Assembly: GCA_964435065.1 (NCBI GenBank)
Contig: CAYSXS010000005.1
Span: 1 to 54,220, forward strand
Length of the DNA stretch: 54,220 bases
Direction of reading: 5' to 3'
Source: an uncultured Gammaproteobacteria bacterium
GTDB taxonomy: Bacteria; Patescibacteriota; Patescibacteriia; UBA2196
Shown: positions 1 to 54,220 of the stretch, in pieces
Layout: every line of letters begins with the position of its first letter
How positions within the stretch are numbered: position 1 is the stretch's first letter
Notes under the pieces: generated by a model
Databases searched by the model: none
The model's input: only the letters and a program-made list of their open reading frames with translations
What the model was told of the DNA's origin: nothing
Program-made: the position numbers and the translations under genes

Positions 1-3
1 TAA

Positions 4-261
4 TTAGATTTTCTTTGTTAATTCACTACCAGTATACCACACCATCATTACTGTAAAAAATCCTATAAAAAATTGATGAAGCCCTAGTTGTTTATCAATA
101 AACAAGGCAAATGTTAACCCAACCATAGCGCCAGATCCAACATCGCGCAAAATCTCAACCAGAAATCGATATTTCTTCTTAGTAATTTGATATTTAGGAA
201 TAAATTTAGCTAATATAAGTTTGCTGAGCATGAACCTTAGTCTAGCTGAATAACCTGACAT
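4..261 (-). CDS. Small hypothetical membrane protein
   Basis: 85-aa ORF with two hydrophobic segments; no family recognised. Confidence 0.5.
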   Translation of the reverse strand: MSGYSARLRFMLSKLILAKFIPKYQITKKKYRFLVEILRDVGSGAMVGLTFALFIDKQLGLHQFFIGFFTVMMVWYTGSELTKKI

Positions 262-410
262 TAAGCTTAAAATTTACTTTGAGTTTGAGGCTTTTTTAGC
301 ATTAGGACCAGTGCCATGCACTTTTTCTGAAAGTAAAATTGAGAGGTAGAAAAGATAAATCACGAGTGTAATTGTGCCTGCGCCTTGAATTAAGGGGTGT
401 AAATTTTTAA

Positions 411-641
411 AAAAATTTAATTCTTGTTTTAAATTCAATTGAATGGTTGGCAAAAGATGATATATTATCCTCAATCCGTGGTAAAAATTTAACAAACAGT
501 CCTTTACTTTTTTCTAGTGTAAGCCAAAGAAATAGGATTAAATATTTTAATATGATTGGTGTGCCATTAATTGTAGTCATATTAGGAATTTATTGGTTAA
601 CTAGAAGAAGAAGGATTAGTAAAAAAGAATATATTAAATAA
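411..641 (+). pseudogene. Probable C-terminal remnant of a GldG-like ABC-transporter auxiliary protein
   Basis: Frame reads LVLNSIEWLAKDDILSSIRGK, then a TM helix and RRRR, resembling GldG-family C-termini; in-frame stop at 408-410 and no N-terminal part. Confidence 0.45.
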
Positions 642-651
642 ACTTAAATAT

Positions 652-1896
652 ATGTTAGATATAAATAAAATACGAGAAAACAAGAAGGAAATTACAAAAG
701 CTCTTCTAAAAAGAATGGAAGCTAAGGATTTAGATTTGGATTCAGTTCTGAAGTTAGATGATCAGAGAAAAGAATTAATTCAAAAAGTAGAAGAATTAAA
801 ATCTGAAAGAAATAAATATTCTAAGACTAAACCAGATCCAGAAATTATTGAAAAGATGAAACAAGTGGGGGAGGATATTAAAAAATTAGATGAGGAATTA
901 AAAAAGATAGAAAAGTCTTTAAATGAAAAATTGGCTGAAATTCCTAATATCCCAGCAGAAGATGTAAAAGAAGGAGGAAAGGAAAATAATGAAGTAATTA
1001 AAACTATTGGAGATAAACCAAATTTTGGTTTTAAACCTAAGGATCATGTAGAACTAGCTACTAGTTTAGGTTTAATAGATTATGAAAGAGCAGCTAAAAT
1101 GTCTGGTTCAGGTTTTTGGTGTTATACAGGAACAGGAGCTATTTTAGAATGGGCTCTCCTTAACTATTTTATAGAATTTCATAGAAATAACGGATATAGC
1201 TTTGTTATCCCTCCATATCTATTAAATGAAACATCAGCTTATGCTTCAGGTCATTTACCTAAGTTTAGAGATGATCTATTTTGGACAGAAGATAAGTTGT
1301 GTTTAAATGCAACTTCTGAAATGATGATGGGGAACTATCATAGAGATGAGATATTAGATGGTAAAGAATTGCCAAAGAAATATTTTTCATATTCATCTTG
1401 TTTTAGAAGAGAAAAAGGTTCTTATCGTACAGAAGAAAGAGGAATGATTAGGGGACACCAGTTTAACAAGATAGAGATGTTCATATTCTGTAAACCAGAA
1501 GAATCTTGGAAATTCTTTGATGAATTACAAAAGAATGCAGAAAAGTTGGTTGAAGGGTTAGGATTACATTACCAAAGCTCTTTATTGGCCGCTGGAGACG
1601 CTTCAGCAGCTATGGCTAAGACTATTGATGTTGAAGTATGGATTCCTAGTATGGAAGTATATAAAGAGGTTTCTTCAATATCTAATGCTTTGGATTATCA
1701 GTCAAGAAGAGGTAATATACGGTTTAAGAACGAAGAAAAAGGAAAGAATGAATTTGTACATATGTTAAATGCTTCAGGGCTTGCTACAAGTCGTATTGTT
1801 CCAGCTATTTTGGAACAATTTCAACAAGAAGATGGTAGTGTTAAAGTTCCTGAAGTTTTACAAAAGTTTGTAGGTAAAGATATAATTGAGAAATAG
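652..1896 (+). CDS. serS: Serine--tRNA ligase
   Basis: N-terminal coiled coil, motif 2 FRRE..RGHQFNKIE, EVSSISN..DYQSRR, LNASGLATSR. Confidence 0.97.
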   Translation: MLDINKIRENKKEITKALLKRMEAKDLDLDSVLKLDDQRKELIQKVEELKSERNKYSKTKPDPEIIEKMKQVGEDIKKLDEELKKIEKSLNEKLAEIPNIPAEDVKEGGKENNEVIKTIGDKPNFGFKPKDHVELATSLGLIDYERAAKMSGSGFWCYTGTGAILEWALLNYFIEFHRNNGYSFVIPPYLLNETSAYASGHLPKFRDDLFWTEDKLCLNATSEMMMGNYHRDEILDGKELPKKYFSYSSCFRREKGSYRTEERGMIRGHQFNKIEMFIFCKPEESWKFFDELQKNAEKLVEGLGLHYQSSLLAAGDASAAMAKTIDVEVWIPSMEVYKEVSSISNALDYQSRRGNIRFKNEEKGKNEFVHMLNASGLATSRIVPAILEQFQQEDGSVKVPEVLQKFVGKDIIEK

Positions 1897-1932
1897 TAAA
1901 ATTAAATAAAAACCAAATCAGAGGGGGTAGAA

Positions 1933-2571
1933 ATGAAAAAAACAATTTTGTTTATTGTTTTTTTGTTTATCATAATTCCTTGTTTGATTATTGGACAGGA
2001 TGTTGATTTACGAATTAATGCACATAGACAGTTAGTCAAGAAAGATACAGCTAAATATGCATATAAGAATTATTTAGTTGAATCTTGGGAAGGGCAGGAG
2101 GAACAATATTTCAATGTTTTAGAATACATGAAAGAAATTATTGATTCTATTAATGTTCAAAATAAAACGGACTGGTTAGTAGAATATGATAGTTCTTCAT
2201 TTATTGTTCTTGAACAGATTCGGAAAGAGATTTCCGGAAAATTTATTTGTCTCCAAAGAACTAGCGGGGAAATAATTTTCTACGCCGAAGGTTTTTTTAG
2301 ACCAAAATTTTCTATAAAAAAGCCAGGAAGAATTTTTGTGTTATTGGCCAAAAAAATAATTGAAGTTTTTCGAGAAAAGGAAATCAAAGGTAGAGCTTTT
2401 TTCTTTATTAATTATCACCAAGATGGTGATAGTATAAGTAATGAAATAAAGTTCTATTTAACCACAAACGATGCTATTACGAATCTTGTGGTAAAAAGTA
2501 TGACAAAAAACAAAGCAAAGGAAATATTGAACTCAGTTGTTGAGACATTTAAATTAGTAGGAAATAAATAA
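1933..2571 (+). CDS. Hypothetical secreted protein
   Basis: Signal-peptide-like N-terminus; G-rich SD upstream (GAGGGGG); terminator follows. Confidence 0.7.
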   Translation: MKKTILFIVFLFIIIPCLIIGQDVDLRINAHRQLVKKDTAKYAYKNYLVESWEGQEEQYFNVLEYMKEIIDSINVQNKTDWLVEYDSSSFIVLEQIRKEISGKFICLQRTSGEIIFYAEGFFRPKFSIKKPGRIFVLLAKKIIEVFREKEIKGRAFFFINYHQDGDSISNEIKFYLTTNDAITNLVVKSMTKNKAKEILNSVVETFKLVGNK

Positions 2572-2572
2572 T

Positions 2573-2612
2573 GTGGATTTCGTTAATAAACATAAAACGG
2601 AATCCACTTTTT
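2573..2612 (+). terminator. Intrinsic terminator
   Basis: GTGGATTTCGTT...AACGGAATCCAC followed by TTTTT. Confidence 0.75.
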
Positions 2613-2644
2613 CATTTATTTAAATTTATGTTAAAATTTAATAT

Positions 2645-2908
2645 ATGGCACAAGAAATTAATAATGAAATTGAAAAGATAAAAGAACGTAATAGACGAGT
2701 AGAAGCAGATAAAGCTTGGGAAACAAGCTATATTAGGCGTATTTTAGTAGCTTTTCTTACTTATCTATTAGTTGTTTTATTTTTACATATAATAGATGAT
2801 AGAAGCCCCTGGTTAAACGCTTTAGTTCCTACGGCTGGTTTTATTTTATCAACCTTAACACTATCTTTATTTAAAAATATCTGGATTAAATATTTATACA
2901 AAAGATAA
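2645..2908 (+). CDS. Small membrane protein
   Basis: 87 aa, ERNRRVEADKAWETS motif plus two TM helices; stop overlaps next start. Confidence 0.75.
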   Translation: MAQEINNEIEKIKERNRRVEADKAWETSYIRRILVAFLTYLLVVLFLHIIDDRSPWLNALVPTAGFILSTLTLSLFKNIWIKYLYKR

Positions 2909-3711
2909 TGAGAAAACGAGATTATAGCAATCATTTGCAACATTTTGGTGTAGCCCATAAAGTTGTAAAGAAACCAAAAAACAAAAAAGCCAAAAAGATT
3001 TTTCGGCTTATTTTAATCTTACTTCTAATAATTGTAATAATATTTATTGTTTTTAAATCTTCTTTTTTTAAGATTAAAAAGATCTCTATTAGTGGAACAT
3101 TAAATAGTGAGTTAATTGATGAGACCGAAAGGAATATAAAGGGATATTTAGAGGATCATAATAACTTTTTGTTTTTAAATAAAGATAAGTTAAAAGAATA
3201 TACAAACGAACGTGTAAAACTAGAAAAATTAGAGATAAATAAAGTCTTTCCTAATAAACTAGAAATAGATATAGCCCCTGAGATTCCAGCAATGCTTTGG
3301 CAAGAAGCTCAGGAATATTTTTTAATAAACAACCAGGGGATAGTTGAAACTCAAATTAATTTATCTCAACTAGAATGGGAATTACCAACAGTAAGTTTAA
3401 GTACAACAACTAAAGTTGTTGTTGGTGAAACACTCGTTAATCAGTTTTTTGTTAATTTTATTAAAGAATTTAATCAGGAATTTAAAAAAAAATCTTTTGA
3501 TTTGGGTTTAGAGAAATATATAATTTCAGATTTAGAAGGCAGGGAAGTCAGAATTTATACAAATCAAGGCTGGTATATATTAGCCAGTACAGATAATAAC
3601 GTGACAAGCATACTAAATAATCTAAAAAGCCTCGTAAACGAAAAGTTTAAAGAGGAAAAACCTCGCCAATATGTGGATTTAAGGCTAGAGGATAAGATTT
3701 TCTATAAATAA
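2908..3711 (+). CDS. ftsQ: FtsQ/DivIB-like POTRA-domain cell division protein
   Basis: Basic N-terminus, single TM, FKIKKISISG, KVFPNKLEIDI, C-terminal YVDLR. Confidence 0.75.
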   Translation: MRKRDYSNHLQHFGVAHKVVKKPKNKKAKKIFRLILILLLIIVIIFIVFKSSFFKIKKISISGTLNSELIDETERNIKGYLEDHNNFLFLNKDKLKEYTNERVKLEKLEINKVFPNKLEIDIAPEIPAMLWQEAQEYFLINNQGIVETQINLSQLEWELPTVSLSTTTKVVVGETLVNQFFVNFIKEFNQEFKKKSFDLGLEKYIISDLEGREVRIYTNQGWYILASTDNNVTSILNNLKSLVNEKFKEEKPRQYVDLRLEDKIFYK

Positions 3712-3715
3712 CTAT

Positions 3716-4216
3716 ATGTTTGAACTAATAATATATATAATTTTAGTTATATTCGTTGGTACAGCAGCTTATGCTGGTTTTTCTGCTGCTCCATGGCTAC
3801 CTTCTAGAAAAAAGGATGTAAACAGGATGGTTAAGTTCGCAAACATACAACCAGGAGATAATGTATATGATTTAGGTTGTGGAGATGGTAGGCTTTTAGC
3901 TGCTGCTAAAAAGTTTGAACCAAAGTGTAATGTTTTTGGTATAGAACTTTCATTGCTTCCATATATTGTTAGTAAATTAAGAGTAAGGGGTAAGGTATGT
4001 TTTGGAGATCTATTTAAAAAAGATTTAAGTGACGCTGATGTTGTGTTTGTTTTTCTTATGAAAAGAATTTATCCTAAATTAAAAGCTAAATTAGAAAAAG
4101 AATTAAAGCCAGGCACTAGAGTAATTGTAAACACTTGGCGCATAGATGGTTGGGAAGTGGAGAAGAAGGACTCAGGATATAAGAAAGCAATTGTTTATTT
4201 ATATAAAATTAAATAA
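3716..4216 (+). CDS. Membrane-anchored class I SAM-dependent methyltransferase
   Basis: N-terminal TM, APWLPS, YDLGCGDGR, ELKPGTRVI. Confidence 0.85.
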   Translation: MFELIIYIILVIFVGTAAYAGFSAAPWLPSRKKDVNRMVKFANIQPGDNVYDLGCGDGRLLAAAKKFEPKCNVFGIELSLLPYIVSKLRVRGKVCFGDLFKKDLSDADVVFVFLMKRIYPKLKAKLEKELKPGTRVIVNTWRIDGWEVEKKDSGYKKAIVYLYKIK

Positions 4217-4272
4217 ACTTATAATTAAATATTTTATCAATTTTATTTAATGTGATATAATTTAAATAAGAG

Positions 4273-4281
4273 TGTGGATAA
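4273..4281 (-). promoter_or_regulatory. Perfect DnaA box
   Basis: TGTGGATAA (reverse complement TTATCCACA), intergenic, upstream of xer. Confidence 0.5.
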
Positions 4282-4343
4282 AATGGATGTTTTTAGTGAG
4301 AAGGTATAAAGGAATGAAAATGAAGTAGTTTGGTGTTTTGAGG

Positions 4344-4371
4344 CTTTAATTTAATATACATTAAGTTCGCG
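4344..4371. other. dif-like Xer recombination site
   Basis: CTTTAATTTAA-TATACA-TTAAGTTCGCG matches the reverse complement of E. coli dif at 20/28 by eye, with identical TAA-TATACA-TTA centre; 28 bp upstream of the xer ATG. Confidence 0.6.
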
Positions 4372-4399
4372 TAATATAGGTTAATTGTACTTACAACAT

Positions 4400-5365
4400 A
4401 TGTCTAAAGCAAATAAGCCATTTTCTGAGCATCTAAACGATTTTTTGGATTATCTTGATATTGAGAAAAGTTTATCAAATAATTCACAAAAGAATTATCA
4501 TAGATTTTTAAATAAATTTTTTAATTGGTTAGAAATTAACAACAATACTTCTCTATGTCCCTCAGACCTCACTTCCGAGCATGTTTGGGGCTATAAGTTA
4601 TATCTTTCGCGTTTTAAGGATCCCAGGACAGGTAAGTATCTAAAAAAGTCCACTCAGAGTTACTACTTGATAGCATTGAGATCATTTTTAGATTTTTTTG
4701 CTGATAGAGATATTGTTTCACTTCCCTCTTCAAAAATTAAATTACCAAGGATGAGGAAAGAAAAAGTTCCTAATTTTTTAAAGTTAGAGGAAATAGAAAG
4801 ATTATTATTGCAACCAGATGTGAATACTAAAATTGGTTTGCGTGACAGAGCCATTTTGGAGGTTTTATTTTCAACTGGTTTACGTGTAGCTGAATTAGTT
4901 TCTTTAAATAGAGATCAATTTAATAGTTTAAAAAATAGCATGATTGATTTAGAAATGACAATTATTGGTAAAGGAGACAGGCCTCGTACTGTTTATTTTT
5001 CAGAACGTGCACTAGGCTGGCTTAAAAAATATCTAGAAACTCGTAGTGATGATGTAGATAAATCTTTATTTATTCGCTATTCTGATAGAAATCCTGAATC
5101 CATGCGTCTTTCAATTAGGTCAATTGAAAAAATAGTTAAAAAATATGCAAAATTAGCAGGACTTTCTATTGAAACAACTCCTCATACTTTGCGCCATTCA
5201 TACGCCACAGATCTTTTGGTACAAGGTGTTGACCTGAGAACTATTCAGGAATTTTTGGGACATAGTAATATACTAACTACACAAATATATACCCATATTA
5301 CTAATAAAAGATTACGAGATATACACAAAAAATATCATAGTGGCAATAGAATGAAAAATAATTAA
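4400..5365 (+). CDS. xerC: XerC/XerD-family tyrosine recombinase (ATG at 4400 preferred to TTG at 4385)
   Basis: Complete catalytic set: TGLRVAEL, GKG, HTLRHSYAT, LGHSNILTTQIYTH. Confidence 0.88.
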   Translation: MSKANKPFSEHLNDFLDYLDIEKSLSNNSQKNYHRFLNKFFNWLEINNNTSLCPSDLTSEHVWGYKLYLSRFKDPRTGKYLKKSTQSYYLIALRSFLDFFADRDIVSLPSSKIKLPRMRKEKVPNFLKLEEIERLLLQPDVNTKIGLRDRAILEVLFSTGLRVAELVSLNRDQFNSLKNSMIDLEMTIIGKGDRPRTVYFSERALGWLKKYLETRSDDVDKSLFIRYSDRNPESMRLSIRSIEKIVKKYAKLAGLSIETTPHTLRHSYATDLLVQGVDLRTIQEFLGHSNILTTQIYTHITNKRLRDIHKKYHSGNRMKNN

Positions 5366-5373
5366 TTAAAAAT

Positions 5374-5883
5374 ATGAAAAAAAATAAATGTTTACCCTGG
5401 GACGAGGTCGAAAAAGCAATTTATAAAGAAAAAGAGTGGTTAAAAAAGAATATAGAAATATCTCCTTATCCAGTAAAAGACTTACCTATTACCTGTCCTG
5501 ATTGTATCCGTAGAGAAATTGCGATACTTATTCTCTCTGGAAAAATAAAAGCTAAAGAAATTAAATCTAAACAATTATGGGGGGATTTAAATCTAAGTGT
5601 AATTAAAAAACATAAAGGCAAAAAACATGGTGGTGTTTGGCATAGTGGCACGATGGAAATGGTTAGTGAATATTTTAAAAATCAAGATTATAAAGTTGAA
5701 AACGAACCTAGATTGAATTATGGAAATGCAGATTTGTTAGTTTATAAGAAAGGAGAAAAAGATATTTATGTAGAGGTTGGGACTGTTTCTTTATATAAAT
5801 TATTGTACAATTTTAATATGATGAATGGGATTGATTTACTCATCATTCCTAAGGATGACTACCTAATTGAATTTAATCTTTAA
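5374..5883 (+). CDS. Hypothetical protein, possible PD-(D/E)XK nuclease-like fold
   Basis: VENE..NADLLV..IYVEVG pattern; CPDC motif. Confidence 0.55.
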   Translation: MKKNKCLPWDEVEKAIYKEKEWLKKNIEISPYPVKDLPITCPDCIRREIAILILSGKIKAKEIKSKQLWGDLNLSVIKKHKGKKHGGVWHSGTMEMVSEYFKNQDYKVENEPRLNYGNADLLVYKKGEKDIYVEVGTVSLYKLLYNFNMMNGIDLLIIPKDDYLIEFNL

Positions 5884-5885
5884 AT

Positions 5886-6731
5886 ATGGACAAAAAAATA
5901 AAAAGTAAATTAAATTGGCTTGAAAACAACATACTTCCCTATCAGAGAGAATTTTTATCTTTTTTGAAAAATAAGAAATATAATATGAGTACCATACAAT
6001 CTTATGGGTATGGGTTGTCTGATTTTTCTGGCTTTTTAGAAGAAAACAAGGTTAGTTTGTATGATTTAACACTAAATAATATTAATTTTTATATTGATTT
6101 TTTACGTACACGAGATAAATCTGGTAATTCCATTAATGTTAATGTGAGTTGTTTAAAAAAATATTTTAATTTTTTAGCTAAAAACCATAAAATAACCTTA
6201 ACTTTTGATTATAATGACATAAAACAAATAAAAATAAAAAAACAAAATAGAAAAGAAATCAACATAAAAAGTCTTGATGTAATTTTAAACTTTATAGGTA
6301 GTAAAAAAGATCTATCTTCTAAAAGAAACTTTATTATCTTGCAATTAATAATAAAAACTGGGATGAGAATCTCAGAATTAGTTAAAATTAAAAAACAAAA
6401 TTTTAAAAGTAGTCAGATAGTGATTGATAATAATTTTTATATTTTGGATAGAATTTTAAATAAACAGATAGAAAATTTTATTAATAATTCGAAAACTAAT
6501 GAAGGTTATCTTTTTATCCCCTATCGAGCCAGAAAAGATTCAAAAAATAATAATTTAACTGTACGTAGTGTGGAAAGAATGATAAAAAAACATTTTCCAT
6601 ATAATAATTATAATGATCTAAAATTAGTTTATTTTAAACAAATTTGTGGAGTTTTACCTAATATAACAAAAATATGTAGACATGAACTTGTTTCGAAGAT
6701 TGAGTTGAAAAATATCAACAGAATTATTTGA
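5886..6731 (+). CDS. Degenerate Xer/integrase-like protein
   Basis: SAM-like N-domain, TGMRISELV and LTVRSVERMIKK present; no HxxR or LGH..Y motif. Confidence 0.75.
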   Translation: MDKKIKSKLNWLENNILPYQREFLSFLKNKKYNMSTIQSYGYGLSDFSGFLEENKVSLYDLTLNNINFYIDFLRTRDKSGNSINVNVSCLKKYFNFLAKNHKITLTFDYNDIKQIKIKKQNRKEINIKSLDVILNFIGSKKDLSSKRNFIILQLIIKTGMRISELVKIKKQNFKSSQIVIDNNFYILDRILNKQIENFINNSKTNEGYLFIPYRARKDSKNNNLTVRSVERMIKKHFPYNNYNDLKLVYFKQICGVLPNITKICRHELVSKIELKNINRII

Positions 6732-6765
6732 ATAAAATATATTAATTAAAACCAAAAAAGAGCTT

Positions 6766-7314
6766 TTAGCTCTTCTTTTTTTGTTTCATCCCTTTTGGTC
6801 TCTCCCCTATTTTGACTCCATAATATCCTGCTTTCCATATATCTACATGTATCCATTTATTATTAATTTTCACTTCTAAATATTGATGAACGCTCCATTG
6901 ATAAAAAATATGGATTTTTCTAATATCTTGTTTTTTAAAGAAACCACTCTTAATTAAAAATATTATTAATATCTGATTTTGTATATTACAAGGCATAAAA
7001 CCTTTTTTAGACCAAACACTATCTATATTTTGATAAAAGCATGTTAAATCTTTAAACATTTCTCTATTTTTCCCAAAATATTTTTTACTTAAATAATCAT
7101 ATGATTTTTCTAAAAATTCCTTTTTATTTTTTGATTGTTTTTTTAAATCATTAATAACTTTTTGCATACTTGTAGGTATTTTTTTAGGTATAGATATTCT
7201 TTTATTGAAGTGTGGAATAAGAATTCTAGAGAGTACGAAAAAAAGAAGAATGTATGATATTACAATTGCAAAGGATATTTTGATTATTATTAATAATACT
7301 GAATATATTATCAT
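6766..7314 (-). CDS. Membrane-anchored transglutaminase-like protein
   Basis: Cys-His-Asp pattern PCNIQN / VHQYLEV / WIHVDIW; N-terminal TM. Confidence 0.65.
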   Translation of the reverse strand: MIIYSVLLIIIKISFAIVISYILLFFVLSRILIPHFNKRISIPKKIPTSMQKVINDLKKQSKNKKEFLEKSYDYLSKKYFGKNREMFKDLTCFYQNIDSVWSKKGFMPCNIQNQILIIFLIKSGFFKKQDIRKIHIFYQWSVHQYLEVKINNKWIHVDIWKAGYYGVKIGERPKGMKQKKKS

Positions 7315-7703
7315 ATTAATTCATTTAATATTTTATCTTTTTGTATCTTTTTTATATTTTTATTAACTTGGTTATAGAAAGCTGGATAGTGTTGACGTAT
7401 AATCCACTTACCTCTATGAAATTGTCTATATGGTAATTTTTGATGGTGAGTTATTTCATGAGCTAATATATTTAAAATTGATTTAATAGCTTTGGGTTTT
7501 CTGTGTCTCGGTGTATATATGTCTATTGTTATGCTTTTAGTTTTTAGGTTTGTATGGGCAAGTGTGTATGATTTTTTTAGATTTAATACTCCTTTACCTT
7601 CACTGTCTACATGCCTTCTCATTGTTTTAAAAGTAAATCCTTTTAAGTTAAAAATCTCGCCTAAGCGAGTACACATCTTTTCTATTTTTTCTTCGTGAGT
7701 CAT
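7311..7703 (-). CDS. HExxH zinc metallopeptidase-like protein (WLM/SprT-like)
   Basis: ILAHEITHH...HYPAFY. Confidence 0.65.
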   Translation of the reverse strand: MTHEEKIEKMCTRLGEIFNLKGFTFKTMRRHVDSEGKGVLNLKKSYTLAHTNLKTKSITIDIYTPRHRKPKAIKSILNILAHEITHHQKLPYRQFHRGKWIIRQHYPAFYNQVNKNIKKIQKDKILNELI

Positions 7704-7709
7704 AATTGT

Positions 7710-8177
7710 TTAAAAAACTATAATATATATTAGAAATATTGTTACTATACTTGTTGTATAATAGAATCTTTTATTATTTTGGAGAGACTTCTTAAAAGAC
7801 AGCTCTTCTATTTTTATTTTCCCTTTTTGGATGTAGTAATTTACAACCATAATCCCTGACATGCCAAACACAATATCACTTAAAACATTAAACCATGTTT
7901 CATGTCCACTGATGAGTTTCCAAACGTCTGTGATAGGGGTATTAGGTAGAGCAGTTTGGATAAAATTATTGAATTGACGATTAATAATTTCAAATATTTC
8001 CCAACCAATAACAGTTAAAAAACCAATACTTAAAAAGAATTTTGCTTGCTTAAGTTTTGGGTGTTTGGTACTTAAACGAAATATTAAGACACCAAAAATT
8101 ATCCACCAAGCAAAATGAGTAACTGAGCATGGGTCAAAAATACTTACATCTCTAATACTAAATATAAAGTCAGGCAT
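7710..8177 (-). CDS. Hypothetical integral membrane protein
   Basis: Four hydrophobic segments; THF..WEIFE..SD pattern. Confidence 0.65.
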   Translation of the reverse strand: MPDFIFSIRDVSIFDPCSVTHFAWWIIFGVLIFRLSTKHPKLKQAKFFLSIGFLTVIGWEIFEIINRQFNNFIQTALPNTPITDVWKLISGHETWFNVLSDIVFGMSGIMVVNYYIQKGKIKIEELSFKKSLQNNKRFYYTTSIVTIFLIYIIVF

Positions 8178-8181
8178 ATTT

Positions 8182-9435
8182 TTATGGTAAATAATTTAAA
8201 GGATTAACAGGAATTCCGTTTTTACGTATTTCAAAGTGCAAATGTGGTCCTGTTGATAATCTTCCTGCACCAGCTGTGCCTGGCATACCACCTGTCTGCC
8301 CTATTAACTCTCCTTGAGTTACAAATTGGTCTTCCTTTACATATGATTTAGTTACATGACCATAAACGGTTGAAAAACCATCTGCATGGATTATCATGAT
8401 ATATCCATAACTTGAGGATGAATTTAATTTAACTCTTCCAACATATCCTGATGCAGAGGCTCTTAATGGAGAGTTTTGTTTTGAACGTAAATCAATTGCT
8501 GGATGTTCGAATATATATCTAAAAGGATAAGTAGGATCATGAAAATATGCTGTTATTCCCCTATTTGGTACAGGCCAGTTAAATGTTGCATCACCCAAAG
8601 CTTCTAGCTTGCCAGCGCCTTCTTTTGCTAATCTTTCTCTGATTACTTTTTCCAAATTAGCAATTTCAAAATTAATATTAGCTTGTTCAGATTTTACAGA
8701 AGATAAAAGAGATTGAAAACGAACTTCTGAATTTCTTGTTTGTGATAATATGTTTTGTTTTGTTATTATCTGTTCATCTAAACTTTCTCTATTTTTTTCT
8801 AGTTTATCTTTTAAGTTTTTTAAAGAAGCTTTTTTGGCTTCTAATTCAGCCATTGATTTATTTAATTCTATCTTTAATTCTTTTAATTCTTTTAAACCAT
8901 CATTCATTTTGTTTTGTAGAATACTTAAAGCTCTCATTTCATTATAGTAATCAGATACAGAATCATGACCTAATATTATTTCCAACTCAGAAGTTTGGTC
9001 TTTCTGATACATTTGCTGGATGAATTCCCTTAAAACCTTCTTTTTGTTATTTGTGTTAGTTTCATTCTGTCTTATCTTATTCTCTGTATCTTGAATCTGT
9101 AAAGAGTTTTCTGAAATTTGACTTTCAGTTAATTCTATCTCAGCTTCTGTTTTAACTATCCTAGCCCCTAAATAGTTAACTTGGCTTGATAGAGTTACGG
9201 CTTGACTACGATAGTTTTTAATAGATTTGTCATATTCCCCTATTTTATCTGATAATTCTTTAATTTTATCCTGTTTTGCTTTGATTTGTTCTGATAAACT
9301 TTTAATCCCTTCATTATCTCCTCCATTATATACAGTTTCAGCCTGTATATTCATTGGTACAACCAACAAACTAAATAAAAACACAGTTAAAACTAACCGG
9401 CTGATAAATGTCAGATTTTTTCTTAGATTATTCAT
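8182..9435 (-). CDS. Coiled-coil M23 peptidase (EnvC/CwlO-like); start probably at 9435
   Basis: Signal peptide, long coiled coil, HPAIDL, YGH, STGPHLHFEIR..NPLNYL; the longer ORF start overlaps the divergent promoter. Confidence 0.9.
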   Translation of the reverse strand: MNNLRKNLTFISRLVLTVFLFSLLVVPMNIQAETVYNGGDNEGIKSLSEQIKAKQDKIKELSDKIGEYDKSIKNYRSQAVTLSSQVNYLGARIVKTEAEIELTESQISENSLQIQDTENKIRQNETNTNNKKKVLREFIQQMYQKDQTSELEIILGHDSVSDYYNEMRALSILQNKMNDGLKELKELKIELNKSMAELEAKKASLKNLKDKLEKNRESLDEQIITKQNILSQTRNSEVRFQSLLSSVKSEQANINFEIANLEKVIRERLAKEGAGKLEALGDATFNWPVPNRGITAYFHDPTYPFRYIFEHPAIDLRSKQNSPLRASASGYVGRVKLNSSSSYGYIMIIHADGFSTVYGHVTKSYVKEDQFVTQGELIGQTGGMPGTAGAGRLSTGPHLHFEIRKNGIPVNPLNYLP

Positions 9436-9482
9436 ATTTCTTAAATATATTGTACCATAGATCCTTTTTGCATTTATCCACA

Positions 9483-9510
9483 TTGACATTATTCCTATCT
9501 ATGATATACT
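9483..9510 (+). promoter_or_regulatory. Sigma70-type promoter of the leader/tRNA-His operon
   Basis: TTGACA-16bp-TATACT with extended TG; DnaA box TTATCCACA at 9474-9482 abuts the -35. Confidence 0.75.
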
Positions 9511-9519
9511 GGTCTCAGT

Positions 9520-9570
9520 ATGAAAAATTTAAATACAAATTTAGTACATCATATCCATCTCTTAGGTTAA
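9520..9570 (+). CDS. Putative His-rich attenuator leader peptide MKNLNTNLVHHIHLLG
   Basis: 16-codon ORF just after the predicted TSS, with CAT CAT ATC CAT, overlapping the antiterminator arm. Confidence 0.65.
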   Translation: MKNLNTNLVHHIHLLG

Positions 9571-9664
9571 AAGAGCTGGATTTTGCGTTAAATTTCTAAA
9601 TATACACCAATGTAGTCTCTTTTAACCCAAGGGATTTTTTGTTTGCATTGGTGTTTTTTATTTT
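9553..9664 (+). promoter_or_regulatory. Transcription attenuator (alternative hairpins plus intrinsic terminator)
   Basis: 9557-9575 pairs with 9617-9635 (19 bp, 1 GU, 1 mismatch); terminator stem 9604-9614/9644-9654 plus U-tract; local hairpin 9553-9581. Confidence 0.65.
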
Positions 9665-9741
9665 GGTGGGTGTAGCTCAATTGGTAGAGCATCTCGTCGT
9701 GGCCGAGACGGTTGCCGGTTCAAGTCCGGTCATTCACCCCA
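9665..9741 (+). tRNA. tRNA-His(GUG) with G-1, C73 and encoded CCA; atypical C33
   Basis: Cloverleaf GTGGGTG/CATTCAC, GCTC/GAGC, TCTCG-TCGTGGC-CGAGA, GCCGG-TTCAAGT-CCGGT. Confidence 0.93.
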
Positions 9742-9768
9742 AAGTGTTTAATAATTAAACTAAATAAT

Positions 9769-10524
9769 ATGAAAAAAGACATTTTATTAATTGGCGCAAT
9801 TCACGGAGATGAGCCATTAGGGCCAGAGATTTTGGCTAAAATAGACAAAAATAATAGATTTGATTGGATTATTGGTAACCCAAAAGCTTTATTTTTGAAA
9901 AAAAGAGAATACCAAAAGGATTTAAATAGAAGTGCACCAGGAGAAATATCCTCAGAGATATATGAATCTAGAAGAGCCGCAGAAATTCTATCTTTATCTA
10001 AGGAATATAAATATGTAATAGATATTCACGGATCAACTAAAAAAACAGGTGTTTTTATTATAATAACAAAACCAACAAAAGAAAATTTTAAACTGGCTGC
10101 TTTGTTAAATATTAAAAAAATAGTTTATTGGCCAAGTTTTGATAAAGAATTAGAGGGCCCATTAAGTGAATTTTTTAATTGTGGCCTAGAGATAGAGTGT
10201 GGTCCAAAGAATTCAAAAAAGATAAAAAAGGAATTAGAAAATATTTTATTAAATTTTTTAGATAATTATAAAAAAAGAGAAAAAAGTTCTTTTATAAAAC
10301 AAATGAAAAGAAAGGAGGTATATCAAGTTTATGGTTCATTAAAGAAAAAACAAAAAAATATTAAATTACAAGAATTTAAATTAACTACAGGAGGAACAAA
10401 AGAAAAGTTTTATCCAATATTTATTGGAGGTTACACTAATTTGGTTTGTTATAAAACCAAAAAACTAAATTCACAAGAAATATTTACTTTATTCAAGGAA
10501 AATAAAAATGCAAAGAATAATTGA
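9769..10524 (+). CDS. Succinylglutamate desuccinylase/aspartoacylase family (M14-like Zn hydrolase)
   Basis: HGDEPLG, GNPKA, DLNR, IDIHG, IECG; the ORF-track start at 9712 lies inside the tRNA, so ATG 9769 is used. Confidence 0.85.
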   Translation: MKKDILLIGAIHGDEPLGPEILAKIDKNNRFDWIIGNPKALFLKKREYQKDLNRSAPGEISSEIYESRRAAEILSLSKEYKYVIDIHGSTKKTGVFIIITKPTKENFKLAALLNIKKIVYWPSFDKELEGPLSEFFNCGLEIECGPKNSKKIKKELENILLNFLDNYKKREKSSFIKQMKRKEVYQVYGSLKKKQKNIKLQEFKLTTGGTKEKFYPIFIGGYTNLVCYKTKKLNSQEIFTLFKENKNAKNN

Positions 10525-11464
10525 TTATTTTAGGAATGCTTCTGGGTGTGAATCAACAAAAAGAGGCATTGGGATTGAAATTGAAACCTTGTTTATTGAT
10601 AAGGAAAGAAAACCAATAACTTTAAAAATGTCTCAACAAATTTTTATTAGCTTAATTGGTTCTAACGACTGGAAGTTGGTTGAATCTAAAAACGGGATTA
10701 TTGTGCAGATTGAGTATAAAGGGTTTAAGAGTAATTTCGTGGATTATAAATATAATCTGGTTTATGAACTTGGCTGGAATAATATTGAATTAAGAACAGC
10801 AGTTGAAAATATAAATAATTATGAATTGTTATTTATAAACACTAAGACCATTCTTAATCAAATATATTCTTTTGCTAAAGAAATTGGTGCTTTTGCACTT
10901 TATGAGCCATATGACGGTCAGAGATCTATTAAAACTCTTATTATGCCAGACAAAAGAGATGAGATATGGTTAGAACTTGATGGCTCGGTGCTTAAAGTAT
11001 TGGGGCATATAGCTGCTGTTCAATATACAATTGATCTCTGTTCTATCGACGAAGGTATAGAATTTATAAAATTATTAAATAAATTTTATATTAAAAAACA
11101 ATGGCCTTCAGGATCAGTTTCTAGAATTTGGAAAAACTATATTAAATACTCAAAAGCTGATTTTGAGACCAATCGTTTTGGCCCGCCACCCGAATCTTTC
11201 AAAGACTATTGCGAAGGGATGGCAGGTCTCAAGGTTTTTATGAACCGACAAGGGAATGCAGATTTAGAGATAATTAATTATCCTGTTGAGTTTAAAAATA
11301 TTGATAAAATTGATTTTGATTTATTTTTACGATCAGTTTGGTGGTGGAGCAGGTTTAGAGTTATTAATAACAGACTGGCGTTAGAAATTAGACCTGCACC
11401 ACGCGGGGCTGATACAGAAATTCAAAGTAATTTTTTAGAAATCAAAAAACTTTTAAAAATTTAA
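10508..11464 (+). CDS. Glutamate--cysteine ligase / carboxylate-amine ligase-like protein
   Basis: IGIEIE, ELGWNNIEL, AAVQYTID, SRFR...LEIRP motifs; overlaps the upstream gene. Confidence 0.65.
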   Translation: MQRIIDYFRNASGCESTKRGIGIEIETLFIDKERKPITLKMSQQIFISLIGSNDWKLVESKNGIIVQIEYKGFKSNFVDYKYNLVYELGWNNIELRTAVENINNYELLFINTKTILNQIYSFAKEIGAFALYEPYDGQRSIKTLIMPDKRDEIWLELDGSVLKVLGHIAAVQYTIDLCSIDEGIEFIKLLNKFYIKKQWPSGSVSRIWKNYIKYSKADFETNRFGPPPESFKDYCEGMAGLKVFMNRQGNADLEIINYPVEFKNIDKIDFDLFLRSVWWWSRFRVINNRLALEIRPAPRGADTEIQSNFLEIKKLLKI

Positions 11465-11471
11465 AAGTTTT

Positions 11472-11504
11472 AAAAAGCCACTCTTTTTTTTGAGTGGCTT
11501 TTTT
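11472..11504. terminator. Bidirectional intrinsic terminator
   Basis: AAAAAGCCACTC-T8-GAGTGGCTTTTTT between convergent genes. Confidence 0.85.
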
Positions 11505-11508
11505 ATTT

Positions 11509-12945
11509 TCATAATATCTCAATTGCTTTTTTAATTCTTTCCAGAGCTTTTTCTTTTCCAAGTACTTCAGCTACTTCAAAAGGTCCAGGAGAGTTTTGTT
11601 GGCCTGTTAATGCTACGCGCATTGGCCAGAGTGTATCCCCTGTTCCTAAATTTTTAGCTTTTATGGTTTCTATTAATAGTTGTTCTAAAGAACCACGAGT
11701 CCAATTTTCTTTAGGAATCTTATTTAACTCCTCATATATAAACTCTAATCTAGACTTAGCTGTTTCTAAATCAGATTTTCTCCATTTTAATAGTTCTTTA
11801 TCATATAATATTTCTTTAAAGAAATATTGTGTAACTTCTGGAATTTCAGAAAGTTTTTTAATTCTTTCTTGTTCTAATGCTACTACAGATTGAACATATT
11901 TTTCATCATAACTTTCTGAATCAATGAGTTTAGCATCTATTAGGTATGGCATGCACCTTTCTGTAAAGTTTTCTAAGCTTAATTCTCTGATATATAAACC
12001 ATTCATCCAGTCTAGCTTCTCTATATCAAACACAGCTCCTGCTTTATGTACTTTATCTAAAGAAAATTCATTTTCTAGTTTTTCTAAAGTAAATATTTCT
12101 TCTTCATTTCCAGGATTCCATCCTAGGAGGGCTATATAGTTTAGGAGAGCTTCTGGTAGATAACCAAGTTTTTTAAATTCTAAAACCCCAGTTGCTCCAT
12201 CGCGTTTAGATAATTTAGATTTATCGGGAGCCAGGATTAATGGGACATGAGCAAATTCTGGTAAATCCCAATTAAACATTTGGTAAAGTAAGATATGTTT
12301 AGGTGTTGATGGAAGCCATTCTTCTGCTCTAATTACATGGGTTATTTCCATTTCATGATCATCAATTACATTAGCTAAATGATATGTTGGAAAACCATCA
12401 GATTTTAATAATACTTGATCATCAATTTCTTTATGATCAAATTCTACTTCTCCTCTAATTAGATCTTTAAATTTAGTTTTTCCTTCAGTAATTTTCATTC
12501 TAATTACATGTGGAGTTCCTGCTTTTAATTTTTCTTCTACTTCTTCTTGGGTTAGTTTTAAACATCTTCGGTCATACCTAGGTGCTTGTTTGTTTTGTTC
12601 TTGTATTTTTCTCATTTCAGCTAAAGTTTCTTGAGTACAGAAACAATAATATGCTTTACCTTCATTAACTAGTTGTTCTGCATATTTCTTATATATCTCT
12701 ATCCTTGTTGATTGATAAGGAATATTATCTATATTATCTGGTTTAATATTTACCCAATTTAAAGCATCTAGGATTGAATCTACCCCGCCTTCTTTTAATC
12801 TATCTTGATCGGTATCTTCTATTCTTAATATGAATTCACCATTATTTTTTTTAGCAAACAAATATTCAAAAAGAGCAGATCTTAGATTTCCTATATGTAT
12901 ATCTCCTGTTGGACTTGGTGCAAATCTTGTTTTAATTTTATTCAT
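11509..12945 (-). CDS. gltX: Glutamate--tRNA ligase
   Basis: RFAPSPTG, HIGN, RIEDTD, KLSKR. Confidence 0.97.
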   Translation of the reverse strand: MNKIKTRFAPSPTGDIHIGNLRSALFEYLFAKKNNGEFILRIEDTDQDRLKEGGVDSILDALNWVNIKPDNIDNIPYQSTRIEIYKKYAEQLVNEGKAYYCFCTQETLAEMRKIQEQNKQAPRYDRRCLKLTQEEVEEKLKAGTPHVIRMKITEGKTKFKDLIRGEVEFDHKEIDDQVLLKSDGFPTYHLANVIDDHEMEITHVIRAEEWLPSTPKHILLYQMFNWDLPEFAHVPLILAPDKSKLSKRDGATGVLEFKKLGYLPEALLNYIALLGWNPGNEEEIFTLEKLENEFSLDKVHKAGAVFDIEKLDWMNGLYIRELSLENFTERCMPYLIDAKLIDSESYDEKYVQSVVALEQERIKKLSEIPEVTQYFFKEILYDKELLKWRKSDLETAKSRLEFIYEELNKIPKENWTRGSLEQLLIETIKAKNLGTGDTLWPMRVALTGQQNSPGPFEVAEVLGKEKALERIKKAIEIL

Positions 12946-13025
12946 ATTGACTTTTTTAGTATATTAGTTTAAGGTGGTTATAGTTAATTATATAATTTGA
13001 ATTTTACTATGGAGGTAAACTTATT

Positions 13026-13406
13026 ATGGTACTTCTTGTAAAACATAAGTGTGGTATTATTGGTTTTATCTTAGGTATTGTTTTTGTCGTATTATTTGGT
13101 CTGTTGATTGTTTTATGTTGCTCTTATGCCAACTTCGTTGAATCTATGGAGAGTACTAAGGGCATGAAAAGGTTTGTTCAACTAGTCTTAACGTCACCTA
13201 TTTTTTCTATTGCATTTGGGGTCGTAGGCCTGTTTTTTGCTAAAATAACTCAAAAGATATGTTATAAAATATTTTCGGGATTATATTATTATAAACCCAA
13301 AAAAAAAGATCTTGCAAATATAATAATATTTTATCTTGTAAGTTATTTTGGAATTTTGGCTTTAGTTTATATTATTTTCACAATTTATTATAATCTATAC
13401 TTTTAG
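13026..13406 (+). CDS. Hypothetical membrane protein
   Basis: Three TM segments; GGAGG SD upstream. Confidence 0.6.
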   Translation: MVLLVKHKCGIIGFILGIVFVVLFGLLIVLCCSYANFVESMESTKGMKRFVQLVLTSPIFSIAFGVVGLFFAKITQKICYKIFSGLYYYKPKKKDLANIIIFYLVSYFGILALVYIIFTIYYNLYF

Positions 13407-14208
13407 TAAAGATTATTAATGGAAATTTTATAGTAGCATTCCAAATTCGTCTCCATCGCTTTGGTTGTTTAATTAATCTAAACAACCATTCGTATGAGCC
13501 TCGCAATTGTTGTGGGGCTCTGTTTATTTTATCAATTATGAAATCAATTGAAGCTCCCACACCTATTCCAAGCTTTAAACTTGGTATTTTTTTTATATTA
13601 TCTATCACTATCTTATCTTGATAAGGTGCACCCGTGTTGACTAACAATAAATCTGGCTTAAATTCATTTATCTTTTCTAAATCAATATTATTTCCATCTT
13701 TTTGCATCTTATCACATTGAAAATTTAATTTTTGATATTTTTCTTTTAATTTTACATTTACTTCTTCTTCTGTAGATAATCCTTTTTCCCAAATAAGTAT
13801 AGTTACTTTTAGATTTTGTTTTTCACAAATTTCTAATATATCAGGAATTAAATCTGCACCTGTGATAATTTCCTTAACAACATCTAATTTTGTGTCTTTT
13901 TTTGTTATTCCCCACCACGCTATTTTCATTCCTATTAAAAATTTAATAATTTTAGATTTTTTATCTTTAGCCAAATCAAGATATTTAGCTGCTAATCTAA
14001 TTCCATATCCATCAGCTATAGATAACCATGAGTTATTTAATATCTCTTTAAACTCTATATTTTTCTGAGCCTCAATAATGAATTCAGGATTAGTTGTTAC
14101 AAGTTGTTCTTGTCTGTTTGATTGTAATAACTCTTTAATTTTTTCTAAAAGTTCAATTTTAGAAATCACATCTATTTTAACATCTAAAATTTTAATTTGT
14201 TTGTTCAT
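13378..14208 (-). CDS. WecB/TagA/CpsF family glycosyltransferase
   Basis: TTNPE, ADG, ITGADL, GAPYQ, GVGASIDF, RAP..EWLFRL..QPKR. Confidence 0.92.
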   Translation of the reverse strand: MNKQIKILDVKIDVISKIELLEKIKELLQSNRQEQLVTTNPEFIIEAQKNIEFKEILNNSWLSIADGYGIRLAAKYLDLAKDKKSKIIKFLIGMKIAWWGITKKDTKLDVVKEIITGADLIPDILEICEKQNLKVTILIWEKGLSTEEEVNVKLKEKYQKLNFQCDKMQKDGNNIDLEKINEFKPDLLLVNTGAPYQDKIVIDNIKKIPSLKLGIGVGASIDFIIDKINRAPQQLRGSYEWLFRLIKQPKRWRRIWNATIKFPLIIFTKSIDYNKL

Positions 14209-14756
14209 AAATCATAACTTTCAACTACATCATACATTGGTCCTTCTGCAGTTAGTGTACTAGCAATAAGTTTAAATGAATCAACCTTAAATTCATAATC
14301 CTTCATTTCTTCTCCGGGGAATTTAACTCTATTACTATTACTCTTTACTCTTCCTAAAGTTGTATGAGCAATAAAAGGTCTCTCTTCTATATGTATCTTT
14401 TCTTGTATTAATATATCCTTAAGATCTGAATAAAGTTTGATTAAATTATTCTCTCCGGAGTGTTTGATTCCTAAGAATAGGATTCTAGGGTTTTCTATAC
14501 CTGGAAAGGCTCCAACTCCTGTTAAGACCAGTGAAATTGGCCCATATTTCTCTTTTAAAGCCTTTAATTCCTGTTTCAGGTGGTTTAGATCATTTTCATT
14601 TAAATCCCCTAAAAAATGCATGTTTATATGTCCAATATGTGGGTCTACCCAAGTTATCTTAACGTCAGAATTTTGTTGCTTTAAACCATCCTGAATATCT
14701 TTAAAAACAGTTTTAGCTTCTGGAGGTAAATTTAAAGCAATAAAATACCTTGGCAT
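14205..14756 (-). CDS. thpR: RNA 2',3'-cyclic phosphodiesterase (2H family)
   Basis: RYFIAL, HINMHFLG, GAFP, FIAHTTLGR, STLT..GP.Y. Confidence 0.88.
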   Translation of the reverse strand: MPRYFIALNLPPEAKTVFKDIQDGLKQQNSDVKITWVDPHIGHINMHFLGDLNENDLNHLKQELKALKEKYGPISLVLTGVGAFPGIENPRILFLGIKHSGENNLIKLYSDLKDILIQEKIHIEERPFIAHTTLGRVKSNSNRVKFPGEEMKDYEFKVDSFKLIASTLTAEGPMYDVVESYDL

Positions 14757-14868
14757 ATACATACATATTAACAATTTAATGTTTTTTTGGCAATTTTATG
14801 TATTGTTCAAATAATACATATTTGATATACTGAATGTGTATAAATATTAACAAATACAAAGAAAGCGT

Positions 14869-16218
14869 ATGAAAACAAAACTATTAATCTCTCTTCTAAG
14901 TTTAGGTATTATTCTAGCACCAATAAGTGGTGTTTTTGCACAAGAAACATTTAATCCACATTACATCATATCAAATAACGATATGACAGACTATACTTCT
15001 ATGAGTATGGATGATGTGTTTAATTTTCTTAAAGACAAAGGTAGTACTTTACATACATACATTGATCCTAACGCAAGAATGATTACTCCACAGATAATAT
15101 TAGATTCAGCTTGGTTATACAAGATTAGTCCAAGATATATTTTAACTCTATTACAAAAAGAGCAAAGTTTAGTAACTGATTCTACTCCTTCTAAAGGACA
15201 ATTAGATTGGGCTGCTGGTTATGGTTGCCCAGACAGTGGTGGTTGTGGAGAAAAATATAGAGGATTGGCTAATCAAATTGATTGGGGTGCAGGTTCGGCT
15301 AGATACTATTTAGATAACCCTAATGAATTTAGATATCAAACAGGACAAAGTTATCAAATTGATGGTGAGAATGTAACTATGACCAATGATGCAACCAAGG
15401 CTTTGTATATCTATACCCCACACATACATGGTAATGAATTATTCCATGATATATGGTCAGATTGGTTCGGTTTAAATGGAGGATATCCAGATGGATCACT
15501 TTTACAAAATCAAGCTGATGGTGGTATCTGGTTAATACAAGGAGGCACAAAAAGAGCATTTGCATCTAAATCAGCATTTGCATCAAGGTATTCTTTTGAT
15601 AAAATTTTATCTGTGCCTGCTGATGAGTTAGCTAATTATGAGACAGGTATACCAATTAAATATTCAAACTATTCTCTATTAGAAACTCCGGCCAGTGAAA
15701 TATATCTATTAGACAATGATACTTTAAGACGTATATCTAGTATGGAAGTATTCAGAGTTATTGGTTTAAACCCAGAAGAAGTAATTGATGTTGAAGAAAA
15801 AGAAATCTCAGGATATGTTTTGGGAGAAGCAATTACTATTGAAAGTTCTTATCCAACGGGTGGACTGTTGCAAGATAATACAACTGGTGGTGTATATTAT
15901 GTAGAAAATGGAAAGAAGCACCCTATCTGGTCAAGAGAACTTATGCAAGTATATTATTCAGATTTTAAATTGACTCCAGTTTCTCCAGAAGAATTAGAAA
16001 AATATCCAACTTCTGATCCAGCTAAGTTAAGAGATGGTGAATTAGTTAAGTCTAAAGATAAACCCGAAGTATATGTAATTTCTAATGGTCAACGTAGACC
16101 AATTGCTGACGAAAAGACATTTGAAGGTTTGGGTTACAAATGGGCTAATATTATTACAACTACAAGCAAAGTTTTGAGTTTACACCCATTAGGAGATGAA
16201 TTAAAGATAGATAAATAA
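14869..16218 (+). CDS. Secreted protein with possible lysozyme-like N-domain and about four C-terminal repeats
   Basis: Signal peptide; KEQSL, GYGCPD, YTPH; repeated (Y/R)xxGxLL...YxIxNGxKRPI units. Confidence 0.7.
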   Translation: MKTKLLISLLSLGIILAPISGVFAQETFNPHYIISNNDMTDYTSMSMDDVFNFLKDKGSTLHTYIDPNARMITPQIILDSAWLYKISPRYILTLLQKEQSLVTDSTPSKGQLDWAAGYGCPDSGGCGEKYRGLANQIDWGAGSARYYLDNPNEFRYQTGQSYQIDGENVTMTNDATKALYIYTPHIHGNELFHDIWSDWFGLNGGYPDGSLLQNQADGGIWLIQGGTKRAFASKSAFASRYSFDKILSVPADELANYETGIPIKYSNYSLLETPASEIYLLDNDTLRRISSMEVFRVIGLNPEEVIDVEEKEISGYVLGEAITIESSYPTGGLLQDNTTGGVYYVENGKKHPIWSRELMQVYYSDFKLTPVSPEELEKYPTSDPAKLRDGELVKSKDKPEVYVISNGQRRPIADEKTFEGLGYKWANIITTTSKVLSLHPLGDELKIDK

Positions 16219-16223
16219 GAAGT

Positions 16224-17006
16224 ATGCTAATTTTTTCAGCTATTACACCACATCCTCCAATTTTAATTCCCACTATAGGGAAAGAAAATTTAGATGTGAT
16301 TAAAAAAACAAAATTAGCTATGGAAAAATTGGCTGGTGATTTATATTCTCTAAAGCCTGATACAATAATAATCTTCACACCCCATGGTGAAATACATGAA
16401 AGTAAAATATCAATTAATCAATCCCCTGTTTTAAAAGCTTCATTAGCAGAGTTTGGTGATTTAGTTACTAAATTAGAATGGCAAGGCCATTTGGGAATGT
16501 CATATCAAATCTATGAACATTTTGAAACAAAAGATATTGTTAGGTTGGTTCATGAAGAAGAAGTAGATCATGGTATATCTGTTCCTTTGTCATATTTATC
16601 TGAAGGATTAAAAGATATTAAGGTTATACCAATAAGTTATTCTGGTGCAGATTTAAAAACACATTTTAATTTTGGTAAAGATTTATCAAGTTTAATTAAA
16701 AAAAGTAATGAAAGAATTGCAGTTATTGCTTCCGGAGACCTTTCTCATTCTTTAATAGAAGATTCTCCTGCAGGATATGCGCCAGAAGGTAAGAAGTTTG
16801 ATAAAAAACTTATTGAATCAATTAGGGACAAACAATATGATAAAGCTATTAAGGTTGATGAAGATTTTATGAAAAAAGCCGGAGAATGTGGTATGCGTTC
16901 AATAGCCATGTTGTTAGGTGTAATTAATGAAGTAGATTTAAAACCAAACATCTTATCCTACGAAGGACCATTTGGTGTAGGATATCTAGTAGCTGAGTTT
17001 ATTTAA
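16224..17006 (+). CDS. AmmeMemoRadiSam protein B / LigB-Memo-like dioxygenase fold
   Basis: PHPPILIP, TPH, DHG, ASGDLSH, ECG, SYEGPFGVGY. Confidence 0.85.
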   Translation: MLIFSAITPHPPILIPTIGKENLDVIKKTKLAMEKLAGDLYSLKPDTIIIFTPHGEIHESKISINQSPVLKASLAEFGDLVTKLEWQGHLGMSYQIYEHFETKDIVRLVHEEEVDHGISVPLSYLSEGLKDIKVIPISYSGADLKTHFNFGKDLSSLIKKSNERIAVIASGDLSHSLIEDSPAGYAPEGKKFDKKLIESIRDKQYDKAIKVDEDFMKKAGECGMRSIAMLLGVINEVDLKPNILSYEGPFGVGYLVAEFI

Positions 17007-17037
17007 AACAATTATTATATATAGAATAGAAAAAAAG

Positions 17038-17070
17038 AACCGCTACCTAAAAATAAGATAGCGGTTTTTT
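17038..17070. terminator. Intrinsic terminator between convergent genes
   Basis: AACCGCTA...TAGCGGTTTTTT. Confidence 0.75.
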
Positions 17071-17077
17071 GTTTACA

Positions 17078-17527
17078 TTATTTGTGTTGTTCATCTTGAG
17101 ATATAACCCAGAGTTTAAGGAGACAGATTTTGCCAAGACATTCAAAAAACTTTATTATAGTATCCAGGTCAATAGGGTATTTTGTAGATGTGTCTTTAAG
17201 TGTATCAAATATTTGTAAAAATTCAGTTAATTCTTGAGCAACTTCTTTATAATTTGTTGCATGAACTTTACCAGTAATATGTCTAATTTTTATATAACAG
17301 ATAAAGGTAGAAATTTGTTTTGAATTTGGTCTTGAAACAAAAGGATTAATTCCTTTTTGCGCGATAACAAAAAAATTTTTAGCTTCAGCAATAAATCCAA
17401 AATCTCTATCGTCAAGTAAATTCAAACTACCAAATCTCTTATATTTTCTGAGAGTGCCGGCTACTCCACTTGATATGTATGCTAAACGTACAATATCTAG
17501 TGAATTTAAAAAATCAAATGATCTCAT
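17078..17527 (-). CDS. Hypothetical protein
   Basis: 149-aa ORF with AAGGAG SD. Confidence 0.6.
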   Translation of the reverse strand: MRSFDFLNSLDIVRLAYISSGVAGTLRKYKRFGSLNLLDDRDFGFIAEAKNFFVIAQKGINPFVSRPNSKQISTFICYIKIRHITGKVHATNYKEVAQELTEFLQIFDTLKDTSTKYPIDLDTIIKFFECLGKICLLKLWVISQDEQHK

Positions 17528-17603
17528 TATCTTCTCCTTCTGATTAATTTTATAAGGATATTATTTAGTTTAATCTTAACATAACATGTGCTAAAATGGA
17601 ATC

Positions 17604-19409
17604 ATGATAATAAAAGTAATACCAGCTATACGATTACCTAGGAATTTAGGTATATTTTCCTACAATGTTCCCAAAACAATGGAACAAGATATTAAAATTG
17701 GTCAAATTGTTGAAATTAATTTTAGAAATAGAACTGTTAGTGGTTTAATTGTAAATATTGAAAAAAAGGAAAGAAATAAGAAGTTTAAAGATATATCTAA
17801 ATTAATATATCAATTCCCTATCATAACCAAAGACCAGATATATTTAATTAAAAAAATATCTGAATATTATGCAGTTTCTGCTGGTGTTGTAACTAGATCT
17901 TTTATACCTTTTATTCCTAAACATACAAAGATAGATATTAAACAAAAAAGGACACAAAAGAAAACAAAACACACGAAAGAATTTTTTCTTTGGGAAAATT
18001 TTGATGAAAGGAACAAAAAATATTCAGAAGTTATTAAAAAAAATAAAGATAAACAAATTTTAATTTTAGTTCCTGAAATTGATCAAATAGATAAATTAAT
18101 TAAAGATCTAAATTTAGATGAAGACAAGGTTCTTAAAGTACATAGTCACTTAACAGCTAAAGTTAAATATTTTAAAGAATATGTAGATATCTTATCGGGA
18201 AAACCTAAAATTGTTATTGGGACAAAGATGTCTGTAACATTACCTTTTACTAATTTAGGTATGATTATTATAGACAACGAACAAAATTGGAATCATAAGC
18301 AATCAGATATTAATCCAAGATATGATTCTAGAAAAGTTTCTGAATGGCTAGCGGAAAAACAAAAATGTAAATTAATATATTCTACTCCTTCTCCTAGCAT
18401 AGAAAGATACTCAGATTTTAAGGATATACAAACAAGGAAGGTTAATAAGAGGTTTAATATAGTAAGTTTAGAAAGAGAACAAGAAAAAGGAAATTATTCT
18501 TTTTTAAGTGAAGAATTGATTAATAATATACAAGTAACTTTAGAAAACAAAGAACAAATCTTCATATTACATAACCGTAAGGGTTTAGCTGGTTTTGTTA
18601 CGTGCGAAGATTGTAAATATGTCTTTGTTTGTCCAGAATGTAATATATCTCTCATCTATCACAATGAAACAAAAAAAGTACATTGTCATCATTGTGGATT
18701 TTCAAAAGACATATCACCTCTTTGCCCTAAATGTGTAGGTCCTAATATTAAGTTTAAATCAAAAGGTGTAGAAGATATTGCCAATAAACTAAAGAATGTT
18801 TTTAAAGATAAGAAAATATTAACCCTATCTAAAGAAGATAAAGAGAAGAATATAAAAGATACAGATATTGTTATTGGTACACAATTTGCTTTACAAAAAT
18901 TAGATTTTAACAATCTAGGTTTAATTTCTTTTATTAATTTTGATCAATTAATTAAATATCCAGATTTTAGAGCTCAAGAAAAGGCTTTTCAAATGATTAA
19001 AAATCTGTTAGCAATAACAAAAGATACTCAGTTTATTATACAGACATATAATCCAGATGATATTATTTTACAAAGCTTAAAACAAAATAATTTAAAAAGA
19101 TTTTATGATTCAGAATTAAAAACAAGAAAAGAACTTAGCTATCCCCCATTTTCAAAATTAGTTAAGATAATTTTTCAAGATAAAAGTAATTCAAAAGCTT
19201 TTTATTTATCTGACCAATTAATAAAAAAGATTAAAGATAAAAAATTAGATATTGATATTTTAGGTCCTTTACCTGCTTATCCAAGAAAAGTTAGAGAAAA
19301 GTTTAGATATAACACTATTATTAAAACAAATAGACAAGATTTAAAAGATATCTATGATTTAGTTCCTCCAGATTTTGTTATTGATGTAGATCCAGAAAAA
19401 TTAGTGTAA
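17604..19409 (+). CDS. priA: Primosomal protein N' (short, degenerate helicase motifs)
   Basis: N-terminal 3'-binding domain, four CxxC pairs, NRKG, PDFRAQE, YPPF, IDVDP; no Walker A visible. Confidence 0.9.
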   Translation: MIIKVIPAIRLPRNLGIFSYNVPKTMEQDIKIGQIVEINFRNRTVSGLIVNIEKKERNKKFKDISKLIYQFPIITKDQIYLIKKISEYYAVSAGVVTRSFIPFIPKHTKIDIKQKRTQKKTKHTKEFFLWENFDERNKKYSEVIKKNKDKQILILVPEIDQIDKLIKDLNLDEDKVLKVHSHLTAKVKYFKEYVDILSGKPKIVIGTKMSVTLPFTNLGMIIIDNEQNWNHKQSDINPRYDSRKVSEWLAEKQKCKLIYSTPSPSIERYSDFKDIQTRKVNKRFNIVSLEREQEKGNYSFLSEELINNIQVTLENKEQIFILHNRKGLAGFVTCEDCKYVFVCPECNISLIYHNETKKVHCHHCGFSKDISPLCPKCVGPNIKFKSKGVEDIANKLKNVFKDKKILTLSKEDKEKNIKDTDIVIGTQFALQKLDFNNLGLISFINFDQLIKYPDFRAQEKAFQMIKNLLAITKDTQFIIQTYNPDDIILQSLKQNNLKRFYDSELKTRKELSYPPFSKLVKIIFQDKSNSKAFYLSDQLIKKIKDKKLDIDILGPLPAYPRKVREKFRYNTIIKTNRQDLKDIYDLVPPDFVIDVDPEKLV

Positions 19410-19412
19410 ATA

Positions 19413-19443
19413 AATAAGGGACTGTATAAGACAATCCCTTATT
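19413..19443. terminator. Hairpin between convergent genes
   Basis: AATAAGGGA...TCCCTTATT. Confidence 0.65.
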
Positions 19444-19472
19444 AAAATTTTTGTTATATATTCATGAATTTA

Positions 19473-19745
19473 TTACCAGTTCCCTGCTATTTTGAAACTG
19501 TATCCTACTGAATTTTCAATTTCTTTTTTTGCCTCTTGTTCTAAGGTTATAAAGCGTTTTATCTTTTTTATATCTTGAACAGCCATCTGCCATTCAGTAT
19601 TTTTTAATTTAAATCCATTGCCGTCCGGTACATGTTGAGTTGATTGTTTTAAATTATTTCTCTTCTCCTTTAATTTTTGATTAAGCATAAAAGTTGATAG
19701 ATCACTGAAACCAGGTTCTGGGTTATTTGGGGTTGCATTTTTCAT
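19473..19745 (-). CDS. Small hypothetical protein (weak uL29-like pattern)
   Basis: GGAGG SD before ATG 19745; helical-hairpin-like sequence. Confidence 0.6.
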   Translation of the reverse strand: MKNATPNNPEPGFSDLSTFMLNQKLKEKRNNLKQSTQHVPDGNGFKLKNTEWQMAVQDIKKIKRFITLEQEAKKEIENSVGYSFKIAGNW

Positions 19746-19784
19746 GAATACGTCCTCCAATTATTAAAATTGTGTAATGTAATT

Positions 19785-19810
19785 AAAAAGACTGGCTACT
19801 TTAGCCAGTC
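19785..19810 (-). terminator. Intrinsic terminator in the 5' leader of the 19473-19745 gene
   Basis: Minus strand GACTGGCTA-AAG-TAGCCAGTC-TTTTT. Confidence 0.75.
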
Positions 19811-19859
19811 CTCAGTTTGATATTTGTATAGTTTTATGATATCGTATCTAAAAGACTGG

Positions 19860-19916
19860 CTATTGTTTTAAGCTCTTAATTAATAAATAAAATAGTTTAA
19901 AGTTTTGTCCAGTCAT
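19860..19916 (-). CDS. Putative leader peptide MTGQNFKLFYLLIKSLKQ
   Basis: Begins just after a TTGACA-17-TAATAT promoter (19955-19927); stop codon overlaps the antiterminator copy TAGCCAGTC. Confidence 0.45.
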   Translation of the reverse strand: MTGQNFKLFYLLIKSLKQ

Positions 19917-19975
19917 ATTGTAAATAATATTATCAAAGCTTAAAAAAGTTGTCAAATTAATATTTATCCACATAT

Positions 19976-20431
19976 ATGATATTAGATATATTAACTTATC
20001 CTAATGAGAATTTAAGAGAAAAGTCAGTTGAAATTTCAAGTGATGAGATTAGTAGTGCAGAATTTCAGCAGTTTATAGATTCTCTCTCAGAAACAATGCT
20101 TAAGGAAGATGGAGCCGGCTTAGCTGCACCTCAAGTAAGTGAACAAAAAAGAGTAGTTGTTGTAAATTTAGATGCATCTGGAAAACCACAGGAATTTATT
20201 AATCCTAAGATATTAAAGAAAAGTTTACGTAAAAGTATAATTGATGAGGGTTGTTTGTCTTTACCAGGAAAGTTTGGAAGAGTTAAAAGGCCAAAAAGGA
20301 TCAAAGTTAAATATATAGATCGTAATGGTAAATCACATAAAATTAAATGTGATGACTATTTATCTCGTGTATTACAACATGAAGTTGACCATCTAGACGG
20401 AATCTTATTTATCGATAAATTAGTTAAATGA
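19976..20431 (+). CDS. def: Peptide deformylase
   Basis: GAGLAAPQ, EGCLS, QHEVDHLDG. Confidence 0.97.
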   Translation: MILDILTYPNENLREKSVEISSDEISSAEFQQFIDSLSETMLKEDGAGLAAPQVSEQKRVVVVNLDASGKPQEFINPKILKKSLRKSIIDEGCLSLPGKFGRVKRPKRIKVKYIDRNGKSHKIKCDDYLSRVLQHEVDHLDGILFIDKLVK

Positions 20432-21351
20432 ATAAAGATAAAATAGAGATAGCTTTTTTTGGTACACCAGAATTTGCTGAAATAATATTAGAACGTCTTC
20501 TAAAAGAAGACGCTTTTAAAATTGTAGTAGTAGTTTGTGCCCCAGATAAACCAGTTGGCAGAAAACAAGTTCTTACTTCCCCATCTGTTAAAGTTTTAGC
20601 TGAAGAAAATAAGATAGAAGTTTTACAACCAGAAAAATTAAACAATGAATTTATTGAAAAATTAAAAAAATTTAATTTAGATTTAAATGTTGTAGCTGCA
20701 TATGGAAAGATAATGCCTTTAGAAGTTTTAGATGTACCTAGATATAAGTCAATAAATATTCATCCTTCTTTATTGCCTAAATATAGAGGACCATCACCTA
20801 TTCAAGCAGCTATATTAAATGGAGACAAAGAAACAGCTGTAACTATTATGTTAATGGATGAAAAAATGGATCATGGAGCAATTTTATCTCAGGAGAAGTA
20901 TGTATTAAAAGATATTCTAACTATTGGAGATATACATGATGAATTAGCTGAATTAAGTGGCAAAACTTTAATTAATGTTATTCCTAAATATATTTCTAAA
21001 GAAATACAACCAGAAGAACAAGATCACGAACAAGCTACGTTCTGTAAAATGATTACAAAAGAACAGGGAAAGATTGATTGGAATAAGTCTGCTAGAGATA
21101 TATATAACCAATGGAGAGCTTTTACTCCTTGGCCAGGGTTATTTATGGAATATAAAGGAAATATATTAAAGTTTATACAAATTGAATTAACAGACATTAA
21201 AGATAATTCAAATCTAGGAGAATTTGTTGTTAAAGATAAAAAGTTATATATCTCATGCAAAGATAATATATTATTGAAAATTAAAAAACTGCAACCACAA
21301 GGTAAAAAAGTTATGGATGCAGATTCTTTTATTAATGGGTATTTGACTTGA
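20428..21351 (+). CDS. fmt: Methionyl-tRNA formyltransferase
   Basis: FFGTPEFA, NIHPSLLPKYRGPSPIQ, MDHG. Confidence 0.97.
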   Translation: MNKDKIEIAFFGTPEFAEIILERLLKEDAFKIVVVVCAPDKPVGRKQVLTSPSVKVLAEENKIEVLQPEKLNNEFIEKLKKFNLDLNVVAAYGKIMPLEVLDVPRYKSINIHPSLLPKYRGPSPIQAAILNGDKETAVTIMLMDEKMDHGAILSQEKYVLKDILTIGDIHDELAELSGKTLINVIPKYISKEIQPEEQDHEQATFCKMITKEQGKIDWNKSARDIYNQWRAFTPWPGLFMEYKGNILKFIQIELTDIKDNSNLGEFVVKDKKLYISCKDNILLKIKKLQPQGKKVMDADSFINGYLT

Positions 21352-21425
21352 CAAATTATATAAAATAATATAATTTTAAACTAATAATTTGTTTAAAAAA
21401 TCATAACAACTATTGGAGGTAAGTG

Positions 21426-21542
21426 ATGAACAAAGAAAATATAAAAAAATACAAAGGTTTGTTCGGGATATTATTTATCATTTTTGTATTTAGCGGGTTT
21501 ATAGCGATAATAGTTATAAGTATTATGGAATATGGACGATAA
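21426..21542 (+). CDS. 38-aa single-pass membrane microprotein (not in ORF track)
   Basis: MNKENIKKYKGLFGILFIIFVFSGFIAIIVISIMEYGR; GGAGG SD, upstream TTGACA..TATAAT promoter, downstream terminator. Confidence 0.6.
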   Translation: MNKENIKKYKGLFGILFIIFVFSGFIAIIVISIMEYGR

Positions 21543-21581
21543 TTTGACAGAACAAATTTTTAAATATTACAGAATTGTTTC

Positions 21582-21613
21582 AAAAAAGCCATTTAAATTA
21601 AATGGCTTTTTTT
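21582..21613. terminator. Bidirectional terminator
   Basis: AAAAAAGCCATTTAA/TTAAATGGCTTTTTT. Confidence 0.8.
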
Positions 21614-23117
21614 ATTTCCTATGTTTTTTGGTCACATTAAAGCCAAGCCTGTATTTACCGCCTAACATTAAACGTGTTTGTGCATCAAAAGCAGGTATTG
21701 AACCAAATAAGATCATAGTAATTGGTAACATTATCCATTGAGCAACCATAATTATCCATTTATACTTTTTATGTGTATTTGGACGAGCTGGTAAGAAATA
21801 TATATTTACAAAAGCAGAAATAATAATACCAAACATGGCTAAACTCATTAACGTTTCTAAAACAAATGGTGTATTTTGAACAATAGCTATACTCTCACCT
21901 GTTGCAGCAGCAATAATTAATGGTAGTCTGCCTAAAATTAATATAAATAAAGGCCCTGTTGCCCAACTAAATTGTCCCTCAGATTGATTAAACATATATT
22001 TAATCTTTTTTCTCCAAGGGATTTTTTTGTTTTTACCAAATCTAGTTATCATCCATGGGAAATGTTCAACTGACCAAGCCCAACGTCTCATCTGTTTGTA
22101 TTGATATTTAGCAGTTTCTCTCATGTTTTCTCCCATAACCGTATCCATTGAAATTGGTACATACATTGGAATAACAGAATATTCGCCATCAAAATGGTCA
22201 AAACATTGTAAAAATATACGTGAATCCTCAGTTACAATATCTGTTTCCCAATAACCTACTTCAACTAAAGTCTTAAAACTCATTGAATGAGATGAAAATG
22301 TAAACATTCTATCTGGTCTTGCTTTTTCCATCATTAACCAAAAAGTTGTTGAGTTAGCTGTAACTCTGGCAAAAGAGGGAGCATCCCAGATGTTGTTGTT
22401 ATATAAAGTTAAAGGTTGGTAAGAATGTCTATGTGGGTTTTCTGCTGTCATCCATAAATATGTTAAACGAGAAAAATATTGAGAGTATGTCATTGTATCT
22501 GAATCAAAGTTAGATACAATAATGTTTTCATATGGAATATTTTCTGTATCAATAATTTCTTTTGTAGCTTTTTTCATTGCCCAAGTACAATTAGCCCCTT
22601 TACCAGCTAACTCCCCTGGTTCAACCATAGGATGTATATATCCTTCAAGTCTTTTAAATTTATACCCAAACTCTTGTTTTAATTTCTCAAAACCATCTAA
22701 AAATTCTTGTTCATATTCTTTACCTGCTCTTTCTCCACATTCTCTTGTAAAAATTACAGTTAATTTTTTTGTATCATAATCTATATTAGCTAATCCTTCC
22801 AAGGTTGTACGAAGAACTTTATAGCTTTCTCTATATGTAGCCATAACAATAAAGTGTTCATATTTTTCCCAATTTCCTAATGTTTTCACTTTATCAAACC
22901 AATTTGTTTTATTTGTTTCTCTATATTTCTTCAAAGAGATAAATAGATATGTTACAAAGTATGCAATTCTAATAAACCAGAATAGGTCATAGATGATTAT
23001 AAAATATATTACCCAAAGGGGTTTTATGAATGATAAGACAATAGCTAAAATAAAAGTCAGCCACAGAGTGGCTCCTGGAATTATTTCTAGTATCCTATAT
23101 TTTGTCTTGTATTTCAT
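21612..23117 (-). CDS. Membrane GT2-family glycosyltransferase
   Basis: GKGAN, DSD, TED, QMRRW motifs and multiple TMs. Confidence 0.88.
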   Translation of the reverse strand: MKYKTKYRILEIIPGATLWLTFILAIVLSFIKPLWVIYFIIIYDLFWFIRIAYFVTYLFISLKKYRETNKTNWFDKVKTLGNWEKYEHFIVMATYRESYKVLRTTLEGLANIDYDTKKLTVIFTRECGERAGKEYEQEFLDGFEKLKQEFGYKFKRLEGYIHPMVEPGELAGKGANCTWAMKKATKEIIDTENIPYENIIVSNFDSDTMTYSQYFSRLTYLWMTAENPHRHSYQPLTLYNNNIWDAPSFARVTANSTTFWLMMEKARPDRMFTFSSHSMSFKTLVEVGYWETDIVTEDSRIFLQCFDHFDGEYSVIPMYVPISMDTVMGENMRETAKYQYKQMRRWAWSVEHFPWMITRFGKNKKIPWRKKIKYMFNQSEGQFSWATGPLFILILGRLPLIIAAATGESIAIVQNTPFVLETLMSLAMFGIIISAFVNIYFLPARPNTHKKYKWIIMVAQWIMLPITMILFGSIPAFDAQTRLMLGGKYRLGFNVTKKHRK

Positions 23118-23119
23118 AA

Positions 23120-24178
23120 TTATTCAATTATTCCTCCACCAAGCACTATATATTCTTTTTTAAACAAACCCTTCTTTTCATAAAAAACAATAGCTTGGCC
23201 TGGGGCAACAGCTTTTTCAGGAGCTTTAAAGGTTATTTTTAATTTGTCTTTATCTTCCTGTATATATATTTTAACTAATTCTTGTAAATTTCTAATGCGC
23301 GCCAAACAGTTAAAAGGTAGTTTTGGCTTAGAGTTCACCCAATGTATGTTTTTAACATAAATTTCCTTAGAATACAACCCTTTGTCCTCAGAATCATTAG
23401 TAACAATCAAGGTATTATTTGTATAGTCTTTTTTAAGTACAAAATATGGTCCTGTACCACCAATTTTAATTCTTTGTCTTTGACCTATTGTATAATGGTA
23501 CAAACCATCGTGTTTACCTAATATATCCCCTTTTGAATTTATAATATCTCCTGGTTCAGCTTTGATATATTCACCTAAAAATTTTTGCATATTTTTTTCA
23601 CCAATATAGCAAATACCATAACTATCTTTTTTTTCACTAACTGGCAAATCAAATTGTTTAGCTAATTTTCTTGTTTTATCTTTTTTAAAGTTTCCTAAAG
23701 GAAACATAATATTCTTTAATTTATCTTCTGAGAGTTCATATAAAAAGAAAGATTGATCTTTAGATTTATCTTTTGCTTCTAATAGTTTATTTTCTTTAAT
23801 CTGAGCATAATGCCCAGTAGCTATTTGATCAAAACCTAATTTCTTAGCTTGATCCAAAAAAGATCCAAATTTAATATACTTATTACATAACGTATCTGGA
23901 TTAGGTGTTAAACCTTTTTTGTATGAATCAATAAAATATGTAAATATTTTTTCTTTGTATTCTTTACTAAAATCCCAAGTAAATATCTTAATACCTAATT
24001 TATCCGCTACTTTTTTTGCATCCCTATACTCATCTTCCCAAGTACATTTTTCTAAAGTAGAATCTTCTTTCCAGTTAATCATAAAAACACCGGTTACGTC
24101 GTAACCTTGTTTTTGTAATATTGCAGCAGTAACAGAAGAATCTACACCACCAGACATCGCAACTAGAATTTTTTTCAT
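23120..24178 (-). CDS. mnmA: tRNA 2-thiouridylase
   Basis: SGGVDS, PNPDTLCN, ATGHYA, KDQSFF, DSYGICY, PGQ. Confidence 0.96.
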   Translation of the reverse strand: MKKILVAMSGGVDSSVTAAILQKQGYDVTGVFMINWKEDSTLEKCTWEDEYRDAKKVADKLGIKIFTWDFSKEYKEKIFTYFIDSYKKGLTPNPDTLCNKYIKFGSFLDQAKKLGFDQIATGHYAQIKENKLLEAKDKSKDQSFFLYELSEDKLKNIMFPLGNFKKDKTRKLAKQFDLPVSEKKDSYGICYIGEKNMQKFLGEYIKAEPGDIINSKGDILGKHDGLYHYTIGQRQRIKIGGTGPYFVLKKDYTNNTLIVTNDSEDKGLYSKEIYVKNIHWVNSKPKLPFNCLARIRNLQELVKIYIQEDKDKLKITFKAPEKAVAPGQAIVFYEKKGLFKKEYIVLGGGIIE

Positions 24179-24963
24179 ATTAGAAACAACAAAAGAATAA
24201 TACCTAATATCATTCTGTAAATAACAAAAACTTTAAATCCTTTTGTTTTGATTAAGTGTAATAAAAATTTAATAGCAAATATGCCACTAATTAAACTGGC
24301 TAAAAATCCAAAAATCAAAGGCAATAAATCGGCTTGAAACATTCCTGTGTTTGCAGCTTCAATTGTTTTAAATGCTCCAGCTGCTAATATTAAAGGCAAA
24401 CCTAATAGAAAAGAAAAATTAACTGCTGTTTTTTTATCTAATTTACTAAACAGTCCAGCGGTTATTGTTATTCCAGATCTTGAGGTTCCTGGAAACAAAG
24501 CTAGGATTTGAACAAAACCAACATTTAAAGCTTGTTTAATTTTTACATTTTTAATATTTTCAATTTTCTCCCCTAGCCTATTTGAATATCTTTCAGATAA
24601 CCACAGAATAAAACCCCAAAAGATTAAATTAAAACCAACTAATTGAACTAATCTAAATTTGGTCTCTATTGCGTCATTTAAAAAATATCCAACAATTCCT
24701 GCTGGGATAATACCAATTAGGATATATAGCCATGTTTTGTTTTCTCCTTTAAATAATCCTATTAATATTTCTTTAATTTCTTTACGTAAAACAAAGATAA
24801 TAGCTAAAGCTGTAGCTAAATGTACAAGCACATCAAAGGCTAAGCCTTGATCGGGCCAATTAAATATGTTTGGTATTAAGATTAGATGTCCACTTGAAGA
24901 GATTGGTAAAAACTCTGTAATACCTTGGGCCATACCTAAAACAATTGATTGCAGAATACTCAT
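24175..24963 (-). CDS. uppP: Undecaprenyl-diphosphate phosphatase
   Basis: QGITEFLPISSSGH, PGTSRSG. Confidence 0.96.
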   Translation of the reverse strand: MSILQSIVLGMAQGITEFLPISSSGHLILIPNIFNWPDQGLAFDVLVHLATALAIIFVLRKEIKEILIGLFKGENKTWLYILIGIIPAGIVGYFLNDAIETKFRLVQLVGFNLIFWGFILWLSERYSNRLGEKIENIKNVKIKQALNVGFVQILALFPGTSRSGITITAGLFSKLDKKTAVNFSFLLGLPLILAAGAFKTIEAANTGMFQADLLPLIFGFLASLISGIFAIKFLLHLIKTKGFKVFVIYRMILGIILLLFLI

Positions 24964-25469
24964 GTATTTAAAATACTTTCAAGCCTTAATCTTTTAGTAA
25001 AGAAATTAGCAATAAAGAAAAGTAAGACTGAGACTAATAAATTTATTAATGTTTGTATAAGTATATCAACAAAAGAGAGATTATAGAAGATATCAAAATT
25101 CAAAACATTAAAAAGAATGTTTAAAAGCCACATAGTAAAATAGAAAAAGATAATAGCTATTAAGCTTAAAGTAATAAATGTACTTAAAGATTTATGGGTT
25201 AAAACTTTTTTACTTAAATGAGACAAGATTAAATATATTAAAGATAAGATTATTAAATAAAAACCAAAAGGAGTAATTGAAAATAGGTCTAATAACAAAC
25301 CTAAACCAAAAGTCCACAACAGGGCGGTATATTCATCAAAGAATAAAACTAAATATACAATAACTATTAACCAAATGTTAGTATAAATAGATATATGAGA
25401 AACAAAACCAAAAAGTATAAAAAAGAATAAAAGTAATAATATTAAATTTAAAACAGTTTTTTTAAACAT
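24960..25469 (-). CDS. mreD: Rod shape-determining protein MreD
   Basis: Hydrophobic, GLLLDLFS..FG; follows mreBC. Confidence 0.8.
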   Translation of the reverse strand: MFKKTVLNLILLLLFFFILFGFVSHISIYTNIWLIVIVYLVLFFDEYTALLWTFGLGLLLDLFSITPFGFYLIILSLIYLILSHLSKKVLTHKSLSTFITLSLIAIIFFYFTMWLLNILFNVLNFDIFYNLSFVDILIQTLINLLVSVLLFFIANFFTKRLRLESILNT

Positions 25470-25471
25470 AC

Positions 25472-26281
25472 TTAAGGTAATATAACATTAACTATTGAAA
25501 TATTTTTAGTATCAGCTGGTTGCCATATTTTAGCTGTTTTAAAAAGGTCTCTTTCATCCTCAGATATTTCAGACACTTCACCTAAAAGCAATCCAGAAGG
25601 TATTGTTTCTTCAACTCCTGATGTAAAAATTACATCCCCCACCTCTATACTCTTATTCTTAGGAATCATAGATAATTCTAAACCAATATCTAATTTACCT
25701 TTAAGAATTCCAACTATTGAATCATCAATATCTTGATTTAAAATTGTTGCATTAATTTCAGAATGAGAATCTGTTAGTAATAAAACATGAGAAATTGTAT
25801 CAAAAACATTTACTATTTTACCTACAACTAAGCCATCTTTAATTGTAACAACTAAGCCTTCTTTTAAATTATCTTTTGAACCACGATTTATGATTAATAA
25901 ATTATGATTCTGATTAATCCCCCTACTAATAACTTTAGCAGGAATAGATTCTATATTGTTTTCTTTTAAGAAGTCTAATTGGCTACTTAATATTTCATTT
26001 TGACTCAATATTTCTTGCAATTCTACAACCTTATTCTCTAACCTAATGATTTTCTCTTTTAAGTCTTCATTTTCTTTAGATAAGTTAGTAGAGTTACCAA
26101 CATTTTTTAAAGGACTTGAAACACTTTGTGTTGCTCTAGACGCCCAATTTAAAGGATAACTAAAACCCTTGGTAATTAAATTTTCCAAAGGTTTTAAAAT
26201 GCCAATGTAGTGAAATATTATCAATAAGACAATAACAAGAACTAAATAAAATATTTTACTTTTTGGGATTCTTTTTGCCAT
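25472..26281 (-). CDS. mreC: Rod shape-determining protein MreC
   Basis: TM plus coiled coil, INRGS, GLVVG, TSG..P.GL. Confidence 0.93.
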   Translation of the reverse strand: MAKRIPKSKIFYLVLVIVLLIIFHYIGILKPLENLITKGFSYPLNWASRATQSVSSPLKNVGNSTNLSKENEDLKEKIIRLENKVVELQEILSQNEILSSQLDFLKENNIESIPAKVISRGINQNHNLLIINRGSKDNLKEGLVVTIKDGLVVGKIVNVFDTISHVLLLTDSHSEINATILNQDIDDSIVGILKGKLDIGLELSMIPKNKSIEVGDVIFTSGVEETIPSGLLLGEVSEISEDERDLFKTAKIWQPADTKNISIVNVILP

Positions 26282-26289
26282 ATATATGT

Positions 26290-27330
26290 TTATTCATCAG
26301 TAGTTGGTACTAAAACTTCTGCCATGCCTTCCATGTCTTCTAAAATAATACCTGTACCACGTACAACAGCAGTTAAAGGATCATCTAATATTTGAGTAGG
26401 GATTTGAGTTTCTGAAAAAATTAAGTCCGTTATACCTCTAAATTGAGCTCCACCACCAGCCAAAACTATTCCTCTTTCATATATTTCAGATACTAATTCC
26501 GGAGGAGTTGTTTCAACAACTGTTTTAATATTATCTACAACAGTTTTAATTGATTTAGTTACAGCATCTTTAACATGAGCATCTGAAACCTTAACTAATC
26601 TTGGTAGTCCACTCATTACATCACGTCCACGTACTTCCATTTCTAAAGAATCTTCTAGATAAAAAACAGATCCTACTTTAATTTTAATATCCTCTGCTGT
26701 TGCTTCTCCGATATATAAGTTAAATTTATCTCTTACATACTGAACAATATCTGCATTAAATTCATCGCCAGCAATATTTAATGATTTACATGATACAACA
26801 CCACTTAAAGAAATTACAGCTATCTCTGTTGTTCCACCACCAATATCTACAACCATGTTTCCAATAGCTTCATTGATTGGTAAACGAGCACCTATGGCAG
26901 CGGCCATAGGTTCTTCAACTAAAAATATTTCTCTAGCACCAGCAGACAAAGCAGCATCTTCAACAGCCTTTTTTTCAACTTCTGTAATATTTAATGGAAT
27001 TGCAACAACAACTCTTGGTCTTGGAACAATACTGTATGATTCCTTGTGAACTTTATCAATAAAATACTTTAACATTTTTTCTGTTACTTCAAAGTCAGAA
27101 ATGATTCCATTAACTAAAGGTCTTGAAACAGCAATATGCCCAGGTGTTTTTCCAATCATTTTTTTGGCATCACCTCCTACTGCTAAAACCCTATCTGTTT
27201 TTGTGTTGATAGCTACAACAGATGGTTCATTAATTACTATCCCTTTTCCACGAACATAAACAAGGGTATTGGCTGTTCCCAGGTCAATACCTAAATCATG
27301 TGAAAATTTTGCGAATATTTTTTTGAGCAT
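26290..27330 (-). CDS. mreB: Rod shape-determining protein MreB
   Basis: GIDLGTANT, EPSVVA, DIGGGTTE, GGGA. Confidence 0.97.
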   Translation of the reverse strand: MLKKIFAKFSHDLGIDLGTANTLVYVRGKGIVINEPSVVAINTKTDRVLAVGGDAKKMIGKTPGHIAVSRPLVNGIISDFEVTEKMLKYFIDKVHKESYSIVPRPRVVVAIPLNITEVEKKAVEDAALSAGAREIFLVEEPMAAAIGARLPINEAIGNMVVDIGGGTTEIAVISLSGVVSCKSLNIAGDEFNADIVQYVRDKFNLYIGEATAEDIKIKVGSVFYLEDSLEMEVRGRDVMSGLPRLVKVSDAHVKDAVTKSIKTVVDNIKTVVETTPPELVSEIYERGIVLAGGGAQFRGITDLIFSETQIPTQILDDPLTAVVRGTGIILEDMEGMAEVLVPTTDE

Positions 27331-27403
27331 TTTATTTGAAGAATATTAAATATATCAGCCTTATCTTAACACCTAAATCCTTTTTTGTCTACTTGCCTAA
27401 AAA

Positions 27404-27435
27404 CACAAAAACACCTGATTTTAGGTGTTTTTGTG
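27404..27435. repeat. Palindromic hairpin, copy 1 (terminator-like)
   Basis: CACAAAAACACCT-GATTTT-AGGTGTTTTTGTG; near-identical to 28205-28238. Confidence 0.75.
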
Positions 27436-27450
27436 GTGTTTAAATATAAA

Positions 27451-27777
27451 TTAAATTTTTATTTCTATTCCATGATTTTGAATTTCTTTAGTAAGCATTG
27501 ATGGTTGTTTATAATCTTTTAGATTAAAACCAATTGGTTCAATATTTGGAATAGTATTGTCTTTTCTTTTAATAAATAAATATTGCATATCATCCACAAA
27601 ATCTTTAAATTTAGGTGACACAATACACAGATCAATGTCACTATATTTATTAGAGGTTCCTTTGGCGTACGAACCAAAAAGAACCACTTTATTTATTGGT
27701 AGTTTATCTTTTTTAAGTTCGTTTACATAACTTAAAATTTTGTTTTCTATTACTTTTGATATTCTTTTTTTAGCCAT
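27451..27777 (-). CDS. Minimal nucleotidyltransferase (MNT) of a HEPN/MNT pair
   Basis: LFGSYAKG..SDIDL. Confidence 0.9.
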   Translation of the reverse strand: MAKKRISKVIENKILSYVNELKKDKLPINKVVLFGSYAKGTSNKYSDIDLCIVSPKFKDFVDDMQYLFIKRKDNTIPNIEPIGFNLKDYKQPSMLTKEIQNHGIEIKI

Positions 27778-28148
27778 AAAAATAATTGTTTTGAAACATC
27801 TAGATATTGTTTAGTATAATTTTTTGTACATTTTTTATAGAAATCATGTTTAACATCTGAATATCTGCCAGCTATATTAAAAGTAGTTAAAATACCAAGT
27901 TGATCGTTTTGTTCCTCAGATATTTTAACTTTCGCAATTTTTGCTAAAGTTTTTAAATCATGAATATAAGGCGGGTTATCCTGAGTTTGTTTTGTTATTA
28001 ATCCTTTCAATAATTTTTCTATTGATAAATGACAGAAAAACAAACAAGCATCGTAGTGTTTATTTTTATATAAACTTAAACTAACCTTCCAAGTACGAAG
28101 AGCAGATTGTTTCCAGTATTCGATTTGTTTTTGATTTATTTTACTCAT
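27750..28148 (-). CDS. HEPN-domain protein
   Basis: CLFFCHLSIEKLLKG, PPYIHDL, GRY; overlaps the MNT gene. Confidence 0.9.
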   Translation of the reverse strand: MSKINQKQIEYWKQSALRTWKVSLSLYKNKHYDACLFFCHLSIEKLLKGLITKQTQDNPPYIHDLKTLAKIAKVKISEEQNDQLGILTTFNIAGRYSDVKHDFYKKCTKNYTKQYLDVSKQLFLWLKKEYQK

Positions 28149-28204
28149 CTAGTTAAATAGTATCACATAAAAAGCAAAAAAACAAGTAACTAAATTTATT
28201 TTAA

Positions 28205-28238
28205 ACTCAAAAACACCTAAAATTAGGTGTTTTTGAGT
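28205..28238. repeat. Palindromic hairpin, copy 2 (terminator-like)
   Basis: ACTCAAAAACACCTAA-AA-TTAGGTGTTTTTGAGT. Confidence 0.75.
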
Positions 28239-28257
28239 ATTTAAATTAAATAATATT

Positions 28258-29460
28258 TTAAGCTTTTTTGAATGCAAACTGTTTAAAAGGCTGTCTTTTA
28301 ACTTTATCCTTAACAGTTATACTACCCATATATACTTTATCAATTCTATCTACAATATCATTCCAATTGTAATATACTTTTACAAATTCACGTGCTTTCT
28401 TACCAACTTGTTTAACAATCTTTGGGTCATTTAAAAGAATTCTTAATTTATCAGTTAAATCAGGAATACTTTTGTTTTTAAAACTAAACCCAACTGAACC
28501 TAAATTAGAATCACCGTTAACTAATTCCAAGTTTTCTACAATATCTGAAACTAATGTAGTATTTGCATAACTCATTGCTTCTAATAGTGCAATTGATAAA
28601 CCCTCTGCCATTGATGGTGATACATAAACATATGCATTAGATAAAATTTGTTCTAATGTTTCACCTCTTTGAGGGCCAGTAAAGACAATGTCTTTATTAC
28701 CATTAACCATTTTCTTTAAGAACTTAGCATATGAGTCAGTAAATGAAGCATCGCCAACTATTACAAGTTTGTAATCTTTGTATTTCTTATCCTTTTTTAA
28801 TTCTTTAAAAGCTTGAATTAAATAATGGATACCCTTATGGCGAACTAATCTAGAAATAGCTAAGATATATTTATCTTTCTTTAAATCAAATTTCTTAATT
28901 AATTCATCATTAGTATTAATCTTTTCAGTAAATACTCCATTTGGAATAAGTTTAATACTACGGTTATATAAAGATAAAAATCTTTTTTGTAATTCTTTAG
29001 AAACAGTTATTACATCATGAGCTGCTTTAGCAGACATCCACGCACCAAATTTTAAACTTGTACGTGCAAACCAACTCCATTTTTGATGATTCCAATCATC
29101 ACTATGAGCAGTTGAAATAACTTTAATCCTTGGAGATATAATTCTAGGTAACCAAGACCAAAAAGAAGGACCAACACCATGAATATGGATAATATCCATT
29201 TTGTTCCTCACAGCGTGAAGAATAGAAAAAAGTGAATGAGATAAAGCATCCAAATGTTTAGTATGAATAGATTTAATACTAATTAAACTAACATTTTCAT
29301 ACTTTTTGTATTCTGCTGGAGTATAATGAGGACGAGTATATAAAAATACCTTATGGCCTTTATTAGCCATACGTACAGATAACTCTTCTACGTGAGTTTC
29401 AATACCACCACCAGATGGATTTAAAACCCCTTTTTGTCCGATATAAGCGATTTTTAACAT
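28258..29460 (-). CDS. GT4-family glycosyltransferase
   Basis: GGIETHVEEL, RLVRHKG, EGLSIALLEAMS. Confidence 0.92.
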   Translation of the reverse strand: MLKIAYIGQKGVLNPSGGGIETHVEELSVRMANKGHKVFLYTRPHYTPAEYKKYENVSLISIKSIHTKHLDALSHSLFSILHAVRNKMDIIHIHGVGPSFWSWLPRIISPRIKVISTAHSDDWNHQKWSWFARTSLKFGAWMSAKAAHDVITVSKELQKRFLSLYNRSIKLIPNGVFTEKINTNDELIKKFDLKKDKYILAISRLVRHKGIHYLIQAFKELKKDKKYKDYKLVIVGDASFTDSYAKFLKKMVNGNKDIVFTGPQRGETLEQILSNAYVYVSPSMAEGLSIALLEAMSYANTTLVSDIVENLELVNGDSNLGSVGFSFKNKSIPDLTDKLRILLNDPKIVKQVGKKAREFVKVYYNWNDIVDRIDKVYMGSITVKDKVKRQPFKQFAFKKA

Positions 29461-29630
29461 ATATTTGAGTAATAGTAGTAATTTTATATGAAAACACAAA
29501 AATTACAAGTTATTAATGATTAATATCGAATATTATCACAAAAACCTACATATGTCAATTAAAGTTATCCACATAAATCTTTAATTAAAATCATTGCTTT
29601 TTTAGCCAAAAAGTAGTTAAATTAAGTTAT

Positions 29631-30191
29631 ATGAGTATACATGAAAATGATAATTTTAGAGGTCCAGAAGAAAAACCTAGTTTGAGTTTAGAAGACAGAA
29701 CTAAAATCAAGGTAAACTTAACAGGGACACAGGATATGATGGAAGATATAACAGGTTATAACTGTAGTTTTAGTATTGAAAATCATTTAGAAAAAAAACA
29801 AACAATTACAGCTAGTCTTAATAAAAATGGCCAAATAGAACTACATATGCCCAAAGAAGAAGATTTAAAAGCTGATTTTAATATACCAACCTTAAAAACA
29901 AAATTAAAAGAGAAAATAGAAGAATGGATGTCTAATGATAATCAGCCAGAAGATCTAGTTAATAAAAATATTCCTATAAATAAAAACGTGCCCGAAGTTG
30001 TTGAAAAAAACGAGGGAAACAATTCAGAAGAACTTCCTAAAGATTGGGGGTTGGATAATAATGAAGAAAAAAAGCCAATGGACCGAGAGACATATAACAA
30101 CATGAAGAGTCATTGTGGGCATTGTGGTGGAGATCATTTAAACCACGAATGCCCAAAAGTAGATAAAGAGCTCGATCTAAACGACGAATAA
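29631..30191 (+). CDS. Acidic hypothetical protein with C-terminal CCHC zinc knuckle
   Basis: CGHCGGDHLNHEC (CX2CX3HX4C). Confidence 0.6.
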   Translation: MSIHENDNFRGPEEKPSLSLEDRTKIKVNLTGTQDMMEDITGYNCSFSIENHLEKKQTITASLNKNGQIELHMPKEEDLKADFNIPTLKTKLKEKIEEWMSNDNQPEDLVNKNIPINKNVPEVVEKNEGNNSEELPKDWGLDNNEEKKPMDRETYNNMKSHCGHCGGDHLNHECPKVDKELDLNDE

Positions 30192-30192
30192 C

Positions 30193-30384
30193 TTATTGTT
30201 TTAGATAATTAGAAATAGACCTATTATAGGTCTTTTCTTTTTCAGAAGAAAAATAACAAGCTGGCAGTTCTTCTCTATCTCTATGATAAGCCACACATTC
30301 ACAACACTTGCCTTTTTTGTCACAAGAATATGTGCAATTACAGTTTTTTAAATTGTTTTGAATATTACATTTAGGGGTTGACAT
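30193..30384 (-). CDS. Small Cys-rich protein (DUF6485-like)
   Basis: [27 protein letters not shown]. Confidence 0.8.
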
Positions 30385-30461
30385 AAGGTTAAAAGTTTGC
30401 TTTAATATATTGTTAAGTTAAATTGTAAATTATATAACTCATTTAATTTTTGGAGGTAGTT

Positions 30462-31055
30462 GTGAAAAATATCATTTTATCAATACTTTGGATTCTTTTC
30501 TTGGCAAGCGTCTCGTTTGCACAGGATTTAGGATTAAAACTGGCTAATGGAGTTGTTTATGGAGGCAAAAGTCCTCTCAGTAATGGATTTGGGGGTAGTT
30601 GTACTTATATTAGTCCCGATACTTCAAAAAGTTTGATTTTTGAGGCCAACAATTCATTCCAGCAAGTAGTTTATAGCAGGAAGGTAACAAATTCTTTTTA
30701 TGTAGGACCTACTGGTGGATTGCTTGATAATGCGGTTTGGCTCGCACCAATCTTTATTTTTAATCCATTCAAAAAGATTTCTTTGATAAGTTGGAATGGA
30801 TTATATTTTGGTGAGCCTGGTCGGCCAGATTGGAAAACTAATTTCGCATTTGCGTACCATGCTATAGACATTTCACTTGGTAATTTTGTATTAAGTTATT
30901 CAATATTACATTTTATGATGGAAGTACCAATGAATATTCCAACTATAAAATATTCATTAAAAGTAAATAAAAAAGATTATTTAATCTTTTCCGCATCATA
31001 CCACATTCGAGATGATAAACCGATGTTTTTCATGTCCTGGTTGCGTGGGTTTTAG
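30462..31055 (+). CDS. Secreted beta-rich hypothetical protein
   Basis: GGAGG then GTG start, signal peptide SFA-Q, amphipathic strands, C-terminal Phe. Confidence 0.65.
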   Translation: MKNIILSILWILFLASVSFAQDLGLKLANGVVYGGKSPLSNGFGGSCTYISPDTSKSLIFEANNSFQQVVYSRKVTNSFYVGPTGGLLDNAVWLAPIFIFNPFKKISLISWNGLYFGEPGRPDWKTNFAFAYHAIDISLGNFVLSYSILHFMMEVPMNIPTIKYSLKVNKKDYLIFSASYHIRDDKPMFFMSWLRGF

Positions 31056-31084
31056 GTAGTTTTTAAGAGATATTAATCATTTGG

Positions 31085-31113
31085 ACAGGCTCGAACCAGG
31101 AGCCTGTTTTTTT
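31085..31113 (+). terminator. Intrinsic terminator
   Basis: ACAGGCTC...GAGCCTGT plus T-tract. Confidence 0.75.
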
Positions 31114-32353
31114 ATATATAAAACTTAATATTTTTAATTTCTTCTGGCAAATATCCTTGTTTTGAATCATCCTCAGAATGAGGATATATATATTCTTTAC
31201 CATAACCTAAATCTTTCATTAACTTTGTTGGTGCGTTTCTTAAATGTAATGGCACGGGTAAATTCATAGTTTCTTTTAAGATTTTCTCTGCCCTATTTAA
31301 TGCCATGTATGATTTATTGTCCTTAGGTGCTCTTGCTAAATATACAACACCTTGAGCCAAATTAATCCTACATTCTGGTAAGCCAATCTTTTCTACTGCT
31401 TCAAAAACCGCATTAGCCACAACTAAGGCCATTGAATGTCCGTTGCCAATATCTTCTGAAGCAAAGACTACCATTCTACGAGCTATAAACTTAGGATCTT
31501 CTCCAGCAGCTAGCATTCTTGCTAGCCAATAGACTGAGGCATCTATATCTGATCCTCTCATTGATTTAATAAAAGCAGATATTACATTATAATGTTCATC
31601 TCCTTTTTTGTCATAGATTAATGCTTTGTGCTGTAAGGCTTCTTCAATTAATTTCTTTGTTATCTTTTTGTCTTTTCCTACGTATTTAGAAGAAACTTCT
31701 AAGCCATTTAAAATTGTTCTTGCATCACCGTTAGCTGCACTGATTAAAAAATCTTCTGCATCTTTATTAATCTTTAACTTTAAACTTCCTAATCCTCTTT
31801 CTTTATTTATTAAAGTGTTTTTAATAACTTCTTTTAGATCATTAAAATCTAAAGGTTTTAATACGTATACACGAGAACGAGATAATAGCGCAGCTATAAC
31901 CTCAAATGAAGGGTTTTCTGTTGTTGCCCCTATTAAAGTGATAATCCCCTTTTCTACGTATGGCAATAAAGCATCTTGTTGGGCTTTATTCCACCTATGT
32001 ATTTCATCAATAAAAAGGATTGTTCTTTTGTTTTTAAACTTTCTTTCGTCGTGAGCCTTTTTAACAATATTTAATAAATCTTTTTTACCTGCTGTTACAG
32101 CTGTGAGTTGTATAAAATTTGAGTTAGTTGCTTTAGCAATAACTGTAGCTAAAGTTGTTTTTCCACAACCTGGAGGACCCCAAAAGATCATAGATGGTAG
32201 TTCATCTTGTTCTATTGCTTTACGTAATAAAGTATTTGGACCAATAATTTCTTTTTGACCAGCATATTCATTTAAATTTATCGGTCGCATTCTATCTGCT
32301 AAAGGTGCATTTTGTGCCAAATCCTTTTCTAAATTTTGATCAAATAAATCCAT
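31112..32353 (-). CDS. rarA: Replication-associated recombination protein A
   Basis: PLADRMRP, GPPGCGKTT, DEIHR, ATTENP, SAFIKSMRGSD, VPLHLRNAPT. Confidence 0.96.
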   Translation of the reverse strand: MDLFDQNLEKDLAQNAPLADRMRPINLNEYAGQKEIIGPNTLLRKAIEQDELPSMIFWGPPGCGKTTLATVIAKATNSNFIQLTAVTAGKKDLLNIVKKAHDERKFKNKRTILFIDEIHRWNKAQQDALLPYVEKGIITLIGATTENPSFEVIAALLSRSRVYVLKPLDFNDLKEVIKNTLINKERGLGSLKLKINKDAEDFLISAANGDARTILNGLEVSSKYVGKDKKITKKLIEEALQHKALIYDKKGDEHYNVISAFIKSMRGSDIDASVYWLARMLAAGEDPKFIARRMVVFASEDIGNGHSMALVVANAVFEAVEKIGLPECRINLAQGVVYLARAPKDNKSYMALNRAEKILKETMNLPVPLHLRNAPTKLMKDLGYGKEYIYPHSEDDSKQGYLPEEIKNIKFYI

Positions 32354-32461
32354 AGTCTTTATCTTATCTCAAACTATTCTTTTTTACAAACAAAAAATCC
32401 CTAAAATTAGGGAGCACCAAAACCAACATATTCTTAATTATTATGTTACTACATAATATTT

Positions 32462-32590
32462 TTACTTTTCGTCACATTTACATTTGCAGTCAATTCCACA
32501 CTTGCAACAATGATAACATAACTCAGAATTACATTCACATTTTGTATTGTGATTAATGGGCATTGTACATTGAGTACATCTTTCTTCCAT
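32462..32590 (-). CDS. 42-aa metallothionein-like Cys-rich peptide (not in ORF track)
   Basis: MEERCTQCTMPINHNTKCECNSELCYHCCKCGIDCKCKCDEK: 11 Cys and 2 His; 16 bp downstream of uppS, followed by a hairpin and U-tract. Confidence 0.75.
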   Translation of the reverse strand: MEERCTQCTMPINHNTKCECNSELCYHCCKCGIDCKCKCDEK

Positions 32591-32606
32591 ATATGTAATT
32601 TAATTT

Positions 32607-33278
32607 TTATTTTCCAAACCTACGTTGACGGTTATAGAAATCTTTAATTATTTTATTAAATTCTTTTTTACTAAAATCTGGCCATAATGTTTGAGTAAAG
32701 TATAACTCAGAATAAACCGATTGCCAAATTAAAAAATTTGATAAACGCATCTCTCCACCTGTACGTATAATTAAATCAGGATCTGGTATATCTGGGTTGT
32801 ATAAATGTTTTTGAATTATTTTTTCTGTAACTTGTTTTATTTTAGATATTTTTTTAACTGCATCTATGATTTCTGAACGACCACCATAGTTTAAACAAAC
32901 TTGTAATGTGGCTTTTTTATTATTCTTTGTGAGTTTTTCAGCTTTTTTAATAAGTTCTTGTATCTTTTTTGGAAATCCTTCTTTTCTACCAGAAATACGC
33001 ATACGGATTTTTTCTTTATGTAATTCATCTACTTCTTCTTGTAATACCTTAGATAAGAAGTTCATTAAAAAAGATACTTCAATTTTTGGTCTTTTCCAGT
33101 TTTCCGTAGAAAAAGCATACACTGTCAAATATTTTATCTTATTTTCTATACACCACTGTAAAGCCTTCTTTAATGTTTTACGTCCAAAGACATGACCTTT
33201 AAAGGCTGGTAAACCTCTTTTTCTGGCCCACCTTCTATTTCCATCCATTATTATTGCTAAATGATTTAGTTTATTCAT
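32607..33278 (-). CDS. uppS: Undecaprenyl diphosphate synthase
   Basis: HLAIIMDGNRRWA, FSTENWKR, NYGGR, RTGGEMRLSNF. Confidence 0.97.
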   Translation of the reverse strand: MNKLNHLAIIMDGNRRWARKRGLPAFKGHVFGRKTLKKALQWCIENKIKYLTVYAFSTENWKRPKIEVSFLMNFLSKVLQEEVDELHKEKIRMRISGRKEGFPKKIQELIKKAEKLTKNNKKATLQVCLNYGGRSEIIDAVKKISKIKQVTEKIIQKHLYNPDIPDPDLIIRTGGEMRLSNFLIWQSVYSELYFTQTLWPDFSKKEFNKIIKDFYNRQRRFGK

Positions 33279-33281
33279 ATA

Positions 33282-33839
33282 TTAAGCCGCCAATTTTGCG
33301 ATACCATCGGCTTCTTCTGCCATTAATTTAAATTCTTGCCAAACTTCATATTGCTTACTATATATTATTTTTCCTAACTTTTCTATATATATTTTATATT
33401 CTGCTTTTTTGTCTTCCGATTTCAGTGCATTTATCAATCTTTCTGTATTGTTTTCAAATTCTTTAGGATCTAGATTTGCTTTTAAAAGACCATTTAAATC
33501 ATCACTGTCAATTTTTTTATCCAATTCTCCATTTATCAAGAAACTTAAAATTTTAAACATGTGATTTTTGTCATCATCTTCTTCTGTTATTTCTATATAT
33601 AGTTGGCCAGCATTTATGTCTTGTTCAACCAGTTCTTGCATGCATTGCAATTGATCGCCAAAAGACACACCTCCTTTAGACATTTTTTCTAAAAATAAGT
33701 TTCTATCTATTTCACTGACTTCTGTGTATTGCATACTACCAGAACCTAATTTATTTAAGAAATATAAGATAATCTCATCTCTCAATTCTTTGTTAGGTGC
33801 TGTTTCTTTTTTCTCAAAATTAAATTTTGGTCCAATCAT
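33282..33839 (-). CDS. Hypothetical protein
   Basis: 185-aa ORF tightly packed in the operon. Confidence 0.65.
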   Translation of the reverse strand: MIGPKFNFEKKETAPNKELRDEIILYFLNKLGSGSMQYTEVSEIDRNLFLEKMSKGGVSFGDQLQCMQELVEQDINAGQLYIEITEEDDDKNHMFKILSFLINGELDKKIDSDDLNGLLKANLDPKEFENNTERLINALKSEDKKAEYKIYIEKLGKIIYSKQYEVWQEFKLMAEEADGIAKLAA

Positions 33840-33852
33840 ATATTTTTAAATA

Positions 33853-35607
33853 TTATTTTCTTACAGGTATGGTGAAATAGAAAGTTGAACCTTCGCCCTC
33901 TTTTGATTCAACGCCCATAGTTCCTTTATGTGATTCTATAATTCCTTTAGAAATAGCTAACCCCAAACCAGTTCCTTTTTTGTCAGATTGTACAGCAGTT
34001 GATTGAAATTGTTTGAACTTGTTAAACAATTCAGGAATTTTTTCTTCTGGTATTCCTATACCACTATCTGTTATGGCTACTATTATTGATGTAGGTAGTT
34101 TATTTATCTTCTCTTCCTTGTCTTTAATAAACCACTTAATCTTTGAGGTTTTCATTTCTTCTTTAATATCTTTACCTTTATTATGCATTAATGCTTGTAA
34201 AGTTATTTCGCCACCAGGTGATGTAAATTTTATAGAATTAGAAATTAAATTATTCAAAACTTGAGAAATTCTAGTTCCATCAAATTTAGCTTTTTCAGGT
34301 AAACCCTCACTTATATTTTTCTTTAATATTATTTTCTTATCTTTAGTTAAAGATGTAAAAAAATTCATTTTATCATCAAAGATCGGTAGTATAGGAGTTG
34401 GCTTTTGATTCAATTCAAACTTACCAGCTTCAAGCTTGGCAATATCCAATAGATCATTAACCATTTCTAACATCCCAGAAGAATTATCAAATATCATAGA
34501 AAGATATTCTGTAAAGCTTTCTGTTTCAGGTTTTATCTTTCCAGCTTTAAGCATTTCTGTCATCTTTTTAATACCATCAAGCGGTGTACGTAATTCATGC
34601 ACCATCATTGAAGTAAAGTCATCTCTCATCTTCTCTAATTCCTTTTCCTGAGTAATATCATGTAAAATAACAACACTTCCTAATGTTTCCCCCTTACTCA
34701 TTCCAAAACTACTTTTAACTGGTGAAACTATTGTTTGATAAAATCTATCTTTTAATAATATCTCTGGTGTTTCTAATATTTTATCTAACTTAACACTTTC
34801 TTCTAGCTTACCTCTAATATCAAAAGCGCCACTAAATTTATCAATAAAATCAAAAATTGTTACATCTTTTTTATCTTCAATTCCTACAGCTTCTTTAGCT
34901 TTAGGGTTAGCAACAACAATACGATAATCTTTGTCCGTCATTATTACTCCTTCAGACATGCTTTCTACCATTGAATTAAGTTTTTTCTGCTCTATTTCAA
35001 CCACTTCTTGTAGTTTTGTTACCGCTTGAGAGGCTTGACCTGTAATTTTATACAATATAGTCATCTCTTCTTCTTTGTATAACCCTTCCATAGTATGTGC
35101 AACAGTTAAAACTCCAACAACCTTATCACCTATTACTAAAGGAATGTTAAAGAAAGATTTAACTGGTGTTTCTATATTTTCTGTTAAAATAGCACCAGAT
35201 AAAACTTCTTGAACCTGTTTTGCAGAAAGTTTCTTATCTAATAAAGCAGATAAGGACTTTAACATTCTGTCTTTAACCTCATCAATAAAATCTCTAGAAA
35301 TGGATTTTTCTAAATGAACTTTAAATATTATCTCTTCTGGTTCAAGTAACATGTATGATACAGCACTGTAGTCTATAAACTGATGTAAAGAACCAGTAAT
35401 AATATCAATAATATTCTGTATATTTAAAGAATACCCAACTCGATCACCCAATTCTTTTAAAATGGCTAACTCATACATTTGTCTTTGAGTTTCTTTTTCT
35501 CGTTTAGCTAATTGTATTTTTGATTTATGGCTTTTATAATATAAAAATATACCAGCAATCATAACTAGGATAGCAAAAAACGTGAACACAATATTTAGTG
35601 TATTCAT
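33853..35607 (-). CDS. Sensor histidine kinase (TM-GAF-PAS-HisKA-HATPase)
   Basis: HELRTPL, NLISNSIKF, DSGIG, GTGLGL. Confidence 0.95.
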   Translation of the reverse strand: MNTLNIVFTFFAILVMIAGIFLYYKSHKSKIQLAKREKETQRQMYELAILKELGDRVGYSLNIQNIIDIITGSLHQFIDYSAVSYMLLEPEEIIFKVHLEKSISRDFIDEVKDRMLKSLSALLDKKLSAKQVQEVLSGAILTENIETPVKSFFNIPLVIGDKVVGVLTVAHTMEGLYKEEEMTILYKITGQASQAVTKLQEVVEIEQKKLNSMVESMSEGVIMTDKDYRIVVANPKAKEAVGIEDKKDVTIFDFIDKFSGAFDIRGKLEESVKLDKILETPEILLKDRFYQTIVSPVKSSFGMSKGETLGSVVILHDITQEKELEKMRDDFTSMMVHELRTPLDGIKKMTEMLKAGKIKPETESFTEYLSMIFDNSSGMLEMVNDLLDIAKLEAGKFELNQKPTPILPIFDDKMNFFTSLTKDKKIILKKNISEGLPEKAKFDGTRISQVLNNLISNSIKFTSPGGEITLQALMHNKGKDIKEEMKTSKIKWFIKDKEEKINKLPTSIIVAITDSGIGIPEEKIPELFNKFKQFQSTAVQSDKKGTGLGLAISKGIIESHKGTMGVESKEGEGSTFYFTIPVRK

Positions 35608-35630
35608 TTATTTAGAGATTAATTGTTTTT

Positions 35631-35972
35631 TTAAATCTTTGTTGCTTCTTTTTGAGCATTTATTAATGCTTTAAGAGACCAAACAAAAGTAACAAACCAA
35701 ATTGCAAAGATAGGGACAACTAGGTATACACTCTTAATGTCCGAAAACATGTATGCTGTACATACAATACCTAAACTATACATTTCTACAAGCATAGTAA
35801 AAACTAAAACTTTAGTAATTTTACCAACTAAAGATCCTTTTACCATGTTATAGACTGCTCTACCTTTAACAAAAATTAATATACTGCCAATAATTAATAC
35901 TGGCCAACCAACAATTAATATTATATTTCTTATCATATATAGTGAATTCATATTAAAAATTAAATTATTCAA
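35631..35972 (-). CDS. Small 3-TM membrane protein in the signalling operon
   Basis: Hydrophobic; start uncertain. Confidence 0.7.
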   Translation of the reverse strand: MNNLIFNMNSLYMIRNIILIVGWPVLIIGSILIFVKGRAVYNMVKGSLVGKITKVLVFTMLVEMYSLGIVCTAYMFSDIKSVYLVVPIFAIWFVTFVWSLKALINAQKEATKI

Positions 35973-36234
35973 CCTCTTTTAGGGTTGGGTATTTAGCAAA
36001 AACTGAACTTAGTGCGTTTTTAACTATCATACCTGATAAATCAACATATACATCAACAAGTTTTTTAATGATTTCTTGTGGGTCACCTTCAAGACTAGTT
36101 ACTTTTCCATCATCAGAAATTTCAACTCCACTTACACTTCTTGCTTTTAAGATAGCAATGTCAGGACCTAAAATAACAGCCTGCTTAGCTATTATTTCTG
36201 TCATTAATGCTAAATATTGTTCTTGTTGTTCCAT
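35965..36234 (-). CDS. Small hypothetical protein linked to two-component genes
   Basis: IIAKQAVILGPDIA..AR motif; operon context. Confidence 0.75.
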   Translation of the reverse strand: MEQQEQYLALMTEIIAKQAVILGPDIAILKARSVSGVEISDDGKVTSLEGDPQEIIKKLVDVYVDLSGMIVKNALSSVFAKYPTLKEVE

Positions 36235-36300
36235 AAATTTTTTCTAAAATAGTCAGATTTAAATTGACTATTTTTTATATATTTTATACACTCGACCTTT

Positions 36301-36684
36301 TTAAGATAATTCTAGTTTATCTTTAACTTTTTTAATAATATCTTTAGTTTCCCAATCAGATTTAACTAAATAATCAAAAGTCTGTTGTTTAGCAGCTTCA
36401 GCAATTTTTTCCATACCATCTAGGTTTGTTAAGATAATTACTTTAACATCTTTGCCCCAACTATCTTTTCTTACTTCTGCAAGCATTTCTAAACCATTCA
36501 TTTTAGGCATAGCTATATCTAACAAAATTAAATCAGGTTTTTCAGATAATGCTTTCTTTAAGCCTTCTTCCCCATTTTGTGCCTCTATTACAACAAATTC
36601 TTCTTGTCGTAAAGAATCACTTAAAGGACGTAAAAGACTTATTTCATCTTCTACAATTAATATCTTTTTATCTTTTGTAGTCAT
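36301..36684 (-). CDS. Single-domain response regulator
   Basis: ILIVED, PDLILLDIAMP, LTN, YLVK. Confidence 0.93.
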   Translation of the reverse strand: MTTKDKKILIVEDEISLLRPLSDSLRQEEFVVIEAQNGEEGLKKALSEKPDLILLDIAMPKMNGLEMLAEVRKDSWGKDVKVIILTNLDGMEKIAEAAKQQTFDYLVKSDWETKDIIKKVKDKLELS

Positions 36685-36696
36685 ATATTTATGTAT

Positions 36697-37068
36697 TTAA
36701 ATTAATAAACTTTTTATCTTTTTTACTATTAAATCTATACTAACTTCTGATTTGATAAAATAGTCACGAGCACCCAAAACATTAAGACAGTTATTAATCT
36801 CAGCTTGTTCAGATTTTGAAGATGTTACAACAACAGGAATTCTTTTTGAAATACCTTTTTCTTGTAAATTCTTCAATACTTCTTCTCCTGACATTTCAGG
36901 CATAATTAAATCCAGAACAATTAAGTCTGGTTCTGTTTCTTCTATTAATTCTAAACCTTCTTTACCATTTTCAGCAGTTACAACTTTGAAATCATTGCTA
37001 ACTAATTCATCACGCATAACCATGCGTAAAGCTTTATTATCTTCAATAATTAAAATTGTTTTATTCAT
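36697..37068 (-). CDS. Single-domain response regulator
   Basis: ILIIED, PDLIVLDLIMP, YFIK. Confidence 0.93.
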   Translation of the reverse strand: MNKTILIIEDNKALRMVMRDELVSNDFKVVTAENGKEGLELIEETEPDLIVLDLIMPEMSGEEVLKNLQEKGISKRIPVVVTSSKSEQAEINNCLNVLGARDYFIKSEVSIDLIVKKIKSLLI

Positions 37069-37089
37069 ATAATTAATTATACACCTTAA

Positions 37090-38124
37090 TTACTTTATTG
37101 TCTCTCCGTACTGCCAAAACTCCCAATGATCATATTTTTGGCCTATCCAATACCACCATTCTACACCCCAGAGATAGTTTTCTACAAATCCAACTTTACG
37201 TGCAAAACTTACATTTTTCTTAACTTGGTTAATATCCATTGAATATAGCTGGTCAAATAGCTGCATATCCTTCAAAGTGGGTTCTTTTACAACCTCATCC
37301 TTTTTATGCCTGTTCCTGGCCCATGGTTCAACTTGGAGTTCTGTGTTAATAACTTTATCCACATTTGTACGTAATTGAACTATTTTACTCTTTAGCCAAT
37401 AATATGCAGGAGGTAAAGGATAATTAAACCACCCCCATTGCTTGTTCCATGTTTGACGATACATAGAAACACCTAATATGTCTGAAATCTTAGCTCCTTT
37501 TGTCCATAAAGATAACTCTCCAGATTCAGTTATTACAACAGGTCTATTGTCTAATTCTTTAACTATAGATATTTCTTTTTTAACTAACTCATTATCACCT
37601 AAAGGACATTCTCCGAAGAAATCTGCAAAAGGTTCGTTATCTACTTGCCATTTTTTAATATTATCAAATTTCTTAAAATATTTTACTTCTGCTGTAATTA
37701 AATTAAATATCTTTTCTTGTATGTCTTTTTCAGATAAAGACTTATATATCTCAGGTACATGACACTCTGGCCAACGTGGTACACGACGTCCTAATACAGG
37801 CATAACTTCAATATTCTTTTCTGCTGCTTTTTCAACCATCCAACCATAGCTTGAAAAATCATATTTACCTGGTTGTCTTTCTACATCAGGCCAATAGATT
37901 GGTAAACGGATTGTTTTAAAATTCATCTCATCTATCATTGTTCCATATACTTGAACCCAATCTAATCCTAATTCTTCTGCTTGCAGTTTTGAAAATGTAA
38001 CACCCCAAATTACTTCTTGATCTTTTTGACTAAAATTCCAATTCCATAAAATCAAAAGAAATAAAAACAGAATTAAAACTGTGAAGAAAATGATATAGTG
38101 TAGTTTTATTTTTTTTGATTTCAT
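37090..38124 (-). CDS. Membrane-anchored clan GH-A-like glycoside hydrolase
   Basis: IRLPIYW, WQVDNEP (acid/base), TELQ (nucleophile). Confidence 0.75.
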   Translation of the reverse strand: MKSKKIKLHYIIFFTVLILFLFLLILWNWNFSQKDQEVIWGVTFSKLQAEELGLDWVQVYGTMIDEMNFKTIRLPIYWPDVERQPGKYDFSSYGWMVEKAAEKNIEVMPVLGRRVPRWPECHVPEIYKSLSEKDIQEKIFNLITAEVKYFKKFDNIKKWQVDNEPFADFFGECPLGDNELVKKEISIVKELDNRPVVITESGELSLWTKGAKISDILGVSMYRQTWNKQWGWFNYPLPPAYYWLKSKIVQLRTNVDKVINTELQVEPWARNRHKKDEVVKEPTLKDMQLFDQLYSMDINQVKKNVSFARKVGFVENYLWGVEWWYWIGQKYDHWEFWQYGETIK

Positions 38125-38849
38125 TTTTTGTATTTTTTTCTAATATATTTTCTAATTTTGAAAAATGTTTTCATTTCTTCTGAAGACCTACCTTCTTCAT
38201 AACGAGAAATACCCTTAGCTTTTAATTTCCAAACAAACTGTATTTTTCCAACTAATTTAAATTTTTCAGTTAAATATGCATCATCAGAAGCGTATTTTAA
38301 TTTTAATTCTTTTCTCATTTCTTCACAACCACCTAAACCGCCCATATTTTCATAAGTTTTTTTACGAAAAACTACATTACCACCCCAAAGTACATGAGTT
38401 GGTTTAATTACCCAGTACATTAAGAAAACAAAAAAGAAATGGATTTTAGAAAAAAAAGATAAGTTATAATAATAGAAAGGACCGCTAATTGCTATAACTG
38501 TTTCTTTTTTACTAAAAATTTCTTTTGCAGTTTTTATCCAATCTTTAGAAATTAAAGAATCTGTATCAAGAGAACCTATTAAATCATTTTTAACTTTTGA
38601 AAAAGCATTTAGTCTAGCAAAGGTCTGGCCTTGTTCTTTTTCTTCTAAGATCTTAAGTTCAACTCCAACATCTTTAAATTTATCTATAAAGCTCTCAGCT
38701 ATTTCTACAGATCTATCTGTTGAGTTATTGTCTATAAATATAACCTCTTCGGGCAGAACAGTTTGATGTAAAATGTGCCATAGACACTTACCTACTAATT
38801 TTTCCTCGTTATAACAAGGGATTACAATAGATAGTGTGGGATATTTCAT
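38121..38849 (-). CDS. GT2-family glycosyltransferase
   Basis: SIVIPCYNEE, DNNSTD, DTD. Confidence 0.9.
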   Translation of the reverse strand: MKYPTLSIVIPCYNEEKLVGKCLWHILHQTVLPEEVIFIDNNSTDRSVEIAESFIDKFKDVGVELKILEEKEQGQTFARLNAFSKVKNDLIGSLDTDSLISKDWIKTAKEIFSKKETVIAISGPFYYYNLSFFSKIHFFFVFLMYWVIKPTHVLWGGNVVFRKKTYENMGGLGGCEEMRKELKLKYASDDAYLTEKFKLVGKIQFVWKLKAKGISRYEEGRSSEEMKTFFKIRKYIRKKYKK

Positions 38850-39811
38850 ACAGCTATTAAATACAATCCAATTCCAATTATTAATATGGCAATAATTTTT
38901 TGAATAACTAATTCTTTAGTAAACTTTTCTTTAATTAGTTTTGGCAAAGTTGTTGTAAAAAGAATTACAAGTAAAAAGATGAATATATATTGAACACCCT
39001 GTAAAGCATTTACTAAAGTTACAGAACCTAAGAATATTGCATATTGTAACAGTAAAGCTCCCCCGCCTCCACACAATTGACCAAATAAAAATCTAATACT
39101 TGTAGATTTTGTTTGTTTTGGTTGTTTCTTATTCTTCTTAAAATCTCTTTTAATAATATTCCTATTCTTAATAGATACCAAAAGAAGCATAATAGCTAAA
39201 AAGCTACCTAACCTTGTCCAGATAAACCCAGTAAGGAATTCTGTATTTGTATATACAAACTTAGTTAAAACATGGGAAATGCCGAATAACAAACTAGCAG
39301 GTAAAGCAAACCACAACGTTTTTCTTATCTGAGGCAAAACTATTTTACTTTTTACTCCAAACTTATTCTTAATCCAACTTAAAGCCCCATGTTTTTGAAA
39401 ATCTAAAGATATTAAGAAAGTACCAATAATTAAAAATATGAAAGCAAAATATTGGTTAGAAGTTAAAGATTCTTCTAATACATACCAAGCAAATATGAAA
39501 ACAAAAATAGGGACTAAACCACCTATCATTGGTGCTACTCTAGTAGCATCATCTTTTTCTAAAGCTTTAAACATTAATATTAAAGCCCAAACAAAAGCAG
39601 CTCCAGCTATCAAGGAAACAATCAAAGTTAATATATTAGGTATTCCAAAACCAAACGGTATAACTAATAACATTAAAACTCCTCCTAGTACGGCTATAGA
39701 GAAAGTGTAACTAATAGGACTTAAGATATTCTTCTTAAGCATTGTCTTATCTATTACAGCTGCAACAGCATTTAATAGATAAGCAACAAGAGTAATAATT
39801 AACCAATTCAT
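38846..39811 (-). CDS. DMT/EamA-like transporter
   Basis: About 10 TMs in two repeats. Confidence 0.8.
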   Translation of the reverse strand: MNWLIITLVAYLLNAVAAVIDKTMLKKNILSPISYTFSIAVLGGVLMLLVIPFGFGIPNILTLIVSLIAGAAFVWALILMFKALEKDDATRVAPMIGGLVPIFVFIFAWYVLEESLTSNQYFAFIFLIIGTFLISLDFQKHGALSWIKNKFGVKSKIVLPQIRKTLWFALPASLLFGISHVLTKFVYTNTEFLTGFIWTRLGSFLAIMLLLVSIKNRNIIKRDFKKNKKQPKQTKSTSIRFLFGQLCGGGGALLLQYAIFLGSVTLVNALQGVQYIFIFLLVILFTTTLPKLIKEKFTKELVIQKIIAILIIGIGLYLIAV

Positions 39812-39814
39812 AAT

Positions 39815-41056
39815 TTAAGTTATACTTTTTAGTTTTCTTTCATCTAAAGAATTTGTTTTGGCAATTTCTGAATACATTTTTCCACTAGTTTTTAATTTAC
39901 GTTCAAATGTCTTTAAATTAACTTCAACTAACCCAAATTTAGGATCAAATCCATCTGCCCATTCAAAGTTATCTAATAAAGACCAATGAAAATATCCACG
40001 CACATCTACCCCAGCTTGAATTGCGTGGTGAATCTCTTTTAAGTGTTCCACTAAGAATCTTTGTCTTTTTTCATCATCTTTGGCAGCTATTCCATTTTCA
40101 GTAATATATATTGGAGTTTTAAAATCTTCTAAATCCATTAATACATCAAAAATTCCATGAGGATAAATCATCCAACCTAAATCAGATAATTCCCTCTCCG
40201 TTTCCTTAATTTTTTCAACCACAGGTTTCATACTACCTTCATCTTTCTTTAGTCGTACACGGAAATAGTAATTAATACCTAAAAAGTCATGTTTTCCTTT
40301 GGTTAGATCATAAAAAGAATGATTTACAAACCTATCTGCTAGATGAACATACAGTAATTCTATTATTCTATGTTTATGGTAAGAAGCAAAAGAATGAACA
40401 TTCATGGCAAATCCCACTTGTGGGTTTTCTAACTTACTATGAATCATCTTGTATACAGCTCTATGAGCTCTTGCCATATTAATATATACAAGAAAAGCTT
40501 TTTTAGGACTCTTTAACTTAGGAGGCCACTTACCTTTTAAATAGCTTAAATCTGCATAAATTCCAGGTTCATTAATTGTAATCCAAAAATCCACTAAACC
40601 GCCTAAATGTTCTAAAACATATTTAACATATCTTTTAAAATATTTAACACTTTTAAAACTTGTCCACCCATCTTTATTTAAAAACCAATTAGGATTAGTA
40701 AAATGGTGTAAAGTAAGCATTACTTTAATGTTTCTGGCTTTTAGATCAGAAATCATCTCTACATAATGATGCATAGCATCATGGCTAAACTTACCTTCCT
40801 GAGGTTCTATCTTTGCCCATTCTATAGATAATCTATACGCATTATTATTCATTTGATCAATACAGCTATGATCTTTTTTCCATAATTCATAACTATTACA
40901 GGCTTTTAAAGAAGCATGTTTAAGTTGTTTGTTCTCTTCAAAAGCCCACCAATCAGAATTAAAATTATCACCTTCAATTTGGTGAGATGATGTAGCGGTT
41001 CCCCATAAAAAATCAGGGGCAAACTTTAAAATTTTATCATTTTCTTTCTTTATCAT
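39815..41056 (-). CDS. Glycoside hydrolase family 1 (beta-glucosidase-like)
   Basis: FLWGTATSSHQIEG, TINEP, ITENG, DNFEW. Confidence 0.95.
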   Translation of the reverse strand: MIKKENDKILKFAPDFLWGTATSSHQIEGDNFNSDWWAFEENKQLKHASLKACNSYELWKKDHSCIDQMNNNAYRLSIEWAKIEPQEGKFSHDAMHHYVEMISDLKARNIKVMLTLHHFTNPNWFLNKDGWTSFKSVKYFKRYVKYVLEHLGGLVDFWITINEPGIYADLSYLKGKWPPKLKSPKKAFLVYINMARAHRAVYKMIHSKLENPQVGFAMNVHSFASYHKHRIIELLYVHLADRFVNHSFYDLTKGKHDFLGINYYFRVRLKKDEGSMKPVVEKIKETERELSDLGWMIYPHGIFDVLMDLEDFKTPIYITENGIAAKDDEKRQRFLVEHLKEIHHAIQAGVDVRGYFHWSLLDNFEWADGFDPKFGLVEVNLKTFERKLKTSGKMYSEIAKTNSLDERKLKSIT

Positions 41057-41137
41057 ATTGGTTTAATTATATCATATATTTAAAGGGAAATAAAAAACAC
41101 CCCCCCAAGACATGAAGCCCTGGAAGGGTGTGCTAAT

Positions 41138-42022
41138 CTAAAAAATTTGTTGGAACAGAATCTTCCAACACTCATCTTCAGCAACAGGTTTGATATAATC
41201 AAACCTTATAACTGTAGATTTTGTGATGAAAAGATTTAATCCAACTGTCCAACCGTCTTGATAATCTATATCATTGACTTTGAGCCGTTGATATAAACCT
41301 GCCATTTGGACATATTTGGAAAAATCAATTGTGCTCATGATCCACCAACCTTGTTTCTGGTCGATGTGATCAATTTTATTGTAGCCACAATTGACCCAAA
41401 TACTGTCAAAAACTGAAACCTTGCTTCCTGATGACCAACTGAAATCAACTCCAGCTATCCTACGTAACCCATCTGGTTGCTCTCCTGTGCGATATATTGC
41501 ACCAAGATTAAAACCATATGCTAAATCACGAGTTACGCGACTAGTGAGATCTAAAGACTTATTATTGTCCTTAAATTCACCAGAGCCGTTAGTGAGGCCA
41601 GCCATTGCCCACCATTTATCATAGATCTCTTCTAAGAAGATCCCATTCCCGCAAGGAATGTTGAATGCTGTAGAAGGGTATCCAATTATTGGTAGCAAAA
41701 AGGGTGATGGAAATTGATATGTTGCTGGGTCAAGTGTACGCCCAACATGTAACTTTGGTAGCCAAATGATGGACGTCGAAAAAACAGCGTTAGCAAAACC
41801 TAATTGAAATTCTCCATTAACAAAATCAGCGTATGTATCATATTTAACACTAATTCCTTGCCAACCATATTGTGAATTAGTTTTAAATCCAACCCTAAGT
41901 CGTGGTAATGAAAAATTAGAACTATCAGTCTGAGCTTGGCCAAAGCCATAAAAACCTTCATCAGCATGAATATAGCTAGCTGATAAGATAAAAATAACGA
42001 GGTATAAAAAAAATCGTTTCAT
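41138..42022 (-). CDS. Secreted porin-like beta-barrel candidate
   Basis: Signal peptide, alternating amphipathic strands, LTNGSG..DNN, C-terminal Phe. Confidence 0.55.
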   Translation of the reverse strand: MKRFFLYLVIFILSASYIHADEGFYGFGQAQTDSSNFSLPRLRVGFKTNSQYGWQGISVKYDTYADFVNGEFQLGFANAVFSTSIIWLPKLHVGRTLDPATYQFPSPFLLPIIGYPSTAFNIPCGNGIFLEEIYDKWWAMAGLTNGSGEFKDNNKSLDLTSRVTRDLAYGFNLGAIYRTGEQPDGLRRIAGVDFSWSSGSKVSVFDSIWVNCGYNKIDHIDQKQGWWIMSTIDFSKYVQMAGLYQRLKVNDIDYQDGWTVGLNLFITKSTVIRFDYIKPVAEDECWKILFQQIF

Positions 42023-43151
42023 TGGAAACTCCTTTAAAATTGTTCAAAGTATAATTAATTATTTTTACTCGAACAAAATTTCCAGGAGCACGGCGACCAA
42101 GACTTCTGGCCACCCATGAAAGAAATTTCCAAAGTGGTCCATTGTTCCATAACCCCCAAATAAAAAGCAATGAGGTTGTTATTTTTAAATATATGGTTAT
42201 TAGAGAAACAAAGAAATTAAAATATTCTCTAATAATATTAAAAATGTGTTTATAAGAATTTACTAAAACCACAATGGCCGTATGTAAAAGGTTAAAATCT
42301 TCTTCATTTGTCTTAGGATCTTCAGGCATAGAACAAGTAACTTTTACATTATCTATTGCTGTATCTTTGGAAATAGATGGTTTTAAAAAAGACAGGGCAA
42401 AAAATATTGCTATTATATACCCCCAAACCAACTCAAAATCCTTAAGATTGTCTTCTCTTTTTTTCATCTGTCTCAATTGATACTTAAACCTCTGAGTAAA
42501 TGCTTCAAAACCACCCATCTCCCAATATATAAGAGCACCCAAAGGACCTATTAGCATACAGAAAATGAAAGACAATTTATCATCCACATCCTCAAAATAA
42601 TATTTTTTTTGTGGCCAACGAATAATGAAAAGTATTATTATCAAAAAAGGAAAAAAATTGCACATTCTGCGGTGTAAAAACAGAAATACAGCTTTCCAGT
42701 CGACTTTACTATCCCTTCCGTTTAATAAGAAGGATCTTTCTTGACATAATTTTTGTCCAAAACTATTCATAAAGCATTGCCCGTGCGAAGATTTTGAGTT
42801 ATAAATCTCCTTTCCGATATCAAGGTACAATCTTGTTAAGCTATACTGTTTATCCTTGATTTTGGATGAAAGAGATGTAAAACCAAAACCTCGCAAACTA
42901 TCCGATAAAAATCTCATTGCAGTTTCAATCACAACAAAATCTTTATGGTTTTCTTTTTTTTCCGCTACAATTTTTAATCCGTGCTTATATAAAGAGTCAG
43001 CCTCTTTAGATAAATTGAAAACCTCCTCATGAGTAAGTCTCTTTGAAGGAGGCAGGGATTCTTCTATCAAGCATTTTCTAATACGGCCAGAATTGGACGC
43101 GAAAAATGCTAAAACAGAAAGAAATAAAGCGATTTTCTGCCATTTCAACAT
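41976..43151 (-). CDS. Hypothetical membrane protein
   Basis: 391 aa, several hydrophobic segments, AGGAGG SD. Confidence 0.6.
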   Translation of the reverse strand: MLKWQKIALFLSVLAFFASNSGRIRKCLIEESLPPSKRLTHEEVFNLSKEADSLYKHGLKIVAEKKENHKDFVVIETAMRFLSDSLRGFGFTSLSSKIKDKQYSLTRLYLDIGKEIYNSKSSHGQCFMNSFGQKLCQERSFLLNGRDSKVDWKAVFLFLHRRMCNFFPFLIIILFIIRWPQKKYYFEDVDDKLSFIFCMLIGPLGALIYWEMGGFEAFTQRFKYQLRQMKKREDNLKDFELVWGYIIAIFFALSFLKPSISKDTAIDNVKVTCSMPEDPKTNEEDFNLLHTAIVVLVNSYKHIFNIIREYFNFFVSLITIYLKITTSLLFIWGLWNNGPLWKFLSWVARSLGRRAPGNFVRVKIINYTLNNFKGVSNETIFFIPRYFYLIS

Positions 43152-43268
43152 AGTATTTACCTCCTACTAATAATTTGATTAATAATGATCTATTTTTGTT
43201 TATTTTTTATACCCAACTTTAGCATATTTTTTATTAAAAGTCAATGGTTGATATCAACATGCAAAAAC

Positions 43269-43301
43269 AAAAAATACTCACAAAATTTATGAGTATTTTT
43301 T
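43269..43301. terminator. Hairpin abutting the first att core; inferred original tRNA terminator (B' arm)
   Basis: AAAAAATACTCA-9nt-TGAGTATTTTTT, directly after CCA on the minus strand. Confidence 0.7.
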
Positions 43302-43330
43302 GGCAGGGGCTCGTGGAGGATGTTAGAACT
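43301..43330. repeat. att repeat 1 (half copy, array boundary)
   Basis: TGGCAGGGGCTCGTGGAGGATGTTAGAACT. Confidence 0.92.
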
Positions 43331-43400
43331 ATTACACGACCGAAAGATATATATTTTAATATATCCAACCTACTATTATAAATTTAAAATTTGATAAAAA

Positions 43401-45032
43401 TTAGTAACCACCTGGTCCGTGACCACCACCGCCACTTCCACTATTATACCCAAAAACTTGAGTTGTATTAAAATAATTTATTAATCTACCATTAAACCAC
43501 TCTTTGGTAATAGGAGCTGTACTGGAAGAATTTCCATAATATAAATCAGACCAAATAAAATTATTGTCAACTTGATTATCAATTGTAAAAGCAGTTTGAG
43601 GAGCTAAAACTTCGTTACCTCCATCACCTAAGTGAGTAATAGATATTGAATAATTATTACTTGTCTTAACAACATCAGCCATTATTTGATAAGTTTTGGA
43701 AGTACCAGCTTGTACTTGCTCATAAGAGGAATAATAAGGATAAAATTCAATTAAACCACTTGCGGTAGTACTAGCCAAGGAAATAAGAGAACCATTATTA
43801 TAAAGTTGAAAATTAGAAACTTGAATATCGCCTTCTATCTCTACATCAAAAGTCATTTTATACCAAGCTACATCACCTGTTGCCTCAGCAATAACTGAAA
43901 AATTATAAAGTTCTTCTACGCCATTATTTAAACTGCCTGTTGGTAAATTATTACGAAAAACAGTAGGTAAAGACTTGAATAGGTAAATTTTATTAGTTTC
44001 ATAACTACCACTCTTGCTAGATTGGTTATAAATGTCACCAGTCGATAATCCCCTGACAGTTATGCCAGTATTATTTAATGTTAATTTAATACCATCGCCT
44101 GAAGTAACTGATCCATAAGTATTAATAGGTGAAAAATCAGCCTTAAGAGTCATTGTTTTTGAAACACCTTTAGGGATAACAAAAAGGTTATTATGTGAGT
44201 TTAATAAAATATTTTCACTGGAAGTTGCAAAACCCTCAGCTATTTTAGTAGTTCCATCATATAAAGCTAATTTGTCAATCATATATGCGTTACAATTATT
44301 GTATCCATCTATATTAAAATACATTTGTTGTATTCCTACATCTTCTAAACTTGATTGAAAGTTCATAAAACCAATAGTGTTTCCAGTACTATTAGCTAAA
44401 TAAGTTTTAGTCGCAGGGTTATTTGGTCCAGTAAATACCTTAAAATCACCATAGACTGTCTTGACCAACATGCCTTTTAGAGATGAGACTCTTTTTACCT
44501 TAACTCTCTTGTTAGATATTTCTCCATAGGCTTTAATACCATTTTTAAGAGTATTAAATCTATGAACACTATTAACCTTAATAGAGCCTGATATGTCGCC
44601 CTTTAAAGAAATGATTTTACTAGTTCCTTTGGGTATTACTAAAGCTGGGTCTAATGTTATAACTATTTGTTTACTTGAACCATCAATTGCATTACTTATA
44701 AGAGTAGAAGAATCATAAATAACCAAATTAGTAATATATGAGCGTTTAGCACCTTTTTTAACTCGGTGGTAAAATTTTATTTTTTCTACCCTTATATCTT
44801 CAATTGAATTTGAAGCATCAAGAGTTATGTTAGTAAGTAATTGTCGGTTTGTGCCAGCTAAAACGTCAACTCGCTTAGTTGGATTTGTTACTGAAAGCAA
44901 TATTTCTTGTTTAGGACGTCTGTTGAATTTAGATTTTTTAGTTTTTGCTTCAGCAGTCCCTAAAGATAAAAGATTACTTGCAAATAGGGAAAAAATAAGC
45001 ACAGGAATAAGGATTTTGTTGTTTAATTTCAT
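43401..45032 (-). CDS. Secreted beta-rich surface protein with internal repeats (cassette 1)
   Basis: Signal peptide; repeated LVIPKGTSKIISLKGD / FVIPKGVSKTMTLKAD / VQAGTSKTYQIMAD units. Confidence 0.75.
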   Translation of the reverse strand: MKLNNKILIPVLIFSLFASNLLSLGTAEAKTKKSKFNRRPKQEILLSVTNPTKRVDVLAGTNRQLLTNITLDASNSIEDIRVEKIKFYHRVKKGAKRSYITNLVIYDSSTLISNAIDGSSKQIVITLDPALVIPKGTSKIISLKGDISGSIKVNSVHRFNTLKNGIKAYGEISNKRVKVKRVSSLKGMLVKTVYGDFKVFTGPNNPATKTYLANSTGNTIGFMNFQSSLEDVGIQQMYFNIDGYNNCNAYMIDKLALYDGTTKIAEGFATSSENILLNSHNNLFVIPKGVSKTMTLKADFSPINTYGSVTSGDGIKLTLNNTGITVRGLSTGDIYNQSSKSGSYETNKIYLFKSLPTVFRNNLPTGSLNNGVEELYNFSVIAEATGDVAWYKMTFDVEIEGDIQVSNFQLYNNGSLISLASTTASGLIEFYPYYSSYEQVQAGTSKTYQIMADVVKTSNNYSISITHLGDGGNEVLAPQTAFTIDNQVDNNFIWSDLYYGNSSSTAPITKEWFNGRLINYFNTTQVFGYNSGSGGGGHGPGGY

Positions 45033-45133
45033 AATATTAATTAAATTAATTGATATTTTATAATATAGCATCTTAGCACGAATTTTAAATAATGTCAACA
45101 ATATTTTTTTTATCCAGTCTTTTTTCCCCTAAC

Positions 45134-45196
45134 CAAAAAATCCCCTAACATTAGCAGAGAATCTCTTGGCAGGGGCTCGTGGAGGATGTTAGAACT
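45134..45196. repeat. att repeat 2 (full, attP-like)
   Basis: CAAAAAATCCCCTAACATTAGCAGAGAATCTCTTGGCAGGGGCTCGTGGAGGATGTTAGAACT. Confidence 0.95.
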
Positions 45197-45206
45197 GTTT
45201 TGATTC

Positions 45207-45509
45207 TTAAATAGCGGGTTGAAATATTTTAACCTGCTTTTTCAATACATCCACCATTTCTTCAGCTTGAATCTCTAATTCATAATGTGATTGTAAATTA
45301 AGCCAGAATGCAGGAGAAATATTGAAATATTTACTTAGACGCAAAGCAGTATCAGCCGTAATAGAACGATTACCGTGAACTATTTCGTTTATCCTACGTG
45401 GGGCAACATCAATATCCTTAGCTAAACGATATTGGCTAAGCTCCATAGGTTTAAGAAAATCTTCGTTTAAGATTTCTCCAGGATGGATTGCTTTTATTTT
45501 TTTACTCAT
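45207..45509 (-). CDS. higA: HigA/VapI family antitoxin (cassette 2)
   Basis: HPGEIL, RINEIVHGNRSITADTALRL, FWLNLQ. Confidence 0.93.
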   Translation of the reverse strand: MSKKIKAIHPGEILNEDFLKPMELSQYRLAKDIDVAPRRINEIVHGNRSITADTALRLSKYFNISPAFWLNLQSHYELEIQAEEMVDVLKKQVKIFQPAI

Positions 45510-45619
45510 ATTTATATATAGTACAAATTGCAGAAGCCACCTGTTACAGTGGCCTCGCGTCCTGCCACCGAAGCAACAGGATCGATATTTTACTTAAATT
45601 ACAAAAAACAATAAAATTT

Positions 45620-45874
45620 TTATAAATTTTCTAAAAATCTGGTTACCAACTTATCTTCACCAATTTCTTTTAATTCCTTTAAAATCGCTCTTTGACATTT
45701 TAATTTTCTGCTGTGTGGAATCATAATAAATGATCTTTGCATTTCTTGTTTATATTCTGGTGGAATTAGATACTTATCGTGTGGACTTCGTCTAGACGGA
45801 TGAGGTTCTTTAATAAAACCGATTTTTAATAATGCCCTAATGCATTCTTTTTTCGAAAAATTTGCATTTGCCAT
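45620..45874 (-). CDS. HicA-like toxin (cassette 2)
   Basis: ALLKIGF..SPHDKY..IMIPH pattern; adjacent to a HicB-like gene. Confidence 0.6.
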   Translation of the reverse strand: MANANFSKKECIRALLKIGFIKEPHPSRRSPHDKYLIPPEYKQEMQRSFIMIPHSRKLKCQRAILKELKEIGEDKLVTRFLENL

Positions 45875-45879
45875 ATCAG

Positions 45880-46179
45880 TTATGCTAATTGTACCTTGCG
45901 TCCTTGGCTTTTAAATTCAAAATTTCCAAACTTATACGCTCCAGGCAATAAATCACCTTCCTCGTTTGGAACATCAAAATAGCACAAAACAGCATCTGAA
46001 ACTTGATACGGAAGCTTTTTGATATTCTTGCTTTGAGTAATAAAACCTGGCAAATCCGGAGAAGTAATAATAATCCAATCTTTATTTATCTCTGTCTCAA
46101 ACTTGATGTTTAAAGGAATGCCATGATCAAACATTGTTTTCCTTGATACTGGTTTATATTTTTTAAATAAATTAAACAT
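45880..46179 (-). CDS. HicB-like antitoxin (cassette 2)
   Basis: SPDLPGFITQ..VSDAVLCYFDVP. Confidence 0.7.
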   Translation of the reverse strand: MFNLFKKYKPVSRKTMFDHGIPLNIKFETEINKDWIIITSPDLPGFITQSKNIKKLPYQVSDAVLCYFDVPNEEGDLLPGAYKFGNFEFKSQGRKVQLA

Positions 46180-46254
46180 GTCTTTATTATACATCTTTTT
46201 AATTATTTGATCAAATAAAAAGCTTTTTAGTTCTAGCCTCCCTCAGCCCCAAAT

Positions 46255-46317
46255 CAAAAAATCCCCTAACATTAGCAGAGAATCTTTTGGCAGGGGCTAG
46301 TGGAGGATGTTAGAACT
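46255..46317. repeat. att repeat 3 (full, attP-like)
   Basis: CAAAAAATCCCCTAACATTAGCAGAGAATCTTTTGGCAGGGGCTAGTGGAGGATGTTAGAACT. Confidence 0.95.
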
Positions 46318-46355
46318 AGATTAGCTAACAATAAAAGTATTTCTATATTAAATTA

Positions 46356-47063
46356 TTAATCTTTATAACAAAAATCATGAGTATAGAAACCGTCTGGTAA
46401 TTGTTCAGCAAAAGAACATTTTAATGAGTCTTGTGTTTTTAAAAGTAATTTCCATTGGTTATTTTCTTTTTTTGCATACCACTCTGCACCTGTTCTTGAA
46501 AAGCTTATAGATCCTTTTGTGTACTCTTCTATTTGTTTTTCTACACAAACTAAAGCATCTTGGTCATTGTCTAAATTTACTAGATTATAAAAAGTATCAT
46601 AATTTACCTTATCTTCTTCCTTTAAGTTTGCACAGCTGATAAAATAAATTTTATCTTTTATGTGCCATGAAATAGTGCACTTCAAATCTCTTCTTTCAAA
46701 ACCAATAGTAGAATTGTTAAATTCACTTTCTACAGGATTTGTGTTTTGTAAATTTTTTGTAAAACTAAGACTTTGAAAGAAAGAACTAATTTGTTTATTA
46801 ATATTTTCAATATCTTCTATGATATTACTTATTAAATATGAGCTATCTTGCAAACAAATTCTATTATCATTATTTAAGGTCCATCCGCTAACTCCTTCTT
46901 CAGTTTTAAGCATCTTATCAAAAAATTGACTACTAATTTTAGAAATAATCGATTCGGGTGTTAAATCTTCATTATTATCTTTTGGCTTTGTTAACCAAAA
47001 AACAGCTATTAAAATAGCTAGGATTACAATTAATACTAATAAAGTTTTTGTTATTTTTTTCAT
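46356..47063 (-). CDS. Membrane-anchored extracellular hypothetical protein (cassette 3)
   Basis: N-terminal TM anchor, six Cys. Confidence 0.7.
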   Translation of the reverse strand: MKKITKTLLVLIVILAILIAVFWLTKPKDNNEDLTPESIISKISSQFFDKMLKTEEGVSGWTLNNDNRICLQDSSYLISNIIEDIENINKQISSFFQSLSFTKNLQNTNPVESEFNNSTIGFERRDLKCTISWHIKDKIYFISCANLKEEDKVNYDTFYNLVNLDNDQDALVCVEKQIEEYTKGSISFSRTGAEWYAKKENNQWKLLLKTQDSLKCSFAEQLPDGFYTHDFCYKD

Positions 47064-47196
47064 AAATCGGATATTTAATATTAATTGAAAGATAACAGAA
47101 AGTTAATGAAAAAGCAAGGAGATATAATCTGATTATATTTAAATAAATGAAAAAAGAGCAGTTTATAGACATGCTCCATGTTAGGTCTGTTTGTGG

Positions 47197-47661
47197 TTAT
47201 ATTCTTTTTAATGCCAGTTTTTGTAATTTAATAAGGTGTTTTAATGTAGCCTTCCAACTACCTTCAAAATTTATTTCTTTTTTTGTCCATATTATTATTC
47301 CGTGTTCCTCCCAGTTTCTTAACCTTACCCTGGCTGTATCGTCAGACTTGAACTCAGCTACTAAAATTGCTGGGCAGTGATCGTTACCTATTGTATCAGG
47401 CCATTCATAGCCAGCAACAAATTGCTCAATCGTAGCCAGGCTTGAATAAACAACAACTATTTTTTCTTGGCAAGCTTGGTTTGCTGTTTTATCAAGTCCA
47501 CTAGGGATGATCAAAAAATCTTCTTGATTTCCAGCCAAACAAAGATAATTATCCATTTCCAAATCTTGAATTGTACAATGAAAACTCAGATCAAGCATAT
47601 CGACAACAGTAGAATCTGGTCCAATTTTTCTTAAGCTTTCTATTAAATTCTGACGTCTCAT
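47197..47661 (-). CDS. Hypothetical protein (cassette 3)
   Basis: 154 aa, GGGAG SD. Confidence 0.6.
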   Translation of the reverse strand: MRRQNLIESLRKIGPDSTVVDMLDLSFHCTIQDLEMDNYLCLAGNQEDFLIIPSGLDKTANQACQEKIVVVYSSLATIEQFVAGYEWPDTIGNDHCPAILVAEFKSDDTARVRLRNWEEHGIIIWTKKEINFEGSWKATLKHLIKLQKLALKRI

Positions 47662-47763
47662 TATATATTCTCCCAGTTTATGATTATTAAATGAATTTTC
47701 TATTTTTAAAACTTCAATTTAAATTAAAATCTTAAAAATAGAGGTAGCTTGAGTTTAAAAGGG

Positions 47764-48258
47764 CTACCAGACCTTCTCCGCCCACGACGCGGTGTTACTC
47801 GTGGCAATGTGTGAAACAGGTTTAGGCGAAAAAATCACCTGCCAATTTATTAGGACACCCTGCTCTTTGTGTCCACAACAACCACATAAATATTGAACCC
47901 AGATCATTTTTTTAAAATTGTAATGTTTTTCTGGTTTAAATTTTAATGGTTGTGGAGGTGTTTCAAAGTGATGTTCTACAAAATCTTTCACTTTTCGCCA
48001 GCCGAGGGAATAACAAAACCAATTCTCAGGTTTTGAAATCCTACGAAATCGAAATTCACTCCTGCCCGTCTCGGTATATTGTGTTAAAAACAATTTAACC
48101 GATTTCTTTTCAACAGGGAATGCATGAATTACGTTTTCGATCTTCCTACCGCGATGATCTAGGAAGACCATCTTTTTCAAATCATCGGCACCTCTTTCTA
48201 AGGTATTTTTTTTTGAATAATTTGGATCATTCAAAAAAATAACACTTTTCTTTTTCAT
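47764..48258 (-). CDS. Basic hypothetical protein (cassette 3)
   Basis: AGGAG SD before ATG 48258; CGCCGH motif. Confidence 0.55.
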   Translation of the reverse strand: MKKKSVIFLNDPNYSKKNTLERGADDLKKMVFLDHRGRKIENVIHAFPVEKKSVKLFLTQYTETGRSEFRFRRISKPENWFCYSLGWRKVKDFVEHHFETPPQPLKFKPEKHYNFKKMIWVQYLCGCCGHKEQGVLINWQVIFSPKPVSHIATSNTASWAEKVW

Positions 48259-48818
48259 GCTTTCTCCTATTTTATTATAAAAATTGTGAGAATTGCCACA
48301 CCTTTTGATGCACAAGGTTATTTGTGGCCAACTGGTGGTCGTCAAACCTTCCCTGCCAGTACAGGAGTTTTTTCTCTAATTAAGAGAATAAATATAATTA
48401 TTATCTCTTCTCACTGAGTTTAATAGCTTTCTCCGTATGGTTATAAAACCATGTTTTCCCCTTTCAACCTCAGAAAAACAGAGTTCAGCGTATTTCTTAT
48501 GCGAAGCTGGACATAAAGAAAACTCATACCCTCATCCCTTAATAGAGCATGCTAACAACTGAATCAGACAATGCGACGCAACATCTAATCCAGAAGTAAA
48601 ATGTTGTTCTTAAAGCTATACGAGTGCATGTATTGTGGTCTAGGACATGTCCTAATTTAACACTGATATGTGTCCACTACATACATCAAGGCATCTACTT
48701 TAAGGTTTAATTCAACATTCCCAAAGAGCATGTTAATGAATTTATATAAATTTTTACAATTTATAATTAATATTATACACTATATTAGATATTTGTCAAG
48801 TATATTTATCTACATAAT

Positions 48819-48881
48819 CAAAAAATTCCCTAACATTAGCAGAGAATCTTTTGGCAGGGGCTAGTGGAGGATGTTAGAACT
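48819..48881. repeat. att repeat 4 (full, attP-like)
   Basis: CAAAAAATTCCCTAACATTAGCAGAGAATCTTTTGGCAGGGGCTAGTGGAGGATGTTAGAACT. Confidence 0.95.
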
Positions 48882-48944
48882 AAATTGATTAGGCATATAA
48901 AATATATTTATACTTTACAGTATCAAAATTAGTTTATTAACTAT

Positions 48945-49730
48945 TTACTTTCTAGCTAACCAAACCCTAAAATGAGTTTCAGATTTTAAATTTATTTTTT
49001 TAACCTTAAATCCTACTTCTTTCATAATTTTTTCAAGCTCTTTTTCTTTTAAATCAAAAGTTATATTTGGAAGTCCCGTTTCTTTACCATCAAAAGTTCT
49101 TCTAATCATCATTGCTTCTCTATACCTTCTACTAGGTATTTTTTTAGTATAAAATATTAAATCTTCTTTTTCTCTTTTTCCTACTTTAATTTGGGCGGTC
49201 ACATCTTTATGAGGTTTTTCATTGTCTGGAAATTTATCAATATACAAATAACCACCTTTTTTTAATACATTATAAAAATTTTCCAAAGTTTTTCTATAAC
49301 TGTCTAAAGAAGATTTTTCATTTATAGTTTGTTTTTTATTCCAACCACCATCAGCGTAAATAAAAGAATTGCCTCTACAAAATAAAAAATCATAAGATTC
49401 TTTTTTATAATTTTTAGGAATTTGTTTCCACGATATTTTTTTAATTTCTGTGCTAATTTTTAATTTTTTTGCCCTTTTTTTAAAGACTTGAATTTCATCA
49501 TCCATTAAATCCATGCAGTCAATATCATATCCTTTTTGCCTTAGATAAAGTGCAATAAATCCTCCACCAGCAGAAGTATCTAATAATTTACTTTTTTTAT
49601 TAATATTGTTCTTTTTAAATAAATCCATTATTTCAGATACATATTTATTTTTGTTATACAACAAATTATGCAAACAAACATCCCACAATTCTGCAAACAA
49701 AGGTTCTTTTTTAAATTTAAATAGTTTCAT
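48945..49730 (-). CDS. Class I SAM-dependent methyltransferase (cassette 4)
   Basis: LLDTSAGGG, YDFLFCRGNS, LKKGGYLYID. Confidence 0.88.
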   Translation of the reverse strand: MKLFKFKKEPLFAELWDVCLHNLLYNKNKYVSEIMDLFKKNNINKKSKLLDTSAGGGFIALYLRQKGYDIDCMDLMDDEIQVFKKRAKKLKISTEIKKISWKQIPKNYKKESYDFLFCRGNSFIYADGGWNKKQTINEKSSLDSYRKTLENFYNVLKKGGYLYIDKFPDNEKPHKDVTAQIKVGKREKEDLIFYTKKIPSRRYREAMMIRRTFDGKETGLPNITFDLKEKELEKIMKEVGFKVKKINLKSETHFRVWLARK

Positions 49731-49740
49731 ACAATTTTTA

Positions 49741-51066
49741 TTAATTATTTTGAGTCCATATAGCTTTCTTGCTCAACAGATCTCCAAGCATCTCATTTAC
49801 TTTGTAATACATTTTTTTAATTACTTTTTCATTTAAATGAGGCATTACATGTCCTTCTAGCCCATGGGCTACGACTTTTGGTAAATCTTTATGAATATTA
49901 ATATAAACACCTTTATCTTTATACTTATCATATAATGCTGTACCTGGGAAAAGTGTAGTAAAATGAAGTTGAACCATATCTTTTTTAGGATCTAATAATT
50001 TTTTCAATAACAAAACCGTATTTTTTATAAAAGTACTTTCAGTATCATCTGGTAAACCAAATTGAATTGAAGCACAAACCCTTATGTTATTATTTTTTAA
50101 GTGTGTAATTGCATTAGTTACACTCTCTTTTGTTATATTAAATTTATTAGCTCCCCAAATTGCTTTTTTCGTAACTGTTTCCACTCCAAGATAGACTACT
50201 AAACATCCACTTTGCACTAACATTTTTGCAATTTCATCATTTATTTTTTCAACACGGGTTTTTAAAATCCATTGACTCTTGTTTTTCTTTAAATCTTTAC
50301 AAATTTCTTTTGTCCTTTTTATATCAACCAGCATTTCATAATCTTCAAATACAAAGCTATTATGACCTAATTTACGAAGATATTTTAGTTCTTCAACAAC
50401 CTTATCTACTGAACGCATCAAAGTTTTCTTTCCACAGATTCGGGAAGAAGCACAATAAGTGCAATTATATGGACAGCCTCTGCTAGTTAATATAGTAACT
50501 GGATGTTTTTCAGCTATAATCTCTGGTGGTAAATATTTTTTATAACTAATAAAATCTAATTTCCGATCTGGAAATTTAAAAAAGTTAATATCCTCCAATG
50601 GCTCTGAAGGATTTACAACTATCTTTCCCCCCCCATTCCTAAAGCTAATTCCTGGCAAAGAATATAAATCTTTTATTTTTAAAGGTTTTTTTATTTTTTT
50701 GCCAATCTGTTCAATATCTATATTACAACAAAAATCAACAAATTTATTTTGTAAAAATTCATTATATTCTATCTTTGTTGTGGCTCCGCCAAGCATAATT
50801 TTTACCTTTGGTAGTTCTTTTTTTATCTTTTTGCAATACTTAAAAGTTTCTTTTTCAGTGACATTAGTAAGACTAAACCCAATAATATCTGGCTTAAAAC
50901 CACTTTCTTTAATATATTTAAAAATACTATCAAGTGATTGTAAATTTGCATCAAAACATTTTACTTCCTCCTTGATATGTTTAGTTAAATACGTAGCCAC
51001 TGTTGCTATTGATAGAGGAAAAGCAACATTGTATTTATATTTTGGCTGAATTAAAATCCATTTCAT
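49741..51066 (-). CDS. B12-binding-domain radical SAM protein (cassette 4)
   Basis: N-terminal cobalamin-binding-type domain, TSRGCPYNCTYC, LGVET, FGLP, FPGT. Confidence 0.9.
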   Translation of the reverse strand: MKWILIQPKYKYNVAFPLSIATVATYLTKHIKEEVKCFDANLQSLDSIFKYIKESGFKPDIIGFSLTNVTEKETFKYCKKIKKELPKVKIMLGGATTKIEYNEFLQNKFVDFCCNIDIEQIGKKIKKPLKIKDLYSLPGISFRNGGGKIVVNPSEPLEDINFFKFPDRKLDFISYKKYLPPEIIAEKHPVTILTSRGCPYNCTYCASSRICGKKTLMRSVDKVVEELKYLRKLGHNSFVFEDYEMLVDIKRTKEICKDLKKNKSQWILKTRVEKINDEIAKMLVQSGCLVVYLGVETVTKKAIWGANKFNITKESVTNAITHLKNNNIRVCASIQFGLPDDTESTFIKNTVLLLKKLLDPKKDMVQLHFTTLFPGTALYDKYKDKGVYINIHKDLPKVVAHGLEGHVMPHLNEKVIKKMYYKVNEMLGDLLSKKAIWTQNN

Positions 51067-51093
51067 ATTTTTTTATTTAATAATTAATAATTA

Positions 51094-54000
51094 TTATTTT
51101 TTTGCTAACCAAACCACAAAATGCTTTTCTGATTTTAAATTTAATTTTTCAACTTTAAAACCAACTTTTTTAAGCAAATCTTCCATTTCATCTTCTGTTA
51201 AATCATAAGTCATATTTGGCAATCCTGTTTCTTTTCCGTTTTTATCACGCAACAACATTTGAGCATAACGCACATCTTTTTCTGGCACTCTTTCAACATA
51301 AAAGATAACATCTTTTTTTTCTTTGGTTTTTTTAATTTTTAATGTCGCAACTACTTTTTTATCTGGAATTTCTGAATCTCTAAATTTATCTATATATAAA
51401 TATCCGCCTTTTTTTAATATTTTATAATAAACTTTCAAACAATGTTTCATTGCTTTTAAAGTTTGCCTTCTATTTATAGAAATTTTTTCATGCCAACCCC
51501 CGTTTGCCATTATAAAAGCATTACCTCTGTTAAGTAGCAGGTCAAAAGTATTTGGTTTAAAGTGCTTATCTAAATTTTTCCATTCAGAAATTACTGTTTT
51601 GTGTTTGATTCCTTTTTCTTTTAAATAATTTTTAAACGGTTCTAAAATTTTTAATGATTTATCAGAAGTTGAAACATTATAACCATCTTCTAATAATTCT
51701 TGAATAAAAAATCCAGGACCAACACTTGTATCTAAAATCTTTGATTTTTTGTTTATTCCTTTTTTTCCAAACATTTCTTCCATATCTTCCATATATTCAT
51801 TAATATCATAAAGCAATTCATATTCACACAACTTCCACAATTCAGGAAATTCTGGCTCTTGTTGAACCTCAATTTCTTTTAAATTGTCTTTATCAGAGAC
51901 ATATTCCATTTCTGCACCAGTGGCCAAATATCTTTCTGAATCAGGACCCAAAGGAACATTAAAAAATTTAAATACTCCTTTATTTTTTTCCTGCAACATC
52001 AGTTTGGTATAAAGTTCAGCTCCTCTTGTAACAGCATCCCTACACATGGCTGGTGTTAACATAACTAAAATATTATTCCTTCCAGATAATTTTGACTCTA
52101 AAATATTTTTAGAAATATAATCAAAATTTACATCTTCTGCTTTGCCAAATAATTCTGCTAAAAACTGACAAAGTTCAATAATACAAAATTCTCCACCAGT
52201 TTTTGATTCAAAAGTATCAAATTTACATGTTTTAATTTGCTGATTATCAAGAATTTTTATTTCTAAATCCAAAGAACCTTCTTTGTTCCCTTTATAATTT
52301 ATAATATCGTCAAAATATTTTTCATTTTCTTTTATAAATTTTCTAAATCTTAACCTTAGAACCGTTTCTCTTATGAATTTATCTTTTCCAAAATTTATAA
52401 CATCACTTTCTTTTAATTTGAATTTGCTTAAAATTTCTTTATAAACTTTAGGTATTTTATTAAGGCCTTTATATCTTGCTAAAAGTTCATCTCTATATTG
52501 TTCAGCTGTTTTATTTTCCTTATTAATTGATGATAATTTTAATTCGTTTATTCCAGTAGTGTCATTAGCAATTGTAACAAGTTTTGCATTGTACCCATGT
52601 GATTTTAATACTTGCACAATATTACAGCCTAATTCCCATGAAAATATTGGAAAAGAAGTCATGCCAAATTCATCTAGCAGATTATGTAGCCTCTCTGGTA
52701 GCAATGGTTTAATACTTGGATAAAAAGAATTTGTTTCTTTGTCTGGAATTGCTAAAAAATGCCCTGCCATTATCACTATATCTGTATTTTTTGGATCCTT
52801 AACTGCAGAAAAAATATTTGAAATTACTTTATTTTTACTATTAACAGGGATAATATTTTTATAATAAATTTTGTCTCTTAATAATTCCAAATTTGGATTT
52901 GTAATCAAACCTTTCTTTTTATCTAAAAAGAATTTAATTTCTTGTGTTACTTTATCTATATCTTTTTCGTCATTATAACAACCTAAGCTAATTCTTAAGG
53001 TTTCTTTTTCTAAAACATTTATTAAAGGAAAAGCACAATGTGAACCATATCTAATACAAATTTTTCTTTTATCTAAATAATCACCTATTTCTTTAATATC
53101 TACATCTTTAATTGAAAAAGATACCACACCAATTTTATTTTCTATTTTTTTAGGTCCATAAATTTCTACTTCATCAATTTTTTCTAAATTTTCAAACATC
53201 CCTTTAATTAACTCTTTTTCGTGTTTTTGTATTTTTTCAAAACCAATTGTTCGAATAAAATCTACTGCCTCAGATAATCCTAAAATGCCCGCGACATTTG
53301 ATGTACCACCCTCAAGACCAATTAATGATTTTATTTCCTCATAAACCAACCTATCTTTATTTTTTCCAAACAGAACTGTTGCATCGCTAATTGTTCCACC
53401 GCCCATTTTAACTTTTTTAACTTTTGGCCAGATATTTTTTAAAACAAATAAAACCCCAATTCCATCTGGGCCATACATTTTATGTCCAGAAAAGGCATAA
53501 AAATCACATTTAATCTTTTTTGTGTCAACGGGAATGTGTGCAACAGCTTGAGCACCATCAACTATATAGAAAATTTCTGGATTAATTTTTTTAACAATGT
53601 TACCAATTTTTTCAATAGGATTAATGTTGCCCAAAACATTTGAACAATGTTGAATTGCAACAATCTTTGTTTTATCATTTAATTTTGATTTTAATTCTTT
53701 AACATCAACTATACCATCTTTTAATCCAATAATTCTAAATTTTACTCCTTTTTTAATCAATCTATCATATGGCAACATATTTGAATGATGTTCTGCTATA
53801 GAAATAATTATTTCATCACCTTTTTTAATTTCATCAAAAATACTATTGACTACTGTATTAATTGAATCAGTAGTATTATTTGTAAACACAATTTCTTCTT
53901 TTTTGGCATTAATAAATCTCGCAACATTTGCTCGTGCGTTTTTAATTGATTCTTCGTTTTTTGTAGCCACAGCATGTGCGCCCCTATGAGGATTGCCTTT

Positions 54001-54120
54001 GAACTCTAGAGATTCTTTAATAACTTTTATAACGCTGTCTGGTACCTGTGTTGTTGCAGCACTATCAAGATAAACAAAATTTTGTCTTCTTGAAAATTCA
54101 AATTGTATTTTTAAATTCAT
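51094..54120 (-). CDS. Fusion of SufS-like PLP cysteine desulfurase, unknown middle domain and class I methyltransferase (cassette 4)
   Basis: YLDSAATT, EHHSN, DGAQ, FSGHKMYGP, EGGT, RYGSHCA in the first ~400 aa; last ~260 aa paralogous to the 48945-49730 protein. Confidence 0.88.
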   Translation of the reverse strand: MNLKIQFEFSRRQNFVYLDSAATTQVPDSVIKVIKESLEFKGNPHRGAHAVATKNEESIKNARANVARFINAKKEEIVFTNNTTDSINTVVNSIFDEIKKGDEIIISIAEHHSNMLPYDRLIKKGVKFRIIGLKDGIVDVKELKSKLNDKTKIVAIQHCSNVLGNINPIEKIGNIVKKINPEIFYIVDGAQAVAHIPVDTKKIKCDFYAFSGHKMYGPDGIGVLFVLKNIWPKVKKVKMGGGTISDATVLFGKNKDRLVYEEIKSLIGLEGGTSNVAGILGLSEAVDFIRTIGFEKIQKHEKELIKGMFENLEKIDEVEIYGPKKIENKIGVVSFSIKDVDIKEIGDYLDKRKICIRYGSHCAFPLINVLEKETLRISLGCYNDEKDIDKVTQEIKFFLDKKKGLITNPNLELLRDKIYYKNIIPVNSKNKVISNIFSAVKDPKNTDIVIMAGHFLAIPDKETNSFYPSIKPLLPERLHNLLDEFGMTSFPIFSWELGCNIVQVLKSHGYNAKLVTIANDTTGINELKLSSINKENKTAEQYRDELLARYKGLNKIPKVYKEILSKFKLKESDVINFGKDKFIRETVLRLRFRKFIKENEKYFDDIINYKGNKEGSLDLEIKILDNQQIKTCKFDTFESKTGGEFCIIELCQFLAELFGKAEDVNFDYISKNILESKLSGRNNILVMLTPAMCRDAVTRGAELYTKLMLQEKNKGVFKFFNVPLGPDSERYLATGAEMEYVSDKDNLKEIEVQQEPEFPELWKLCEYELLYDINEYMEDMEEMFGKKGINKKSKILDTSVGPGFFIQELLEDGYNVSTSDKSLKILEPFKNYLKEKGIKHKTVISEWKNLDKHFKPNTFDLLLNRGNAFIMANGGWHEKISINRRQTLKAMKHCLKVYYKILKKGGYLYIDKFRDSEIPDKKVVATLKIKKTKEKKDVIFYVERVPEKDVRYAQMLLRDKNGKETGLPNMTYDLTEDEMEDLLKKVGFKVEKLNLKSEKHFVVWLAKK

Positions 54121-54220
54121 ACACTAATTATGACACTTTTAAATAATATTACAAATTATTTTGATTTTGACCGCCCCTTGCGTCACGCCCCAATGTTTAG
54201 CATTGGGGAAGGATAGCAAG

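Follow-up and report, generated by a model that had tools for sequence, protein, structure and literature searches.

We found that an accessory cassette in the small genome of an uncultured bacterium of the Patescibacteria/CPR lineage carries, ahead of a second tRNA-His gene and two enzyme genes, a leader that is probably a ribosome-mediated leader-peptide transcription attenuator reading the supply of His-tRNA(His). The cassette would most likely be turned on when the His codons of its leader peptide are read too slowly. The window, that is the whole stretch of DNA analysed, is 54,220 nucleotides long and contains the following features.

~9485-11471, plus strand: accessory cassette of ~2 kb with promoter, leader, tRNA and both enzyme genes
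9483-9510, plus strand: sigma-70-type promoter (TTGACA 9483-9488, 16-nt spacer, TATACT 9505-9510, TG 9502-9503)
9520-9570, plus strand: leader ORF MKNLNTNLVHHIHLLG, 16 codons and a stop, near-leaderless, read from the sequence
9553-9581, plus strand: hairpin 1:2 of the MFE fold (9553-9557/9577-9581 and 9559-9563/9571-9575)
9557-9635, plus strand: antiterminator pairing, 9557-9575 with 9617-9635
9604-9664, plus strand: intrinsic terminator, a bulged two-tier hairpin (9604-9654) and U tract (9655-9664)
9665-9741, plus strand: tRNA-His(GTG), second copy (ARAGORN 9666-9741; Rfam tRNA 57.7 bits)
9769-10524, plus strand: AstE/AspA-family zinc-amidohydrolase-like gene, 251 aa; PF24827 (AstE_AspA_cat) at 46.9 bits against a cut-off of 25, 3e-12
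10508-11464, plus strand: glutamate-cysteine-ligase-fold carboxylate-amine ligase-like gene, 318 aa, matched at fold level
11472-11503, no strand given: terminator hairpin shared with the convergent gltX (terminator scan; also in the congener G001)
11509-12945, minus strand: gltX, convergent to the cassette

The cassette is an accessory element with a second tRNA-His gene

The congener G001 has no cassette at the corresponding site, and the attenuator device is missing both from G001 and from a second congener, G010. Both junctions were bridged by contigs of an independent run with 0 differences, and no joint skipping the cassette was found among the DNA contigs aligned to the stretch. When the left junction was read against G001, the -35 box was seen to span it. 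At the other end, an earlier note on this DNA had closed the operon with a terminator of its own; the hairpin at 11472-11503 exists but belongs to the convergent gltX, and G001, which lacks the cassette, has the same hairpin after gltX. The host genome measures 0.94 Mb, and neither his biosynthesis genes nor a HisR-like gene were found in it. We propose that the host is a histidine auxotroph with a reduced genome, to which the cassette supplies a second, inducible tRNA-His.

The gated tRNA-His encodes G-1 (9665), C73 and CCA, with the G at 9665 opposite the C at 9738; the G-1:C73 pair is the HisRS identity element. It is a spare second copy and not the sole tRNA-His of the cell: the canonical gene lies elsewhere in the genome (G000:C20:3759-3831, G000 denoting this genome), and the two are 49% identical. 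A search with one 77-nt query, a weak test that is not proof of absence, found no second tRNA-His in four related genomes (G125, G018, G012 and G156).

A near-leaderless ORF with three His codons follows the promoter

The promoter and the leader ORF that the earlier note had described could be read exactly where it had placed them. The promoter scores 11/12 and is the top site within 9000-12000, a region in which the promoter scan returned 16 promoter-like sites, a number not above shuffled sequence (mean 13.6 +/- 3.3). The ORF starts 9 nt past the -10 box and is not preceded by a Shine-Dalgarno sequence. Its CAT codons at 9547, 9550 and 9556 (9547-9552 and 9556-9558) place three His residues in four codons near the end of the ORF. 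A lenient genome-wide scan for short ORFs with at least three His in four codons and a terminator-like site returned three instances, of which only the ORF at 9520-9570 is intergenic. Because three such instances occur under lenient criteria, the bare pattern of His-ORF and terminator is weak evidence, and the case for an attenuator is a comparative one.

Antiterminator and terminator are predicted to compete in the nascent RNA

Both competing structures named in the earlier note were recovered. The antiterminator arms pair at 18 of 19 positions, with one A.C mismatch (9564/9628) and one G.U pair, around a core of 11 perfect pairs (9565-9575:9617-9627). The terminator hairpin has an 11-bp lower stem, an 8-nt bulge, a 7-bp upper stem and a 7-nt loop, is followed by TTTTTTATTTT and ends one base before G-1 of the tRNA. 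A simple terminator scan did not call the hairpin at 9604-9654, probably owing to its bulge and long loop. The stop codon of the leader ORF sits within the loop of hairpin 1:2. The segment 9517-9665 folds with an MFE of -32.2 kcal/mol, compared with -21.5 +/- 3.4 for shuffled sequences (z = -3.1; 1/200 shuffles as stable).

Folding this segment with and without ribosome masking, as the earlier note had suggested, gave an answer that depends on how far transcription has proceeded. When a ribosome is placed on either of the first two His codons of the nascent transcript, the antiterminator is the predicted MFE structure, both in this genome and in its relative G005; here 13 of the 17 nt in the 5' strand of the terminator are paired with upstream sequence, a value that 6/200 shuffles reach. 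In the full leader, by contrast, the terminator is the MFE under every ribosome-masked state, and the antiterminator is the best fold only until the terminator 3' strand is transcribed. Since the terminator wins the equilibrium in all masked states, the switch would have to be kinetic. The mutually exclusive antiterminator expected of an attenuator is predicted in silico, by masked nascent folds. From geometric reasoning, it is also conceivable that the 11-bp core, which makes no contact with the bottom of the terminator stem, could coexist sterically with it in a pseudoknot containing both helices.

In the model that we favour, transcription would begin ~3 nt before the ATG of the 16-codon ORF, and the ORF would be translated. 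Fast passage over the HH-I-H codons would bring the ribosome to the stop codon (9568), where it would mask arm 2 (9565-9581); the upper hairpin would then nucleate, the terminator at 9604-9654 would form and RNA polymerase would halt in the U tract. If it stalled at either of the first two His codons, the ribosome would instead cover arm 1 and leave arm 2 free to pair with 9617-9627 (and beyond) before the terminator 3' strand exists, allowing transcription to run into the tRNA-His and the two enzyme genes, which would be co-transcribed in response to histidine supply. Two observations sit less easily with this model: the leader has three His codons only, and the benefit of an extra tRNA-His to a histidine-short cell is not obvious.

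Histidine-codon leaders recur in related genomes

The attenuator logic and the tRNA-His target that the earlier note had put forward find support in homologous leaders of related genomes. A first model search (R1) covered 24 genomes of the order and gave matches in 5, of which reading by eye retained leaders in four genomes (G000, G005, G018 and G012); the matches in G007 and at G000:C12 turned out to be plain terminators. A second search (R2), run over 151 class genomes, matched 8 of them and yielded leaders in six (G000, G005, G118, G125, G156 and G157), the matches in G135, which has a signal-peptide N-terminus, and G097 being rejected on reading. A search in the order of G125, represented by 2 genomes only, added nothing. 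In BLASTN comparisons with 12 other genomes of the family, the leader DNA matched G005 only. Exact-pattern scans with the two antiterminator arms returned 16 loci in genome contigs and 12 in metagenome contigs, among which the only true homolog was L041, identical in sequence to the G005 locus; the remaining loci are unrelated palindromes.

Altogether, 12 leaders with His codons were read in the class, and the conservation of His codons and stems that the earlier note had suggested looking for is seen in them: a His cluster and a terminator are present in 12/12, the terminator of G012 having been identified by reading the sequence and the others by an automated test. The leaders stand before tRNA-His, hisS or the same ligase gene. 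Thus, the G125 leader precedes tRNA-His, the G018 leader an odd tRNA-His-like gene and the G012 leader hisS. The closest relative, G005, belongs to the same family and another genus; its leader peptide, MKNLAVKNLNHHTHLFG, has the motif HHxH and differs from ours by an in-frame 3-nt indel, its promoter (TTGACA-16-TATAAT) lies at the same 9-nt distance from the ATG, and it keeps all three helices and a tRNA-His, with indels in the terminator that preserve the register. Hairpin 1:2 shows one compensatory change (T-A to C-G) in G005. The two genomes differ in the tRNA itself and in the gene downstream, and the 282-aa protein encoded downstream of the G005 leader was assigned no family in Pfam or NCBIfam. 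For these comparisons a model-guided alignment was used, as a MAFFT alignment of four leaders misplaced the His codons, and formal pair counts were dropped on the two-sequence alignment because the indel shifts the register and gives false mismatches.

The 12 leaders were also submitted to an architecture test, in which the ribosome was placed on the first His codon, the terminator 3' strand was left untranscribed and 200 shuffles were run for each leader. In this automated test, most of the terminator 5' strand paired upstream in 11 of the 12 leaders, which thus have a competing antiterminator, and for 8 of these 11 the observed pairing was reached by at most 13/200 shuffles. Two passing leaders did no better than many shuffles (G005, 76/200; G118, 65/200). 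G012 scored 0/7, with the wrong hairpin having been picked.

These data bear on the possibility that the tRNA precursor has a constitutive 5' leader here, with hairpins serving processing or stability, or acting as a leaky terminator of fixed level, and an incidental ORF. Such a leader would agree with the terminator being the equilibrium fold in all masked states, with the missing ribosome-binding site and with the chance occurrence of comparable His-rich short ORFs in the genome, but it would not predict what is seen across the class. The His clusters are shared by 12 leaders whose flanks are unrelated; the codons in the clusters swap CAT and CAC synonymously, which indicates constraint on the codon and not on an RNA motif; the G005 indel is in-frame; His leaders also stand before hisS and beside HisR-like genes, not only before tRNA genes; and the antiterminator potential exceeds that of shuffles in most leaders. 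We therefore regard a constitutive leader as improbable.

A slightly smaller chance attaches to the promoter, ORF and terminator forming an independent micropeptide or small RNA gene, with the tRNA and enzymes relying on a promoter that escaped recognition or on readthrough without regulation. It is true that a unit of ~145 nt lies between a strong promoter and a terminator; however, the N-terminal part of the leader peptide varies in length and sequence, and conservation is limited to the His cluster and to the segments coinciding with RNA helices. Moreover, the promoter scan found no further promoter-like site on the plus strand between 9511 and the tRNA-His, and a His-related or candidate target follows every leader locus except that of G157, where none is evident downstream. 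A translation-independent RNA sensor of the T-box or riboswitch kind, binding uncharged tRNA-His or histidine, is very improbable: T-box elements do govern his and aminoacyl-tRNA synthetase genes in other Gram-positive lineages (PMC9413887, available text), but the leader here is only ~145 nt long, its conserved element is an in-frame His codon run within an ORF, and no match to T-box (RF00230), His_leader (RF00514) or other cis-regulatory Rfam families was found in 9300-9900 at E up to 10, nor any T-box or cis-regulatory match in 5 related loci at E up to 0.01.

The ligase gene is tied to histidine control

Between the tRNA and the first enzyme gene lie 27 nt, and this gene shares 17 nt with the second. 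The first product is, as the earlier note had it, a member of the AstE/AspA family by its PF24827 match. It was rejected as an aspartoacylase or AstE equivalog, reaching 72.3 bits against a cut-off of 180 with the NCBIfam aspartoacylase model and 16.4 against 305 bits with that for AstE. For the second, the earlier description as a Glu-Cys-ligase-like gene holds at the level of fold but not of family. Neither Pfam, NCBIfam nor PDB gave a sequence match (PDB being searched by single sequence and by profile), the ligase profile found no GCL among PDB sequences, and the GCS2 HMM (PF04107) matched neither the ligase nor any of 21 aligned relatives. The nearest Atlas clusters are GCS2 (0.96, TM 0.86), and the AF2 model (pLDDT 93.9) gave 2gwc as the top Foldseek hit (TMq 0.68-0.70, E 3e-10), followed by YbdK 1r8g and 1tt4. 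The predicted structure thus has a glutamate-cysteine-ligase/glutamine-synthetase-type fold. That the enzyme pair acts on acyl or gamma-glutamyl conjugates is a guess.

Of 301 genomes of the class, 5 carry the ligase gene, and in 5/5 it lies behind either a His attenuator or a HisR-like gene with a His tail. In G118, G125 and G157 the leader lies after a YerC/YecD-type gene, and such a gene ends in the His cluster in G182, G235 and G087. The YerC/YecD family corresponds to the histidine repressor HisR, of the TrpR family, according to the available text of PMC9413887. We propose that, in this bacterial class, the amidohydrolase and ligase pair is part of the histidine regulon.

Discussion

Classical attenuation acts on amino-acid biosynthesis operons and a few synthetase operons, and no description of attenuation of a tRNA gene was found in the literature searched. 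With the enterobacterial hisL leader (RF00514), our leader shares a His-codon cluster in a short ORF, the alternative helices 1:2, 2:3 and 3:4, and an intrinsic terminator. It differs in lacking a match to RF00514, in its near-leaderless ORF without a Shine-Dalgarno sequence, in having three His codons where hisL carries seven, and in its targets, a tRNA and two non-biosynthetic enzymes in a Patescibacteria/CPR lineage in which no his pathway was found. In E. coli, the pheST attenuator (with the pheM leader) acts on an aminoacyl-tRNA synthetase operon and is likewise a leader-peptide attenuator of the translation apparatus and not of biosynthesis, and the homologous leader in G012 stands before hisS; here, in contrast, the first regulated product would be the tRNA that the sensor itself reads, giving a direct feedback loop.

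In the his attenuator, stalling at the His codons promotes the antiterminator (PMC9413887, available text). Mycobacterial leaderless polycysteine short ORFs have been described as amino-acid-responsive attenuators of downstream genes (bioRxiv 10.1101/834739, available text), and our leader resembles them in being a (near-)leaderless short ORF rich in one codon, whereas the amino acid, the phylum and the targets differ. The device also touches HisR regulons, in that related genomes have the His leader either behind a HisR-like gene or joined to its tail, where the leader controls the same ligase gene; here, however, the attenuator stands alone.

A further reading, which we consider unlikely, would make the cassette a portable stand-by module for His decoding that senses any failure to read His codons, and that supplies a replacement tRNA-His together with an amidohydrolase/ligase route of histidine acquisition, so far undescribed, in auxotrophic CPR bacteria. 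Such failure might arise because histidine is scarce or because the resident tRNA-His has been lost, damaged or cleaved, for instance by an anticodon nuclease.

If the attenuator model is right, attenuation logic would be wired to the sensor's own tRNA and exert direct feedback on tRNA supply, and a genome of less than one megabase would retain, on an accessory cassette, a spare tRNA-His under regulation. Few regulators are recognised in Patescibacteria, and near-leaderless leader peptides would be in use there. Finally, an uncharacterised family of GCL-fold ligases, here accompanied by an AstE/AspA-like protein, is linked with histidine control in every carrier found, and this connection may provide a handle on how the histidine auxotrophs of this group cope with shortage.

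A histidine leader and its cassette

Every element named in the earlier note could be read directly from the sequence, as set out here with the two genes that flank the cassette.

8182-9435, minus strand, M23-family peptidase with a signal-peptide-like N-terminus (flank)
9483-9488, plus strand, promoter box TTGACA, then a 16-nt spacer and TATACT (9505-9510) with TG upstream
9520-9570, plus strand, leader ORF starting 9 nt past the -10 box and encoding MKNLNTNLVHHIHLLG*
9553-9563 with 9571-9581, plus strand, hairpin 1:2 around the leader stop codon
9604-9654, plus strand, two-tier terminator, then TTTTTTATTTT
9666-9741, plus strand, tRNA-His(GTG), directly 3' of the U tract
11509-12945, minus strand, glutamyl-tRNA synthetase gene gltX (flank)

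Scanning 9000-12000 for promoters returned 9483-9510 as the sole 11/12 site and no further promoter-like site between the leader ORF, whose CAT codons lie at 9547, 9550 and 9556, and the tRNA. Hairpin 1:2 and the terminator emerged from the fold of 9517-9665, the energy of which (-32.2 kcal/mol, z = -3.1) was equalled by 1 of 200 shuffles. The antiterminator claimed for 9557-9575 and 9617-9635 proved to be paired at 18 of 19 positions, with a perfect 11-bp core, and the U tract stops one base short of the tRNA-His G-1.

The peptidase gene and gltX are separated by ~2 kb in G000, the genome holding the window, versus ~23 nt in its congener G001, from which the block ~9485-11471 is absent. The -35 box spans the left junction, and both junctions were spanned by contigs of another run with 0 differences. 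The final terminator credited to the operon does exist (11472-11503), but it is that of gltX and is present in the cassette-less G001 too.

In long ORFs 1.5% of codons specify His, and a lenient genome-wide scan of G000 for short ORFs with at least three His in four codons and a nearby terminator-like site found three, two of which overlap long reading frames, leaving the window leader alone as intergenic. By itself the pattern is weak evidence, and the case therefore depends on comparison across genomes.

Related leaders occur in other genomes of the class

G005, from a different genus of the same family, carries a TTGACA-16-TATAAT promoter with the same 9-nt gap to ATG as G000. Its leader peptide, MKNLAVKNLNHHTHLFG*, is set apart from that of G000 by an indel of 3 nt that keeps the frame; the three helices are all present, and a tRNA-His follows. 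From G000 to G005, Ile within the His cluster becomes Thr, and a T-A pair in helix 1:2 correspondingly becomes C-G. The G005 congener G010 is without the device after a common Mur-ligase-like gene.

A covariance model built on these two leaders and searched over 24 genomes of the order matched in five, and reading confirmed leaders in four (G000, G005, G018 and G012); two matches were plain terminators. In G018 the leader peptide is MPTLINAISHHRHSLPA*, and behind its terminator comes a tRNA-like gene whose anticodon loop has 6 nt and which reaches 44.6 bits with the Rfam tRNA model; in G012 the peptide is MNLISNFNLHHHSHSLI*, and its terminator lies ahead of hisS. The G018 gene (retrieved locus L092, 1669-1742) is without a G-1:C73 pair, contains a C.A mismatch within its acceptor stem and is followed by a GC-rich structured stretch (1745-1860) with no Rfam match. 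G012 hisS (locus L093, 1718-3103, 461 aa) is just 23% identical to that of G000; possibly these are distinct HisRS types, or that of G012 is an additional copy.

A second model, made from four sequences and run on 151 sampled genomes of the class, matched in eight; leaders were recognised on reading in six (G000, G005, G125, G118, G156 and G157) and two matches were rejected. In G125 the leader peptide is MIRVDKKLNHHQNTS*, with a terminator and tRNA-His behind it; the leader of G118 (...NHHNTT...) lies ahead of a 115-aa ORF, that of G156 (...LHHHTL...) ahead of a phosphoribosyltransferase-like ORF, and that of G157 (...NHHHNH...) has no evident downstream gene. Among leaders the His codons vary synonymously between CAT and CAC, and the constraint therefore acts on the codon. 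The G156 protein (L099, 1664-2533; 289 aa) has a type-I phosphoribosyltransferase motif and weak NCBIfam matches to purine PRTases, every one below cut-off.

Directly before the leader in G118, G125 and G157 lies a YerC/YecD-type TrpR-family gene (TIGR02531, 6.5e-23), whose reading frame overlaps the leader in ATGA in G125 and G157; PMC9413887 identifies the family as that of the histidine repressor HisR. Between the two in G118 is a 30-nt perfect palindrome (L096, 1436-1500), a possible operator or terminator.

Family and sequence searches found no sequence family for the 318-aa cassette protein; its predicted model is confidently of glutamate-cysteine-ligase fold (pLDDT 93.9), with 2gwc as best structural match (TMq 0.68-0.70, E 3e-10), then YbdK. 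Five of the 301 class genomes sampled carry its gene, behind a His leader in G000 and G114, and in G182, G235 and G087 after a HisR-like gene whose last codons form a His cluster before a terminator; an AstE/AspA-like gene adjoins it in G182 and G087. We take the cassette enzymes themselves to belong to the His regulon.

The predicted antiterminator recurs, and a switch would have to be kinetic

For 12 leaders, we modelled a ribosome stalled at His codon 1 and folded the transcript up to, and without, the terminator 3' strand, with 200 shuffles of the upstream segment as the null for each. Most of the terminator 5' strand paired with the segment right after the His codons in 11. G012 scored 0/7 when the automated choice fell on a hairpin further downstream; in its fold the correct terminator does have its 5' strand paired to the post-stop segment.

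Table. Terminator 5' strand positions paired upstream, and shuffles reaching that value.
Genome, paired, shuffles
G000, 13/17, 6/200
G005, 10/19, 76/200
G018, 11/14, 7/200
G125, 16/21, 10/200
G118, 5/6, 65/200
G156, 11/13, 3/200
G157, 17/21, 1/200
G114, 9/10, 13/200
G182, 8/9, 2/200
G235, 9/11, 9/200
G087, 5/7, 16/200

With the ribosome at the stop codon, the upper terminator hairpin can form in masked folds of G000 and G005. Two observations count against the model: the 11-bp core does not extend to the base of the terminator stem, and once the leader is complete every masked state has the terminator as its minimum-energy fold, so the decision must be kinetic, as in classical attenuators. We regard a precursor leader with constitutive expression, a self-standing small gene and a sensor that works without translation as unlikely even when taken jointly. 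Quite probably, the device is a functional attenuator of the classical kind that monitors His-tRNA(His) and controls the spare tRNA-His; readthrough of the terminator would also bring the two enzyme genes under its control.

The device works like hisL and pheM and, having no match to Rfam His_leader or T-box, is a member of neither. No description of a leader-peptide attenuator placed before a tRNA gene came to light in a literature search that reached few subscription journals. What is new in the window is that the tRNA is a spare copy, that the cassette is an indel between congeners, and that one unit combines a tRNA target with a ligase/amidohydrolase target.

A spare tRNA-His in an apparently histidine-dependent host

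A second tRNA-His(GTG), of the type seen in many relatives and 49% identical to that of the window, lies on another G000 contig (C20:3759-3831), and, CAT apart, His is the sole anticodon represented twice in the set of 41-42 tRNA genes. G005 has two tRNA-His genes as well; a weak test with one query recovered no second copy in G125 and G018. The canonical G000 gene is followed by a ~45-nt conserved element (C20:3832-3910, locus L064), a G/A-rich run and then a terminator-like hairpin, which has no Rfam family match and recurs 3' of tRNA-His in G022 and G008, with several copies in G001 and G022 (L004, L007, L071). Window-type tRNA-His directly follows an ORF with HNH-endonuclease-like Cys/His spacing in G022 and G012 (L004, 1580-1720, minus strand; L005, 1340-1500, plus strand), and this adjoining ORF suggests a mobile context for that tRNA type.

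G000 comprises 944,537 bases in 27 contigs (30.5% GC, 96.7% complete). A family search of the genome gave no match for HisD, HisA/F or HisR, so the organism is apparently auxotrophic for histidine. Its hisS (C4:24572-25813) is without a leader, and the cassette is the sole histidine-sensing device found in the genome. As to what extra tRNA would bring under histidine shortage, either the loop may simply steady the supply of tRNA-His, or the spare tRNA-His may serve on failure of the resident one.

What the first reader, a model, noticed from the sequence alone, without database searches (positions are those of the whole stretch)
43269..54220. Integron-like array of recombinase-less cassettes stacked at a tRNA 3' end, joined by serine-integrase-type attP sites
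Seen: four direct repeats at 43301-43330 (half copy), 45134-45196, 46255-46317 and 48819-48881 (63 bp, only 3 variable positions). They delimit unrelated cargo blocks of 1866, 1121, 2564 and >5360 bp, all on the minus strand and none encoding a recombinase. On the minus strand the core reads GCCCCTGCCA. In each full copy an inverted pair CTAACAT...ATGTTAG spans 48 bp and is centred exactly on the GG that would be the CC of the tRNA CCA. The leftmost copy has only the right arm, fused to a different terminator hairpin. Established: GCCCCTGCCA is the 3' end of E. coli-type tRNA-Trp, and large serine recombinases use ~50-bp sites with a 2-bp central crossover. Inference: the leftmost site is P-O-B' and the internal ones are P-O-P', as expected if circular cassettes are added one after another at the tRNA-proximal junction by a recombinase acting in trans. 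The nearest known analogue is SCC/pseudo-SCC stacking at rlmH. I do not know this tRNA-anchored mini-cassette form as a named system.
Basis: partly seen in the sequence, partly recalled or inferred. Interest (0 to 1): 0.92.

Follow-up and report, generated by a model that had tools for sequence, protein, structure and literature searches.

The report
Recombinase-less gene cassettes stacked behind tRNA-Trp
Behind the tryptophan tRNA gene of a very small bacterial genome lies a row of unrelated gene blocks, separated by near-identical 63-base joints that look like docking sites of a serine-type DNA recombinase, so this looks like one way such tiny genomes take up new genes.

Summary
There are three 63-bp copies with 3 variable columns, plus a half copy. 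Each full copy holds a 7+7-nt inverted pair spanning 48 bp, centred on the GG that is the CC of CCA. Neither arm occurs elsewhere in the 944-kb genome.

The single tRNA-Trp lies on contig C17, followed by the left-arm sequence. A same-genus genome joins that backbone to the window across a different, 3.2-kb island.

The right arm, "X", is a tRNA 3'-end look-alike, always 5 nt longer than a real tRNA. Its tail matches whichever tRNA lies upstream (Trp, Met, His, Lys, Gly, Asn, Leu). A 17-nt core of X occurs in 85 of 301 genomes of the class, often in arrays.

In 5 of 25 X-bounded islands a large serine recombinase (LSR) gene lies inside; four abut the tRNA antisense. A sixth holds an LSR fragment reading through X. 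No island holds a tyrosine recombinase.

Best reading (0.7): these are LSR-type attachment junctions left by successive insertions at tRNA-Trp, and the segments have no recombinase of their own. Assembled contigs of four runs showed no excision. This is a new variant of tandem accretion, not an integron.

The parts
43301..43330 (-). Terminal X site: a pseudo tRNA-Trp 3' end, GTTCTAACATCCTCCACGAGCCCCTGCCA. It reads as P-O joined to B' (attR type).
   Evidence: The same X plus terminator junction is present in G001 just before the shared backbone.
43265..43300 (-). Z: hairpin plus T-run that follows the terminal X. Read as the old tRNA-Trp terminator (B').
   Evidence: z -5.8. A homologous hairpin sits at the same place in G001.
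43336..45130 (-). Segment 1: one ORF, 43401-45101 (566 aa). A signal-peptide-like start follows an internal Met, and the C-terminus is Gly-rich. No family found.
45131..45201 (-). Full joint, copy 1: X (45167-45196) plus Y (45131-45166). Y is an A-tract, hairpin and T-run.
45202..46251 (-). Segment 2 holds ORFs 45880-46194 (104 aa), 45620-45874 (84 aa), a two-hairpin element at about 45520-45590, and a HigA-type HTH antitoxin gene at 45207-45509. An inverted X look-alike (invX) lies at 46229-46250. A TTGATC-17-TATAAT promoter-like site lies before the first ORF.
   Evidence: (phrog_1381, 3e-25). Window 45189-45516, which holds the antitoxin gene, is 86.6% identical in DNA to a stretch 330 bp beyond the X-Y joint of G016, a genome of another family. 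The proteins are 90% identical.
46252..46322 (-). Full joint, copy 2 (X plus Y), the reference copy. It is followed by invX.
46323..48815 (-). Segment 3: ORFs 47764-48345 (193 aa), 47197-47661 (154 aa) and 46356-47063 (235 aa, N-terminal hydrophobic stretch). No family found.
48816..48886 (-). Full joint, copy 3 (X plus Y).
48887..54165 (-). Block 4, open towards tRNA-Trp. It holds a class-V aminotransferase (cysteine-desulfurase-like) fused to a methyltransferase domain (51094-54120), a B12-binding radical SAM protein (49741-51066) and a methyltransferase (48945-49730).
   Evidence: A 144-nt internal repeat, 78% alike, links the two methyltransferase parts.
54166..54220 (.). Contig-end repeat with the hairpin CCCCAATGTTTAGCATTGGGG, shared with the right end of C26. 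A second version ends C17 and C4. It marks an unassembled repeat between tRNA-Trp and this window.
41080..43264 (-). Block with two ORFs (391 and 294 aa, signal-peptide-like starts) that lies distal to the terminal X. It is absent from G001 and has no X at its far end.

Best explanation
The 63-bp repeats are attachment-site junctions of a family of integrative elements that use a large serine recombinase (LSR) and target the 3' end of tRNA genes in this class of very small, AT-rich genomes.

Read on the minus strand, each joint is X plus Y. X is the element-borne P arm. It is a tRNA T-loop-to-CCA look-alike with a constant distal part (GTTCTAACATCCTCCAC), a tail that copies the end of the target tRNA, and 5 extra base pairs between them. 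Y is the P' arm, which also works as a terminator hairpin.

The tRNA-Trp gene on contig C17 followed by Y' is the tRNA-proximal junction. The three X-Y copies are complete attP-type joints between neighbouring inserts. The leftmost X-Z is the attR-type junction with the old tRNA terminator.

The array was built by site-specific insertions next to tRNA-Trp, each pushing older material outwards.

The segments carry their own promoters, genes and a terminator, but no recombinase. Either they depend on an LSR supplied in trans, or they are stranded remains. The trans source could be the resident 440-aa LSR on C15 or visiting LSR-bearing relatives. I put present-day mobility as separate circles at about 0.3.

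Shown: the anatomy, the link to tRNA-Trp, the family-wide tRNA matching, the +5 rule, and the presence of LSR genes inside a fifth of such islands. Inferred: that the LSR binds X and cuts within CCTGCCAAAA, and the order of insertions.
For: (a) tRNA link. tRNA-Trp plus the left-arm sequence lies on C17. G001 joins the C17 backbone, tRNA-Trp, a 3.2-kb island with two X sites and the window's backbone on one contig.

(b) Family. The X core, with up to 2 mismatches, occurs in 8 of 24 genomes of the order, with 0 hits for the reversed control. In the class it occurs in 85 of 301 genomes; by my count of the rows that is 113 matches against 27 for the reversed control.

(c) tRNA matching. Of 39 X sites in 27 fetched loci, 35 have a same-strand tRNA within 15 kb upstream. 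The X tail follows the type of that tRNA: CCCTGCCA with Trp, GCAACCA with Met, CCCCA with His, GCTCCA with Gly, GGAGCCA with Asn, GTACCA with Lys and Leu. Metagenome contigs gave 10 more Trp-type sites. Three of those contigs hold an ordinary tRNA-Trp prediction upstream; ARAGORN also lists a wrap-around tRNA-Trp at the end of a fourth, L279.

(d) LSR genes. The LSR ORF runs antisense into the tRNA in G014:C2, G015:C34 and G008:C9 (tRNA-Met) and in G048:C16 (tRNA-His), with X 7-14 kb away at the far end. In G015:C41 an LSR lies 870 bp before a Trp-type X. In G050 an LSR C-terminal fragment reads through the joint into the complement of X (...TTWGQQVKDVRT...). That makes 5 intact and 1 remnant in 25 islands.

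(e) Independent sample. Starting from LSR genes rather than from X, 6 of 20 LSR frames overlap an antisense tRNA at their 3' end.

(f) No tyrosine recombinase (PF00589) lies between the tRNA and the last X in the islands of the 20 relative genomes and G000 that were scanned genome-wide. G048 was not scanned. The ORF scan (108 island ORFs, G048's included, G000's not) showed none among the 25 of 59 families listed.

(g) Geometry. From GTTC to the discriminator base is 26 nt in X and 21 nt in a tRNA, for all seven tRNA types. Rutherford et al. 2013 (PMC3783163, passages read) place the zinc-ribbon-domain motif at positions 16-24 of attP half-sites and 5 bp closer to the centre in attB. The 7-nt inverted arms here sit at positions 18-24 on both sides of the centre.

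(h) Turnover. G000 and G001 share flanks at 84-88% identity but differ in island content. The stretch holding the HigA gene is 86.6% identical between families whose backbone is 66-74% alike.
Against: No excision or deletion joint at the repeats was seen when assembled contigs of 4 runs were laid on 41000-54220. Such contigs drop rare forms, so this is weak.

Between tRNA-Trp and the array no LSR is assembled, and a gap of unknown content remains. Trp-type islands hold an LSR in only 1 of about 20 cases.

Arrays of X exist in genomes that are not among those listed with a PF07508 hit: G118, G204, G237, and G050 apart from a fragment.

Canonical LSRs recombine only attP with attB (PMC3783163 abstract). 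Internal attP-type joints therefore need a laxer enzyme, cointegrate circles, or capture of flanking DNA.

The constant part of X is the same in elements whose LSRs are only 23-26% identical and read X in different frames. A protein-DNA fit would more simply predict co-variation.

The inverted 7-mer pair is not kept in all relatives: G016 has 6 of 7 and is off by one, and I saw no such pair in G111 or G118 by eye.

Six other LSR-tRNA elements of the class use a different distal arm with a 19-nt identity to the tRNA, and no X.
Confidence: 0.7

Rival explanations
1. Island growth by capture rather than by independent cassettes. A few LSR-bearing elements visited tRNA-Trp, excised imprecisely or as tandems, and carried old junctions and neighbouring DNA from earlier hosts. 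On this reading the X-Y joints are fossil junctions that travelled as passengers, and the segments never moved as separate circles. This is the model proposed for tycheposon islands.
For: Most X-bounded islands lack an LSR: 19 of 25. Arrays persist in genomes that are not among those listed with an LSR hit. In G016 the HigA gene is followed by only the first 9 nt of X, which means decay by deletion. No alternative joints were seen in the contigs of 4 runs. The model is in print for Prochlorococcus (bioRxiv 10.1101/2020.12.28.424599, section 3 read).
Against: The three full joints are 95-100% identical over 63-71 bp, while the sequence beyond them is unrelated from the first base. Fossils of different age should have drifted apart. 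Each segment is a tidy unit of promoter, genes, X and terminator, all on one strand, with no recombinase pseudogene.
Confidence: 0.25
2. The junctions are made by a recombinase other than an LSR: a tyrosine recombinase of the Xer type, or an enzyme not yet recognised. On this reading LSR genes merely share the same tRNA hot spots.
For: A Xer-like gene lies just 5' of the tRNA-Arg/tRNA-His pair beside four His islands (G050, G034, G261, G078). Another lies 3.8 kb distal to X in G015:C41. The constant X contrasts with very different LSRs. G001 has a 5' half copy of tRNA-Trp, the kind of scar that anticodon-loop integrases leave.
Against: No PF00589 hit lies inside any island of the genomes scanned genome-wide (G048 not scanned). 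The Xer-like genes sit outside the islands in conserved synteny. The LSR ORFs cross the exact junction at the tRNA 3' end in 4 X-type elements and 6 further elements. One LSR fragment reads through an internal joint into X. Conservation stops about 30 nt on either side of the core, which is short for the arm-type sites of tyrosine integrases.
Confidence: 0.08
3. An integron-type cassette array without integrase (CALIN). The repeat would be an attC site, with TTCTAAC...GTTAGGG resembling the R''/R' boxes, recombined by an IntI-type enzyme at G|TT.
For: The outer 7-mers resemble RYYYAAC and GTTRRRY (consensus recalled, not from a call). In G016 homology to the HigA segment ends exactly at TTAGAAC. 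The repeat is about 60 bp and can fold.
Against: The half copy keeps 30 nt of the right arm, so its boundary is at CCA and not at G|TT. Boundaries at the tRNA and at terminal sites in 20 or more islands all fall at the tRNA 3' end. The two tyrosine recombinases of the genome score as XerD and XerA types. Both are below the integron-integrase cut-off (226.6 and 98.3 bits against 265), and the 277-aa one is shorter than the 315-position model, which it matches in two stretches. The segments have their own promoter-like sites, and a terminator separates them.
Confidence: 0.03
4. A portable RNA or regulatory module that multiplied by duplication or homologous exchange, with no site-specific recombination. 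The module would be a pseudo-tRNA end plus terminator, perhaps a 3'-end stabiliser.
For: Y is a strong bidirectional terminator-like hairpin. Every joint lies right after a stop codon and before a promoter-like site. X-Y-invX folds into one long hairpin (z -4.9).
Against: No Rfam family matches at E up to 1. The module is absent from the rest of the genome. This reading does not explain why the X tail copies the upstream tRNA in seven tRNA types, or why LSR ORFs end in it.
Confidence: 0.06

Closest known systems
Tandem accretion of integrative elements with cis-mobilizable elements (CIMEs) at tRNA or other 3' gene ends. Review PMC5704250: passages read. Pavlovic 2004 and Bellanger 2011 were seen only in its reference list.
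   Same: Direct-repeat att sites bound segments that have no integrase. Newer inserts sit next to the target gene. Internal sites are hybrid or complete att sites.
   Different: The described cases are mostly tyrosine-integrase ICE/IME remnants of Firmicutes with decayed transfer genes. Here the segments are 1.1-2.6 kb, tidy, without gene wrecks, LSR-linked, and in a lineage with no described conjugation.
SCCmec / pseudo-SCC composite islands at rlmH with CcrAB/CcrC (recalled; no paper read).
   Same: Large serine recombinases. Insertion at the 3' end of a housekeeping gene. Stacked elements separated by short direct repeats. Some units lack ccr genes.
   Different: The target here is a tRNA 3' end. 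The LSRs hit the CcrB model at only 57-103 bits against a cut-off of 900. The joints are 63 bp and near identical. The organism is free-living, from salt-lake metagenomes.
Tycheposon-driven tRNA islands of Prochlorococcus (bioRxiv 10.1101/2020.12.28.424599: outline, section 3 and passages read).
   Same: Streamlined genomes. Islands next to a few tRNA genes. Partial tRNA copies between tandem elements. Most island DNA lacks an integrase.
   Different: There, 910 of 937 elements carry a tyrosine recombinase and the rest an LSR. The partial tRNAs are true copies. Here the arm is a conserved look-alike with +5 bp, and the only recombinase class found inside the islands is the LSR.
Phage-type serine integrase attP/attB sites (Rutherford et al. 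2013, PMC3783163: abstract and passages).
   Same: Site size about 50 bp. Inverted half-sites. A distal motif at positions 16-24 in attP, 5 bp nearer the centre in attB. Short common core.
   Different: No biochemical data exist here. The B arm is a tRNA T-arm. Internal attP-type joints in a chromosome are not expected of a strictly attP-by-attB enzyme.
Integrons and CALIN arrays (recalled; Cury 2016 seen only as a reference).
   Same: A single site gathers unrelated small gene blocks, each ending in a conserved, partly palindromic recombination site.
   Different: No IntI gene. The boundary is at the tRNA CCA, not at G|TT. The segments have their own promoters and terminators. The link is to serine, not tyrosine, recombinases.

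Membership tests
LSR (serine integrase) attachment sites | Site of about 40-50 bp made of two imperfect inverted half-sites around a central crossover. | tested here: met
   A 48-bp span with 7-nt inverted ends is centred inside the common core CCTGCCAAAA. Conservation ends within about 35 nt of the core on each side.
LSR (serine integrase) attachment sites | The distal (zinc-ribbon-domain) motif lies 5 bp closer to the centre in attB than in attP. | tested here: met
   GTTC to the discriminator base is 26 nt in X and 21 nt in the tRNA, for 7 tRNA types. The rule was read in PMC3783163. Only the P/B side could be tested. The P'/B' side gave one suggestive case: Y against Y' differ by 5 bp.
LSR (serine integrase) attachment sites | A cognate LSR gene in or beside the element. 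| tested here: inconclusive
   Not in this array as assembled. One LSR lies elsewhere in the genome. An LSR lies inside 5 of 25 X-bounded islands of relatives, plus 1 remnant.
LSR (serine integrase) attachment sites | Recombination with a 2-bp staggered cut at the central dinucleotide. | not testable with these tools
   Needs an in vitro or in vivo assay. Comparison only bounds the crossover to CCTGCCAAAA here, and to CTG in other Trp arrays.
CIME / tandem accretion | A segment bounded by att sites in direct orientation that lacks integration and transfer genes, lying next to a target gene end. | tested here: met
CIME / tandem accretion | Derived by decay of an ICE or IME, with remnants of mobility genes. 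| tested here: not met
   No recombinase, relaxase or transfer-gene remnant among the 10 cargo ORFs. Every stretch between joints is filled by intact ORFs on one strand.
Integron / CALIN | An IntI integrase with its extra domain and an attI site. | tested here: not met
   TIGR02249 scores of 226.6 and 98.3 bits are below the cut-off of 265. The proteins score as XerA and XerD types.
Integron / CALIN | Cassette boundary at G|TT of the R' box. | tested here: not met
   The half copy and the tRNA junctions break at the CCA region. One boundary in G016 does fall at TTAGAAC.
SCC elements | Ccr-family recombinase and insertion at the rlmH 3' end. | tested here: not met
   CcrB, CcrA and CcrC models score at most 103 bits against cut-offs of 700-900. 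The target is a tRNA.
REP/MITE-like dispersed repeats | Many copies scattered over the genome. | tested here: not met
   Only the four copies of this array in 944 kb.
Tycheposons | A lineage-specific tyrosine recombinase (mostly) with a replication module, facing inward at one end. | tested here: not met
   No PF00589 hit inside islands. Primase zinc-finger and FtsK-gamma domains each occur in one of the 108 island ORFs scanned; which ORF holds them was not printed.

The most novel reading that the evidence does not exclude
Very small bacterial genomes of this class run an LSR-based counterpart of the integron. Minimal cassettes (promoter, one to three genes, and a 63-bp attP whose outer motif mimics the universal tRNA T-loop while its inner part copies the acceptor end of the chosen tRNA) are excised as circles. 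They are inserted next to tRNA genes by recombinases supplied in trans, and they pass between families. The split of the site into a constant part and a tRNA-matching part would then be a natural, modular way of retargeting serine integrases.
Probability: 0.25. Interest if true: 0.85.

Novelty: new variant of a known kind. Interest (0 to 1): 0.62.

Why it matters
How genomes of about 1 Mb, with no known conjugation or competence genes, gain and lose genes is poorly understood. My searches found no paper that holds both 'Candidate Phyla Radiation' and 'large serine recombinase'. One unrelated paper holds both 'Patescibacteria' and 'serine recombinase'.

The data point to tRNA 3' ends as the main landing pads, and to LSRs as the enzyme class: PF07508 is in 179 of 301 genomes of the class.

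The X arm gives a simple sequence tag for finding such islands. Its tRNA-matched tail and constant +5-bp design offer a natural series of LSR sites with different targets. That is of interest to people who engineer serine integrases.

The cargo is dominated by secreted or surface-looking ORFans and toxin-antitoxin genes. These are the kinds of genes expected to matter for an epibiotic life style.

Tried and rejected
Rfam scan of 41000-54220 at E up to 1: no family.

PHROGs on 9 cargo ORFs: only the HigA-type antitoxin matched.

A degenerate 17-nt X pattern in genome contigs and viral contigs was too loose, with 14 fixed bases. Most of the 120+76 loci are chance hits. 14 loci passed two of three context filters; by eye I took about 11, all from genome contigs, as true X sites, and the two viral loci that passed looked like chance. 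None of 20 chosen loci held an LSR within 8 kb.

The exact 34-nt X-Y junction pattern in metagenome contigs gave 0 hits. A 29-nt Trp-type X pattern gave 10 contigs, none with an LSR-like frame.

Contigs of runs X1, X2, X4 and X6 were laid on 41000-54220. The unitigs break at the repeats. The 8 listed joints have sides of 20-24 letters, do not lie at the repeats, and I take them as spurious. There was no loose end informative for the right contig end. This gives no verdict on circles or deletions, because assembled contigs drop rare forms.

Overlaps between contig ends did not join C17 to C5 directly.

Rejected idea: that conservation of X is explained by coding for the LSR tail (W.G.VEDVRT). 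This is true for G050, but the frame differs in G015:C34.

Rejected idea: that Y is the native tRNA-Trp terminator of the family. Two of six family genomes have it, while their sister genomes do not.

The HicA/HicB likeness of ORFs 45620-45874 and 45880-46194 is recalled from memory only. Pfam and PHROGs gave nothing for them.

The LOOT literature search found no text about the motif in the paper's main text.

Not used: protein database searches, structure prediction, complex prediction.

Full report
WHAT IS THERE

The window is the whole of contig C5 of a 944,537-bp, 27-contig assembly with about 30% G+C and 42 tRNA genes, rated 96.7% complete. Near-identical DNA is held by runs labelled salt lake metagenome.

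One search finds the reported repeat family at 43265-43335, 45131-45201, 46252-46322 and 48816-48886, spaced 1866, 1121 and 2564 bp. In each full copy CTAACAT and ATGTTAG span 48 bp and are centred on the GG of TTGGCAGG. Such a centred pair arose in 61 of 20000 shuffles (a test designed after the fact). The leftmost copy has only the right arm, fused to another hairpin plus T-run. Neither arm occurs anywhere else in the genome.

The blocks between the copies are filled by minus-strand ORFs. They hold a 566-aa secreted-looking ORFan, a block with a HigA-type antitoxin and two small ORFs, three ORFans, and an open block. The open block carries a cysteine-desulfurase-like/methyltransferase fusion, a B12-radical-SAM protein and a methyltransferase. 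None is a recombinase.

ANATOMY OF THE JOINT

Read on the minus strand the unit is X (AGTTCTAACATCCTCCAC[G/T]AGCCCCTGCCA) followed by Y (AAAGATTCTCTGCTAATGTTAGGGGATTTTTTGATT). Y is an A-tract, hairpin and T-run. The half copy is X followed by Z, a different terminator.

The genome's only tRNA-Trp lies at C17:26993-27069, 630 bp from the contig end. It ends ...CCGCGCCTGCCA and is followed by Y', which is Y lacking AATGT. Next comes an inverted, shortened look-alike of X (invX), then a NUDIX gene, then the contig end. The same invX follows copy 2 in the window.

LINK TO THE tRNA

C17 and C5 do not overlap. C17 and C4 share one 53-nt end repeat with a hairpin; C5 and C26 share a second, similar one. 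An unassembled repeat therefore sits there.

Synteny settles the link. In the same-genus genome G001 one contig aligns to C17:7476-27074 through tRNA-Trp. Then it has 3.2 kb of its own. Within that stretch lie a degenerate X-Y-invX and, 510 bp on, an X plus terminator. The contig then continues into C5:41079 downward at 84-88% identity.

The variable island of G000 is therefore at least 13.8 kb (C17:27075-27703, the gap, and C5:54220-41080). Its content differs from that of its sister species. The 2.2 kb at 41080-43264 is also missing from G001.

X IS A FAMILY-WIDE TAG OF tRNA-LINKED ISLANDS

The 17-nt core of X, with up to 2 mismatches, occurs in 8 of 24 genomes of the order, with no hit for the reversed control. 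In the class it occurs in 85 of 301 genomes; I count 113 matches against 27 for the control in the rows.

I fetched 27 loci. Of 39 X sites in them (up to 3 mismatches), 35 have a same-strand tRNA within 15 kb upstream. The four without one had no tRNA upstream in the fetched stretch; some lie close to the start of their contig. The 9 nt after the core copy the acceptor end and discriminator of that tRNA. Trp, Met, His, Lys, Gly, Asn and Leu versions were seen.

Direct arrays of two to four X sites, 0.5-4 kb apart, recur behind tRNA-Trp (G111, G029, G118, G204), tRNA-Lys (G016), tRNA-His (G050) and tRNA-Gly (G237), and in G013. In arrays the internal sites share their downstream arm with each other, and often with the sequence that follows the tRNA. 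The last site has another downstream sequence.

In the Trp arrays of G111, G118, G029 and G204 the common core ends at CCTG or CTGC, before CCA. In G000 the core CCTGCCAAAA does not decide.

Ten JGI metagenome contigs carry Trp-type X sites. Three of them hold an ordinary tRNA-Trp prediction upstream, and ARAGORN lists a wrap-around tRNA-Trp at the end of a fourth, L279.

WHICH RECOMBINASE

In G014:C2, G015:C34 and G008:C9 an LSR gene of 549-560 aa lies antisense to an initiator-like tRNA-Met. Its ORF runs through the tRNA, and an X with a ...GCAACCA tail lies 7-14 kb away at the other end. G048:C16 shows the same at tRNA-His. In G015:C41 a 594-aa LSR lies 870 bp before a Trp-type X.

In G050 an LSR C-terminal fragment reads across an internal joint into the complement of X, ending ...TTWGQQVKDVRTCLVALQMTQ. 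That is what an uninterrupted attP would look like in such elements.

So 5 of 25 X-bounded islands hold an intact LSR and one holds a remnant. None of the islands in the genomes scanned genome-wide holds a PF00589 hit between tRNA and last X. G048 was not scanned that way. A Pfam scan of 108 island ORFs, G048's among them, listed Resolvase and Recombinase in 3 members each, and showed no Phage_integrase among the 25 of 59 families listed.

Xer-like genes lie outside four His islands, on the 5' side of the tRNA-Arg/His pair, and 3.8 kb beyond X in G015:C41.

As a test not biased by X, I took 19 high-scoring LSR loci of the class. Six of 20 LSR frames overlap an antisense tRNA (Leu, Lys, Glu, Asn, Gln) at their 3' end. 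For three of those six I found a distal arm that repeats 19 nt of the tRNA end; none of the six has an X.

LSRs are common in the class: PF07508 is in 179 of 301 genomes. G000 has one, 440 aa, with all three LSR domains. It is 41.5% identical to the Trp-linked LSR of G015:C41.

GEOMETRY

From GTTC to the discriminator base X measures 26 nt and a tRNA 21 nt, in every tRNA type seen. X is thus a T-loop-to-CCA look-alike with 5 extra bp (CCACG or CCACT) between the T-stem and acceptor parts.

Rutherford et al. 2013 (PMC3783163, passages) report that the zinc-ribbon-domain motif occupies positions 16-24 of an attP half-site. They report that it lies 5 bp nearer the centre in attB, and that attP differs by a linker-binding segment.

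This maps neatly here. The T-loop box of the tRNA would be the distal motif of the B arm. The same box in X, 5 bp further out, would be that of the P arm. The tRNA-specific tail would be the proximal part. The 7-nt inverted ends of the G000 joint sit at positions 18-24 on both sides. This is inference; no binding was tested.

WHAT SPEAKS AGAINST, AND WHAT IS OPEN

- No LSR is assembled between tRNA-Trp and the array. Trp islands hold one in only about 1 of 20 cases.
- Arrays exist in genomes that are not among those listed with a PF07508 hit: G118, G204, G237, and G050 apart from the fragment.
- Strict LSRs do not make attP-type joints in a chromosome.
- X is the same in elements whose LSRs are only 23-26% identical.
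- Contigs of four runs cover the whole stretch and none shows a joint at the repeats. One contig of run X6 bridges copy 2. No excision or deletion joint appeared. Assembled contigs cannot show rare circles.
- The role of invX is unexplained. X-Y-invX folds as one hairpin, z -4.9.

COMPARISON WITH WHAT IS KNOWN

The kind is known. Tandem accretion with integrase-less CIMEs is described (PMC5704250). SCC composites are a further case (recalled). tRNA islands built by visiting elements are described for Prochlorococcus (bioRxiv 10.1101/2020.12.28.424599).

This case differs in four ways. The enzyme class is the LSR. The host group is different. The segments are small and tidy. The arm is a conserved look-alike with +5 bp and a tRNA-matched tail.

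It is not an integron. There is no IntI, the boundary is at CCA, and the segments have their own promoters and terminators.

My searches found nothing in print on LSR elements of this bacterial group. Those searches cover only the held library.

VERDICT

The mechanism, LSR-type junctions from successive insertions at tRNA-Trp, I hold at about 0.7. Present-day mobility of the segments as separate circles I hold at about 0.3. Novelty: a new variant of a known kind. Interest: 0.62.

Noticed in passing
G000:C15:23922-24048 (minus), beside the LSR gene C15:24180-25502; also G000:C2:82614-82738: A LOOT RNA (Rfam RF03000, 78.8 bits) lies 132 bp upstream of the genome's only LSR gene and is divergent from it. 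Among 61 relatives, 20 genomes have LOOT. In the 6 genomes whose LSR genes I had fully listed, 6 of 9 above-cut-off copies lie 0.2-6.4 kb from an LSR on the same contig; three of those are inside tRNA-Met LSR elements. LOOT may be a hallmark part of these elements. The main text of its source paper says nothing about it, and its supplements were not opened.
   Followed up: partly
window 46229-46250; G000:C17 about 27101-27123; G001, G016 and metagenome contig L276: An inverted, shortened look-alike of X (invX) follows the terminator after copy 2 and after the real tRNA-Trp of several genomes. X-Y-invX folds as one long hairpin (-44.9 kcal/mol, z -4.9). It is absent at copies 1 and 3. Its role is unknown.
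   Followed up: partly
window 54166-54220, with the right end of C26; the right end of C17 with the left end of C4: Four contig ends finish in two versions of a repeat of about 53 nt with the hairpin CCCCAATG-N5-CATTGGGG. An unassembled multi-copy element lies in the island between the NUDIX gene and the window's right end.
   Followed up: partly
window 45520-45590 (minus): A two-hairpin element (z -3.9) lies between ORF 45620-45874 and the HigA-type gene. It is 89% conserved in G001, where it precedes a different gene. No Rfam match.
   Followed up: partly
G001:C68:31923-31960: A 5' half copy of tRNA-Trp (nt 1-38, ending in the anticodon loop) lies 87 bp upstream of the real gene. This is the kind of scar left by integration in the anticodon loop.
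   Followed up: no
window 41080-43264: A block of two secreted-looking ORFs (391 and 294 aa, no family) lies between the terminal X-Z and the GH1 glycosidase gene. It is absent from G001 and has no X at its far end.
   Followed up: partly
islands of G016 (Trp, Lys), G014, G015 (Met) and G209 (Trp): The large ORF just before X often belongs to one family of 338-738-aa proteins. Among the G016, G014 and G015 proteins a shared stretch of 120-166 aa is 41-70% identical; the 338-aa G209 protein matches them at 29-37%. A 201-203-aa protein next to the LSR is shared by G014 and G008 at 51% identity.
   Followed up: no
window 4385-5365, and upstream of the tRNA-Arg/tRNA-His pair in G034, G050, G078 and G261: A Xer-type tyrosine recombinase gene keeps a conserved place just 5' of the tRNA-Arg(tct)/tRNA-His pair across families of the class.
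   Followed up: no
window 48945-49088 and 51094-51237: A 144-nt direct repeat, 78% alike, links the stand-alone methyltransferase gene with the methyltransferase end of the 1008-aa fusion protein. The proteins are 45% identical over 262 aa.
   Followed up: no
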